NCBI GenBank assembly: GCA_965644295.1
Contig: CBFFRP010000362.1
Span: 186,001-250,000 of the forward strand
Reading direction: 5' to 3'
Length of the DNA stretch: 64,000 nucleotides
From: Paraphysomonas bandaiensis
Lineage: Eukaryota; Protista; Chrysophyceae
The notes beneath the pieces are model-generated. The model was not told the DNA's origin. It ran no database searches and was given only the letters and a program-made list of their open reading frames with translations. Both the position numbers and the translations under genes were made by a program. Of the stretch, positions 1-64,000 are shown in pieces (positions within the stretch are counted from its first letter, which is position 1; each line of letters starts with the position of its first letter).

Positions 1-1227
1 GCGCTGTCTGGACTGCGTGACAAAAATAGCGAACATGCTTCGGTTCGAAAAGTAGTGAAAGCTCTGGGGAAATTAGTTGAACGTGCTCCGCCTGGAGAAA
101 TGACTCTTCAGCAGTTGGCCATGGGTCTGTCTGGTCTCAACAAATGCAATCCATCCCATGTGGAGGTGGAAAGTCTGCTGGCTAGTCTTGTTCCTCTGTT
201 CCACACATGTACAGATTCCGGGCGCATATCTGGGAAAGATGTACGCAACGTATTATTAGGGCTTAATATTACTGATTCAGGGCAGCATAAATGCTCTTTG
301 GATTGTGTTAGTGACATTGTTGATGTAATTGCGGATGCGGTTCAGGATTGTGTTGACGACTGTGTATGGACTCCTGTGGATATTTCGAAGTCTATGAGTG
401 CTTTGAAGTTTTTGGGTCATAAACCATTTTATTCCGATTCTTATTTTAAGCTTATGACTGCAATTCTGAATCACATGGACCGAATACCAGCCGAGCAATT
501 CACACACCAAGATGTGTCTAAAGCTGCTACAGGCTTGCGCGAATTGCCTCCTCATCATCCCACAGTACAGATGTGCATTGACTGCTTCGCAGACAAGATG
601 AAGTTATGCAAGGGCTCATTTAGTGGAACAGATATCAGCATTTTAGTAGTATTTGTGAGGCAGTTTTCGAATGAGTACAACGGCGTAGACGTTTTACATT
701 CAGAAGTAGGTAGACGAATCAAAGCTAATGTTCACTTAACGTTCTCTGAAATTGCCGATATATCTTATCAGCTGAGGTATTGTCAGTGCACAGAAAATGT
801 GTGCGAGATTATTATGCCATTGATTTCACGTCTTGATATGCTAACTCGTACACCCTGTTCAGAACCCCTAGCCGGGGCGGACATCTCTAAACTAGTATCT
901 GGTGTTAGCAGCATGAGCTCAAATGAACAAGGAACTCGAGACTTTGCGCGTGCTCTTGTTGGTGTACTGGATTGGTGTGGTGATATTTCAATAACGAGCT
1001 CGGATGTAGGCAGAATGTTTCAGGCCCTGCGGTGTATGAAGTCAGACAATGAGGAGTCATTAATGCTTCTCACGAGGATTACCGACTGTTTAAAACGCCA
1101 TCCAGATATGAAGTTCAATAGTGATGAGTTATATAGTGCATTGCAAGGATTGCAGAATATGTCCAGGAGCGTTGGTATCGTTCAGTCAGCTGCAGATATG
1201 ATAGAGGAAGCATCTTCCTGGGATTGA
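1..1227 (+). CDS. Helical tandem-repeat protein (~39-aa degenerate repeats), 5'-truncated by the window edge
   Basis: Frame 1 is open from base 1 (ALSGLRDKNSEHASVRKVVKAL...). A recurring unit is visible: 'MTLQQLAMGLSGLNKCNPSHVEVESLLASL', 'FTHQDVSKAATGLRELPPHHPTVQMCIDCF', 'LAGADISKLVSGVSSMSSNEQGTRDFARAL', 'ITSSDVGRMFQALRCMKSDNEESLMLLTRI', 'FNSDELYSALQGLQNMS'. Confidence 0.7.
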   Translation, partial: ALSGLRDKNSEHASVRKVVKALGKLVERAPPGEMTLQQLAMGLSGLNKCNPSHVEVESLLASLVPLFHTCTDSGRISGKDVRNVLLGLNITDSGQHKCSLDCVSDIVDVIADAVQDCVDDCVWTPVDISKSMSALKFLGHKPFYSDSYFKLMTAILNHMDRIPAEQFTHQDVSKAATGLRELPPHHPTVQMCIDCFADKMKLCKGSFSGTDISILVVFVRQFSNEYNGVDVLHSEVGRRIKANVHLTFSEIADISYQLRYCQCTENVCEIIMPLISRLDMLTRTPCSEPLAGADISKLVSGVSSMSSNEQGTRDFARALVGVLDWCGDISITSSDVGRMFQALRCMKSDNEESLMLLTRITDCLKRHPDMKFNSDELYSALQGLQNMSRSVGIVQSAADMIEEASSWD

Positions 1228-1644
1228 TACTATCAGACTTCGTTATGTTATTTTTGTTCTTAACATATTGGTGTATAAAGCTATCTTTAGTATAAATAAT
1301 ATATTCTATTTTTTTATTTACAATCCGTATGATGCAGTGACGAGTTTGGAATTTTTCGTCTCATCATGAGTAGCACCAAGGGTATCGTATCTATTTTATT
1401 TTACTCTACGAAACACGGAATGACCTTATGCTCGAGTCTATACGTATTGAAAACACACCTTTTGTGCGCAACACAATGTAGTACCGATAATCTGGGTGGT
1501 GGATTGACTGCTCTGTACTGTTTCCATCCAACGACAGGTGTTGGTCCGCTACGTACCACAGGCACCACTCTAGATCTCTAGATAAGAGCTTCACTACTAT
1601 ATTTAATTAGGTCTTCAACATCATGAGAATAGGTAGTAGTAAAT

Positions 1645-1795
1645 GTCTTATTATTAGCAATGGGTGTTTATGACTCAAGACTACTTTAGAATTGCACTTT
1701 AACTAACTAGTGCTTAACTCTGATATCCTATTCTTTAACGATACAAAAGCTGATTGTGCGTCACCGCAAGCACCAGGGTGCAACCACTCTCGCTT
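1645..1795 (-). repeat. Dispersed repeat family R1, copy 1 (probable 3' end of a non-LTR retroelement or SINE)
   Basis: The reverse complement reads gagtggttgcaccctggtgcttgcggtgacgcacaatcagcttttgtatcgttaaagaataggata...attgctaataataagac, which aligns with the copies at 32236 and 57127. Confidence 0.8.
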
Positions 1796-2399
1796 TGCAA
1801 ACCTAGATACATAGGTACAAGAAGTATCGTCTTTAAGTAATATTAGTCAAACATGGGGGAAAAGAATCCCACGATTTTTATGCGGTATATGCAGATATAC
1901 GGTATATGGCCGGAGAGTATATTCTTGAATTCTCGACACATAATTACAGAGTTGATACATATATATATATACTGCACACTGTCTTGTTTAAAAAATTCAA
2001 ATCAATTAATTGTTTTGCAGCCCTGTCCACTGTACACTACACAGTATTGCTTTGCACTAGGTGTTCAGTATGTAATGTTATGTAGTACTAGTTCTTATCT
2101 AATACTGTGATCTGACTTTTTTATATATGAATATGTCATATTTCTTTGTTATCATATAAATAGTCATACATTCAATAATATTCGAAACCAATATTCATAC
2201 TTGATATATATGTTCTAATTACATGCCTGATGAGTGTGTTGTTCTGTAACGTAACATTAAATATTTATAAAATATTTTCAAAATGATAGTATTGTTTTAA
2301 TGTAATCATATATTTGATTACGGACAGAAAATAAACTTTCGTTGAGTGCTATAAAATATATGGTGCCTATTATTAGACTATATGGTGCCTATAAAAAAT

Positions 2400-2577
2400 A
2401 TACTAGTCACAGCATAACTGGTGAAACACCTAATCATTAAATATTTCATATTTTCGGTTCACAATGACTAGAATAACTAGGTGTTCATGGTATTCACCTA
2501 GCCATCAATTAATGAATGCCCCAAAACTAGTGTGTCTAGGTAGTTTACCTATTTAAGTAGGTTGAATAATATATCCC
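2400..2577 (+). mobile_element. Degenerate, internally deleted relative of the 41778-43914 TIR element
   Basis: Shares ctagtcac..., ttcatattttc.gtt.acaatgactag, tggtattcacctag and ctagccatcaatt with that element's left arm. Ends in taggttgaataatatatccc, versus taggttgaataatatttccc at 43914. Left terminus and TSD are not clean. Confidence 0.65.
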
Positions 2578-3160
2578 TTTACCTATTAATAAAAAGGATT
2601 GAATTATAGATTCTAGTAGCTAGTAAGGCAGCAATAAAACAAGGATATGACTGTGGTTGTATTCGCTCGGTATCTTATTGAGTTTCAAAATTTTTGGTAA
2701 CATTCTCACCACAATATATAAAAACATGTATAATAGTTTATGTAGCTAGATTAATTTATTCATATACAATCACTATCTGACACCTACCGCCATTCTCCTA
2801 TTAAAATGCGAAAGCATAGTAATTAACTAACAGACTGACACAAGTAATGTATTTATGTCGCGTTGCCCGCTACACTCGAGCTACTTCTATCAGTATACTG
2901 CTAACTGCTAAGTAAATACTATGTATTGTCTTTGCGTCTTTACCTTGTGCTTGTGTACATATCTTTCACGCATCGCTGCTTTATGCCTACGGAATAAAAT
3001 GATGTCCATATTTCATTGCCCCACCTCGGTAGAGCGAACCAACAGTACTGCTTAGTCGACGCTAGTTTAAGTTTATGACTACATTGATTGCTAACTACTT
3101 ACGAACTTCATGCAAGAAATACATGACTGTGATCCCAAAACACAGCAGTAAGTAGAATAT

Positions 3161-3679
3161 CTAAGCATTCTTCTCTGCCCTTTCTCTTCTACTCCTCGCA
3201 ATAGTTTCTGCATCGAAATCCAAACGAGGCTCCTTCCAGAGAATTTCGTAAAGCCTATGTTTCTTTTTCTTCGACTTCTGTTGACACGACACAGCACGAA
3301 TAATATCGCCTACGCGGCAAATTTCTTCCTCGTCATGTATCATTACTTTCTTAGTATATCTCAGATATGCTTTGTACTTGGAGATATATTTGCGCTTCTG
3401 AACGGCTATGGTGCAGCTCTTTGCACACTTGGTGGCAACAACTTTACCGACCATCGACTGTCTTATTCTCTTCTTCTCCTCATAGGCTTTCGTCACATCT
3501 GATATTTCTTTCTTATACTCATCTTCCAATCCAGCACACATCGTCCGAACGATCTGTAATCAATAACCATGAGATAAAGGAGAGTGATGAGATGAGATGC
3601 TTACATTCAGACGGACCGTATTGAGGCCCTGGAACAACTGCATCTTGGACCCCTGAACCCTTGATAATGCAGAAAACAT
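3161..3679 (-). CDS. MRPS17: Ribosomal protein uS17, probably mitochondrial (2 exons: 3679-3605, 3553-3161)
   Basis: S17 core 'MVGKVVATKCAKSCTIAV...KYKAYLRYTKKVMIHDEEEICRVGDIIRAVSCQQKSKKKKHRL'. A 51-bp GT-AG intron joins in frame a transit-peptide-like exon, MFSALSRVQGSKMQLFQGLNTVRLN. Confidence 0.85.
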
Positions 3680-4234
3680 GGCTCTAGATATTGTGCGAGC
3701 GGCGGGGTGTATTTATATGAGAGAGGAGTGTGATGGCGTGGCCTCTTCGTATTAAACACTGATTATCAGTCAGTCATATAGCAGTATGCTTGTGTATGCG
3801 TGTATCGTATATGGGATACAGTGGTATGCTATGGTATGGTGTGGTGTGGTATGGTGTGGTATACTGAACACTACGCTGCTGTGCACTGGGCATCTTCATA
3901 TTCTATGGAGGGGTGTACAATGCACTCCGAGTGGTATACTGCTGTACTCTGTCTATACACACCAGTGGACCATAGTATACGTATACTATACACGGTATAC
4001 AGAAAGATGTACAGGACTGGCGAGAGATGTGTGTGTATATGCGTATACAGAGTATACGGCACAGCTCTCCATATAGGCACACAGCACACATAGTCTGTAG
4101 CTGTAGCAAGAACATCATCATCTTCATCGTCTCCAGAGCCTCCAGAGCCTCCTTGTGAACAGAACTGCATCTGTGTATCTTGTTATTTTCATTCGAAGCA
4201 TTCTACCTGCATACAGCAGATCTATCACACTGAT

Positions 4235-5165
4235 ATGACGTCACCGCTCCATCGATTCGCCTCTATGGTCTTAGCGGACGGGAGGCACCTGGCGTGGAGG
4301 TAGATCGGTGGATATCTCACTCATGTTGTGCCTGATATATATGCAATGCAGAGAGTACGGAACCCCTTCAGGATTTCCAGTGATATTCTTTCATGGTAAT
4401 CTGAACTCCCGTATATTTCAACCCATGTGGAACCAAACCAGTGAGGCGACAAAGACAGCTGGAGCTCGTGTCATTGCGATCGATCGTCCAGGTTATGGAA
4501 ACTCAACCTACCACCCCGATCGCAGCTATTCCTCTTGTGCGGATGATACCCTGCAGTTGGCTAATCACCTACGGCTTCCTCAATTCGCAGTCCTGGGGTA
4601 TTCTAGCGGTGGTCCCTGTGCCATGTCCTGTGCGGTTCGACTCTCTTCTCGTATTGCTGGCTGTGGACTGATCTGCCCTGATGGCCCCTACCGTGCTATT
4701 AGTGATGGAATGGTACAGCAGATGTTTGGTTCTGACAATGTCACTCAGGAGTACAATCTCCAGCGTACGCAGAGAGAATATAAGTCGTTAATTGAATCTT
4801 ATACCTCTATGAGTAAGCCTGATCGCAAAGAGTTGGCATTGGCTGATATTGAACTTGCTGCTGCTCAGGGACTTGACAAGGGCCCAACACAAGATGGATT
4901 ACTGGAGAGTTCTCCTTGGGATTTCGACGTAAAGGATCTTGGTTCTGGTGATCTGACGGATAGTCCTTCTATGCCGGTGCTTCTGTGGCACGGTGTGGAC
5001 GATGATACTGTCCCAATATCCGTAGCTAGATGGATATCTCATCGATGTCCAGCTATCCGTCCAGCATATATCGAGGGTGAATCCCACAGCATGATCAGGC
5101 GCAGGTGGAAAACCATTCTGGATGAGTTGTTATTGGCTGTTCGCGAGCAAAAGAGTCGCAGCTAG
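4235..5165 (+). CDS. Alpha/beta-fold hydrolase (2 exons: 4235-4299, 4352-5165)
   Basis: Motifs 'LADGRHLAWREYG...FFHG', 'IDRPGYGNS', nucleophile elbow GYSSGG, 'WHGVDDDTVP' and 'GESH'. The intron joins in frame. Confidence 0.9.
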
Positions 5166-7393
5166 CTGACGTTTCCGGACTGCACTCTTCTAGTCATTGC
5201 TGTTTACTAGCAGCTAAACTAGCTTATAGATCAGTTTGGCACGCTGAATTATTTTGAAAATGTTCGCATTTACTGCAAAACAATAAACGAAGTTGACACA
5301 AAAATCATACTTCTCAATTATAACGTGTTGACAGCCTTGAATATTTGCATAGTAGTCTAACTAATTTTCTTGTCTCATTTGTCGTAGTACTACTAATAAT
5401 GTATCGTATTAACGTTTCAATGATAAAAGAAAATTAAAGAGACTGATTGACGAATGGTTTTGTATTCATTCTGGGAGCTGATCCCTCAATATGAAACTAA
5501 GCCTGACCTACATATTACTTATGCTAAACGTAAGTCACTTACACTTTATGTAGTACTGGTACCAAAACGTTCAGTGAGTACAGTCATCATAGCTATAAGA
5601 AGTTGTTTGAAGTCCGTTTGCATAACTTCTATCTTTTCACTTCAATTTGCTAGAGGTATCTGAGTATGTATTATGTATATACACAGTGGTCTGTTGTCTG
5701 TTTGTATATACTATATACGTATATAAAATATACACTGTCACACTTGTTACAAAAATTTACGTTTGTATTGGAATGAGTACAACACTTTATAGTATTCCAT
5801 ATTTCTTTATTACTAATCATATCATTTACATGGATAATCAAAAGCTTACAGCAACGAATATTCTAACACCGTGTGTGAGAATCGAATGTCAAATGCACTC
5901 ATTCGTAGTGAAGAAGTACACACTTTGACTTATGGCTCAGAAACAGTCACCAACGTAGTATAGACAAGTATGTGTGCTGATGATATAGGTAGCAGTATGT
6001 TATGTATATGACGGGATAAAGCTCGGAAACTGCAATAACATGACTCTGATGAAGAATCATTCGAAGACTATGTCAGCCACTCCACAGGTTTAAGAAATAA
6101 TGAAATATACAATGTGTTTACAGCACGAAGTAGGGGGCTAATTCAGCCCCCTAATTTCCAATCTTTTGTGACATGAAAAGTTTACATAGGGTATCAGTTA
6201 CAGACTTTGAGAATATCAGGAGCAGTGCTAGACTGACTTATAATCCTTGCCTGATGAATAATGAACAATCGAATTCCCCGTAGAGCGGGTTGGTTTCAAC
6301 AAAAAGGCAATCATCCTATATCTACATTGTGCCGTTTTGCCACGAATGCAATAAAAAATGAGGCCAACTTGCGACCAATCGTATAAAGCACACCACATCG
6401 TAATTCTATTTTTACTTCTATTATTCAATATCTTGGGATTGAATGAAAGCATTACATTACATTTCAACTTCTATGTTTTGTTCTTTTCTGATGCATACTT
6501 CTGTCAAACTATAATTTTACTTTGTCAATATTATTCAGTAAATAGCAATATACTTTTCTCACGCTATGTTCTGTTTCATCAAGATTGTGTAATAATTCTG
6601 TTAAATTATCTCCATCTCTCTGCTGAAAAATATATTCCGGAGGTAGGAATATTTTACCACTCTTGTAGAATACACCACAACACTCATTAGATATATAAAT
6701 TTTCAAATTGAAATAAAATAGAATATTATTCATACTTATTTCTGTTTTCATAGGCACTAGGGTAAAAATTCATATAACACATAAAAATACATACACTGGT
6801 AGGCCACCATGTCTTTTCCAGAACACGATCTGGCGTTTACACCTGAGTTTGCTGTTTCTATACTTTTCTAGCTGCTCCTACCAGCGTTACACATTGGGAT
6901 GAGTAAAACGTAAATATCTGAATGTTGAACGCACTCAATATTCAAATACTAAACGTATAATCTACACCTCTTATCATTCATTGATATTCGCTGCATAAAA
7001 AATTACAGAACAATATTATCAGATCTTAGATAGACACGATCATATGCTATCAAAGTATTTCAATTTCTCTAGCATAATTAATATCATATCATTATTCATG
7101 TACACAGCCTTTAACTACTGAATTCTTCAAGTAACTGACATAATTCAAATATCTTTTCGAAATACAGCTTGCTCAAAAGCAGCAAAACTCAACAATGGTG
7201 TCTGTATGTAAATACTTGAAGACCAAATGCCATTGTAACACATATGATCCTACACTCGTTATTTTTAGAGACCGCTGATATTTAGAGAATACAAAGTCAT
7301 TTCTACAATAGATACCACAGCGCATGTAATCAGGTAAATACAACAATATATTACAAAATGATATCGAAATGTGCACCAGATCCAGGGCGTGAG

Positions 7394-10300
7394 TTACTTC
7401 GGTAAATGCCATTTCGGACAGCTGTACATGGCTACATTACGCTTTGCCCATTCAGCTGTGTCGCAGGTGGAGGGCATAGCTACCATTAAAAAAGGTATTT
7501 GATGGTCAAACGATTGGTATGTTATATCTGCAGGTATGCTGTTCGCTGTAGGGAAATCTGGTGTCACGTATAGCGGACACTGGAAATCATCAGGGCTAAA
7601 GGGATCGTCCACTGTTGCTGTAATTGTCAAATGAAGTTCCTGTTAACAAAGGTTTGAGGTGCACTAATTACAAATATATTTATAAAATATTAATTCTACT
7701 ACTGTCAATATATATAATACCTGAGTAATCTGAGAAGCTGTGAAAGGGTACATGAAGTCAATGCTATACTTCTGCTGCTCCCATCTGGCATTAGCGAGAT
7801 GGACTGCAGACACAACTACAGAATAAGAAGAGCTCACCGGCGAGTTATTTTGAGAGTACAGTTTTGACAGTGCTATATTACGTTCCGCCGCCGTGCCAGG
7901 CATATCATGAACTCTCGTTTCAAGCTTCACATTATCAATCGGAGTTTGCAGTTTTCTTGCAAGTGTATCTTTGATAACAAACAGCAAAGCAGAGGGGTTT
8001 TGAAGAAGATGAAGTTTAACACAGTCTGGTTGTCTACTAGTATACCACGACGACAACATCGAACGACGCTCACGCAATTGACCAACCCATTCTTCTAGAG
8101 AAACGCAAGGTGGATTCGTATCACTATAGCACCGCAGCCAAGATGGTGGCACTTCACTTCTACTTAACGACTCATAAAAATGTGCCGCAGAAGGCGGACA
8201 AGTGCTTAAACACATCATATCCTCAATATGCCTCTTGAAGTATAACACACAGCTGTTGAAGCATACAACTTCAAGTAATGCAAACTTCCAGAGTTGATCG
8301 TCTACTGTTTTTTTTCTTGCTGTTTTACTACCTTCTACAAGTCTATGGGATCGTTTTCGAGATGATAAAATGCTGCCACTACTGGGAAGGCGGCTCAATG
8401 GAGTCCCAATCTTGTGACGGCTGCTCAAGGTCATAGCTTCGCTCGACTCAATAGCAATAGGGATTGGTAGAAGTTTCAAAATAACTGACAAATAATCCTT
8501 AAAACAACCCACAACGTAAGAATTAACTCCATAGTTGACAGGAGGTAGACCAGACCGTATACTAAATGCATCATTGAAACCTACAACACAATGCAACTGA
8601 GATTGTGAGAGCTCACCAGAGGTACAGCCTAGGAAGTCTACAACGCCGACATCTCGAGTGTGGTCTTCCAGTAGAGATTGTACACTAACAGTGAAGTCAT
8701 CAAGGCTTGCACGATCCATTGAGCTTGGAAGAGGGAGAACTCCGAGAAGGTAGTACTCCTCACTGCTATCTAAGCTACCTGGTGTAAAGTAATTCTCAAA
8801 CTCTGCTTCAATCATACGAATCGCTAGAGTGTTATCAACTAACACAGTGTACAAACTATCCACCAGTTGTCCGAGCAGGACACGAAGCGTTTCCGCATAA
8901 GCATCCGTATGATAAAGTGTCCTGAATTGCATAATAGTTTTCGTTGCATGTCGAAGCGTGTCGTCACCAATCGAGGAAATGTGCTCACACACACGGAGCA
9001 AAACTGCTGTGTGAAACAACGCCAGTATCCAGTAGACTCTCGCTGTTCCTCTTGGAATCCGACGGTTAGACTCCTTAGATATCTTCAAGATATGCTCGTC
9101 ATGAAATGCCATTATCACAATCACAACGTGATTCAGCACTTCAACGTAATTTTTCATCAGCAGAATCGGGGTATAGCAGCGCATGTATACAGTACCAGTA
9201 TCAGTAACCTCATTGTTGTACGAAAGTCGAATTAACTCGATGCTCTCCACTGCACAATTACCATTGAGGTTTAGAAGAGCAGGGAGTAGATCACTTTCCA
9301 AATTATATAGCTTAGGTCTCCCAGGATGAGCAACAACATGAACAGATTGAAAAGGTGTAATATTGATACTGGAACGTTGAGCCGGAGAGCTCATATCTGC
9401 CGCAGAGCCACTGCGTGACCTCATTAGGGGGGTACTTTCAGACAGGGTATCAGTGTGAACGCTGCCATGCTTGGATGATATATCCCATGATACCATCGAA
9501 TTCGAGATTGGCCAAAACTGCACAGACGGTGAGTCCAAAAGGCTACATTTATCAGCCCAACTACCAGCCCTCTCCATTGCTCCACTAATCGATGTATCAA
9601 ATGCTTGTGAATAGTTCTGAAAAATACTTATAGTTTTTGCATGTTCAGTATTTAGAGCCGACAACCGTTGTACCAATTTGCGATGGGTACAACTCTGGGT
9701 GCTGTTCTGACGATCGATTTCCGGGATTTTCCAGTCGCTTAAATTTAAGATAGTGGCATCGATAAAGCTATCTACAGCTAGAGGCTTCAATGCCAATATT
9801 ATCAACAGATTTTCAATCCAGTTTAACTGATCTAGACAGCCTTGAGGCATAGGAAGGACATGCTGAGGCTTCGAGTATGCATTGGCCCATGCTTCTAACT
9901 CTGGTGCAAAATCCACCAAGAGGGAAAGTACATATTCTACAGATTCTGAACAACATATCTCTGTCCATTTCGTGTGAATATAAGTAAGTGCTTCTTCTAA
10001 ACATAATTTTGTCTCTGGAGATATACATGTCTGCATACCTCGTCGCTTACAACGTATTAAACCAAGTGATCCAATATACTTTTGAAATATACTTAACACA
10101 CAAGATATGTGGTCAGTCCGGTTGTTACTGTCGGATAAATTAAGATTTGCTACAATACTCAGCTGAAGATAATACACATCTCTTCCTGGAAGTTGTTTGA
10201 CAAGGTCAATGTAACAGTTGTCTAAAACCTCAATCAAAACTTTACGAAGAGAAGTGGATTGGTAGCTCACAATTATATCAAGTACAAGCTGTACAATTCT

Positions 10301-13300
10301 TTGAGGTATGGCATAGTGCACGACATGAGGGAACCTGAGAGTGCTATTTACAAAAGCAATTAAGCACTTCAAAGTGGGTGATATATCTGCGTGTAAAAAT
10401 TTCCACTGCAGTGCGAGCATACGACAGGCCGACTGATACATATACGCATCCATAGTTTTGGAAAACATTGGTGTATTTCTCATACGTATAATACTTGAAT
10501 ATAGAGTTTTCCAAGCATCGCATATCGATTTATCGAAGCATCCTCCGTGTGCAAGATAGAATAAAATAACAATATCCGGGCATATGAAACTTTTAGAGTC
10601 AAAACAAATAATTGTAGTGCTCGGATTGGCTATATCAAGTATATGCTGTTCGTCTGACTCAATGCGAAGAAGTGATTCTACCAAACAATCGTCAGAGTCA
10701 GGAGCAGCATCATCGCCTCCATGATTCTGACCGCTCGATTGGCAAGCCTCAAGGCCACACATCTCACACAAGACGTGGGAAAAGAAATGACCATTTCCAC
10801 CTACCCGTGCAGTATTTTCTACAAGAATGGCGAGCACAACTGCAGACAGTTCTATCGTCACACTTGGTGCAGCACACTTAATGATAACCAAAGAATCAAT
10901 AAAACTACAAATTTTATCAAAACGCTGCCCCTTTACTTCTGCAACAGTATGATAGTAGCTATAAACAACACCAAGGGGATCAGTATTGCGTGGCTTCAGT
11001 CCACATACCGTGTTCGCCATCGTGGTCAGCACGAACTCTATATATTCTGCTCGACTATTAAGTGGACACAAAGACACATATCGAGCCTTTACTACAGCCA
11101 ACACAATATCACTTAGAGATTGTATTAACTTATGCTGCACAGATCCCGCTATCGGTGTTGCCCCTAGCGCACTACCGTCGTCACCATGCCCCTCTGTAAA
11201 AGGTTCACTTATATCTTCATGACTTGATGCAACGGAGGCATACATAGATGTAAGTCCTAAATAGATCGCATTTTGCTTATCCCACAATACTTTGGTCTGC
11301 TCGGCGCAACAGATATTGAAAATCTTTATGATAAAGTCATAAGTGCCTTGGGTGTACTCTTGACTTTGAATTGTATAACTGTGGCTCGACGTCTCCAATA
11401 AATCACTGTCTCGAGCTGCCAAAACAACTTCAGAAATTGAAGCAGATACCATTTCCGCAGTTTGTGAGCTAAATACGCTGCTGAGAAGATCCATATTGAC
11501 CCCATATAGTGGAGAAAAGTGAACGTTTCGTATTCGTGCAGTCATGGTCGGTTCAAGTGAAAGTTCCACCGTGGTTTTACTGATGTCAGTATATGGACCA
11601 AACGATACAATCATTTTTATTGACGACACATATTTGTTTAAGAGCATCCGCATCTGAGGATCTTTTCTGGGGTATATTCCATACTTTTCTTCTAATATAG
11701 AGTTCGCCAAATCGGTGGTCATATTGAACGTACGGTAAAGGTTTTTCCACATTGTTTTGTCAATAACTCCATTGTTAGATTCTAAATGTAAATGCCATAA
11801 TATTGGGTGCAACTCATTCTCATCACCAGAGTCACAATTTTTTTTAATATTTCTAATGCATGTACTTCTTGCTAGGGCTGCAAATGAGTTTGGTAAAGAA
11901 AAGTCTTTATTCAGCTCAGTCGACTGACTCTTGCGGTAAGACAACAACAAAAGGCAAAACCCATTCACTACCCTATCGTTTAGTTCCCTTAATGACATAT
12001 CGTGGTCTAATAAGTGAGCTTTATAACGAAAGTCGCACACTACACATGACATCTTCAAAACACTTTTGATAAAAGGAAGTACTGAACCAACAGCACATCC
12101 AAAATGTCCAGGAGTCACGAGAAAAACACTGACCTTATGAACGTCTCTCCACAACCCTGCATTACCGGTATCCACTAAGTCAATGTCCAATTTATCGCCA
12201 ATACCACAAGCTTTTCCATCAAGCATGTTGTTTACAAATTTATCCCTGATTTCATCGACACTCATAAGGCCCACGAATACTCTGTTTTCTATTTTCTCCT
12301 CACGTGCAACTGGTCCAACAGCCCCTCGGACAATTTTCGCAGGAGAACCTGATGAATTCTTCAATGCAGACATACGATGTAAAGCGACTGTCGTTGCAAA
12401 ACGAGGAGCTACATTCTGACGCCCGAAGCTTTGTGTCAATGCGTTCTTTAAATTTGATGTTCGGAATGACGCCTCATTAAGAATTTTGTCCAAAGAACTA
12501 TATATCTGCCTCTCGAAAAAAGACCCCGAAATTTCAGAGTTGAGGGCCCGCTTCCACGTTTTCCCTATTTCTCCAGATGAGACAACCGGAAGGTCCTCTA
12601 GATGTACCCTCAACGACTCCAAGAGATTCGATGCTCGCCACGAAGAGGGGCAATGCTTCAAATGAGAGGATAAGGGCAAACCTTCACAGTCGAGATGCCG
12701 AATTTGATCATATAGCTTGACTGACAAGTATGCTATATCAAAAGCAAGCGACTCTTGAATAAAGGGACACATTAGTTGTAACTTCGAGGACATCACGTCA
12801 GTAAGAATAATATCACTACCGGACAAAATCATTGTAAAACAGTTTCCCAATAGCCGACTGTTCTTTGCATTGTCTGTCAATGTTCCACAAAGCACGCAAT
12901 AAAAGTGTTTGTGATACACCCACCCTTTTTCCTTGTCAAAATAAGATTTATTAGAAATCATACTGCGGTATAATTCCGCCCCAGAATCCTTATCATAGGA
13001 CGAAGGTGCGGAGAAATTCACATCATCGACGAAGACGGCACCATACGAAGGGAAATTACTTTCCACGAAATATGTACTTGAAATATCTCTGGAATCTTCT
13101 AAATATTTAATAATATTCGTAGGGCTAGAGTCGTGTACCACAGTAAGCCATCTCTTGAATGGAGACATCGCGGATACCATGTTGAACACAATAGATGACT
13201 TACCGACCCCACTGTCGCCAAGTAATGCAATCATGTCAATACAGTCAGTGTCTTGATTAGACGCTTGGTACTGTAGGATATTTCGTTGAATGTATGTCGC

Positions 13301-16300
13301 AGCAATAGAATATTTCGTTGGCACTACGAACTGACTCGTTTCATAGTCACTGCATGTAGAATATGTCGAAATCGTTGACCGCAGAGATCCTGCTAGAACC
13401 GGCACCGAGAAATTAGTGGAAGGCATTTCTTTCCAGTGCACCCATGAAGCTTTTATTTCGTCATCGTCTAACCGTACAAGGCAGTAGTCAAACGGGTCCA
13501 ATGTTGGCGGCAAGATGTCAGGTAAATCATTGTTATATTTTGTAGCCGATTCCTTCATACTCCCAAACCAATTATCCAGATAGTAAGATGACAATGTCGA
13601 ACACGTCCCAAACGACCATATGCAACAATACAACATGATTCGGCAGAAAGTTATTTTATCCCAGCGTCTTTTATAATCACCTTCCTGCTCATTGGCATTT
13701 GACATCACATACACCATATCCACAGAATCTGGGTGCACAGATAGTCCAATATTCTCATACATACATCTTGCCAGCCGGAACAGACTTCGAATAATAGCGT
13801 GTACGCTGATGTGACATTCATTGTCCTTGCTATGCAAGTGCATAAGTGGCAAAATGAAGGTGTCTACACAATACGATGCGGCCTTCCGAAGCAGTGTATC
13901 ATTCGGGTTTTCAAACCTGCACACAATGTATTTATTTGCATAAGTGGCAAAATAAAGGTGTCTACACAATATTCCACTCAAAATATTTGGACCATGATTT
14001 TCTCACCTTTTGCAAAACATATCGACCTCTAACTGCAACGTTGTTTCCACAGAAAAAATAGGTTCTTGAATGCATACAATTGGCATGGAGAGAGTGAAAG
14101 CGGGATCTACATTCGCGATTTCACAGCTTTCCCAAAGCAGTGACAATTTTCCTCTCGTGCCATGTTCCTTGTGGTGATAATAATTCAAGCGTCGACCATA
14201 TTCCATCAAAACAATCGAATTCGGCACATCTAAGTGAACATACTCCACTGAAGGTTCATTACATAATTCCCGCAAGAGCTTATCAACACCACAGAGCTCA
14301 TTAGTTCGATTGCAAGTACCTATTCGGTCTGGATCTTCACTGCTATGAGAGGAGCTAACCAGAACTTCGCATTCAGATGAGGTGAACCCTATTTCTTCTT
14401 CTTCACTCTCCAATAAAACTGGGTTAATAATATGAGGGTATAATTTATTTGGAACGTCATCCCTTCGGTCCGAGTCAGGCAACGAATATAATGAGTTTTC
14501 GACAACGTCAACAGTTGACACATCATCCTCATCATAGCCCGTAATCATGGCAACAGCTTGGCGAATCAATGTCGACTTGCCCGTACCAACACCTCCAACA
14601 ACAATGCATGCGCTTTGTGATGTCAATACATTAACCAGCATTCGTAGTGGGTCGTATACACGCCCCTTAAAATCTGTTTCGTTCATTCGTACATCGAAAG
14701 TAATGCCAAGAAAAATATTACAAGAATGTTGAATATTGGCTAAATCAAAGGATTCGTGAAAATGGTTCGGAAGGCGTTTGAAAAGGTCTTTCAGTATCAT
14801 ATAGCATTGTTGTGCAGATTCCATCTTGTTGACCTTGATTATATCACCTGCTACCTTGGGAATCGAAAAACGGAAAAGTATTTTAAATATCACACCACTG
14901 CTGATTCCACAATGACTCTTGACATGTTCTAGAAACGCTGTAAGCTGCAATGACGACTTGTAGGCGTTAGAAAACCCATACACAACTAAGTAGGGCTCAA
15001 GGACAGCATCCAAGGGTGGTGAAGACACATGAATTGGACGAAACTTTTTTCTTATCGAAGATGGAAAATATATCATTTCCTTGCTTTGATCAACGTTCAT
15101 ACAAACGCTGAAATGCGGCCGTGAGAATACCATACCATGTACGTCAACCTTCACTGCCACATAATTCGAAGGCTTGTTCATATGAACTTCGGCAATACAC
15201 GACACGAGGACAGACAACAATTGAGGTTCAAGTTTCTCTACGTTTACAAAACAAGTATGCAGTCGTGCCATTTCTGTCGCTGCAACGAACATACGAATGC
15301 GATATTCTGTTGATCCTTCGTAGGCACAATCAACCATGCAAAGGTCTTGGCCGAACTCATGAGTTATGCCTTGAATAATAGATCGCTTACCAGTGCCCCG
15401 AGGGCCGCGTAGAAAAGGAATCGATTGAAAAGAAGAGCCAAAAGTACTGGATATAGCCAAATAACACTTCTCAGTAAGAGGTGTTACCACCATTCTCTGG
15501 TGAAAACCATGATACACCATGCCATACTGCTTTTCCACAAACGAGTGGCGTACAATAACTGTCGATGTATCTCTATTGTAAATCTTTTGCAGAGCACAGT
15601 TCAATACAAAAGTCGGTTCGGTGGCTGCATCTACATCATTCGTTGTCTTTTCAGAAATTAACAACATCAAGTCTCTAAGCTGAAGTAGACAGAGCATCAT
15701 ATTCGCCGCACATATTATTTGGTGCGCACTTTTCGCGGTGGACAGTATAGTGGTCAGAATAGCGATGCGGTCATTGATGTCCAATTGAAGCATCCGTTGC
15801 ATCTTGGGCTTAAAGGACGCATTATCAGAACTCATTGAATCTTTAAGTGACTTCCAGAATTGTATCTGAAGCGTTAATATTCTGGCTTGATCACAACAGA
15901 AAGGGTTACGCGCATCATCCATAATTTTCCGATTCTCAGTTACCAATGATGTGATATCTGACTGAAGTTTGTCCGCTATTGCTGATTCGAGGCTCTTGAA
16001 CCAGTCGCCAAGTGTACCGCGAGTGGAACACGGAGTTCTAAACATCAAGGCCTCAGAACCACTGTGGATGCCATCAACAGTTATCTGAAGCTCACCTCTG
16101 GAGCTCAATATCAGTGATGAAACATTGGGAAACAACACTGGTCTGCACTTCTCAAATATCGTTTCCGTGTCTGCTATTGCGTGTACAGCGAACAAGTCCT
16201 CCCTACTCATCAAGTAAAACTTAGGGTATTTGTCTCTGCATTCCAGTATAAAAGTATCTATTACAACATCTGCTTGCTGAACAGAGTCATTGGCACTCTC

Positions 16301-19300
16301 TATCAATTCATCCAGATTAGGCTTCTCCAGCAACACTGCCATGCTGTCATCGACACGAGCAGCCTTTATTATAGTTCTCCACGCTTCGTCCACAACATTG
16401 AAGTGTCGTAGTGCTTGATGAATATACCGGGTTGAGCGGGAGCTTGTAAACAAGACTCTCAACCGCAGATTGTCTTCTTGCAGCTTTAATATGTCCATCA
16501 TCATTCTCTTCCACGACCTCACTTTGGCCAAAAAGTCTTCAAAGCTCTCTTTCATCGTACAAATATAATTCGACTGGAGCGCACTTGTGGCAGTGACACA
16601 CATATCCTCCAATAACTCGGAGCACTCTCTAATATTCCCGATAATAGTAAAAGATTTTAAAACTGTGTGTGACTGAATAATGACGGGTTGGCTTTGCACT
16701 TTCGCTTCTAATTCGCGGAATTTATGTTTCAAATTACTTTCACACACACTTCTATGGTAAATATCTTCAATAGCAACGCCATGGTTACAAATATCTGAAT
16801 CAACTATATCACCGACAGTCATGGCATCGTTGTGAAATATCTCTTGACGGACTACATCCTCAATACATTTCTTGTGGTCTGAATGTAAAGTAGGAGCTTG
16901 AAGATATTCGATGATTGGCGTAATATTATCAAAGAGTTCTATAGACTTTAATATCCAAGATTCCACCTTGGATGCATCGCGTTTTCCAAGAGATGTCAGC
17001 TTTTTCTTGGCAAGCTTTACAGAAGAATATATACGACTGCAATCAACTTCTAGAAATGGTGTGGGCAAAGAGCTGGCTTTGATCTCCCTGATAACCTTCA
17101 CAGCTTCCCATAGACAGGTATGCGTCATCAGCTGTTGTTGAATGCGATCCACTGGGGCACCATCGAATACAAAAACTTCCATCTCAACCTGGCAGTGGGT
17201 GATATATCGAGTTACTCGATTGATTTCAGAAAACAAATTCTCAAGGTCAGCGACCTCTGCAAGGGCTGCAACAGGGTCGCTTTCAGGATCCAGTAGAATT
17301 CCAGAAGCTAAGCGAAGTTCAAGTTCGTTGATTGGGCGCTGTAGCAGCTTTGATTGCAGTACCAGTTCACGCTTGTAGTTTTTAATATTCGCTTCACGAT
17401 TTTCTTCGAACTGAAGCATCGCATCTATATACTGCTGATATTCCGTTTTCAAAGTGGCAGTCAAGCCAAATACTTCGTCCGAAACTGGAATGCTATGGTC
17501 ATCCATTATCTCTTTCAAACTACTGTGAAACATATTTTTCTCTTCTAATGCAGCACTCCGCTGTGAAGCTCCGTTGTAAACTTCAATCACTTTGACATAA
17601 TCATCAACGCTTTCGACCTTCCTTTTCAACCCCTTTTTGACACTGTGGGCTTCGTTATAAATCTTTTCGCCCAAAGTGACGAATATTTTCGGAATACTGT
17701 GGTGATATAGTGCCTTGCATGATATCACTTGGTCCAGCACCTCTTTAACAGTGGTTCGCACGTCCAGGCGAATGACCCCAAGGTCGACATACGGGGATAG
17801 TTTCTGAAGACGGTCCATCCCATCATCAAGCATGTGTAGTGTATGAGATATTTCGTCAATTTTCATAGAAGCTAGAGACTCAAGGTTCAGTTCATTCTGC
17901 ATTTTGATCATGGATGAGTACATTTCACACAGAAAAGAATATTCGTCAACTTCAACTGCGCAACGATCCATGTCGTCCATAATTATCTGTGTACATTGAT
18001 CAACCATGATATGTAGAGAGTTGCGTGTGTCCAAGAAAACTAGATCTTCTACCGAAGAATCTTTAATCTCATTCTGAATGGGTTTGAGTAATTCTGCCAA
18101 TTCCTCGTTATGGAGGAGAATGTGCTCATGACAGCCCGAACTCAATACTTCATCCATTGTTGTCGACAGACCCTCCATAACAGTTTCTTTATTAGGAACA
18201 ATAAGAAGTTTTAGATCTCCAGGGGTCGGCCCCATATCACTAAAGCACCCGCATACTTCATTGTTTTCGACATCATGTCTGGTATCACTAATCGCCATGG
18301 AGACGTTAATATGACCAGAAATGACTTCTCGGCTACGTAGTCTATTTAACTTGTCCAAGAACACGCTTAGCCCGCTCTCAACCGTTGAATAGAGCATATC
18401 ACGAATCATAAAGTCTACAACCCGCACCACACTCGCTACTCGCCTACAATTAAGTCGTATTGCAGCCCTCTCAGTGTAAGAGAGAGGTGTCTCCATGATA
18501 ATCGGGTGTGTGCCATCTTGGCTCAGTGCAGCACCATCACTAACAGTATCGGTACCTACCGTGATTGAAGCATGTCTCATAAGAGACCTCGTTTCCATTT
18601 CCATTGCAGCAGTTAGATCATGTGACTGCTGGTAGTGGAAATATGACGAGGCTGACAACACCGTAGGCATGGCTGTTAGGAGCTCTGTTGCCCGTTTTTC
18701 GCCTTCTGTGCGCACAAGGCTGACTAAATGATGCATCATCGTTGCTTTTGACATTGATGTTGATGCCAAGAGACCATTACTTTGAGCATTTTGTGTTTCA
18801 TCTCCTTCACTATCGCTACCATCATCTAGCTTCATCGCCGCGCGTCGCTGGGTATCTAACAGGCGTGTAATATCATTCAACAAATGGTTTCCTAGTCTAT
18901 TCGTTTCTCGATCATACAGCACTTTGCATGTATTGACAGCGGACAATAAAATATTCTGCATGATTGGATCTAGTATAAACAGACTAGGTTTAAGGGAATT
19001 GACCTGCACCTGAGTCACCACACTATAGTACAAACGAATAAGCTCACACTTACAATACTGCTCCTTCGACTTGAAAGTGCATACTTTCGAAGCTTGAGAA
19101 ATGACTTCCTGTCAGTATAATTGAGAACAAATATGATTATAAACAGGTTAAATTACCGTATACAGAACTGCTTAATAAATGGAATTTGTATTGCTCGATG
19201 ATACGTGTAGTACTCCCACACAAACTGTTTGAGAGTGATTTGATCAGGTTCTCCCCATCCATATCTAACTATACCATGCCTGCTTAGGGTAATATACCGA

Positions 19301-19920
19301 TTACAGCGCGGGTCATGACGAGAAGATGAAATCATAAGTTTATAGGGATTAGATGGGTCCACTGCATCCAAATAACAATACTCTTGCTCGCCACTAATTA
19401 TTACCCGAATTGCCTCTTCAATGCTGGAATCGCAGGTTAAACTTCCACCAAGCTGACCACCGGTCAATCCATCAATATAATTCTTTGTCATGTCGTCTAT
19501 TTTAGTAGCTTGAATATAAGAACTACCAGCTGTTGATAAATTCGGATGGACGAGGGATTCCATCCCTGGCACCTCCAACGAATGCGACTCTATAATACTT
19601 GATCGCATGTGACTCAAAAGATCAGCAATGGCGGGATCCTTTCGTGAATCTAGAGTAGTAACTCGCTCCGCATCATGTTCTGGCCATATAGATGATCCCA
19701 AAACAGCACCATGAGGCTTTAAGTCATCGTGGTTGCCGGAAACAGTGTTTTCGCCATCACGTTCACAGCGACTAGCTTCAGGTGCTGCAGGTGGTGCCAC
19801 TTGAGACTGCCACGCACCATCAGATGGTCGTTTCATAAGCAGTCTATTGTGAAGCCGGCCTCTGGCTATAGCAGAGCTGGGTCGAGGAAACTCTGGGGGC
19901 TTTGATGACCGGGTATTCAT
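7394..19920 (-). CDS. Highly divergent dynein heavy chain-like protein, ~4,100 aa, ~5 exons; N-terminus resembles single-headed inner-arm (DNAH6-like) chains
   Basis: ORFs 19153-19920, 14003-19033, 7664-13981 and 7394-7630 plus a small exon (~19053-19108) join via GT-AG introns. Dynein landmarks appear in order: 'YCYL...NPYKL...YITLSRHGI...IPFIKQF', linker 'RDKYPKFYLMSREDL', 'YGMVYHG...MVVTPLTEKCY', P-loops GPRGTGK / GGVGTGKS / GDSGVGKS, 'VFVDDVN', and C-terminal 'EVPPSW', 'LARKLQTPIDNV', 'FQCPLYVT', 'WAKRNVAM'. Confidence 0.85.
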
Positions 19921-20797
19921 CGTTAACTCCCACTGGCACTCAACGCCGAAGCGCCTACGTAAACAAGATGTATCTTGGTGTCAAACTACTCTTCGCGGTT
20001 GTCACAAAGCGGGTAAGCTAATGCGCACTACAGTGATGAGACATTTACGTACTTGTGATATGATTCGATTGGTATTTAGCTTATAATTTGATCCATATAT
20101 ATATATATGTATATATACTGCTGAATGTGACCTCAGTTTACGGTATACAGCTATAGGCTCTGTATACTGCTGTACATTTCAAACTATAATACCCATACGT
20201 ACAGTTCCAGTTGTATAATTTTCTATATACGTACTGTAGCTTTCTGTAAGTTAAATGAAAAAGTGGAAAAGCCATGTTTTATGTGACGTCAGATAAAAAA
20301 CCCACTATTTGAGATAAAAGTTACTTGATATCATCATCAGCACCAGTATATATAATTCTTGCAAAATTCTGGCCGTTACGTGTAGAATTACACAATATAT
20401 TAGACCAATAGTACGACAATATTAAACAATACATCAATATAATTGGCTATTTCTTGGAATTTTTTTCTACCAGTATATACGCTGTATTGAACTACGGTGT
20501 ACATATATACATATGCACTGTACCTGAACAGCAGCATATTCTACTCGTTATGTACACAGTATGTACTCGTACACCATGGTACATCTCGACCTGACATTAA
20601 CAGCAGCCCAGTACATAACTAACAGCTCCTTCCATATGATGTTGATGACTATTCATCTCACTGGCAATGCACTGCCGAATGAGTTGAAAGCTAATTAGAT
20701 TAATTCATATGATTATAAAGGCTGTGATCATGATGGTGGCATGAGTTACATGCGTCTGATCTGATCTCCACATACCCTCACGCTCTCTCTCTAGCAG

Positions 20798-23700
20798 ATG
20801 GATAGGGACCGAGATGGTACTGTAATCCATAGCAGGTAATGAATACATAGTAGCTCCACCCCCTTGTATGAAGTGATGCGTATGATGCAGTGAATACGAC
20901 AAAGAAAATACTCCGCGTGCGGGTGCCTATGCACATACCCCTGTACAGTATGAGTTGTATGAGAACTATAAATCAGATAATGTGGATAATGGATCTGTGG
21001 GTCATGATATTGATGATATAGAGTCCAGCACAGTTCGCTCTTGGCATACGGACCGTGTGCAGCCGTTTTCTGACGAAACAGGAACCTCTGAATCACTTAA
21101 TAACAACTATGGAAGTGAGAAATATAGGGCTAGGGATAGTGCGGGTGATATCCATACCGACCTCAACAGCACACTGAAGTATCCGCTAAAGTCTCGTCAT
21201 TCAGTGGACATGAATTCCGAAGTGCAAGTTCTACGAGGCGCTAGCAGAAAACACTTCACACAATCCTGTACTAGTGATTTCATGAAGTCGAAGATTGGTT
21301 GGGTGGAATTAGTTGGACCCCATAATTCGTGCACGGTCTTTGCACGAGCACACGCAACTGACTTAACTGGTAAATTCGAGTTGTTTACCGATGAGAATAT
21401 GACGTCAACGGTGAACAGTTTTATACTCGGTCATCCGAGAACATCTGTTGCAGTGGTTGACGATACGTTTTGCATAGAAACCTTGACAGGTGCGTGTCTG
21501 TGTAAGTGTCATTCGGTAGACGAAGTGAAGGAATGGACGAAAGTTATATGCTACCCAGTATTTTCGGCCTTACCCGTAACTAAAAGTGAGGAATATAGCA
21601 CTGTAGAGCGTACGGATACCGTCGAGAAACCTCGACGACGATATGTTGACAACCAACCTCCTGGCGCTCAGCACAGGTCAACATTTTATATGGCTAAAAA
21701 TCAAGCAAATTTGCGCATTTTATCACGACAAATAAAAGCCAAAAAGGAAAAAGAGGAGGCAACTAAGCGTAAAGTGGAAATGGAAAGATTACGGAAGAAA
21801 CAAGAGGTGCTGGAGCGAAGGAATCAACGACTGAAGGAAAAGGGTATTGACATCGAGTCGTATAATTATCGATCGAAAACCATGTTGGGAGACTTAAATT
21901 CAATGTCTCGCGTCAGCATGAAGCCGACAGTGCCGATATCACCATCTCAACGGGAACTTGAAAACAGCCGCGCTCGGCGCGAGAAAGAGCGGTTGCGAAA
22001 GAAGGTTTTGGAAAGGGAGATTGCAGAGAGAGAGGAAGCCATTTTGCAGGAGCGGTTAGACGAAAAGAAACGAAGACAACAGGCAGCACTGCTATCACGG
22101 CACCAAAGCAGTCAGTCGTTACTGTCTCACATCAAGAGTGTGGTGCGTGACAACTCGCCGGGTGTAGCATTGCGTCGTACAAGCGCCTGCATGTCCATAC
22201 AACGTGTATGGAGAGGAGTTCTTGCCAGGAAAACTGTTCAGAGCTTGCGTTTGCAAATGTCACTGAAGCTGAATGGGTCTGCTATGAATGGAACTCAACG
22301 TAGGTTACAACTTGATGTTGTTAATGGTACGCGGAAGCACACCAATGATACCTATATACCTGTTTCTACCCATATAGTTTCCAACGAAAGGACTGATATA
22401 GCACCTGTTTCACCTCGTAGAAAAATCGTTGACCAACTGCTCTATTGCAACGTACCGAATCAAAATTTGTCGACTTCCTCAAGGGACTTAGAGCGTGTGA
22501 ATGTGCATGATAAGAACTGTCTTCGTGTAGATGGTGAGCACGGACCAGCTGACACATTTGATCCTATTAGAGAAGTGCTCTATAAGCGTGAAGATGTGAA
22601 GGAAATAGTACCGCGAGAGCAGCCGCAATTGAACAGTCATATGACAAGTGATGCTTCGTTTTTTTCTGACCTAACGGATCTCGACTTTGACACAAAATTG
22701 GACTTAATTTCCAATCCCCCCTGCTTTACTGGTGCAAGCGCTGATGTAGATGATGCAGTATCGCCACATGCTCATGAACCGCATTCTCCGAACCTTGATT
22801 GTATTCGTGAGTTGAGTGCAAATTCTGATTTTGTAAACTCTTTCTCGCGTGACTCAGTGCCACGTACATCTGATGACAAGGAGGATTGCGGAAGTCCCGC
22901 GATACGAATAGATGATTCCGAGCATCGAAGTAATGAGGATATTGAACCCAGTAGTTTCGAACGTGATGATGCAGATGAACAGGGTGTTGCATATGCTAAG
23001 GGTGTGTCCAGCGATATTGCGGTCGATGAGCATGTGGTTGAAGAAGCGTTGAACACTAACGCCCCGGGTTTGAATATAGATAATGATCCCCATTCTGCAG
23101 TACAATCTATGGAAAATAACTCTCACCAATCAGAGGATAGACCTTCCGATGAAAAGAGCCCTGGCAACAGCGTCGACTCCACTTTTGATACAACTCCTCC
23201 AGCAGATATTAAAGCCACTGATACTTCTACCGTTATGGGTAATGAAACGTCAGCTGTCACGAAAACACCTAGACATCGACGGGCAGCTGTTGCCAGCGTC
23301 GAGTCCATTGCATCTAATCACAAAGTATCACACACAGAAGCCCTGGATCGCTTAGGAGCGGGAAAAGCACATATGATTGAAGTTCATGCAGGAGGAAAGT
23401 TGATTGGATTAGTGAGTTCTCGTGAAGAAATGATAGAAATGGTAAATGAGTACAAGCGAAAACGTAAACTAGAGAAACGACTGCGGAGAACACAGACTAA
23501 ATTAAAGACTGTCAATGCTTTCAAGGGACGACAGCACGATGACGGCAGTGACAAGAGCTCATTACAATCGGGGGCGGATTGTGATGCTGATAGTGAACTG
23601 AAAAGCACGACCAATTTGTCCATCAGTGCCATGGCAAAAGAACAAAAACGATCACTGGATGCTCACATGAATGAAGTTAGAGAAAGTGAAAGCGCAGTAT

Positions 23701-23966
23701 TGGAACAAGCAGCGGCTGAATCGACTGTTAAGCAAAAAGGTGCACAGGAAGACGCAGCTGCTCAAAGAACAGCAATTTGTCGAGAAGTTCTAGAAGCAAA
23801 GCGAAACTTGGCAATGGGTGATGCTGTAGCTGCTGAAAGTTCCAGACCACCCGTACATACGCAAGCAAACCATGTCGAGATTACCCCTGTTCCGCCTGTG
23901 AATCCTAGGAATAAAAGCATACTTGGGCTATTGGGGTTTAGTAGTCGTAAATTAACACAAACGTAG
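20798..23966 (+). CDS. ~1,040-aa protein with a PH-like segment, charged coiled coil and one IQ motif (exons 20798-20835, 20891-23966)
   Basis: Long open frame; 'FCIETLTGACLCKCHSVDEVKEWTKVI' resembles a PH-domain C-terminal helix; IQ motif 'SIQRVWRGVLARK'. An upstream exon is spliced in frame. Confidence 0.7.
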
Positions 23967-25366
23967 TTGTATAATTCATATGTGGTTACTACGTTGGCAT
24001 ACCACAATTGTTGTTTTTGCTTTTGTCATATTCGAAGGCACGCTGTTGTATTTTAAAATTTGGTTGTGTAACTTTTTCATATTAAAGTATACTATACATT
24101 GAATAGCTAAGTAATTGTGAAACTGGGTATTCAAAAGTAAACATTATGCAATCGTAGGAATTTTACGATATTTTCGGAAAATCTAGGGGATTTTAAGTAC
24201 GTTAGAAAGAGATATAACTGAACAAGACTTTTACTCCATGCTGATATATTAAGTTAAATACTTATATAGCAACATATATAATAAACTTTTGATTTACATC
24301 ACTTGTCACTCACTGTCTATCGCCAAATTCATATTGCCTCAAATACCAATTATTACATACAATCTTAGCTATATCACGATATTACATGTGCTCCTTTCCG
24401 TCGCCTGTTATCATCAATGAAACGCTGCGCTGTATTGACACTCTGAACTAGTCCGTCACTGTTATCATCATCTACTTCCTCATCGAGCAAAAATATTTTT
24501 AGTTTGATTCTTACCACCTTGTAACTTCACGACGTCTTGTAACTTCTCCCAGATGACGCTCGACAAGACCAAAGCGTAATGTTGATCCAGAAATAGTACA
24601 GAACCTGATGCTCTTTCATGTCGATGCTTTTTCCACAAAAAAGGGAAATCATCCATTACAGTCTACTCTACTAGTGATCTAGTGATATGCAGTCCGCGTA
24701 ATGGGTGATACTTTACGCTCCATGTAACTATTTGTTGCACCATCACGAATGATTTAGATCTGTTTCTGTAGGTGTCTGACTTCTGATAGACGTCGTCAAT
24801 GAAGCTTTTTCCAGCCCATCGAATTGTATAACCCGTCTTTTAGTTTCAGAATGAACACAAGCTAATGGTTCAATAGTAAGATCAAACTTTTACTAGCTAC
24901 ACTTAGTTTGTACCGCTTCTGAGTACGCACAGAAATTGATGGTATTAAAAATATTCCATTAATTGCAATAATTGACTATTAATGGTAGAAATATTTGACC
25001 AATTATAATTGCAATTATTATTTGCTGTCCCAATTTCAATTAAGTGAAAATAAATGGCTGTGAACCATGGCTGTAAACCTTACATTGTGCGTTACGAATG
25101 ATGTGAAACAGTGGTGCCAGAATTCAAGGAAGCCACTTAGTTAGATAATCACGATAGCGCTTATTATTCTTATTATTACTTTCGAGCCAGACTACTTAAC
25201 TTTTCTGTAATAATCTAAGCCAAATATGGGCAGAATATGAGACATCCGACAGAAGATAACAATCTACTGATAGGAAAGTAATAGCGAATCATCATTTGGA
25301 CTATTAACATCAGCATTTTTAAAACTTCTGGCAACAACAACTCAAAGGAGAACAATTCAAACACGA

Positions 25367-28300
25367 TTAAACCACGCCTCGACTACTGCTGTAAACAACA
25401 CGACTCTGACCTGTGAATCTTGAATCATAGAACCCATTGTAATCAAGGCGAACACAGAGATTTGACAACTGAGGGTGGTGCCTGCATAACTCTTTATATC
25501 AGTTGCCACTTTAGAGACACAAGTCATACCTGTAAGAATCCGTCCACAGCTTCTCCAAAAATTCTCCTAGCTGAGTATCGAATGTATCGGAGAATTTCGC
25601 CAGCATGCGAACGTACGCATCATGACTAACCTCGCGAGCAATAAATTCAGACTGGACTCGTATACGGGCCTGTCTAACAGCTGACGATCTTCCAGCTGCA
25701 TCAGCCTCGCCTTTCATGGGACCACGAAGATCGGGATCAAGGATCTCGTTTGTACTGGCAAAACGCTTCATTTGATCAGCGAAAAGCAAGCATGTGGTTG
25801 TAATCTTAGTCAATATTCTCAGCAGATCCTGTGATGCTAGGAGACACTCCTTCAAGCATGTATCCAAAAAGACATCATGCAGGTTGAGCATTTCATCCAT
25901 ATCCTTTGCTCGGCCCATCGCTTCTTCCATCTCATGACTCCGAGGGGTGAATACCTCAATCGTCATGTAATACACAAAGTTTTGCAGAAAGTGCAGCATA
26001 CGGTGCCGTAGACAATATGACGGTCCCATTTCACCACGTAGACCATACTCCTTCGTGTTTTGGTGGTCTTTCCAACAGTCCAAGACACGTAGCTCCACAT
26101 GCTTACAAAAAAATAAAAGCCGTGACAGTAATTGATACTTCGTAACTGCTCGTCTTGAAAGTATAATAGAGAGCGGCCATCCCACTTTGTACTCGAGTGT
26201 AAGCGCCTCAACTCCCTTCAGCCCTTGAGATCCACCAAGCACTGAATAGTTATCCATTCCACTACCCACCGCAGGTCCACCTTCTCCAGCGGTCTGTATC
26301 AAGTGCAGATGCTGGATCAAGTTGTGCGATGCAAGAATGCAACTAACATCGTCTTTGTTAGGGTCATTTGCAAGGGTGGATGTGTGAATGGCAAGATGCA
26401 ATAAGCTCTGTATACGCGGTAATGCCACATCTTTCGCCTCTCTGCGCAACTCTTCTTCTGCAGTGTCCATAAATTGCACATAGAAATCCCCATGCTCCAG
26501 CAAGAAGAAGCGACGCAAGCTTTGAAAATGAGAGTACAGACTGTACTTCTCATCTAGAAGTTTCAGAAGTGTTGAGCTACTAAATTGATACGCCTCGTCA
26601 ATTGCATCGACAAGGGACGATGATCCATCTATGTCGTAGGTGAGCTCACGCTTACACAACTGGGCAGTGAATTCTGGCCCCGTTGGAATGATCAGTAGAG
26701 CCGTTGGCGAGCCAGCTGGTATTTCTGCACCGTCCTCTGATTCTATTGGCTGAGAAACTACACCTGGGCAACAGTCACGAATAACATTTAAATACTTTCC
26801 AGCAGTTAGTGCTTTCATTGCGTGGTCTTGGAGAATACGTGGTACATGGAGGGCTCTCAAAGTATAACGTCCCTCCCAGTATCTGGCGTTAAAGTCTTCC
26901 TCTAACGCCTCCCGAGACACAGCCTTGTGCTCTTGAATGAAAAACTCAGCATAAGGATCACGCAGTTCGCCTTCATACAACCAGAGGGATATCATCCGCA
27001 CAAAAGGAACAGTGGCAGCTTTCAAGACATGCTCATATAGCTGTTTCGCCCTTTCATCCCCTTGTTCCAACATTGCAGAGTGAAGTCTGTCAAGCATACA
27101 CCCTCCGACTCTATCACCTAGACTGGCAATCATGTGGTCAAGTGTACGAAGTGTGGTTTTCGTTGGCTGTAGAAGAAACACCATTTTCTGTATAGTCAAC
27201 CGCTGCAAGGTTAACAGATGCTCGAATTGTGCGACGGCTAAATCGAATTCTCTCATCATTCTCTTGATAGTTGCGGCAATTGCGTGCGCCACAGACCCAT
27301 ATTCATATCTAGACATAACAGCCCTTTTACTTGCTACTACAAACATGTATTGATTGTATTATACCTTGAGCGCGATCTAATGAATACTCGTATGCGATTC
27401 TACAAAAGTAGTATATTAGATTACGCAGTGAATTGAAATTCGACATATACCGCGCACTCGCAGACGGAAAGAAGCATGGCAACCTGATACGCCAAACCCC
27501 TATCACCTGTTCACCAATTCATTACATGTCGCAATATATTCCACTACCACTTCTACTTACTTGAATCTGTGTCTATTAAAAAGGAAAGTTGGTTCAGTTT
27601 TGTAATTTTCTTCCCGTCCTCATTCACAGCTCCGACACGAATATACATACCCTGCCCAAGAGATTAATCTTAAAAACGAATTACTGATAAAGCGTCGACC
27701 TCAACACCGGACAAGGCAAGAATTAGCTCACGGAGAAGTATACCCTCCTGAACAATGGGCGAGAAAGAGTTCAGCTCTGGGGGAAGGGCTTGCACATCCG
27801 CCCGATGTTCTTCAACTGACCCAGGAAAAGTTCTAGCCTACGTGGATTGGTATTGTATAGTCAATTAGCAATAATGTAATTGAGTACATTACACAGCTTA
27901 CAATAGTTTCGGTTGTGGGGCAGTAACGATCTTTAGCCGACATCATTAAATAACTCCCACTATTCGTCCAAATATAAATGTCATGAAGATTGGTAGATAG
28001 TGAACACACCTTAAATAAGGCCGTTGCTTCATCCATTGGGGGGTAGGCTGACATCCGCACCAGTCAATCTGCCAGACTTCACCTCCAAGACCTGATCGAT
28101 CCTTATGTACAAGTTTGGCTGCCCGTCCATCAACGCCCTCCGAAAGTGTCAAAAGCATGTCACTTCCATTCTGTAGCAATAAGAGATCCCCGGTACGCAC
28201 ATACATTCCTCGCGTTTGTTTCTCCTCTTGTCCTCTAGAAGAACCCTTAAGTATAGTCCAGCGCTCGCCCTGTCCAATAAAATGCCGCCAGAACCCCAGT

Positions 28301-29182
28301 CTACTGGAATCTCGGGTACCAAGGTATCTATTTATAACAATAGTGGTCAGTATCTAATAGCGGTAAGAAGAGACATATCTTTCTATGCAGACCACTGCAT
28401 TACAGTCAATAACAGTAGCCATACAAAATAAGGGTAGGCGGAATCTAATACCTTTCCTTTCCAGCTGGTGATTTGATCGCCACCACATCTCCGAACCTGA
28501 TACCCTCTCTATTCTCCTTTTGATCGGCACTTATAAGTACTAAAGTATCTAAATCCTCCCCTACGCCTTGTCCATCAACTCCAAGCAGGTATACGGGGGT
28601 GGTGGACTGTGGATTTGTGGGGACCGAGCCACTCGAAGAACGAGGGAGCGTGGGGTTGGCAGTGGTGGGCACAGCTGTCAATACACGGCCCTGTAGCAAG
28701 AGTAAGTAAAATTGATCTGAAGCATTGGACATACCTGACGGCCACGAAGTGTGCAATTAGTACCGAAATGAACAACAGTGTAGTCTACAGTGTCTTCAAC
28801 TCTCCCATGTGACTCCTCAGTTGAGAACTGTTGCACATTCTGAAGTAAATCCCGTACATCCATCATAGATGAGTCCACACTCTGCCCAGTCATATCTACA
28901 GAGGAGATGTCTACTCTACTTGTGGACGCCTGCTGCCTCTGTTCCATATACCAGATATTACGACACTAATGACACATATAAATACCAGACCGGCTGAAAA
29001 TGAGTGGAATGTGAGACACGAGAAGCATTTCCACGCGATGTAGAGTCAAAGTCAATAGATCCAATAAGGGATGCGATCTCATCGAGCACAGGAATGTCTG
29101 TGCTGGTGGATGGATTGGGGGGCAGTGGAGCGTCAAATGCTGACTGTTTTAACAGCTCTCGAAGCTCCTCTGCACTCGTCAT
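25367..29182 (-). CDS. TUBGCP2: Gamma-tubulin complex component 2 (Spc97/GCP2), multi-exon, with a long N-terminal extension
   Basis: 'YEYGSVAHAIAA', 'LRRFFLLEHGDFYVQFMDTAEEEL', 'LEYKVGWPLSIILSRRAVTKYQLLSR', 'LRHRMLHFLQNFVYYMTIEV'. The spliced last exon gives the GCP C-terminal 'RLDYNGFY'. Confidence 0.9.
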
Positions 29183-29977
29183 ATGGCCGGGTAGAGGGGT
29201 GATCGATATAGCTGTTGGTTAGCTAGGCAGTGTGTATGATTGATATCTATGTTTATATGATGTGAATATAAGAGCGAGACCAGTGCAGTGTATACATACA
29301 CATACACGCATAGGCTCATAGGCTCATATACGAATCATATCATACAGTAGCTAGCTACACATTCAAATATATGCTCTGCTGTACAAAGCATCTATACCGC
29401 TGTATAGTGCTGTATTTGAAAATAACTCTTATCGAAAGTGAAATTCCGCTTTTGCGGTGTTTTGCATCTGCTAAAACTGGTATTTTTTCAAAATTTGAAT
29501 TTTGTGTGCATAAACTAGGGATTTTTTTTATTGAATATTGTTTACCTCGTGTCTTCAGTTATCAATTTTCTGGAGGGCTACAACCTACAACTGTGTCAAA
29601 GAGTTATCATCCGAATAGATTACAAGATTCGTAATTACTCCATAGTCAACACTATGAAGTCAATACTCTGTAAGTAATTACGTCGTACAATGTTAGCAAG
29701 AGCATACATTAAAATTTATCAACTCACTCCAACCTCTCAATATACATGTATTCTGTACCGTATACCATACACGTATATTACATAAAGGATCTGGAAGTAT
29801 AGAAGAGTGTCGGCCGTACAGCAGTGTGGTGGGGTGTTGTGTGGTTTACAGTGAGTGTTATGCAGCACTGTATATCCCTCACACACACATACATACACAC
29901 ACACATCATCCTCTCCACTCCCCATACGATCAAGGTGATAATCAGATATCCACATCACCCTATTAGACTAGATAGAT

Positions 29978-31674
29978 ATGAGCGCTGAAGACGAGAAGCA
30001 GAAAGGTGCTGCTGCATGGCAGGCTGGTAACTATGAGGAGGCTATTCGATGTTTCACATGCGCTATCGACGCATCTGATACCTCTGAGAAGGACTTCCTA
30101 AAGGCCCTCTACAGCAATAGGAGCGCTGCCTATATGAAGTATGATGTCATTATTATTAGGGAATAAAAGATAATGTTTTCTGTTAGGGTTCAGCAGTACT
30201 CAGCTGCGTTAATAGATTCCAATAAGTGCGTTGAGATCGACTGCAATTGGGCTAAAGGTTATATCCGCAGAGGTGATGCATTATACGCCCTGAAAAAATA
30301 CACCGAGTGCTACAATGCATACAACTCAGCCCTGCGAATCACACCGTCGGATACTGGTATTCAGCAGAAGTGTGAGCTTGCCCAGAAGGCTATTCGTGAC
30401 TCCACTGATAGCAGTGGAGGAAGCAGTTTTTCGAATTCCACTGGTTCCACATCAAGTTATCAGAATGCTCTTGTCTCATACCAACCCTACCTCCGCATAT
30501 TTCTTCTTGTTAGTGCATTCCTATATTTTATTCCCCTAGGACGAAGTTTCAACTCGACTTGCTATCGTTTATTTGCTTTCACAGCTATAGCCAACTATGC
30601 AATGGCTCTATGGGTCGCACATGGTAGTCCCCAGTTTAATATGAGTTATGCCCAGAGAGTTTTACTAGACCCCACTGCAATGTAAGTAGTGCGCTGTTAT
30701 CTTTATATAAAGCTTTTTTGACACTGCTATTGAACAGGTATTTATTTTTGTGCATTCTTCTAGTTTCTGCACGACCATATCTGTTAGCCATGATGCCTAT
30801 TCTTCTGATAGAGAGTGCACATACGGCTTCGTATGGTTACGATGTAAGAGAATCACAATGTTTCTATATTTTGTGATAATGATGCAACACAGCTTCTCTC
30901 GAAGAAAATGCCAAGCATTCTGGAAAGGGTGTCCTCAGTTGTGGGTACGTATACACATCCTATGTCTACTTACATCATTGCAGTATCACTGAGTGTGTAT
31001 CTATGGTAACGCATGCTTCGAAGCCGATGTGTGTAATCATACTCATCACCGGTCAAAAGTAATGCAACAGTGAATTTTGTGCTTGTGGGTGTGGCTCGTC
31101 ATTCACTTTTGTTTTTAAAATAAAAACACTGGTGTATCTTTCATTGACTTTGCCCTCAATCAACTTGCCAACATGAAAACACTACTCAATAACTTATTGT
31201 TGTTGCGATGCATATTTTTTGATTCGTAGTAATTGAATGCTTGCAGAGAAATATCTTCCCCAAGCTATGCAAAGAACCCCAGAAGAATGGAACCGCTTGA
31301 ACTCACAGACGAAGTGGAAACACTTCAACAGTAAAGTGTTGGATATGTCAGCATATTGCGAAGTGATGCAAGGCTTGTTTTTGATCTTTGAGTTACTCTT
31401 GCCCACTAGAAGCATTTTCTTAACCATTTTGTGGTGGCAGTACCTTCAGATGAGGTATATGCTTGACCAAAGTGGTACTATTAAGCAGACATTCCGTAAC
31501 CTGGATGCCCGCATCATGACTCTGCTATCGCATAGATTGTGCCCAAGTATAATTCTCACTGGATATGGTTATATCAAACAACTGCTAGCGAAGCAAGTAC
31601 AACCTCCTACTGCAGATCAGCAACAGACTTCCTCTGGATTATCAGGCATGTTGCGTCGATGTAGCATCATGTAG
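29978..31674 (+). CDS. TPR domain fused to a TMEM33/Pom33-like membrane domain (multi-exon)
   Basis: STI1-like TPRs 'KQKGAAAWQAGNYEEAIRCFTCAI...LYSNRSAAYMK...WAKGYIRRGDAL'. Hydrophobic C-terminal half with 'WWQYLQMRY...FRNLDARIMTLLSHRLCP', resembling TMEM33/Pom33. Confidence 0.75.
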
Positions 31675-32235
31675 AGTTCGAACATTATGTTTGGCATCAT
31701 TTTCTTACCAATGATAAAGTGCTCGTTCGCAGTGTTGTGTATTGTCTTCATTAATTTAATTGTTGACATTTGTCATCACTTAATTTTCGGGAAGTAGAGC
31801 GTTTATGATGCAGTTGTCAAGTTTGAGTTTTTAGTCGCCCACTGTGCTGCTTAATTAGTGTACGGTTATATACATCACTGGATGGGTGTCAGAACAATTA
31901 TACGCACCACCGTTTGCTACTGCCATGATTATAGATTATATTCCTATGAAGGGTGCAGACAACAGGTTCTCTTCTACCAAAACTGAAATACCATGTGCAT
32001 ACAGCAACTCCACCTATGCCCAACGCCCAGACGGTGCATGGCGACACCGCCACATTCCACCACACCATCAACCTCTCAGTACACACATCTAGTGCTCGGT
32101 ACACTCAGGACCTTAATACAGAACCCTGTACCTCAGAGCCAGGCGGAACCTTATCCCAAGGGGAGACCCCCGGACAACACGCGCCAGTGAGTCCTCAGAC
32201 ACACGAGCAGGGCGAACTCACACACAACATCAAGA

Positions 32236-32415
32236 ACGGAAGTGGTTGCACCTTGGTGCTTGCGGCGACGCACAAGCAGCTTCTGTAGCGCTAAATAGTA
32301 GGATAATAGAATTTGTGCTGATTAGTTATGGGTAGAGGTCTAACTAGTAGATCTAACATTCAACTAGCCACTGTATCGGAACGAGTTTTTAACGCCTATT
32401 GCTAAATAAAAAGAC
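32236..32415 (+). repeat. Dispersed repeat family R1, copy 2
   Basis: acggaagtggttgcaccttggtgcttgcggcgacgcacaagcagcttctgtagcgctaaatagtaggataataga...attgctaaataaaaagac. Confidence 0.8.
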
Positions 32416-32725
32416 CTTCAACATGCATACAGCATCCAGGGTATTTAAGGTCAACGTTTTTAAGTTTTTCTAGTAAGAATAGCCCAAATCAACAAATATG
32501 ACTGAATCACTTAACGTCGCATTTAAATTTTACAATATTAAGCAGAGTTTACTTCGAAATGACGATAATCTACTAGCAGCGAACTCACATGATGCATGAT
32601 GGCATATATAAATACATCGTATTGCAGATACAAAATAAAATACACATACGCTTGAGTGAGTATGTATTGTATGATTTCATATATTCTAACGCTACTATGC
32701 TAGATTTATATGTGTATCTCAACTT

Positions 32726-34637
32726 TTACACGACAGTTTCAGCGCTCAATCGAGAATGCGCATAAGCTTCAGAAAATCGGAACTCTATAGTACCCGGCGT
32801 CGCCATCTCACTACTACCGCTCAAATCTTTTGTGGACACGAAACTAATCACTTTATCTACCTCCAAAACAGTCGGTAGCTTCTTCCTGAAGAATGTAGTG
32901 ATAGTTTCAACGTCCCTTCTAAGGTACTCTAGGTGTTTCGGATGCGAAATATCCACTGCCTGTCCAAAGTCTATCGCGTACACGTCCTTGCCAGCGTGAA
33001 GCAACAAGTTGTACTCACTGAGGTCAGCATGGACTAAATTACACGACTGCAATAGGCCTCTAACAATTAATAGGGTCTGAAAGTATATATCTTCCCACAT
33101 GGCAGAGTCCGTGATACCCACCTCTTTCAACTGAGGAGATGGTGTAGTACAGCTATCAGAAGCCGTTGTAGATGCATTTATTCCATTCGATGAATTATCG
33201 TCTCCAATTAGGGACATTATCTGTGACAATGACATTAGTAAAGTACGCAGACAAGAAATAAGCATATAACGGAGCTATGTCATATAAAATGCAATTATAT
33301 GAATAGTGTAGCACCAGAATGTTATCTCTGAAAAACACAGGGCGTGGGACTGGAAGATGGGCATGCTGGGCTCGACATAGATTCCTGAACTCCTTCTCTG
33401 TCCACTACACAACAAAGTGCACCACATCAAAACCTGAGAGCTAAAGTAGGACTCCATATATATTACTCTAGCATGCTGTATACAAGGCATCCAAGTAGAA
33501 ATCATACCTTGGCTATAGCGTGTCGTTTGTTGCCCTTCGAAAACTTCTTCCCATGATAACGGTGGTCGCCATCGAAATACTCCTGACGATTAGAAAATTC
33601 GTTCATGGATGGCTTGAACACCTTAATAGCAAATTGAGTAGTGGCCCCCCAATCCCCAGCGCATGAATCTTGGCCAGTTTCTAGATGCGACCTTGTACTT
33701 GCCATGACCCCATTGTCCTCTCTCTCAGCATGATATACATTAGCCTCTTTGCCGGTCTTCACCACTCCATGGATGCGATCTAAACGTCCTGCTTGAATAC
33801 ATTTGAATAAAATTAAGCGGCTTGAAGGGTCTAGTACGCCCTCTGCACTGGAACGAGTCTCTTTGGCAGCAACACGCCCAGATGTACCAATCCCTTTCTG
33901 TTTCTGCCGCTGCTTAAACGAGCGCAGGCTATTGGCAACCGTATTGCCTACCTACAATACTAGATAAGTCTATTGTATATTATGGCAAACACCAAAGTGC
34001 ATGTTCTATTCAAAGTAAGTCTTACCATCAATCCAGCGGAATCTAAATCTCCGACACCATCAATTTCGCTTAGCGAAATTCCATTCAATAAACCATCCAG
34101 CAGGCAGTCATGCTTGGAAACCCTTGACCCATCTGGTAACACAGCAACGCCATTCTTAAACATTATCCCATTTCCATCACTTCCTTGAAGGGCTGAACTC
34201 AGTTCCTCTGCAGCGAATCTATCGCTACTTTGAATATGCCGTGCTGCATCAGCTCTGGTTGGAAACAATGGCGTGCCAGACTTTGAAACACTAATTTTAT
34301 TGAATTCCGTCGATTGACGACTTAGATCCGATTCATGATCATCGATTTCCTGCAATGCTAAAGCCAGTGCGTAGTCACTATCGATCTCATTAACTGGCTT
34401 TACGTCTATTGTCTGCACCTGTACGCTGTTCTCTACAGCACACACAGTCTCTTGGCCCGATTCATCAGACTCCTGCAGAGACAAAGCAAGCGCGTAATCG
34501 CTATCTATATTATGGTTGTGTTCGCTAGTCAACTGAGAGCCCGTGTCTGGTTGATTCAGCTTACACACTAACTCCTCACTCATTATATCAGTCAAGGACA
34601 TCGCTTGCGCTCTTACAGGTGTTCCCCACGCCGACAT
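32726..34637 (-). CDS. RIOK3: RIO-family atypical kinase with a RIOK3-type N-terminus (~4 exons)
   Basis: 'SLTDIMSEEL', two copies of 'SDYALAL.LQ', 'SKHD', 'VLDPSSRLILFK', 'VKTGKEANVYHA', 'WTEKEFRNL', 'LVHADLSEYNLL', 'IDFGQAVDISHP'. Confidence 0.85.
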
Positions 34638-35875
34638 GACTTAATCTCGTGTTCTACTGTAGCTGAATAAGGTATCAGTGAGGTGCAACCCTCCGCTCTG
34701 GTATAGTATGAAATTATGACGACGTATACGCTGTGTATGTATGCATACAGGGATGTAGGTGTGGGTGTGTCCATGTGAAGTATGAAGAAGACCGTCACGA
34801 CTTTTCTTCAAGAATTTTTTTGATGGAATAACATCCTCACTTCTGTTCTGCTGCTCGTGATACCGGTAGGGCACTGTATTTCTTCAAATACAGGTGAATG
34901 CTGCAGAGGAGAGGAACGGATGCAACAGCCAATATGCATATCTTCTAGTATCTTGATATTGCTAATAGACAGAGTAATTCATAGAACACGTGCAGTGCTT
35001 GTTGTATCATCATGGGTGGTGTATGAAGTCGTTAAAGCGTAAGGATAAGGAGAGCATTACTTGTGCACATGGAGTGGAAGATAAAGTTAAACTCTATCAT
35101 CCACTCAACGGTGATGCTCAGGCACCCAGGTCATAATACTATTCCAGTATATATGTGGATATTTACTTTTTCAGATAGTGTACTATACGCTGAAATTCAC
35201 TTAATCTTTAAAAGCTCACTTAATAATTTATTAGCTAGCGTATCTGTCAGTTTAGATATTCTGACAGCAGAATCGAATAAACATTTATTCTTGTATATCT
35301 TCAGCAAGGTGTCCATATCATATTTTGCTTTTAGGCATGCTTGTAACAATATCACGTGTTTCTGATATTGCATAGTTTTTGTCATTCCTGCCTTTCTACG
35401 AATCAATTTTATATGTTAACTTACTCTCAACACCCCCGACAGGCATCTGGTTTGGAATTGAGCTATCAGTTCGCTTTGTCTATATTTTTCGATTAATTCC
35501 TATTGATATAGAATCCTCGACTAATAAAAGTTATGACATTACGAAATACTAACGTACCAAGTTGCGCAACGAATAAGCTATAATAAAATATTGACCATAT
35601 TCACAATATAGAATATAGCATACCAAAGGCACTGAGTACTTAAAATAATAGCTATCTATCTGTCTGTCAGAGCTGATATGACGGACTACTCTGAACGGTG
35701 TTCAAAAAATGATTGTTTCGTACCCTGTGTGCGTAAGCAGAGAAGTCTAGTTGGTCACTGGTACAGTGTAACTCGCAACTCCCACATACAGTGTATAGCC
35801 AACCCTGTACCTTTGGGTACTTCCAAAGTACGGCTAAGGTCAGAGTTGAGATAACTTCACCACAATTTCACAATA

Positions 35876-38800
35876 TCATAGGACCATACTGCTATTCTTC
35901 AATCGCCATGCTGCTTTCATCGAAGAAAGCCAACTACTTCTTACGAGAGCCTTTATAACTTGAACGTCCACTTGCAATCCACGGTCTCCAGATAGAGCAT
36001 GAAGCGACCAGCGTTCAACTTTCCACCTCCTATAGTTCAGGATATACGAGCCTAAATTAGAGTGCAACTGATGTTTATCTGTGGGACGAACAGCAGTGCG
36101 GCATATAGGCGACCCAGAACCTAGAAATCGGTTACATGTTTCCACAATCCAGTCTCTTGGCTGACTATAATAATCGTAGGCTACCAAGTCGGCATTCAAG
36201 TCAATCTGTTCCAAAGCGTGTGAGTCGTACCATTCATGCAGATCCGTCACCATCATCCAGTCTGAGTCCCGAGGGCACTGAGCGACCACTTTATCTACCA
36301 GGGAAGCGGAACTCAGAGTTGCTTTCACATCTTCTGGAATATCTATAATTCGCACACGGGTGTCATCAAGTTGTGCTAAAACCCCGTACAATCCGCTAAA
36401 CGGATCCCTATCAGTCAACGTAACTAATGCAGTCCAATGAGAGTATGTCTGATTCACAAGTGACATCAATAGTCTTCTCAATGCGGATGCAGGATTGAAA
36501 AGGCTTCCATGGTAGGTGCGAACAACGATACATACTCTGCCTTGTGGAGCCGTTTCTTTCACCATAATGCCTCTCAAAAGCTTTTCAATACGAGCAGGAG
36601 CCACGCTATCAGAGTACTTACGAATTACGGTGTAGTATCCATTTTCGCCTATCTGTTTCAAGTGTGTAAGACGCCCATAGAGATGACGCATCATGGCTTC
36701 CCCAAGCTCTTGCTTAGTACTAACAGGAGGTAAGACAAAGCCATCCACGCCGGATTGCATAATCGCCTCTTCTGACCCACCAGCAGGAGTGACCATTACC
36801 GGTACGCCCAACATCATCGCCTCCAAGACATTCAATGGAAACCCCTCGCCCACTGATACACTCATGTGCAAGTCAGCCAGTGCCACGTATTTCAGTGCGT
36901 CGTTCGAAAATGGAAAAAACTTGACTCGAGACTTTAACACAGACGAGGACTGGACATAACTTTGCAATCCTTGAGCGTAGCTGCTGTCTCCCATCCCTCC
37001 ACTTGTCGACGCAGCACCGATAACTAGCAACACAAAGCTTCTATTCCCGAATATGCTACCTCCAGCAAAATCTAACGCTTCGACTAGTAATTGCTGTCGC
37101 TTTCTCTTACAAATGGTGCCAACTATGGAAATTACGAATGCATCGGAATCTATATTAAGGGAAGCTCGTAATTCACCCCTTGAGCCATTTGTGTAAGTGG
37201 ATCTGCTTAACACATCACCTTCCACAACAAATCCGCGAAAGGTTTGAAAATGTCCGGTGTCATATTGAGACCACACCGCACGCAATTTGTCAGCAACGAA
37301 AACAACATTATCAGCATTATGAAGCAGATTTCGAAGGCGATAATCGCAATTCAGCTCCGGAAACGGCACAATATACGAGAAGTTATGAGGGGGAATTAGA
37401 TGTTGAGCTGTGAGTTCGGACTCATGTATTACCCACACTATCTTAGGATGGGATCCCCGCAAATCCGGGCGAGTACTTATATATCTCGTCCAAACGATGG
37501 TGTTCACAAACACAAGGTCTAACGAAATAAACAACTCTCCCAACACAGCATCCAGCGTATTTGGCATCTTTCCAGATATGATATACAGTTGAGCTTTGGT
37601 TTTATTTATCTCTTCCTCCAGGCGACCACGATGTTTTGAAATAAAAGTTACATCATGGCCCATTGCGGCCATGTATCTGCCAATATCATACAGTAGCCGA
37701 GGTGCCCCATCCATATTCATAGAGTGCATGAGTATGCCAATATGGTAGCCTGCTCGGCGTCCAATAATATTGTCAGCTAAAGACGACGCCTCCTTCTCAG
37801 ATTGATCAATTAACTTTACTCGACTAGACGCAATAGCATTGCGTGCTGACGCCAAAGAGTTTGCTGTAAAATAAGAAACAACGTTTGAAGTCTCTTTATT
37901 GGGCATGTAAAATAAGAACTCCATAGGGTTAGGTGTCATGCCTCGATACCAGTCCCGCTTATGAAATATATTCAGGTCTATATTTGCACACCTGCCCATA
38001 ACAACTCAATAAGTAATATATATTACAGAAATATACACTCATAAAGTACGTAAATATCACTTGCATACGTGTAGAAGGCAATTTCAGTTATCGGAACAGT
38101 ATTTCGTTAACTCAGCACATTTAAACAATTAAATATATTTAAACAGCGGAATGAATTCACCACCTAGTATATCCATCTGCTCCTGTTTGAAGCCCATATC
38201 CGACGAGAGTCTCACTTCTATTATACCACACACGGAAGTCGGTTTTCCAATAGGAAGTTTGCATAGAGCCTATATTATATCCATCCTTCAATACAACACG
38301 AGAAAATTCAGATTCTCTATAGAAATTCGCATGATCACTCTCTACAGGTGAAAATATGCCAACCCGGAGACCGATATTGAGCGCTGTGGAGTCGAATGCC
38401 ATCAGCCCAGATGTAACATGCGGAACTGCTCTGCCCACACCATCAGGACAATTGACCGACAAACCCACCAATTTTGTGCTCTTAGAAATTCGAGAAATGA
38501 AAGCAGATGTCCAATGACTATGATACCAGAGTGGGGTAAATGGACCAACAACTGCATCCGTTAGACAAACGAACGTATCGTGATTCTCAGACCTTGTAGC
38601 CAACCCAACACCGAGCGCTTCAAAGGAAAAACAAGATTTATTCCAGGAAACGACGCGCAAGTTCGGTAGCGGTGGAAACTTCACTGTATGAGAGCCGCAT
38701 GTGACAACGACATAATCCACAGCTGGATGCGGAAATTTATAAGCATCTGCCAATACGGTAGATTCAAGAAAAAACATTATCCTGCTGCGGTGGAAGGATC

Positions 38801-40199
38801 TTTTTTCAGAGTATGCGTACACCACAAGAGTCCTGCCCTTCGGAACATCATTAGGTACGGCCACAGAATTCGCCTTATCTTCGTCATGACCAAATTTCTC
38901 GACAGCCCAGGCGACGTAATTCTTCGTAATTATAGAATAATTTCCGCTTTCTCTAGACACAAAAAGTGTTTCATACGGATGTGGTGTATATTCGGTAGAC
39001 GGTACTAACTCACACACACGACCTTCTATAGAGCCGAACATGATGAAATGCTCTCGGGCTTTACGCAGTGTCATATCGTTCAGATCTCCATAGTAGTCAC
39101 GGTACCCTTTGTAATCGCAGGGAATATGACACCTGCGTCCCTCTTGTGGATGATATGAAAGGAACTGATATCGCGCACTGGAGAGTTCTACCCTGGACAA
39201 CTCAGGATACCTTCCTTTCCAGTCCGTCCATACACACTGGAGCTGTCGAGAGGATAATGGAGAGCAGTGACCATCAGATCGGTGCAACCACCTTCTCCAG
39301 TCGTGACCAACAGGTTGACCATGTAGTGCGGCCATGTTGTATCCCACAACCAGTATCGTGTACGTGAGCTCCAAGGGTTCAAAAGTATACATCTTTCGAT
39401 CCATGATCTCCATTACACTTCTATCGAACGCCAACGGTCCAGGTGAGAAATAAGGAACTAAAGGGTACACACTAGCATACGGTATTTGTGTCATATCTGG
39501 GCATTTTAGATGACTACCCACCAGTCTAACATTTTCGTCTAGTAGTGACAGATACGCTTCTGCCCAGAAGCTGTATGGGGTGCTACTCCAGTATGCAGGC
39601 AGTAGTGGTCCAAGCAGGGACGAATCAAGCACAACAAACTTCTCATGTGATTTCCAATCGAAGCCTTTTAATGCACATCCTAGTGGTCGCAGAAAATGAG
39701 AACGACAAGAATCAAATTTTGATTCTGACAACTCAATAACTCCTGCTGTGGCATACTCCAGCATCAGGTTCTTGTCGATCCGCTCATGCAGCACACCAAA
39801 TGTCACAAACATATGCGGAAACCTACTCAACGCCTTTTTGCTGACCCGCGACAAATATCGCATGTACAGACTCACGCTACTAACTACCGCATCGTCCTTA
39901 CTGGGCTCGACTATGTACACGACCAGGGCCGTCTGATGACCATCAGAAGACGTATGGTATGCCTCAAATGGTGCAAGAGGACGAAGAGTTTTACCTGTTG
40001 ACCATGAGACTGGAAGAGACATTTGCAAGCGATCAAACTCAGGCAAATCGTGCGATTCATTGGCTTCTTGCAACCTAGTATTGACATCGTTCCCCTCCAG
40101 CGAGTTCCGGTGTAACATGAGGAGGTTGACGGTCATAGATAGTATGAGCATACACACTATGAGAGAAATGAAATGTTTACGAATAACTAACACTGTCAT
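35876..40199 (-). CDS. Type II membrane multi-domain glycosyltransferase: two tandem uncharacterised GT-like domains, a GT4-like domain and a GT-A-like domain
   Basis: N-terminal TM segment. ORFs 38157-40283 and 35876-37999 join in frame across an AG|gt...cag|G intron. Repeated 'GP..P..' / 'V.LVG' / 'GYN...' / 'TP.P.E.LF' domain; GT4-like 'EGFPLNVLEAMMLGVPVM'. The 3' end may include a further exon. Confidence 0.7.
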
Positions 40200-41777
40200 C
40201 TTTATATCAGCACATGTTTTCAACACCTTCAATATATCGAAGTCACTGGAATTAGCCAATGAAAAAGCGTGAATGTAAAACACTTCGTTTTCACTTCTCT
40301 ATCCAGCACGACTAACACGAATATGCGGATAAAAGAGGAAGCGGTGCTAGTCTTTGGATGCTGCACACTTCATAGACACGGTGTCTTCAGTCAGACTGTG
40401 AGGAAGCCAACCAACTCAATGGATTTGATGTACCACAGCAGTGCAACATGTATACAGCAGCAGCGGTATGTAGAGTGCAGTACTGTATATGTACCATATA
40501 CAACTGGTATAGGACGATTACCGCCGCTTTTTTGGCCATTTGCAGATGTCCATTATTCGACACACAGAGCATCAATTGAAATACAAATTATATCAGAATA
40601 TCAAGCATACTCTCGACTTTGTGTCATTATAATCGACTTTGTGCTCTCATGAACTCATTGTTGTGTTATTTAAGTTTCAAATGAGTGCCTTAAGCGTTTT
40701 TTTGACTTTTTTTGGAGCTCACGATTACCGCCGCTTTTCAACCGCCTGACTTCCAACATTTCGACATCAAACTCATTGTTTGGCTGAATATGTCTGCGCA
40801 CAGAGAAATGTTAATGGAGGAAATAATACCGTTAGACTAATTCAGAGGTACTGGACTCGAATCTGTCGTCAGATTCTTATATTTCGTTGAGTATCAATAG
40901 TTACAGCATGATGCACCACTCAACTCACATTTGTACATTTCCTGCAATATTGACACAACCTGACCAAATTGGGCTGTATTGACAACAGTCTAGGTCGTTT
41001 ATACAGTATGCATTGTCAAACGGTAATCTACGATATCAGTGTTTATGAATAGTGTCCACTTCTCGTGTCTTAATTCACTTTTCACAATTTGGGGACCTGG
41101 ACCAATCAGTGTGATGTCAATGAGAAAAGTGTAAACACAAGTGATAAACTTCACGTTTAGAGTGGGATGAGGAATTTGATGCCACCTAGGCGTTAACTAA
41201 GCGATATCATTCCTCTATTTTCAATATTGCCAGAGCGTTGTGGAGGCTCATATAGAAGAACTTATCAGTGTCGAAGAATTTAGCTATCGTTCTTCAATAA
41301 TGAATCAGCAGTGAACCTTATGTGCTACGCATCCTACCAGCAATCTAACAGGCTTAAGAAGTTTGGGTTACTAAGTGTTGCGAGTGCATGATATGGTGCA
41401 ACCAAGATGAGTGTTAAAAGTTAAAAGGTGTCACTGGGTGGATATTTACGAGGGTCGAGATATGCATCATGATTACTTTTTGCTACTTTTCTCTATCAAT
41501 AGTGGAACATATTTGTGCTTAGCTATTTAAGTGTGATGGAATATGCAATTGGCAGGGTCAATTATCAATTACCCACGACCATAATTCTAATATATAGGAC
41601 TTTAGTCATGTGCCTAAGTAGCTGATTTGGTGATACCTAGCTAGTTATATATTGATTGCTAATTGCTAGTTAGAGTAATTATTTAATATAATCAAAAATT
41701 CGAATGACAGGCTTTGATAATAAAGCAATAACAGCTCAACGTGAAAGCAATAACAAATGCGAAAATGTGTGATAGAA

Positions 41778-43914
41778 GGGATCTATTATTGAACCTAGTC
41801 AAATTGGTGTAATCTCCTAGTCACACCAAAATTGGTGTAAAAACCTAGTCAAGCGGTTGAAAAACCTAGTCATTTAATAATTCATATTTTCAGTTTACAA
41901 TGACTAGGTTTTATGGTATTCACCTAGTCAAAAATAAAAATTTTCATTCAAACATGGGAGCATACTCTAGCCATCAATTGATAAATGTAGATATTGTATA
42001 CATGCAATACATAACATTATAACGTTGCATTCCAATGAGAAATTGGACAATTTCTCGTGACCATGTCCGGTGCAATTCCATAGCTTCCCAAGGGCCATGA
42101 CATCGGTGGGTTCACCGTTGATGAGGGACACCTCGCTGCATTGTGAGTCTTGATGGAGATCAACATGTGCTTCACATCAATGTTCCCTGAGCACATAATT
42201 AAGATATGTAGAGAGTTATAAATGTATTTTACATACCTCACAAGCGATATTGGGTTTGCACTTGATTATTAAGAGATCTCCCGTACAACATACATAATAT
42301 TATACTGTGGTGCCTGTCATACAATGATTAGCACTCACAAGATTGTGAAACATATTGTGTCATACAATGATCAACAGTCACAAGAACGCAAAATATATTG
42401 TAATATATAAATGCAGAGTACATATCTATTGCACATACCTCTCTAGAGGTAGGATCAATAGCTGCTAGTACCCACAGCGCGGGCAGCTGTAGACAAGAAC
42501 GATAATAATATAGGTTTCGCTCTTGATTTTGTAAGCTTCCTCCCTTACAACATATATATGCTGTGGTACCTATAATACAGTGATCCGTACTCTATTAAAA
42601 CGCATCAGTACAATATAAAACCTAGTCATACACTTACAGTTCAGAGGACCTGAATCCAAAATACGACATACTCATAAGCCAGTCAGAAAGCAAGATGCTG
42701 TAAGACTGATGACACACTCCTCATGATGATGCTGTAAGACTGATGACACACTCCTCATGATGATGCTGTAAGACTGATGACACAATCTTCATGATACTGT
42801 AAGACTGATGACACACTCCTCATGATACTGTAAGACTGATGACACACTCATGATGCTGTAAGACTGATGACACACTCCTCATGATGATGCTGTAAGACTG
42901 ATGACACACTCCTCATGATGATGCTGTAAGACTGATGACACACTCATGATGATGATGCTGTAAGACTGATGACACACTCCTCATGATGATGCTGTAAGAC
43001 TGATGACACACTCCTCATGATGATGCTGTAAGACTGATGACACACTCCTCATGATGATGCTGTAAGACTGATGACACACTCATGATGATGATGCTGTAAG
43101 ACTGATGACACAATCTTCATGATACTGTAAGACTGATGACACACTCATGATGCTGTAAGACTGATGACACACTCATGATGCTGTAAGACTGATGACACAC
43201 TCATGATGCTGTAAGACTGATGACACACTCATGATGCTGTAAGACTGATGACACACTCATGATACTGTAAGACTGATGACACACTCATGATGCTGTAAGA
43301 CTGATGACACACTCATGATGCTGATGTTCTGATTGATGCTGCTCTACAGTCCACTTCAATGATGCTGCTTTTAGAAGTTTGTTCCCTGAAAACCTCCTTT
43401 TTTTCTTCGTTGGACTAAAAATAGGGAGATTTATGCACCCCTGAAAGCCAATACAGCAATCGAAGTCATTCAGTGCTGAAGTGAAGGAAGATGAGCGCCA
43501 TCACTCCCAGCATATGAAGATCTCAAGATGTCCTGCGGATCATAGAGTGAGTTATACCCACAGCTTCATGGACCCTCCTCCCCATAACACTCACAGGGAC
43601 CATCGCTATATGCATACATGCTACAGATAGGCTAGATAGACATACACGTACATCTGTGTTATGTAGATATGTATATATGAGCTTATTGTTATGTTTGAGT
43701 GTTTGTTTTGATGCTCTGTAAGCCACTAATATATTGTGTGGTGTGAGATGGTATCTTAGACAGTCACAGTGTGTAATCAATGGATATAAGAACGACTAGG
43801 TTGAATACCAAAGTTGACTAGGTTGAGTCATTTATTACTTTGACTAGGTTATTCCACCAAAAATAGCGTGACTAGGTAATTCAACCAATTTGACTAGGTT
43901 GAATAATATTTCCC
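41778..43914. mobile_element. Non-autonomous TIR DNA transposon with 9-bp TSD (Mutator/Foldback-like), 2,137 bp
   Basis: 31-bp TIRs gggatctattattgaacctagtcaaattggt / accaatttgactaggttgaataatatttccc (3 mismatches). Exact TSD gtgatagaa at 41769-41777 and 43915-43923. Multiple subterminal cctagtca/tgactagg motifs; no transposase ORF. Confidence 0.9.
42694..43325. repeat. Minisatellite, ~20 units of 28/31/34 bp (core ctgtaagactgatgacaca)
   Basis: Directly visible tandem array inside the TIR element. Confidence 0.95.
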
Positions 43915-44346
43915 GTGATAGAAAATGAGATGCACACATTAATAGTGAGCAGAATAACTAAATAGATGGTTGTCTCGGCGATTGTTGTAGTGAGCGGACA
44001 TTGGTTCTTCTAGTACTGCCACATACCACGCGTTTGTGGTAGTATTGATCCCTGGTGCCACCACCTCTGCTGACGGTTTTGGCATATGGTCACCAGCTCG
44101 TCCAGTCGTCCAGCGTGGGGCCTGCAGCTACTTTATTTCTACTTGCTTCGTTACCCGTTCTCCCTGCCCTTCTGGAGTCTAACTGCAAACTTCTTATTCT
44201 GCTGCTCTTATTGTCGCACTCGTTCAACCGTGTTATAGAGCACACAGTGCCCGTGTGTCAGTCCTACCCGCAATAGTGTCCTCCTGCTGTCTTCGGTTGG
44301 TGGGTCGGCGCAGAATGCCTTCAAACCCAAGTGTTGTCAAACCCCA

Positions 44347-44631
44347 TATCCCATTCTGAGCGCGTACTTAGGTAGATTCGGATGGGGGCCGGGTGGGTAC
44401 CTAACTAATACTTGATTTAAGTCCCATACGTCATTTGCTAGCTACCTACTGAACCCAACTAGCTACATCATTATCACATGGTATTCAGCGCTGAATATGC
44501 AGTGAGAACCCAGAGTGGGGAACTGCTGAACTAAGCAATGTGTACATAGGTAGAGGTGCGCGGTCGCAGCACTCAGCAGCACCCACTAGAGGGCCGCACG
44601 CAGTAATTAGTTACGCTGTCAATATGGGGCA
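44347..44631 (+). mobile_element. 285-bp element E, copy 1 (solo-LTR-like or TIR element)
   Basis: About 7 differences from the copy at 46466-46750. Flanked by cccca (44342-44346) and gttat (44632-44636). Confidence 0.9.
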
Positions 44632-45329
44632 GTTATAGTTGCTCCATCTGATGATCTCTCTGTATATATGTTGTGACAGTATTCTATCTCTGAGAGGTCA
44701 TATCAGTTAACTATAATTACAATATGAGTGTATCACAACCAGCAGCTAATACACACACACTGATCGCAATATATCTATGCTAATGGAGCTCACCATCCGT
44801 TTATTAGTTCGAGTTAGGATTGAGATAGTGATAGATATTTAAGATATGGCTCTATGACATGGCATACTATACTATACTATACTATACTATCATTCTAGTG
44901 GATGTGTCTGTATATCGTAAGATATTCCATACATGGAGATAATTAACAAATTCCATATTTTAAACTATTTATTTTAAAAATGACAGAAATGAGTCTGATT
45001 ATTAATCGACAGTGTCAAAACGCATACACTCAACACTTTAAACACACCTTAAGATATTTGGAAGTATTCCAGTCCAATCAGTAGGTTTTGATATATATCA
45101 AACAACTGGAACAAAGGTGACATACAGCAGTGTGCGTGTATTTACTGTGTATATCCAGCACACAGCCACTCGCCATATAACGCGGTTCCTGCTATTCCCA
45201 CACATAAACCGTTGGAACTTCCACGTCACACACACCATTTCACTTCACACATACACACTTTTCAGTATCCAGTCTCATATACATACATCTACATCATCAA
45301 TCATCATATTGTAAACTTCTGTTAATTTA

Positions 45330-45849
45330 ATGGATATAAGTATTGACGTTCTCAGGCAGGTTTTCCGGGAGGAGTTTAACTCCGCAATAAAGCCTAATTA
45401 TTAATATATAGACAGGCTAACCTCTGTGGAAGTCAGTACACTTGTAACTACCATGAAGATGGCAAACTCATCCGTCGGAAGAGATGATTCTCTTTCTGTT
45501 GTGCCCAAAGGCTTTATTTCGGAGAAGCTTTTGTCTTTATTCCAGTCATTTACTAATCCACTGGGAAGGCTCTCGTTGCCAGCAACAAGTAGATTGCCAA
45601 TCGTTTGAGGATACTCACAAGTCGGGTTCGTCCCATCTTGTTTGGGCACAACAGAAAGAGAATGGATTAGTAAATGATTGGAATAAAGACAAAAGCTTGC
45701 GTTTGCTGCGAGAATACGACCCCACATACGAAACAGACGTTGATAGTGGCAATGAGTGGAGTGAACGGTCAAGAAATCGACGGTTGCGTGTAGCACGTAC
45801 AATAGGAATAACGCGAGCGCAGCTAAACTTCGCACAGTTGACACTGTAG
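45330..45849 (+). pseudogene. Pseudogene of a ~145-aa protein (Mug135-like C-terminal pattern), broken by a stop codon and an internal inversion
   Basis: The reconstructed protein is MDISIDVLRQVFREEFNSAIKPNY*YIDRLTSVEV...MANSSVGRDDSLSVVPKQDGTNPTCEYPQTIGNLLVAGNESLPSGLVNDWNKDKSLRLLREYDP...RRLRVARTIGITRAQLNFAQLTL. The middle part lies on the minus strand (45525-45663). Confidence 0.75.
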
Positions 45850-46465
45850 GGTTGTTCTTATGGTGGTATACAGGGGTATTCCGGTACGACCGGGGTAGTT
45901 AGATGAATCAGGTCCTTTACGGCATGAGGATTTTTGATGAATTGTCAATTTAAGCCGGTATACCCTTTAGTCAAGCTTTGACGGAGTAACTAAATACCTT
46001 CCACTTTTAACACGTCCTTCTCACGCACCGCTCACTCACAAACAGACCCTGCAACACTCACAACCACAGCACATCCCCTTAAGCCGATTTAAGCTTAGTA
46101 ATAGTAAGAAGAATGTTGTGATTATTAGAGTGTAAAGTGATGAACACAGTAAAGTAGAAATTGAATAATAATGCAGCACATAACTATCACATACAACGGA
46201 ATAGTTAGAAGTATAATAACTGACAATGACGATCAAGTATTTTCAACAGGTACAATCATTAATTCTGTAATAACCAGCTATCCGGTTATTTTATGCTATA
46301 TAAGCTCTCTATTGTATATACTTAAGTTTGATTCACTTTTATATTTGATGTAATCTCCGAATTATGCAGATTTCAGAGAGACTTGAGGTCACTGTTCAGG
46401 ATACGATAATAGCGTTAAACAGGAGTACAATGATCGCTCTACCCCTCATCCAGGGTAGTTGTTAT

Positions 46466-46750
46466 TGCCCCATTCTGAGCGCGTACTTAGGTAGATTCGG
46501 ATGGGGGCCGGGTGGGTACCTAACTAATACTTGATTTAAGTCCCATACGTTATTTGCTAGCTACCTACTGAACCCAACTAGCTACATCATTATCACATGG
46601 TATTCAGCGCTGAATATGCAGGGAGAACCCAGAGTGGGGAACTGCTGAACTAAGCAATGTGTACATAAGTAGAGGTGCGCGGTCGCAGCAGTCAGCAGCA
46701 CCCACTAGAGGGCCGCACGCAGTAATTAGATACGCTGTCAATATGGGGCA
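46466..46750 (+). mobile_element. 285-bp element E, copy 2
   Basis: TG...CA termini with 20-bp imperfect TIRs (tgccccattctgagcgcgta / tacgctgtcaatatggggca, 16/20). Flanked by gttat (46461-46465) and cccca (46751-46755). Confidence 0.9.
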
Positions 46751-46756
46751 CCCCAT

Positions 46757-46916
46757 CACTAGTGAAATGGAGAAGTTCAAAAGAAGTTCATAAGGTAGTT
46801 CGCTCAAGTTCATTGTTGCATGAACTACCATTTGAACTTTCACACTCCACACTTTTTATGAACTGCCTTTTGAACTACCTTATAACTACCTTTTCAGCTT
46901 CCTGATTTCACTAGTG
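46757..46916. mobile_element. CACTA-like MITE, 160 bp
   Basis: Perfect 12-bp TIRs cactagtgaaat / atttcactagtg and mirrored subterminal agttca/tgaact repeats. The 3-bp TSD is not clean (cat vs cca). Confidence 0.7.
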
Positions 46917-48634
46917 CCAGGCGAGTACGGAGAGTAGACTTATCATCGCGCTGGGTGCGCAGAAACACACTACAAACTTTGCAGATGCTTTCTTGGGTTG
47001 ATGAGGTTGTTACTCCCTTAATCAAGGGGCCTGATATACACCCATATCAGTACTAAAGCGCATGCATTTATTACGATTAATATACGCACTTTACATTCTT
47101 CACTTGTGTACTTTCGATGCACAGTGGGAAGTTCCACTTAAGAACACCAACCTATAGCCTCAACAAGAGCCCTCTCTCTGGCCATGGACGGCATTGTGGG
47201 TCCTCCATTGTCACTGCTGTCTGGCACAGTCAAGTGTTTCAACACCGTATTTATAGCCCTTTTCTGGGGTACGCATGCTGGCAGGGTGCCACTAGAGACA
47301 GCTTCAAGTACTTCTCCAATTATTAGGGTGTGGCTCTGAGGATTCAGTCGCATACCGCTGTTGGCAGTATTTTTCGTAGATTTCTGATTGGATTGCTTTA
47401 ACATTCTCTAACTAATGCAAATTAGCATAAAATTTCAAATGGAGGACAGCTTGTAGTCTATAGCAATCAGTTTAATGTACGTGTATAGTTTCATATGATC
47501 GAGATGCTTATGGCGGGAGCTGAGAGCAGATCAAACTACTTAAAACAAAAAAAGACTTGTTCTGAGGCGACTTCAGTTCGAAAAGCGGCGGTAATCCGTA
47601 ATCGTGCACCGACTTCCTAGTACTGCTGTATACGCCGTATATGTGAGATCCACCCAAAGATTCTGCTGTCCACGGCACAGGAACACTGAATCCTGCTCCT
47701 TCACTGTAACTAGAATCACCACATAGACGATGAATGTTGTGCGTGTATCAACTATAACGCTGATATCACTATACACCTTATCAATTGGATGCATAGATGT
47801 TGCACAGCAAGGGGACTACGATGAAAGGATATTGCTTCGAGCAGATGTGGCTAAGAACTGTAATAAGCACTGTACCAACCTCTCTAGTTATCTGCAGTTG
47901 TGATCGTAGTATGATACGCTCTTGACATATCGTTTAGACACCATCCTTGTTCTTTTGAGGGGAAAACCGTGTTGAGAGAGATCTGCTCACTTCCTGATAT
48001 TGAGCTCCTAGTGTAGAGTGCGCGGGTAGAATTTGTACACTAATCTTCTGTCTGAGAAGCGTAAATACTTATTGGCATAGGAAATAAAAGTATATTTAAT
48101 GGATCACTCATTCTCAAACAAATAAGATAAATGCGTTACAAATAAGATATTGACAGTGAATGACACGTCATACATTACAGTGTCCAAAGATGGATGCCAA
48201 ACGTTCCCCATGGTTTGTTCAGCATCATGGCATAGCAGGATTAGTTGTTGTATACTTGTTACTTTATTAATACGAGATGCATATACGCATTGTACACACC
48301 TTGCATAGCGTAGAAACTAACATCTAAGTATTAATACCCCATATAATTTAAATACGGTTTGTAAGTTTATATTCTAAGTGCGTTTCCAAACGCTCTACTA
48401 TACGAATTTATTACTGATAAATATATCGCTTGGAAAAGTATACCGATCCTACATGCTACTCCTATAATATCGAAAGAGAACAATATTTCTCATAGGGTCA
48501 TTGAAGTTATTGTCGAATGGCCATAGGAATCCCGATGATTGTAAATTACTAACTTACATGTATCAAAAACAACAAGCTAACTATAATTAGTATCCACTGA
48601 TCTATCCTGATTTCATTCTACTGCTCACATAATC

Positions 48635-49483
48635 TTACTTTACATCAAGTAGTTTCACATCGAATACCAGCCAGGCATTCCCTGGAATAGTGGGTGGGGC
48701 GCCTCTGGGTCCGTAAGCCTTCTCCGGGGGAATCGTCAATACGCGATGTCCTCCTACTCTCATTCCTTTGACACCAATATCCCAACCACGAATAACTTCT
48801 CCTCGTCCGAGACGGAAGGCGAAGGGTTTCTTGCTGGCATCGAATACCTTACTCGTTGTTTTGAGCTTTCCCACATAGTGCACTTTCACACGATTCCCAT
48901 ACGATGCTTCCTTGCCACTGCCTACAGCTACATCAATAATATTAACGCCGTCGACAACACGAGCCCCACTGACAACAGGAGCGGCGGCAGCTCCAGTAGC
49001 AGCTTGTAAAAGGGCACGATTTCGTGAGGTTTCCGCTGAATCAACTGACTGCTTTTGCTTTTTCCCACTTTTCTCAGCTTTTTGGGCCTTGCTTGTAGCA
49101 GTTTTCACTTTTTCTGGAGGGTCACTATCGTCATTGCGTTTGCGTTTCTTTTCCGCTGCATCAGGAATCTTGGTACCTGCGCGCAGTTTGTTGCTAGAAC
49201 CATCCAGGAATTTCCACCCGGAGGGTCCATCTTTCTGATCAATAACAAACACCCCCATGTCAGTAAGTTTCGACCTCAAATCATCAGCCTTTAGAAAGTT
49301 ATTGGCCGCCCTGGCTTCATCCCTTTCCTTCATAAGTAATCGCACTTGAATGATTCGTTTCGAATGGTCATCAAGGGAGTCATAATCAACTGTAGAGTTA
49401 CTGCCAGCCGTCTGGTCCCTCGGCCGCTTACTTCCTTTGCTTTTATTCTTCGATTTCTTGCGATCTGCTCCAGTTGCTTCCAT
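48635..49483 (-). CDS. FKBP-type peptidyl-prolyl isomerase with a basic N-terminus and a CysRS C-terminal-like domain
   Basis: FKBP domain 'VKVHYVGKL...VFD...PFAFRLGRGEVIRGWDIGVKGMRVGGHRVLTIPPEKAYG...IPGNAWLVFDVKLL'. Lys-rich NLS-like tracts. Confidence 0.9.
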   Translation of the reverse strand: MEATGADRKKSKNKSKGSKRPRDQTAGSNSTVDYDSLDDHSKRIIQVRLLMKERDEARAANNFLKADDLRSKLTDMGVFVIDQKDGPSGWKFLDGSSNKLRAGTKIPDAAEKKRKRNDDSDPPEKVKTATSKAQKAEKSGKKQKQSVDSAETSRNRALLQAATGAAAAPVVSGARVVDGVNIIDVAVGSGKEASYGNRVKVHYVGKLKTTSKVFDASKKPFAFRLGRGEVIRGWDIGVKGMRVGGHRVLTIPPEKAYGPRGAPPTIPGNAWLVFDVKLLDVK

Positions 49484-50021
49484 TTAATAGATAGCACGGG
49501 TGAAAAGACTCGCTATTGATTATTTTAAAGTGAGTTGCGGAGTTTATTCTGAGTTCCTCTAATCTCAGAGCCTGTACGATACTATGCATGTATATATATG
49601 TACTTGTGTCCAGAACTTTTAATGGATACAGTACACCATAGTATACCATGTATACACAGACTACACTGAAAGACTGGACCACACACACACGCCAACTACA
49701 CTGTATTCCGATGTATACCTCCCACACTGTCTTGTATTCTGCTGTATATCGCAACGATTTTTTATCACTGATTTTGGTCTGCTGTGTATCGATATGGTAC
49801 ATAGTCATACCATACTGCTGTAGACTGCAGCTCAATGTGGACACTATGAGACGTATTCCTTGTATTATGCTGTATTTTGATGTCTATCTCTCGCTGTACA
49901 CTGCCACATGTATGTGTATGTGTATGTATATGAGGTGCCTTAATACATACATATCCACCTCACACCCTCCTATTATCAACCTCAGGTGCCAACAAATAAC
50001 AAGTGGGGGCCTGTTTTGAAC

Positions 50022-53000
50022 ATGAGCAAGTTTGCTTTTGATCCATGGCGCAATGCGCTTGTGTGGTTCGCGGAGGATAAGGCGAGTCCATGGCGAGCAG
50101 GAGTGGTGAAGTCTCGTGTATTCTCTGATGATCAACTCAATTCTACATTCACTATACAAGATGATAACGAGGAGATGATTGATATCATATCAGAGCCTGT
50201 TGATTCCTTCGGATTAGAGTTTCATTTAGTGAAGAAGAGGGATAAAGATCCCTCCAATGCTGTCGGCGTCACTGACATGACATCACTCTCATTTTTAAAT
50301 GAACCGGAAATGATTCAGTGTCTCAAAGTGAGATATTTTAATCGACTTATATACACCAGTATTGGACCAATATTAGTGGCTGTGAATCCTTTCGAGCAAC
50401 TGGACAGATCAGTTTACTCTATGGAAACCATTGAGAAGTATTTTAATGCCGATCAAGCCACCACTCGGAGCCTTGGACCACATGTATTTCATATTAGTAA
50501 CAGTGCTTATACACGCATGTTTATCGACAAGTTTGACGCTGATAAGCGTGAAAATCAAGCGATATTAGTGAACGGCGAATCTGGAGCAGGTATGTATTTA
50601 ATCAACCAGAGTTTTAGTACAAGCATTAATTTTACGTAAACATAGGTAAAACGGAGTCGACCAAACAAGTGCTGCGCTTCCTAGCTATAAATTCGTCGAA
50701 ACTAGCTGAGGGAATGGGTGCAGACTCGATGGTGAAAGATGTGGAAGGACTTATCAATGCTGTCAATCCCATCACCGAGTCATTTGGAAACGCGAAAACG
50801 TCACGTAACAACAATTCTTCGCGGTTTGGAAAGTTCATCGAGCTAAGATATGCAGCGGACGGATTTATAGTTGGAGCTCACATTCAGACTTATCTTCTTG
50901 AGACCACCCGAGTGACATCTCAGTTAAAAGGGGAGCGCAACTACCATGTGTTTTATGAGGTATTCGCCGGAATGACTCAGAAAGAGAGGGAAGAGTGTAA
51001 ATGTCCTTCATTGGAGAGCTTTCGGTACACAAATCAGAGTGGCGAGTACCATCGGCACGACGGAGAAAAAGACGAAGATAACTACTCGAAGTTGATTGAT
51101 GCCCTGTCTACAATCAGCATGGGTGACGGACAAGTGAGGGAGGTATTTGGAATCATCATGGCGGTGTTGCACATGGGTAACCTTACCTTTGATGCGTCAA
51201 GTACTGTAGGCGAAGATGCCGCTATCTTCTCACCATCCTCCCAACAGCATGTCGCAGCAATATGTGACCTGATGGATGTTGACGAAGAGAGTCTGCTTAA
51301 TGCTGTTGCAAAGCGCAGTATCAAAGTAGCTGGAAATATGATTCAAAAAAACCTTGATGTAACTGGGGCTACTGCGGCGAGAGATGTACTTGCAAAGACC
51401 ACATATGATCTTCTCTTTCGAAGTATGCTACAAGAAGTAAACCGCTCTCTTTCACTTGAGGCAATGGAAGATGCAGTGTCTTTCATTGGTGTACTAGATA
51501 TTTTCGGATTTGAGTTCTTCCAGAAGAATTCATTTGGACAACTGTGTATCAATTATGCGAATGAAAAGCTACAGGACCACTTCAACTATGCAATATTTAA
51601 GAGCGAGAAAGAGGTATACGAAGAAGAAGGTATTCAGTGGAACTTTAAAGATTATCCCGACAATTCAGAGAGGCTTGAGTTATTCGAGCACAAACGCACT
51701 GGTCTGTTTTTGTTGTGCGACGAGCAGCTGAAAATCCCGAAACCAAGTGATGAAAAGTTGGTGCAGTCCTTCTACGCGAAATGCTCTTCGTATCGTCATT
51801 TCTCTGCGAGCAAAGGTGATCAGGGCAAGATGGACTTTGTTGTGCACCACTTTGCGTGTGATGTGAAGTACAGTGCAAAGGGGTTTGTGGAGAAAAATAG
51901 GAACGACATTGCCCAAGAGATTTACGACGCTTTCGCTTCTTCGAGTAGAGAGTTCGTGCAGGGGTTAATTGGTATATCAGATGATACTAGTATGAAACCT
52001 ACTAGGCGCCCGTCTTCTGTGCGCATGCGTGGAAACAGCACAGAAGGACGCGATCGTTCAGTGAGTGTAGGCAAATCGGCTGGTCCGCTGTCTGTGGGTA
52101 AAAAGACGTCCTCTCTTGCATCGCAGTTCTCTAAACAACTTCATGAGCTTATAACTAAAATTAGATCCACTCGGTCCCACTTCATTCGATGCATTAAACC
52201 AAACAATGAGTTGTTGGCGAATAACTTTGATTACACCATGGTTATGAATCAGTTGCGATGTGGGGGGGCTCTGGGTGCTGTGCAGGTGTTGTACTGCTTG
52301 TGATGGCGTAATTTCGTTGACATATTACTATGATAGGTGTTTCATGCTGGCTTCCCAAATCGAATGGACTTCAAGTACTTTGTATGCAGATACTCTGCGT
52401 TTTTGGTTGTGTGCGGCGTGAATGCTCTCACGAAAGATCTGTACGCATGCATTGTCCGTGCCCGTCAGAGTGGGTCCGACGAGCTTTGGAGGGTGTCATC
52501 CTCCATGCTTATCGATATTGTTTCCTTGACAGTTATCGTTCTTAACTTAGTTGATGAGACTGAAATAGCAGAAGATGTGGACATTATAAGTGGGTTGCAA
52601 ATGGGTAAAACTCAAGTCTTCATGCGCGCACCAGTGTTTGAGCTCCTTGAGAGACTCCACGTGCGTGCCATTGTAGTTATCGCAAGGCGTCTTCAGAGGA
52701 GATACAGAGCCAAATTATCAGCCATATCAAGCAAACGCCCCACTGCGAAAACAGCAGCAGCAGAATGTGTAATGCATTTAGCATTCGCCCGGAGAGTGAA
52801 GGCGCGCAAATGCGTATCTGCGACATTGGTACTGCAACGCCGTGTCCGAGTGTTCCTTGCCGTATGTTATCGCCGGAAAACAATTCGATCATTTACAACT
52901 TTAAAAGCACATTTTCGAGGCTACAAGGCCCGCGAACGCGTACGCCGACTCAAGTATGCTGCAGCTACCAGAGTGCAGAGTATGTTCCGTTGCTTCATCG

Positions 53001-55296
53001 CTCGGAAGAATTACCACATAGCTCAGATTGCTGTCGTTAAATTACAAACAGTGACAAGGGGTTTCCTTGCTTGGAATTATCGGAAGAAGGTTATTGCATT
53101 GACTGCATTGTTACAGAGGCTATGGCGAGGAACTGTTGCGAGAATTAAGACTTATACCATTAGACAGAAACTGGTGTGTATGCCTTGGGTTGTGTGACTG
53201 TGTTTAAAAGGATGTTTTTATAGAAACAAGCACAGCTTGAAGCACAACGAAAAGCTGAAGAGGCCAAGGCAGATTTCATGGTATGTTACTATTCTTGAGT
53301 TAATATATTGCATCATGTTATAATCATTTGTGATTGGTACAGGCTAATTTGGACGTGAAACTGAAATCTAACCCGAACCTCTTGTTCGATATGCTTGGAG
53401 CTTCTGAGAAGATCGCTTTGTTAAGTCGACAATATGAGGCTCTCATGCATAGCAATCGAATGTTAGAGGCAGAGAACTCAGAGCTGCGAGAGCAATTGGG
53501 CAAGAAGACAAATGAGTTGGATGAGATGAAGTCGTTCATTCAAAACGCACGTCCTCCAAGTGCATCTAGTGTTAGCAGGCTATCTCCAGTGGAACCTGAC
53601 ATTCGACATAGAGCTGTGTCCAGAGACGAATCTTCCAGAGTACCTGCCGCTGTTAGTGTACCTACAGCGACAGATAATGATGACAGGAGTCAATCGCCAA
53701 TTCCCAGTGAACAGCCTGTTACCACGAATGACACCCCCACTTTCACCGGAGCCGACGGTATAGACTGCAAGACCCGTATACTACTTGCAGCTAGAGATGG
53801 AATCAATGAAATTTCCAACAACATTGATTTTATCAAAGAGCAGAAAGATGAGGTTACAGTGGAGATGGAGGCTGTTCAAAATGAGATGCGTGAATTGTCG
53901 GACGCGATACATGAGTTGCAAGTAAAGAAGTTGGGAGAAGAGAAGGAGTTGTCGAGTGTAAATGCTGTCCTTGGGTACGAGCAATCTGAGTTAATGCTTT
54001 CTGGAAAAAATGCATCCAATAATCTTCCCGAAGACCCCAAAGCACAAGCGGCATACTATCAGCTTCAGTTGGACACAATGCGCAAGAGGAAATCCACAAC
54101 TGAAAAATTGTTAGCATCTTTGCAATCTAGTCCGGATTTATATACTGCCGAAGACATTGATGTCACTCAGACTGCGTTAGCTGAAATTCTGTCTAAAATA
54201 GACGAACTAGAGAGAAATTACAAAGCCGCCTCTTCTAGCCCCGTGAAAACAAAGCCTCCAGCTGCTGGAGGAGAGAGTAACAGTGTGCGAGCAGCCACGC
54301 TGGATGCAAGCATTAGTGAGACAGAGAGTCAAATCAAAGAACTCACTGCTCGGCTTGAGGCTGCTAATGAATCTTTGGATGTTTTGAAAAAGCGAAATGA
54401 GATATTCGACGACGATATATCATCTGAAAATTTTGAACTTAATCGTTTGAATCAAGTTATACTATATCTAAGTCGGACGCAAGACGCTGAGGAAGCTCAA
54501 TCTCTTGTGCAAGACTCGGAGGCTATCATGACAGTGAAGGCATTACATCAGAAGAATGCGGCTCTGATGGATGAATTGAGTCGTGTGAAGGAGAGATTCT
54601 CCGCTGTTCTTGGGCGTATGGACACTTTCACTCTCGGAAATTTCCGATTGCAGATGCCCGATAGCTCACCGCCGGAAGAACCTACTCCAGGTTCATCTGT
54701 GGGGGCAACTGCTACAGCGTCTCCACGAGCCCATGTACCCTGGAGCCCGAGTTTTATTGGGTCTGTTAACTCTTGGTCGCGATCAGGTCGCCGGGAGATT
54801 GTCTTTATCGTTAGTGTGAGGGCTGTGGGGGACAAAATATCTGAGTGGACGATCATGAAAACTTTTAATGACTTCAAATCTCTGCGTTCGAAGCTTAAGG
54901 CCCTTAGTGCAGGTATGTGCTACACTGTATGCAGTATTATGTTGTATGGGCAACGTGATGTCAACACATGGATTTTATCACAGTTTACTTGCAATGTGTT
55001 AAGATATTCTCATTGGATTTTGAACGACAGATATTGACAATAGCTTCCCGATTGAGAAACACACCTTGTTTTCGATATCTAACGAAGTAGCGGAGTACCG
55101 CATGGAGGCCCTCAACACTTACCTTTTGTCTGTTTGTGGTTGCGAAAATATAATGGGGAGGTAATGTTTTACATCTTAGAGCTTTCTCTGTATACTCGTT
55201 TACTGACAATCTGTTTTTATATTTTTTAGTGAGCAGAGTAATCGGGCAGTTAAAGATTTTCTTCGAATTGAGGAGCATACAAGAAATAGACTATAG
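50022..55296 (+). CDS. Unconventional myosin: motor, IQ motifs, coiled coil and C-terminal PX domain (multi-exon)
   Basis: P-loop GESGAG|KT split by an intron, 'FGNAKTSRNNNSSRFGK', 'DIFGFE', 'HFIRCIKPN' and several IQ motifs. Spliced 3' exons give PX-like 'WTIMKTFNDFKSLRSKL...FPIEK...EYRMEALNTYL...VKDFL', with the stop at 55296. Confidence 0.9.
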
Positions 55297-56143
55297 TATT
55301 CACGTGATACTTAAACTCACATGTGTTCATTAGATAAATAGATTATAGTCGGTGTCTTGTTGAAGCATGTGAATTGCAATGTTACTTATATGATAGTAGC
55401 TACAACCACAAACGAAGTAAGTATTGAATTACTTCGCTCTTACTGTTGCGATTGGCATATATATATTTCCAGACATACACCTCCTAACACACCAGGCTGT
55501 CATGTAATGTCATCGAATGCCAAGAATTCTACATGTAGGTGCAAAACTCGCTCTTGTAATCGATCATTCACACATTTCTTTGTCCCCTTTTATCATTCAT
55601 ATCAACTCATGTAGAGGAGTTAATTATACTGCATATCCCTTTATAAATGTTCTAATATATATAGATTAGAAATAGCGACATCGGAGCAAAAAATTACTTT
55701 ATACTGAGATGCTAGTTACTTACTATACACTATATAGCAAAATGTAATACAAATCAGGAAATTCATCGACTCCAAATTTTATCACGTGTTGGTACAATAT
55801 AGAAATTTTATTCTATTCCCTCGAAGTCCTTTCGAGGTATTCTGGGAAGCTAACGTGAGCCGCAAACATAGTCAGAAGATATTGCTCTGCCCACTCATAG
55901 CCGAATGCTTGTGTGGTACAAGGTACAAGGGACTCGAATTAGTGTCGCTTGTGTATACATCTTTGGGGCCTGACGAATAACCAGGCATCCGGAAATGGGC
56001 CCACCTCAAGGGCATCCGGGACAGGGCCCACCTGATGGGTAACCGGGGTATTGGGCTACCTGCTGATGTCAAGCATTAGGGAAGACAAAAAACATCTGCA
56101 GACTGCAGATGTCAGGTATATCAACATTCTGCTTGCTCACTGA

Positions 56144-57102
56144 GTAACGCTGTGGCGTTCAACTATACTCCCACCTTTCTTGCGTAACTGCTGAGGAACA
56201 ATTGCAGCACGGCTGCACATTACCCTGTCTCTCACCTCTCTTTCTCATAGTTGCTCTTAATATGAACGGTCCATAGGACTTCCACACAATAATCCCAAAT
56301 GACAAGTCAAGCAAAATCTCGTCTTGATGAATCTTCTAGTAGAAAATGCTCCGTGATACCACATGCTCCCGATCTCCTCATCATAATATCTGTTGAAAAT
56401 CTCTAGCTACTCAAACTCAAAGTGCAATGTAGAAGATTCCGGAGTACGAGAGTCATTGCTCCATGCACACCGAAAATACAGAGCCATTCTGCCGAAGTTG
56501 CATCTAGAGGCTCTGTAACAGCCCAAATTGTGAATCAACACTTCTCTAGCTGCAGATAGAAGGAATTAGATATCAATATAGTGCATTCATATTCATCCAT
56601 ACCTTCTGCTATCTCTAAATGTATGTGTATTACCATCTATATTCATCGTCACACTCTTATCACCTGCATACTGTATGGCATATAGTACTCGTGCTTGTAT
56701 AAGATCCAAGTCTTGTCATAAGCACGGTCTGCATGTATACATGACATGAATATGACGTTTGTATAGTATACGTACACATTATTGTATCACCTGAGGGTCC
56801 ATTCATCTTGTCATGAGGCCATTGGTACTCTCTGTGTGGTCTTCATATTCCTGTAGAGCGCAGCGGACTCTAACTTCTCGTGTTCATGATGTTTGGCGCT
56901 GTGACTTGCGTCATACATCTGTCATTATGGACTTGACTAGTGTGCCAAGTGTCATCGTCTATATCTTCCTGGTTATGGAGCGTTGGCATGTATCTACAAT
57001 GAGCGTTAAGAGCATCATCATCTTCAGTCTCTTCTCAACTGTTGTTTTTACACAGCAGTTACGCAAGAGAGGTGGGAGTATAGTTGAACGCCACAGCGTT
57101 AC
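56144..57102. mobile_element. Putative TIR element or inverted duplication: 50-bp inverted repeats (56144-56193 / 57053-57102) enclosing decayed intron-containing sequence
   Basis: gtaacgctgtggcgttcaactatactcccacctttcttgcgtaactgctg matches its reverse-complement partner at 49/50 positions. No clean TSD. Confidence 0.55.
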
Positions 57103-57126
57103 AACTGCGCTTGCTTTGAGTGATAG

Positions 57127-57305
57127 AGCGGAGGTGGTTTCACCTTGGTGCTTGTGGCGACGCACAAGCAGCTTCCATAGCGTTAAATAGTAGGATAATA
57201 GAGTTTGTATTAGTTAGTTACAGGTAGACGTCTCTCTAGCTTGACTAGTTTTCATCTAGTTACAAAGCTGGTGCTGATTCTCAGCTGTGATTGCTAATAA
57301 TAAGA
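57127..57305 (+). repeat. Dispersed repeat family R1, copy 3
   Basis: agcggaggtggtttcaccttggtgcttgtggcgacgcacaagcagcttccatagcgttaaatagtaggataataga...attgctaataataaga. Confidence 0.8.
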
Positions 57306-57853
57306 TATATGATATATTTTACTCTATTGCAACGGCAGAATGAGTCTACTACATACAATAATTCTAATAAAAATATCAATATGGAATATATTTCATTCCA
57401 CCATGTGGACAATGGACAACTATAGTAGAAGTATGAGCCGACTTCATATAGACTACATTAAGGTTTTATACTATTTTGTTTAATAAAGAGCTTCTTATAC
57501 CGACATCAAACCAACTAAATTTGAATTATACTCTGGATCCACTATGATCCACTATGTACACACATGTACTGAATATCGTTAAATCATACTGTTGATTCAT
57601 TACTTAGTTGAGTGAATACAAGGCTAGGTAGTAAACAACTACCTAAACTGCATTCATAATGATAACAAGTTAAAAGGAAAAACTGGTGTGAGTACAATGA
57701 GCCACAACCACAGCTCTCTCACACTTGAGTGCAAGGAGCTCTAAACACAACAAGTACGACGCAATAACCACATGTGAAAATAAAATATAAAATATGAGCA
57801 TCACAATTGGAGTTAGTAGAGAGGTACGTATGTACATAAATACATAAAAAGTG

Positions 57854-59068
57854 CTAAGATGTTTCATCATAAAGTTCGTCTTCTTGTTGCCTCTTATATT
57901 TTGCTGTCAAAACATTTTTCCGCATAGAGACCCGAGATCTCTGTTTCTTTACGGGAGGCAAAAACTTTACTTTAGGTGACCGAAGAGGTTCCGCAGTAGA
58001 CTTCTTTCTTTTCTTTTTCTTTTTCCGTTTACTCCTTCTTTCTTCGTCGCAATTTTCCTTATCAGTCCGCTTGTCTTCTTCTGCCGCTGACTGGAGTCGA
58101 GTCAAGGTTCGCTTGATAGTCTCCGGTACCTCTTCCGGTGCATCAGGAAGTACCTCTCCGAGTGCAGGTGCAGGTGTCGGTGCCGGTGCAACACTGGCAT
58201 TTTGACGAGCGAGAATTTTCTTTCCTGCTGAATCAGTGGTGGTTTGGTTCTTCTGTGTATTTTCTGTACCCTCGTTAGCTTGCCGTTCTGAAAAGGTGAT
58301 ATCATTCAACTCTTCGCCTTCTCTGTTCAGCAGCTCAAGCGCTCTCTTTCGCTCTACACGCTGATAATATTCCCTTGTGACTTTAACAATGTAATTAGGA
58401 GCTAGTTGGTCCCCACTATTCCAACGGTCACATTGGAGTCTTTCCCAGAAACTTAATCCGAATAGTTCACACCGAAGTCGGTACTGTAACGCAATCAGGG
58501 GCGCGCATATGGCGGGGTTCTTGCGTGCCCAGTCCATAAACTGCATTACATTAATCTTCTTCCCCATTTTTCGGAGGTCTTCAACGAGTTTACGTACAGC
58601 ATTGTTTTTCTCGTAACTCTTGTTATGAATCGTTTCGATCATATGTCTGATCTCTGCATACTCAAGAGTACCGCTTCCATCATCATCAAACAGATAGAAC
58701 GCTAATTGAGGCAGAGATTCTGACTCTAAACTGAGCAGATTCCATATAGAACAAGCGAACTCACAGAAGTTAAGTCGTCCTCGTTTGTCCATATCACACA
58801 GTCTGAATATGCGTCTGTTGATCTCGCTGTCCTCTATACGAAACACTGCAAAGAACTCATCTTGAGATACTGCTCCTGATGAGTCGAGATCAACCTCACG
58901 GAATGCCGTGTATAGTTTTCTAATATCAGAGTCTTTGAGGTGAAGAGAGTGGAGCGTGTCGAGTGCGATGTCGTCTCTGCCCTCTATATGAGGGTCGAAT
59001 ACACGGGGAGACACAGCACACAGACACAGACACATACATCGACAACAACGGACACAATATGCCCCCAT
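57854..59068 (-). CDS. EF-hand calcium-binding protein (calcineurin-B/recoverin-like) with a probably acylated N-terminus
   Basis: EF loops DLDSSGAVSQDE, DMDKRGRLNFCE and DDDGSGTLEYAE. MG start followed by a Cys cluster; basic C-terminal tail. Confidence 0.85.
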   Translation of the reverse strand: MGAYCVRCCRCMCLCLCAVSPRVFDPHIEGRDDIALDTLHSLHLKDSDIRKLYTAFREVDLDSSGAVSQDEFFAVFRIEDSEINRRIFRLCDMDKRGRLNFCEFACSIWNLLSLESESLPQLAFYLFDDDGSGTLEYAEIRHMIETIHNKSYEKNNAVRKLVEDLRKMGKKINVMQFMDWARKNPAICAPLIALQYRLRCELFGLSFWERLQCDRWNSGDQLAPNYIVKVTREYYQRVERKRALELLNREGEELNDITFSERQANEGTENTQKNQTTTDSAGKKILARQNASVAPAPTPAPALGEVLPDAPEEVPETIKRTLTRLQSAAEEDKRTDKENCDEERRSKRKKKKKRKKSTAEPLRSPKVKFLPPVKKQRSRVSMRKNVLTAKYKRQQEDELYDETS

Positions 59069-59436
59069 AATGAGGTGAGGTTTACATCCTAGAGGTCAGG
59101 AGGAGGGGGATAGTATGTCTTTGGCTCATCCAGATGTACGCAGATGTCTCCATGTATGTATATGCTATGGGCATGTTACACACACTCACACACTGTCCAG
59201 TACATGCCAGTCCTCCAGGTACCCGTATCGGCATCCTTTGTATATTTTTGTTCAAATATGCCTTTAGTATTGAGACAATAATTATCTGTATTCTAGTCGT
59301 AGTTGTATTGCAGTAATGAAGAGGATATTTGCTTCAATTTATTCCCGAAAAATAAGATGCTGACTGCCCATACGCCGTTGTATGAATGCAGAAGTATGTC
59401 TAACTACTGCGGTACCCCAGTACGTTTCGCAGTATG

Positions 59437-60208
59437 TCCCTGTACCCCACAACCTTCTCCCTGTACCCCACAACCTTCTCCCTGTACCCCACAACCTTCT
59501 CCCTGTACCCAAGTACTATCTCCCCGTACCCCACAACCTTCTCCCTGTACCCAAGTACTATCTCCCCGTACCCCACAACCTTCTCCCTGTACCCAAGTAC
59601 TATCTCCCCGTACCCCACAACCTTCTCCCTGTACCCAAGTACTATCTCCCCGTACCCCACAACCTTCTCCCTGTACCCAAGTACTTCTCCCTGTACCCCA
59701 CAACCTTCTCCCTGTACCCCACAGCCTTCTCCCTGTACCCAAGTACTATCTCCCCGTACCCCACAACCTTCTCCCTGTACCCAAGTACTTCTCCCTGTAC
59801 CCCACAACCTTCTCCCTGTACCCAAGTACTTCTCCCTGTACCCCACAACCTTCTCCCTGTACCCAAGTACTTCTCCCTGTACCCAAGTACTTCTCCCTGT
59901 ACCCAAGTACTTCTCCCTGTACCCAAGTACTTCTCCCTGTACCCAAGTACTTCTCCCTGTACCCAAGTACTATCTCCCCGTACCCCACAAGCTTCTCCCT
60001 GTACCCAAGTACTTCTCCCTGTACCCCACAACCTTCTCCCTGTACCCAAGTACTTCTCCCTGTACCCCACAACCTTCTCCCTGTACCCAAGTACTTGTCC
60101 CTGTACCCAAGTACTTCTCCCTGTACCCAAGTACTTCTCCCTGTACCCAAGTACTATCTCCCCGTACCCCACAACCTTCTCCCTGTACCCAAGTACTATC
60201 TCCCCGTA
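59437..60208. repeat. Compound minisatellite of 20-21-bp variants (ctccctgtaccccacaacctt / ctccctgtacccaagtactt / ctccctgtacccaagtactat / ctccccgtaccccacaacctt)
   Basis: Directly visible tandem array between two divergent genes. Confidence 0.95.
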
Positions 60209-60383
60209 CTGCTGTACCTCTGCACTGCATGCTGCATGTAGTAGTGCTGTAGTTTATCCATACATCTCTATGCATTCATCACACTGGCATGCAGCTATGC
60301 ATATATCTGTATATCCAGTTACTCACTAACTCATCTAATCACAACCACCCAGCAACAGCAGCACCCCTCCCCGTCCCTCTATC

Positions 60384-62352
60384 ATGGGTCTTGCCCAGGT
60401 GGTGGTAGTAATGATCGTTCTATTGAGCGTATCATTTATAGTGGTTGTTATTAACTGGCGAGATCTGTCTCATGACTCCAACAACCCCCTTATACGAGAA
60501 CACGCGGCTCTTACCTCCATGATACAAAACAAAAGAAATGAAATCATTATGACAGGCTATCAGGAGACAGGAGGAGCAGCAGAGGAAAGACAAGGAAGTG
60601 TTGTTAATGAGCCAATAGAGGAGAAACAGGAAGTCAATCGTCATGAGCTACCAGGAGCTTCTATGCACAGAATTCTCTCTTTGAGCGATGATGAGATCGA
60701 GTCTATACAGATAAGTGAGATGATGAGTTGGTATGGTGAGGCTGATGGGGGAAAGACGTGCCCAGATGATTTCGGAAATCAGTTAGTGCGACGATGGAGA
60801 GATACTCGCAAAACGTATTGCGAGTCATCGGGATATATCGACGGGGCCACAGTGGGTTCAAAACAAGCCATCGACCCCTCTGTGGAATGTTATCCTGTCA
60901 AGCAAACGCGACATCACGGTGTCTGTGACAACTTGTGTGTGATGAAGGATGTGTCCATTAATGTTGGCATATTTGGGAATGATAATGCAATGTACCCAGT
61001 GGTGGAACACTACGCGAAGACGAAGCACAGAGACTTGCCGTACGTAAAGTTTCCAAAGGGATTTGTGCGATCGACCTGTTCTCCAGTTACATCCTGGTGG
61101 AAACGAGATTTTCTGCCAGGGTGGAATGCGGATTTGACAGTGGGAGCTACAGAAATAGTAAGTGCGAGTGGATTGGAGAAAGCTTACGCCTGCTCGGAGT
61201 GGGTAGAACATCCAGTGCTATTTCTGCAGAGGGACACCTTTGCGAATTTTTTCCATGATAGTGAAGACTTTGTGAATGTGTTTCTAGCTCTCGCAATTCT
61301 TGAGTGGAGCCGTGGGGACTCGCAGATAATACTCACAGATCTCTATCCAGAGGGACCGTTTTGGTGAGAATGTAGTATACCAATATGATTAGGTAGCGTC
61401 ATATTATTCTTAGGGACATATGGAGCCGGGTTTATTCTCCCGCTACTGGTGATGATGTGGCGAAGAAACATGTCATGACGGCATGGGACTTGCGCAAGAA
61501 GTACGGGTCCGACCCCTCTCGACGGGTCTGCTTCAGAAAGGCTGCCGTGGGAATATATGGTCCAGCTGCTCCAATAACTGTTGCCTCGTGGAATACTCCT
61601 TGCTCTCGTACAGCGTACGTACTTCATGCAATGACACATATTACCGCTGATATTTATTCAGTCTTGTACGGGCCTACTCTGACTTTGTGATTCGGGGACT
61701 GAACCTTCAGAGTCATACACATTATGCGAGAAGCCAACCCGATCGTACTATCACAATCACGGTAAGCTTTGGCTTGTCATTTGAAGTAGTTTTATGTTGG
61801 ATACGTAGTACATGGCGCGACGGCCGTACTCAGAGTGGCCTGAAGCGAAGTTCTGCAATGACGACACATCATTCTTCAAGTGCGAGTATTGGGCACACAT
61901 GGGAGGTAGAGCCATTGGCCGCATGATCTCTAATGATGCAAGCTTTGTGGACGCACTTAAAAACCTGGAGAGTGGCAACTATAATGGGAAAACAGTGAAG
62001 TTTCTGAATGTAGATTACAACAAGTTATCGTTTGAGGAGCAGATCAAGATCGATCTCCAAACCGACATAATGGTAATAGGGTATTGGGTGAGTGTTTTGA
62101 TCTATGCTCATTCTAATGTTATAGATCGGTCCTCATGGAGCTGGACTAATGCACAATATATTCATGAGAGATCGAGCTGTACTCATTGAGTTGTCAGTGG
62201 ATGGGTCAAGTGTAAACAGACACTTTCACAACCTTGCCCATTGGTTTGGGCGGACGTATTACGGCGTTCCATGTAGTAACCCTATCGATATTCCCCGTAT
62301 TCTTGGGATAGTTAGGAATGCTATTGATAGTATAGATGTCGAGAAATATTGA
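60384..62352 (+). CDS. GT61-family glycosyltransferase (EOGT-like), type II membrane, multi-exon
   Basis: N-terminal TM segment; 'NFFHDSEDFVNVF'; spliced 'LSFEEQIKIDLQTDIMIGPHGAGLMHNIFMRDRAVLIEL'. Confidence 0.85.
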
Positions 62353-62979
62353 TGACAAATAATTGTTGTGATGTGAGTGTTTGATGTCACGCCAGTTTAT
62401 CACACATTCGGCTTCAATATTAGGAAAATGAAGAATAGACCTGAGTGGCGATGGTGGCTGGCCAAGTGGAGTAGTAAATAACTATTGAATATTTAAGAGA
62501 CAATATTGTCTGTTGCATCTCCTAAATATTAATATTCGTTTATTATTTATATGAGATCACTCCAGAAGTTGGACGACTGTTTACTACAGTTTATATTTTA
62601 TATACATCCTTACTTATATAAGTGACCTGGAATAAGTGTTTTTCAACAGATGCAAACCTTAAATGAAGATTACAACTCACAATATAATTTATATTTATTC
62701 TAGTTTAATTTATATTTCATTATAGCCTTGCCCATTTGCCAAATTGCATCGTAATTCTAAATTCTAATAGTTTCAATTCATTGTTTCCTAAATATTTTAG
62801 TTTCTAATTTATTCACACGCATTATCCTGCTACGCATTTTCTTACATTGTAAGCACTAGGCTAGTATTTTATATATATTATGTTATATATTACTAGTATG
62901 AAATACATAATACATATAAATCCTAAATATATACAAAATATTTGTCACTAAGAAAGAGAATAAGAATACATATATGCGA

Positions 62980-64000
62980 CTATATGTCTGGAAAAGTATG
63001 CGCGGACACTAAATAGTCAATAAGGTTGAATAACCCTATCGCAGCTGCACATTTTGAAGCCTTCCTAAATCCGTCACCATATACAGGAGAAGGGTCAGTT
63101 TCTATCTGGTATTTAAAGTATCGCCGTAGTTTTTGCTCCCAAGTATGGGGGTCATCCGAAGCGATTCCAGCTGTAGAATTTAATTGTAGGCTATCTAAAT
63201 ACTTGTGGGCAACAAGTTGACACATCCCTTCCTCCACTTGTAGTGGTAAATCTAAAACAGGGGCACCTCTACCACCGGGTGACTCCTCTCTCAGTTTGAA
63301 CCAAACGTGCATGGCTTCGTGTGCAAGTATAGAAGCGGTGAGATCTCTTGGAAGACCACAGAGCACGAGCACAGCTGTTACTGAGCAAGTGCGCGATAAG
63401 GACATAGTGTCAAACGAGCCTTGTGATGGTCTTGACATCCAACCCCAATTACCGGGCTGTACATAGCGTACTTGACTAATGGTGGTAAGTGTCAACCCTC
63501 TCGTCAATGCACTGCTATATCCCCCATCATTGGACGACAATTTCCCATGCTGGGGTGTGGGGTGTGCTCCAGGGCAACTACGTTGATTGAGCTTGTATTG
63601 CTCGTTCAGCGAAGGTAGGTCTACAGACAACACAGGTACCTCCTTCATTTGTTTGGGTATCGGCAAGCCAAGATCTCTTTCCATGAATCCCAAAACTTCG
63701 TCATATAGGGGTCTAGCTTCTGATGAGTCAAGTACTAGCAGATTAGTGCACTGCCAACAGACTAACCTGCCGTCCGGTAAGGTAGGAAATGGTTCGCCGT
63801 AAGACGCCAATGGCTGTATCATATTACATGAGAAACAGTTCTGAGTTGCCCCCATATGAGTAACACAATACTTTTGATCACCATGAAAGAAACCATGTGT
63901 CAAATACTGTTTATTGACTAAACTATCACCACATAGATCACACTTTACACCAAATAATTCAGAGTGACATTCCACATGATAGTACTGTTCAGAATTCTGA
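62980..64000 (-). CDS. DA1/DAR-like LIM plus zinc metallopeptidase, 5'-truncated by the window edge
   Basis: LIM-like Cys/His pattern, 'TRGLTL', 'VTAVLVLCGLPRDLTASILAHEAMHVW' (HExxH), 'VEEGMCQ', 'QIETDPSPVYGDGFR'. Confidence 0.9.
   Translation of the reverse strand, partial: QNSEQYYHVECHSELFGVKCDLCGDSLVNKQYLTHGFFHGDQKYCVTHMGATQNCFSCNMIQPLASYGEPFPTLPDGRLVCWQCTNLLVLDSSEARPLYDEVLGFMERDLGLPIPKQMKEVPVLSVDLPSLNEQYKLNQRSCPGAHPTPQHGKLSSNDGGYSSALTRGLTLTTISQVRYVQPGNWGWMSRPSQGSFDTMSLSRTCSVTAVLVLCGLPRDLTASILAHEAMHVWFKLREESPGGRGAPVLDLPLQVEEGMCQLVAHKYLDSLQLNSTAGIASDDPHTWEQKLRRYFKYQIETDPSPVYGDGFRKASKCAAAIGLFNLIDYLVSAHTFPDI

What the first reader, a model, noticed from the sequence alone, without database searches (positions are those of the whole stretch)
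11070..11270. Dynein heavy chain with the stalk and microtubule-binding domain apparently excised
Seen: after the AAA4 region, the segment matching the start of stalk helix CC1 ('TYDFIIKIF...QNAIYLGLTSM', canonical TP.SYL..I...RL..GL.KL) is followed only ~40 aa later by the segment matching the end of CC2 ('SLSDIVLAVVKARYVSLCPLNSRAEYI', canonical L.GD.LL.AA...Y.GPF...R). The linker is a short low-complexity loop (SSHEDISEPFTEGHGDDGSALG) inside a continuous exon. Known: dyneins carry a roughly 300-aa coiled-coil stalk plus MTBD here. Inference: this protein cannot bind microtubules through a stalk, yet ~12.5 kb of reading frame is retained without stops. This suggests a selected, non-motile dynein-ring scaffold or regulator.
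Basis: partly seen in the sequence, partly recalled or inferred. Interest (0 to 1): 0.85.

Follow-up and report, generated by a model that had tools for sequence, protein, structure and literature searches.

The report
Conserved stalkless inner-arm pseudo-dynein family
A marine golden-alga-like protist and at least nine relatives keep and express a full-size flagellar dynein gene that has cleanly lost the stalk that grips microtubules and the catalytic residues of its main ATP site, so it cannot be a motor and probably acts as a docked structural or regulatory part of the flagellum.

Summary
Confirmed. The minus-strand gene (about 4,085 aa, 5 exons) is a dynein heavy chain in which a 25-residue disordered loop replaces the stalk and microtubule-binding domain. 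The distance between the stalk anchors is 75 aa against 325-353 in normal dyneins. It is not an assembly error or a pseudogene: a 13.1-kb spliced contig from an independent study spans the junction without an indel. Nine divergent orthologs (about 20-40% identical) share the short junction (37-97 aa). An AlphaFold model gives AAA3-AAA4-helical stub-AAA5 and aligns to human dynein about 260 residues short. New here: AAA1 Walker B is lost in 8/8 members, the buttress is shortened (48-85 versus 91 aa), AAA2/AAA3 P-loops are kept, and the tail profile matches DNAH6-type single-headed inner arms, while normal DNAH6-like paralogs remain in the genome. Best reading: a tail-docked, non-motor inner-arm pseudo-dynein. 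Localisation and function are untested, and a closed ring is not shown (AAA6L unmodelled). Non-motile dyneins are known (DNAHX, Kollmar class-12), but these have distorted rather than deleted stalks and outer-arm tails. The scan's own notes flagged the dead AAA1 on this window; none that I saw reported the stalk loss on other DNA.

The parts
19157..19920 (-). Exon 1, N-terminal tail (start codon inferred)
   Evidence: ORF; tblastn-conserved upstream of the ortholog genes in L043/44/45/50/51, weakly in L047
19054..19108 (-). Exon 2, 55-nt mini-exon (predicted; restores frame)
   Evidence: GT-AG sites and phase arithmetic; not read-verified
14007..19003 (-). Exon 3: tail, linker (DHC_N2), AAA1, AAA2L; acceptor at 19003 or 19009
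   Evidence: Pfam DHC_N2 E 4e-42, AAA_6 E 1e-22
17150..19003 (-). DNAH6/IAD5-type single-headed inner-arm tail
   Evidence: Family tail profile hits only 6 PDB dynein chains: DNAH6 x3, Chlamydomonas 8glv_Fm, and 9e5c_6d and 9y6s_6z, E 1e-22 to 5e-9;
15230..15406 (-). AAA1 Walker A (GPRGTGKR, Thr lost) and Walker B (CFVNVEKL, Asp-Glu lost): catalytically dead
   Evidence: Alignment of 8 members against canonical
14573..14596 (-). AAA2 P-loop, intact (GGVGTGKS)
   Evidence: GK[S/T] kept in all members that cover it
13917..14006 (-). Intron, 90 nt, GT-AG, holds the in-frame TGA
   Evidence: Spliced out in contig X8; ORF break at the same place in L045, L047, L050, L052
7721..13916 (-). Exon 4: AAA2S, AAA3, AAA4, stalk stub, AAA5, AAA6 region, C-terminal domain
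   Evidence: Pfam AAA_lid, AAA_7, Dynein_C; AF2 models and VIA alignments
13196..13219 (-). AAA3 P-loop, intact (GDSGVGKS)
   Evidence: G, G, K, S invariant in 11 rows
12065..12088 (-). AAA4 P-loop position, degenerate (no GK)
   Evidence: AAA4 alpha/beta fold still predicted
11225..11362 (-). AAA4S last helix plus 23-residue CC1 stub
   Evidence: Model helices 681-699 and 704-726
11150..11224 (-). Disordered acidic/Gly loop in place of about 250-280 aa of stalk and MTBD
   Evidence: pLDDT <50 at model 728-753; length variable in orthologs
11081..11149 (-). CC2 stub with the L.GD..A...Y motif
   Evidence: Model helix 752-774; in-register best match z=5.3
10403..10576 (-). Shortened buttress/strut (57 aa versus 91)
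   Evidence: anchors set by eye; register agrees with VIA ranges
9083..9715 (-). AAA6L region, degenerate or disordered
   Evidence: pLDDT 21-29; no profile match
7394..7639 (-). Exon 5, end of C-terminal domain and stop
   Evidence: 81 codons plus stop after an 81-nt intron; matches the ortholog C-termini

Best explanation
A lineage-specific (probably chrysophyte) duplicate of the DNAH6/dynein-g (IAD5, Kollmar DHC9) inner-arm heavy chain has become a pseudo-motor. SHOWN: the stalk and MTBD are deleted to a helix-loop-helix stub; the buttress is shortened; AAA1 has lost Walker B and AAA4 its P-loop; AAA2/AAA3 P-loops, the linker, the C-terminal domain and the IAD5-type tail are kept; the gene is spliced, transcribed and under purifying selection; normal DNAH6-like paralogs coexist. 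INFERRED: the tail docks it, with the usual actin/centrin-type light chains, at a single-headed inner-arm site on the A-tubule of some doublets, some region or one of the two unequal flagella. There it fills the slot without touching the neighbouring B-tubule. The nucleotide-stabilised AAA2/AAA3 head acts as a passive spacer or contact for neighbouring structures (N-DRC, radial spoke 3, I1 or other arms), lowering force locally or stabilising the 96-nm repeat.
For: Junction and distances; stalk absent by Pfam and own HMM; AF2 pLDDT 69.8, pTM 0.67 with stub hairpin; VIA Z about 20, model 195-1067 = human DYNC1H1 2739-3874, model 196-942 = 2740-3708; nine orthologs share the junction, three in single ORFs of 3,795-3,929 aa; spliced 13.1-kb contig; omega about 0.18; Walker B lost 8/8; tail specific to the DNAH6 class; mean column identity tail 39% and linker-AAA1 50% versus 30-34% downstream; canonical DNAH6-like chains L024/L027 present. 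Kollmar 2016 (PMC5100056) argues that tails set axonemal position.
Against: No localisation, proteomics or phenotype. The CC1-start anchor is not significant by sequence. AAA6L is not modelled, so the ring may be open or partly disordered. The linker-AAA1 tree leaves the family on a long branch with no supported sister. Models rest on 8-11 sequences. Expression evidence is contigs, not reads, so level, strand and cell state are unknown.
Confidence: 0.6

Rival explanations
1. A non-motor dynein working outside the assembled axoneme, as a cytoplasmic pre-assembly or IFT chaperone, or as a decoy that binds inner-arm light chains or partner heavy chains. This is the role proposed for DNAHX/dynein-X.
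For: DNAHX precedent (PMC11785096); the tail and linker, which bind partners, are the best-conserved parts.
Against: The tail is of the single-headed (monomeric) class, not the dimerising outer-arm type of DNAHX. Keeping about 2,700 aa of motor domain is more than a decoy needs.
Confidence: 0.2
2. It still links doublets, but through a partner acting in trans, such as one of the genome's stand-alone MTBD proteins, or through a new surface on the ring.
For: The genome encodes a stand-alone MTBD in an IQ-repeat gene (G000:C335); scan notes list a further such module.
Against: No link beyond co-occurrence. The stub loop is variable in length and sequence (37-97 aa anchor distance), so it is not a conserved binding site. 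AAA1 is dead, so no power stroke would follow anyway.
Confidence: 0.07
3. The head has been repurposed as an AAA3-driven enzyme or remodeller, in the way of stalkless dynein-like rings such as midasin/Rea1 or RNF213 (own knowledge).
For: The AAA3 Walker A and the acidic Walker B-position residues are the most invariant columns.
Against: The same AAA3 pattern is ordinary for axonemal dyneins; no added effector domain was found; the axonemal tail is retained.
Confidence: 0.08
4. Artefact or decaying relic: assembly collapse, mis-set anchors with the stalk only unrecognisably diverged, or a pseudogene.
For: The CC1-start motif is weak; the family is very divergent.
Against: An independent spliced contig spans the site; nine orthologs share it; there is no room for 300 aa between modelled AAA4 and AAA5; a comparably divergent paralog (C143) keeps a stalk-length segment detected at E 3e-10; omega about 0.18.
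Confidence: 0.03

Closest known systems
DNAH6 / Chlamydomonas dynein g (IAD5; Kollmar class DHC9-alpha)
   Same: Tail and linker homology: best PDB hits for tail profile and for linker-AAA1; same domain order and C-terminal domain; similar length (about 4,100 aa).
   Different: No stalk or MTBD, short buttress, dead AAA1, no AAA4 P-loop, degenerate AAA6L; motor region only about 10-15% identical to solved dyneins in structure alignments.
DNAHX / dynein-X (Chai et al. 2025, PMC11785096)
   Same: Conserved non-motile dynein heavy chain with degenerate AAA1 motifs and a disabled stalk.
   Different: DNAHX is animal-specific, outer-arm-derived, longer (5,272 aa), keeps stalk and MTBD but distorts them by insertions, keeps Walker B, and is heterodimeric. 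This family deletes the stalk, loses Walker B and has a single-headed tail.
Kollmar class-12 dyneins (PMC5100056)
   Same: Stalk region without a typical microtubule-binding site or coiled coil.
   Different: Holozoan, with a class-3 outer-arm-type tail; described as an unusual stalk domain that is present, not a deletion.
Oomycete class-14/15/16 and orphan dyneins; human DNHD1 (class 11)
   Same: Lineage-restricted divergent DHCs with a tail from an ancient axonemal class; strut not identifiable in classes 15 and 16.
   Different: No stalk loss is reported for them. No named oomycete or animal protein was hit by the AAA3-AAA5 query. Direct comparison with class-15/16 sequences was not possible.

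Membership tests
Dynein heavy chain superfamily | Tail-linker (DHC_N2) followed by tandem AAA modules and C-terminal domain, in order | tested here: met
Dynein heavy chain (motor-competent) | Coiled-coil stalk with MTBD between AAA4 and AAA5 | tested here: not met
Dynein heavy chain (motor-competent) | AAA1 Walker A GKT and Walker B DE | tested here: not met
   Walker B lost in 8/8; Walker A Lys lost in 3, Thr lost in 7
Dynein heavy chain (motor-competent) | Full-length buttress from AAA5S | tested here: not met
   48-85 aa versus invariant 91 (anchors by eye, supported)
Dynein heavy chain (motor-competent) | Closed six-module ring including AAA6L | tested here: inconclusive
   AAA6L region pLDDT <30, no profile match; AAA5S, AAA6S and C-terminal domain align, Z about 13, rmsd about 10
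DNAH6/IAD5 (DHC9) class | Class-specific N-terminal tail | tested here: met
DNAH6/IAD5 (DHC9) class | Motor domain groups with DHC9 in phylogeny | tested here: inconclusive
   family monophyletic (SH-aLRT 100) on a long branch, sister unresolved; quick tree only
DNAH6/IAD5 (DHC9) class | Axonemal localisation with actin/centrin light chains | not testable with these tools
   needs proteomics or cryo-ET
DNAHX / class-12 | Outer-arm-type tail | tested here: not met
   No outer-arm chain among the PDB tail hits; one outer-arm-like chain hits only weakly, E 1.5e-5
DNAHX / class-12 | Stalk and MTBD present with insertions; length above 5,000 aa | tested here: not met
   about 4,085 aa, stalk deleted
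Oomycete class-15/16 | Grouping with those sequences | not tested

The most novel reading that the evidence does not exclude
A previously undescribed dynein class: the first natural, evolutionarily conserved heavy chain with the whole stalk and MTBD excised. It is built into the inner-arm row of heterokont flagella as a 'blank' that silences force at chosen positions or in one of the two unequal flagella, giving a natural test of what a dynein head does for the axoneme apart from producing force.
Probability: 0.4. Interest if true: 0.8.

Novelty: new variant of a known kind. Interest (0 to 1): 0.66.

Why it matters
The stalk is treated as a universal part of dynein heavy chains, and stalk-truncated motors in the structure archive are engineered constructs. 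A family that has kept about 4,000 residues under selection across deeply diverged species, after losing stalk, part of the buttress and AAA1 catalysis together, shows that a dynein head has a selectable non-motor role. It also shows the stalk-buttress-AAA1 coupling being dismantled as a unit. It is an independent origin of a pseudo-dynein (inner-arm, protist) beside animal DNAHX, and it gives a concrete candidate for how heterokont flagella might be made unequal. My literature searches (open-access full text only) found no report of it.

Tried and rejected
Hidden intron at the junction: candidate GT-AG pairs exist, but contig X8 shows no skip there, and an intron could only shorten the region further. 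Stalk elsewhere in the gene: none. Divergence hiding the stalk: rejected with the C143 control and the structure ranges. Global hhalign of AAA4-AAA5 failed to give an alignment; local hhalign placed only the CC2 end, weakly (E 0.14). The ESM Atlas feature search was uninformative. The JGI locus scan found no relatives. The four differences in X8 (2 synonymous, 2 not) are too few to use. The linker-AAA1 tree cannot place the family (long branch; quick tree).

Full report
Setting. The window is G000:C362:186001-250000 of a 62.6-Mb eukaryote assembly. A neighbouring gamma-tubulin-complex gene has, among named relatives, Mallomonas annulata (51%), Chrysophyte H2 (47%) and an entry labelled Ectocarpus fasciculatus (54%), against 36% for Phytophthora. 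The sequence occurs in marine samples. I infer a marine ochrophyte, most likely a chrysophyte; this is not firmly identified.

Gene. The dynein gene lies on the minus strand: exons 19920-19157, 19108-19054 (predicted), 19003-14007, 13916-7721 and 7639-7394, summing to about 12.26 kb or 4,085 codons. Pfam finds DHC_N2, AAA_6, AAA_lid, AAA_7 and Dynein_C in order, and no AAA_8, MT, AAA_9 or Dynein_heavy at E<=1. The genome has 18 canonical heavy chains with MT and AAA_9 hits; this contig has DHC_N2 and Dynein_C hits but neither of those.

Observation. From the Tyr of the TP..Y-equivalent to the Leu of L.GD is 75 aa, against 325-353 in 22 canonical chains. Sliding the family profile along a canonical profile puts the CC2-end window exactly in register as the best of about 2,900 positions (z=5.3), but does not recover the CC1-start window. 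That anchor therefore needs other support. AlphaFold2 on AAA3-AAA5 with 11 sequences (pLDDT 69.8, pTM 0.67) gives a full AAA4 alpha/beta domain, the AAA4S helices, a 23-residue helix, a disordered loop (pLDDT <50), a 23-residue helix and then AAA5. The top 50 Foldseek hits are dyneins (E 1e-14 to 1e-11). VIA-align (Z about 20, rmsd 5-8) maps model 196-942 onto human dynein-1 2740-3708 and 195-1067 onto 2739-3874, i.e. 222 and 263 residues short despite a 48-residue disordered stretch in the model. A stalk HMM from the genome's own dyneins finds nothing in this gene or its orthologs (control E 5e-67). A second, similarly divergent heavy chain (C143) still shows a stalk-length segment (E 3e-10), so divergence alone does not explain the absence.

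Not an artefact. Run X8, from another study, holds one 13,097-nt contig that covers 8600-14400, skips exactly the 90-nt GT-AG intron and has no indel at the junction. A marine metatranscriptome contig covers 10921-11257 and a poly(A) library covers the 3' part. These are contigs, so they show presence and splicing, not level.

Conservation. phmmer against 1.8 billion representatives and two further searches gave orthologs P0002, P0003/P0010, P0004, P0005, P0013, P0008, P0015, P0016 and P0017/L052, about 20-26% identical to the window protein in this region, 38% for L052. All show helix, variable loop, then L.D......RY; the anchor distance is 37-97 aa in the eight aligned, and L052 aligns almost without gaps. 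P0010, P0015 and P0016 are single ORFs of 3,929, 3,850 and 3,795 aa; no member has an MT hit. Four loci break their ORF at the same intron position. The family is monophyletic (SH-aLRT 100; quick tree, long branch). Between alleles of one ortholog there are 24 synonymous and 16 non-synonymous changes (omega about 0.18); against L052 synonymous sites are saturated while frames stay open. No member carries an organism name, so the range is inferred as chrysophyte-like.

Co-loss of motor parts. AAA1 Walker B (canonical FDEFNR) is lost in 8/8 members; three also lack the Walker A lysine, and the window has GKR. The AAA4 P-loop is gone. AAA2 and AAA3 P-loops are kept. The buttress, which normally pushes on the stalk (own knowledge), measures 48-85 aa (57 here) against an invariant 91 (anchors by eye, in line with VIA ranges). 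AAA5S, AAA6S and the C-terminal domain align to dynein structures (Z about 13, rmsd about 10), but AAA6L is unmodelled and gives no profile match. A closed ring is therefore not shown.

Origin. The tail profile hits only DNAH6 (three mammalian structures), Chlamydomonas chain 8glv_Fm (probably dynein g; not checked) and two chains (9e5c_6d, 9y6s_6z) from doublet structures, one of them Leishmania. DNAH6 is also the best hit for linker-AAA1. Tail and linker are the best-conserved regions of the family (versus 49, 82). Canonical DNAH6-like chains (L024, L027) remain in the genome, so this is an extra paralog.

Mechanism. Shown: no stalk, no MTBD, no AAA1 catalytic residues, inner-arm-type tail, expression, selection. 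It follows from established dynein mechanics that it cannot bind the neighbouring doublet through a stalk or make a power stroke. Inferred (0.6): it docks by its tail in a single-headed inner-arm position and serves as a forceless spacer or regulatory contact. Rivals: assembly or transport factor (0.2), AAA3-driven enzyme (0.08), partner-supplied microtubule binding (0.07), artefact or relic (0.03).

Known systems. Kollmar 2016 (PMC5100056) describes holozoan class-12 dyneins whose stalk lacks a typical MTBD and coiled coil, with outer-arm tails, and oomycete classes 15/16 without an identifiable strut. Chai et al. 2025 (PMC11785096) show non-motile DNAHX with insertions in stalk and MTBD and a degenerate AAA1. 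This family works like those (non-motor dynein) but fails their membership tests: inner-arm tail, deletion rather than insertion, Walker B lost. Seven full-text searches found no natural stalk-deleted dynein; the library is open-access only.

Verdict. Real, conserved and apparently undescribed: a new variant of the known kind 'non-motile dynein heavy chain'. Interest 0.66.

Noticed in passing
L041:5642-7423 (-), G000:C335 about 68163-68657: Stand-alone dynein MTBD (PF12777 E 1e-17; own stalk HMM E 1e-23; Atlas 0.94) in a non-dynein gene; the next ORF carries a weak hydrolase-like region and IQ repeats.
   Followed up: partly
L039/L040, G000:C143 about 76000-92500 (-): Second highly divergent dynein heavy chain (DHC_N2, AAA_7, weak AAA_8) with many insertions; keeps a stalk-length segment that Pfam MT misses; only weak matches to the stalkless family profile.
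   Followed up: partly
G000:C141/C367 and C234/C442: Two pairs of near-identical outer-arm-type heavy chains on different contigs: recent duplicates or uncollapsed haplotypes.
   Followed up: no
window 20886-23963 (+): 1,000-aa ORF with an IQ motif and a weak PH-like hit, head-to-head with the dynein gene about 1 kb away; possible shared promoter region.
   Followed up: no
window 49944-55034 (+): Myosin gene: motor domain, IQ motifs, coiled-coil tail.
   Followed up: no
window 59300-60330: Tandem repeat with open frames on both strands and strong GC skew.
   Followed up: no
window 25514-27358 (-): Gamma-tubulin complex component 2, used for lineage placement.
   Followed up: partly
window about 6700-7390: By record arithmetic the X8 contig runs about 700 nt beyond the stop at 7394; long 3' UTR or merge with a neighbouring transcript.
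   Followed up: no

Follow-up and report, generated by a model that had tools for sequence, protein, structure and literature searches.

The 64,000-nucleotide stretch of Paraphysomonas bandaiensis DNA analysed here (the window) contains two direct 285-bp copies of a repeat, E1 and E2, on either side of a non-coding cargo. The best explanation of this arrangement, in which we have about even confidence, is that a circle carrying one E copy recombined homologously into an older solo LTR of the same family. Reading of the sequence and alignment of the copies with their flanks gave the order CCCCA / E1 / GTTAT / 1824-bp cargo / GTTAT / E2 / CCCCA, in which the 5-bp duplications are reciprocally swapped between the outer and the inner junctions of E1 and E2 (Table 1). 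The inner 5-mers are separated by 1824 bp, or span 1834 bp when both are counted, and E1 and E2, which are in the same orientation, differ by seven substitutions without indels (E positions 2, 3, 86, 157, 203, 226 and 265). The junction pattern cccca-E-gttat...gttat-E-cccca had been described in the original prediction and is exact, and its direct repeats with about seven differences were recovered by the alignment.

Table 1. Positions of the features at the locus, numbered from the first nucleotide of the window
Feature	Position	Strand	Basis or remark
Left host-repeat part, recipient of the whole unit	43915..44346	.	Alignment to paralogs
CCCCA, left outer 5-bp target-site duplication	44342..44346	+	Sequence; single copy in five paralogs
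E1, 285-bp LTR copy	44347..44631	+	Alignment; 3 derived changes at positions 1-86, right part as consensus
Putative crossover interval in E1 (E positions 87-156, 70-bp tract same in E2)	44433..44502	+	
Counterpart of the putative crossover interval in E2	46552-46621		Between positions 86 and 157, derived states pass from E1 to E2
GTTAT, left inner 5-bp repeat	44632..44636	+	Read as half of a duplication from E insertion into the cargo DNA
Cargo, 1824 bp, non-coding, single-copy apart from nested repeats	44637..46460	.	
Long inverted repeat in the cargo, 212 nt	45487..45698	.	Hairpin, -83.6 kcal/mol
Nested high-copy MITE-like repeat in the cargo	46083..46330	.	TTAAG at both edges
GTTAT, right inner 5-bp repeat	46461..46465	+	
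E2, 285-bp LTR copy	46466..46750	+	Left part as consensus; 4 derived changes in right part (157-265)
CCCCA, right outer target-site duplication	46751..46755	+	Sequence and paralog alignments
Right host-repeat part, including the inverted-repeat stretch 46757-46916	46751..47596	.	Paralog alignment

Judging from its termini and relatives, E is an LTR of the integrase-inserted kind, ending in TG..CA and flanked by TSDs of 5 bp. At least 232 copies are present in the 62.5-Mb genome, and 28 copies were analysed together with 1.5-kb flanks. The TG...CA ends and 20-bp imperfect TIRs claimed earlier are borne out by the family ends, TGCCCC...GGGGCA, where the first 20 nt and the reverse-complemented last 20 nt agree at 16 of 20 positions; E1 starts with TAT and thus has two private changes from these ends. 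No ORF was found in E. Perfect 5-bp TSDs flank the solo copies L019, L020, L021 and L027, and PBS or PPT junctions have been kept in approximately ten copies. These canonical copies have a PBS of the self-priming type, with 7+9 bp pairing with E positions 26-42 (the duplex energies of L010 and L022 lie at the 0.5-1% percentile of random 30-mers), and a G-rich PPT, acgggtgggggg, located directly before the TG of the 3' LTR. The presence of a PBS and a PPT in relatives of E points to reverse transcription and integrase. Since about 95% of the family is non-canonical (at least 232 copies compared to about ten with PBS or PPT junctions), LTR-LTR recombination appears to be frequent in it. Elements of the tyrosine-recombinase type (DIRS/Ngaro) insert without target-site duplication and have split or inverted repeats, and membership in this group is contradicted by the 5-bp duplications at the locus and at the solo E copies. 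Assignment of E to copia was also considered but not upheld, as the pol-like ORFs that precede E in L013 matched no Pfam domain; these ORFs probably belong to a different element, itself hit by an E pair.

The whole unit lies in a copy of a host repeat, whose paralogs provide empty sites for comparison. The left flank (query positions 556-987) aligns at 89-94% identity with C78, C150, C33, C133 and C58, and these alignments stop exactly at the insertion point, while the right flank (query positions 1-846) aligns contiguously at 86-92% identity with six paralogs. In five paralogs, each with a single CCCCA, the alignments of the two flanks have exactly 5 bp in common, and on these coordinates the outer CCCCA duplication is therefore a genuine one. 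When the empty host site that is predicted was sought directly with 32-nt and 22-nt patterns (up to 3 mismatches), there were no matches, so that the support for the empty site comes from the alignment coordinates; the blank results were taken as uninformative, and the pattern search was apparently seed-limited, its earlier 3-mismatch matches all containing at least 14 exact bases. No metagenome contig running across the outer junction, as a possible solo-LTR allele, was found. The inverted-repeat stretch to the right of the unit had been regarded as an adjacent, separately inserted MITE, but the paralogs align straight through it. Similarly, the reading frame that was to be restored by removing both the insert and this MITE still contains a stop and adds no support.

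Both inner junctions are located precisely at LTR termini and carry the identical 5-mer GTTAT. When the right-hand 5-mers of E copies were compared with the left-hand 5-mers of other copies, 2 of 784 comparisons gave identity, which corresponds to an empirical chance of 0.26% (about 0.1-0.3%). Because the two inner junctions lie at the exact LTR termini and share one 5-mer, the cargo must, as far as the junctions can be read, once have been a circle (or a tandem unit) with a single E at gttat, and the idea of a circular or tandem cargo opened at gttat, already put forward in the original prediction, fits these junctions. When partner junctions on the same contig were sought for other E copies with GT-type flanks (20 GT-class junctions), none was found but at the present locus. 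As no second pair occurs among the GT-class left flanks checked, the event looks like a single, one-off event.

The distribution of the seven differences between E1 and E2 also bears on the history of the locus. The derived state is found in E1 at positions 2, 3 and 86 and in E2 at positions 157, 203, 226 and 265. The E halves that touch the outer flanks thus carry, when joined, all seven derived changes, five of which are strictly private, whereas the halves that touch the cargo carry none and, when joined, give the version closest to every sampled family member. Under random post-insertion mutation, a perfect partition in this direction has a probability of p = 8/128 = 0.06, or of 1/35 given the 3/4 split. 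With this modest significance (p about 0.06), the mosaic fits one crossover, located within E positions 87-156, that joined an old LTR resident at the site to the young LTR of a circular or tandem cargo, and there is modest reason to regard E1 and E2 as reciprocal chimeras of two distinct parents. On the other side, E1 and E2 share a subfamily haplotype at five polymorphic sites which is carried by only ~10% of the sampled copies; such a common haplotype is expected if both derive from a single LTR and counts against circle integration. Differences between replica copies should be scattered at random, but all seven instead partition by position (p about 0.06), a distribution that leans modestly against replicas of one element. 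Of the three routes considered in the original prediction, the distribution of these differences favours the one in which a circle bearing E recombines with a chromosomal copy of E, whereas replicative cointegrate formation and composite transposition are disfavoured because both start with two identical copies.

An artefact of assembly could mimic such a mosaic. If a solo E at this site and a separate circular or tandem E+cargo molecule had been joined by mis-threading via the identical 70-bp tract, a collapsed-repeat graph would give exactly the observed path and mosaic, with the switch inside the SNP-free tract. We consider this unlikely, as the 669 contigs for 62.5 Mb suggest long reads, which would easily span 2.4 kb. 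It would moreover still require a circular or tandem E+cargo molecule, and the central inference therefore survives.

A genome search showed that the cargo is unique in the 62.5-Mb genome, its nested repeats aside. Its MITE-like repeat gave 549 and 102 candidate copies in genome searches, and the central 98 bp of its hairpin (45546-45643) recur at C431:272058-272155 and C620:3748-3828. Neither a tRNA nor a Pfam domain was found in the cargo, and an Rfam scan of positions 43800-47700 (E<=1) detected no ribozyme, the sole match being a sub-threshold, miRNA-like one in the hairpin. The promoter-like tract and the small gene relic that had been read in the cargo thus have no counterpart in Pfam, Rfam or the tRNA search. 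At the start of the cargo, complementarity to E extends over no more than 6 nt, which is at random level, and there is no TGG-type start; a self-priming or tRNA-type PBS was rejected there, its -19.0 kcal/mol duplex falling at the 8th percentile of random 30-mers. No PPT precedes E2, the cargo ending in ...ccagggtagttgttat/TG compared to acgggtgggggg/TG in the canonical copies. Alignment of the cargo ends with the internal ends of canonical copies revealed no decayed homology, the z-scores being about 0 (about -1 for the cargo end), compared to more than 100 for the controls. The earlier statement that no PBS, polypurine tract or gag/pol is visible therefore holds for this single-copy cargo, and the locus is not an ordinary LTR element. 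Other E-internal-E copies with the same internal region, which had been named as evidence against a circular origin, were searched for and none was found.

TRIM and LARD elements also have a TSD of 5 bp and short direct TG..CA LTRs that enclose a non-coding interior, and a non-autonomous element of this kind might have been retrotransposed as a unit, generating CCCCA, the identity of the inner GTTAT repeats then being coincidental. Besides the direct LTRs, their TG..CA ends and the genuine outer duplication, this would account for the common subfamily haplotype of E1 and E2 and for their having no shared private changes, as expected for copies of one template; an LTR divergence of 2.5% is ordinary, and a very large scan will produce coincidences at the 0.1-0.3% level. 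We nevertheless consider it rather unlikely. The PBS (8th percentile) and the PPT are absent, the interior is single-copy and unlike the canonical internal ends of the family, a second 5-bp duplication is present at the inner junctions whose match has a chance of ~0.26%, and the perfect outer/inner partition of the seven differences (p about 0.06) is not predicted. Because the cargo is unique, has neither PBS nor PPT and does not resemble the internal region of the E family, E1-cargo-E2 is, by these comparisons, not a TRIM/LARD family member, and the cargo was probably not retrotransposed as a unit with E1 and E2. Retrozymes likewise pass through a circular intermediate and consist of direct repeats of ~300 bp with a short non-coding stretch between them; their repeats contain hammerhead ribozymes and they have both a PBS and a PPT (PMC4918200), whereas the present locus has no ribozyme in the Rfam scan and neither PBS nor PPT.

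The favoured history, homologous integration of an LTR-bearing circle, would comprise three steps. First, an E-family LTR element would have inserted at CCCCA into a copy of the host repeat, an insertion shown by the paralogs, and the resident E would have been kept, probably as a solo LTR, and would have gained about seven private mutations. Second, as the inner junctions suggest, a much younger E would have been inserted by integrase at GTTAT into unrelated non-coding DNA, which was or became a circle of ~2.1 kb (E + cargo), a tandem unit being topologically equivalent. Third, one reciprocal crossover between the resident and the incoming LTR, within the 70-bp identical tract (87-156), would have integrated the circle into the chromosome in the Campbell-type or 'ends-in' manner. 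The product would be two chimeric direct LTRs, with the outer duplication stemming from the first event and the inner one from the second. The two TSDs are indeed reciprocally distributed, with CCCCA outside and GTTAT inside, each parental repeat having its own flanks, and transposase-driven replication would be unnecessary.

No source locus or free circle was found in the genome assembly or in metagenome contigs, and no second cargo copy in the assembly. Likewise, the uninterrupted cargo copy predicted to read ...ggtagttGTTATagttgctcc... was not found in the genome (up to 3 mismatches) or in the metagenome contigs. This absence also weighs on a history without any free circle, in which gene conversion or synthesis-dependent strand annealing would have copied a tandem donor located elsewhere (...E-gttat-cargo-gttat-E...) into the resident LTR after its breakage, with the E copies as homology arms. 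Such copying would yield the identical junctions as well as the LTR mosaic, and tandem E+flank duplications do occur in this genome (C297, E-gtaag-X), but the donor should persist and more steps are needed than for one crossover with a circle, which makes it quite unlikely.

Campbell-type integration, as known from yeast integrative plasmids and as proposed for eccDNA at LTRs, likewise involves a repeat-bearing circle and a chromosomal copy of the repeat, the target already carrying the repeat and the insert ending up between two direct, reciprocally chimeric repeats. The present case differs in being a natural footprint in a protist, in which both parental LTRs have their own integrase-made 5-bp duplications, and in that the cargo is anonymous non-coding DNA rather than a Ty element, a selectable gene or a replication origin. 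To our knowledge, eccDNA reintegration is widely invoked for structural change, but cases at base-pair resolution have seldom been described outside yeast experiments and tumours; circle-into-solo-LTR recombination has been proposed for yeast, its genomic footprint being rarely seen. Here, since both parental LTRs carry their own 5-bp duplications, the two integrase signatures (CCCCA and GTTAT) and the chimeric LTR pair would make one natural event readable from the sequence alone. If this is true, solo LTRs can serve as landing pads for circular DNA, which would provide a route for arbitrary DNA, potentially including genes, to pass between loci without transposition. The value of the locus is mechanistic and not biological, because the cargo has no evident function and the event is apparently one-off. 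Transfer of DNA to loci that bear LTRs, by recombination of eccDNA with a solo LTR in the genome, has been put forward as a speculation (Moller et al. 2015, PMC4751563).

The junctions of the locus are also those of the cointegrates formed by IS6/IS26 and Tn3 elements, in the order donor flank, element, target duplication, target replicon, target duplication, element and donor flank. The same arrangement might thus result from transposition at the DNA level via the E ends, either as a Shapiro-type cointegrate (IS6/Tn3) or as a composite insertion by alternative transposition and re-replication in the style of maize Ac. This textbook junction pattern, the near-identical terminal inverted repeats of E (16/20) and the inverted E pair of C358, with its palindromic inner flanks and direct cagtg repeat, speak for such a process, which is nevertheless highly improbable. 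In IS6/IS26 and Tn3, an encoded transposase nicks and copies the element, the copies being identical at birth, whereas E has no ORF and is an LTR, and its two copies at the locus look like reciprocal chimeras with an old and a young parent; both DNA-level routes begin with identical copies and are disfavoured by the mosaic. LTR integrases act on linear cDNA ends, and E is an LTR with relatives bearing a PBS and a PPT. The analogy to IS6/Tn3 drawn in the original prediction is unsupported as a mechanism, because E is no IS-like element but an LTR whose canonical partners have a PBS and a PPT. After re-replication, the donor locus should have stayed intact and none was found, nor was any further [E]B...B[E] pair among the GT-class junctions checked. 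In maize Ac/Ds macrotransposons and composite insertions, two copies of a small element likewise flank or move the intervening DNA and the TSDs are not simple; however, the inner flanks of a macrotransposon differ, as they stem from independent insertions, whereas they are identical here, and E is not a cut-and-paste element. It is very doubtful that an integrase or related DDE enzyme acts on chromosomal E ends and thereby produces genuine cointegrates and composites, of which the direct pair at the locus and the inverted pair of C358 would be examples; if E ends did act at the DNA level, they would constitute a eukaryotic analogue of IS26-type gene mobilisation.

Two further arrangements of E were observed elsewhere in the genome. 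In C297, a tandem E+flank duplication consists of the repeated unit E-gtaag-X. In C358, an inverted E pair has perfectly palindromic inner flanks of 906 bp and lies between two direct copies of the 5-mer cagtg. Intramolecular replicative inversion was rejected for this pair, as the flank pattern that it predicts does not fit; it looks as if two E ends had moved together as DNA.

The locus lies in a eukaryotic assembly of 62.5 Mb in 669 contigs. When positions 43900-47200 were read and both copies of the E family (E1 and E2) were aligned together with their flanks, the junction layout as first described was found to be correct to the single base. Pairwise alignment of the two direct copies, 285 bp each, showed 7 substitutions and 0 indels. 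The family termini read TGCCCC...GGGGCA, and the end 20 nucleotides form an imperfect inverted repeat (16/20).

Features of the E-cargo-E locus and its surroundings (positions in the window)
Feature	Position	Remarks	Source
Host repeat, left side of block	43915-44346		
Outer 5-mer, left	44342-44346	CCCCA	window sequence
E1	44347-44631	direct orientation to E2	window sequence
Inner 5-mer, left	44632-44636	GTTAT	window sequence
Cargo	between the two GTTAT 5-mers	1824 bp	
Hairpin in cargo	45487-45698	212 nt, near-perfect; 23- and 36-bp arms; -83.6 kcal/mol	
MITE-like repeat nested in cargo	46083-46330	TTAAG on both edges	
Inner 5-mer, right	46461-46465	GTTAT	window sequence
E2	46466-46750	direct orientation to E1	window sequence
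Outer 5-mer, right	46751-46755	CCCCA	window sequence
Host repeat, right side of block	46751-47596		

At least 232 candidate copies of E are present genome-wide, and 28 were retrieved with 1.5-kb flanks. Four of the 28 are cleanly solo, each flanked by a perfect 5-bp duplication (gttgt, aatat, gaagc or atgtc), which indicates that E was inserted by an integrase-type enzyme making 5-bp staggered cuts. In two copies (L010 and L022) E is followed on its 3' side by cCCCCCATCC...AAATCTAC, a tract that matches a self-priming type of PBS. It forms a 7+9-bp duplex with positions 26-42 of E, and the energies of -24.5 and -26.1 kcal/mol lie within the best 0.5-1% for random 30-mers. The G-rich tract acgggtgggggg lies directly 5' of E in L007 and L024. 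The whole genome holds ~9 E-PBS and ~11 PPT-E junctions, and one such pair on contig C69, with 12.6 kb between them, probably marks a complete element. As PBS/PPT partners exist but are few compared with the copy number, E is an LTR, of a family that is overwhelmingly solo or rearranged. The probable full-length member (G000:C69:333504-346690, ~12.9 kb) has a 5' LTR with PBS and left flank gtcgt, and a PPT-LTR junction at 346403; in the first 1.5 kb past the 5' LTR gag is not obvious, and a long antisense repetitive ORF is found instead. The pol-like ORFs adjoining E in copy L013 gave no Pfam match and probably belong to another element.

The inner junctions coincide exactly with the LTR termini, and the 5-mer GTTAT is found at both; among unrelated E loci, the right 5-mer of one equalled the left 5-mer of another in 2/784 comparisons. 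On the simplest reading, GTTAT would be the duplication left by the insertion of a single E in the cargo DNA. Since this duplication now lies between the two E copies, on the inner side of each, the cargo's far ends would once have been joined, and the cargo would thus have been a circle or a tandem unit, so that this part of the original interpretation is borne out. No source copy of the cargo and no free circle were detected in the genome assembly or metagenome contigs, nor was a solo allele of the site in the latter.

The original interpretation would have been refuted had the cargo been the fixed interior of a TRIM/LARD family, always bounded by gttat. A gttat-to-gttat interior shared with other E copies was searched for and not found, the cargo being single-copy genome-wide except for two nested pieces, the MITE-like repeat and a 98-bp piece of the hairpin. 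Neither its initial 250 bp nor its final 300 bp resemble the canonical regions on the PBS side and the PPT side (z ~0; positive controls, z >100), and the pairing of its start with E reaches only the 8th percentile of random sequence. These results exclude such a family and largely exclude retrotransposition of E-cargo-E as one unit; judged from its sequence, the cargo is not the interior of an element. Neither an Rfam family above threshold nor a tRNA-like sequence or Pfam domain was found in it. The central 98-bp loop region of the hairpin recurs at C431:272058-272155 and C620:3748-3828, the latter ~350 bp from a further E copy.

The block is flanked by a host repeat, and in five other copies of that repeat (C78, C150, C33, C133 and C58) the left-flank alignment ends 5 bp past the start of the right-flank alignment. 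By these alignment coordinates, rather than by displayed sequence, the paralogs appear uninterrupted with the 5-mer present once, and the outer CCCCA duplication is real. The 5-bp overlap places the entire 2404-bp block in one integrase-type target site. The predicted empty site was also sought directly with two patterns (<=3 mismatches); neither gave a match, which we take as a sensitivity limit, since every prior 3-mismatch match had at least 14 exact bases. The supposed adjacent MITE (46757-46916) belongs to the host repeat in all paralogs, and the restored reading frame adduced for once-contiguous flanks proved uninformative and is superfluous. The ccccatc following E2 (46751-46757) is a 7-nt match to the canonical PBS cccccatcc at the identical offset from the LTR end; by the paralogs it is host sequence, and the match may be coincidence or target bias. 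The host repeat abuts a 555-bp repeat (43360-43914) with >500 candidate copies at 97-100% identity, hence very young and very abundant, just downstream of a minisatellite of 28/34-bp tandem units (43000-43350).

The seven E1/E2 differences were polarised against 29 other E copies. E1 is derived at positions 2, 3 and 86, and E2 at positions 157, 203, 226 and 265. The outer-flank halves combined give an LTR with 7/7 derived changes, 5 of them strictly private (family median 2), and the cargo-side halves an LTR with none, the nearest version to every sampled copy. This is the partition predicted by a single crossover between an old and a young LTR: one reciprocal exchange within the identical 70-bp tract at positions 87-156 would have joined the old one, already resident, to the young one that came in. 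The mosaic thus favours recombination among the routes first proposed; replicative cointegration and composite transposition do not predict it, as both begin with two identical copies. The statistics are modest, the chance of a perfect partition in the observed direction being 8/128 = 0.06, or 1/35 given the 3/4 split, and as a counter-indication E1 and E2 share one subfamily haplotype at 5 polymorphic sites, found in about one in ten sampled copies. The mechanism has perhaps an even chance of being homologous integration of the Campbell type, in which a circle that carries the repeat enters the chromosome, as is classical with integrative plasmids of yeast. An assembly graph of collapsed repeats that joined a free circle to a solo LTR would yield the same sequence, mosaic included, but would still require a circular or tandem E+cargo molecule; we consider such mis-threading improbable.

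Bacterial IS6/Tn3 cointegrates share this junction pattern, although homologous integration would be the likelier mechanism here. We favour reading E-cargo-E as a cointegrate-like product for which a circle and recombination suffice; IS-like replication is not supported, so that the original interpretation holds in part. Macrotransposons with swapped TSDs have two differing inner flanks, whereas those of E-cargo-E are identical. Retrozymes are characterised by hammerheads (PMC4918200), and their absence at the locus excludes this identity. For yeast, Moller et al. 2015 (PMC4751563) speculated that recombination of eccDNA with a solo LTR in the genome might carry DNA to loci that bear LTRs. LTR-rich eccDNA and its reinsertion have been discussed in Magnaporthe (PMC9694575).

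E-cargo-E looks like a single event rather than a family habit, since among the 20 junctions at which E is preceded by GTNNN, a same-contig [E]B...B[E] pair occurs at this locus only. The arrangement gtaag-E...E-gtaag on C297 is an ordinary TSD-flanked element.

Other arrangements of E were observed. Copies L013 and L012 (G000:C358:82977-83258, +, and 92121-92402, -) form an inverted pair ~9 kb apart; the 906 bp after each CA end begin with gtcct and are 100% identical, thus palindromic. A direct 5-bp repeat (cagtg) encloses the whole arrangement, which resembles a composite unit that has two TG ends and was inserted in a single piece, and neither simple LTR-LTR recombination nor replicative inversion accounts for it. 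L014 and L011 (G000:C210:3095-3376, +, and 5471-5755, -) are inverted around a 2.1-kb spacerless palindrome with inner flanks beginning gtgtc and no outer duplication; its arms are 97.6% identical, so that it is not a fresh assembly artefact. At L015 (G000:C297:257739-259220), E and 923 bp of downstream flank are tandemly duplicated. The first E there adjoins a fragment of another E, and the second is truncated at position 15. GT directly follows the terminal CA in 13/28 sampled copies (L004, L008, L011-L016, L019, L023, L025, L029 and the window locus) versus ~2 expected, and starts the left-flank 5-mer in 5/28; the right-flank excess may reflect a target preference or some property of the junction itself.
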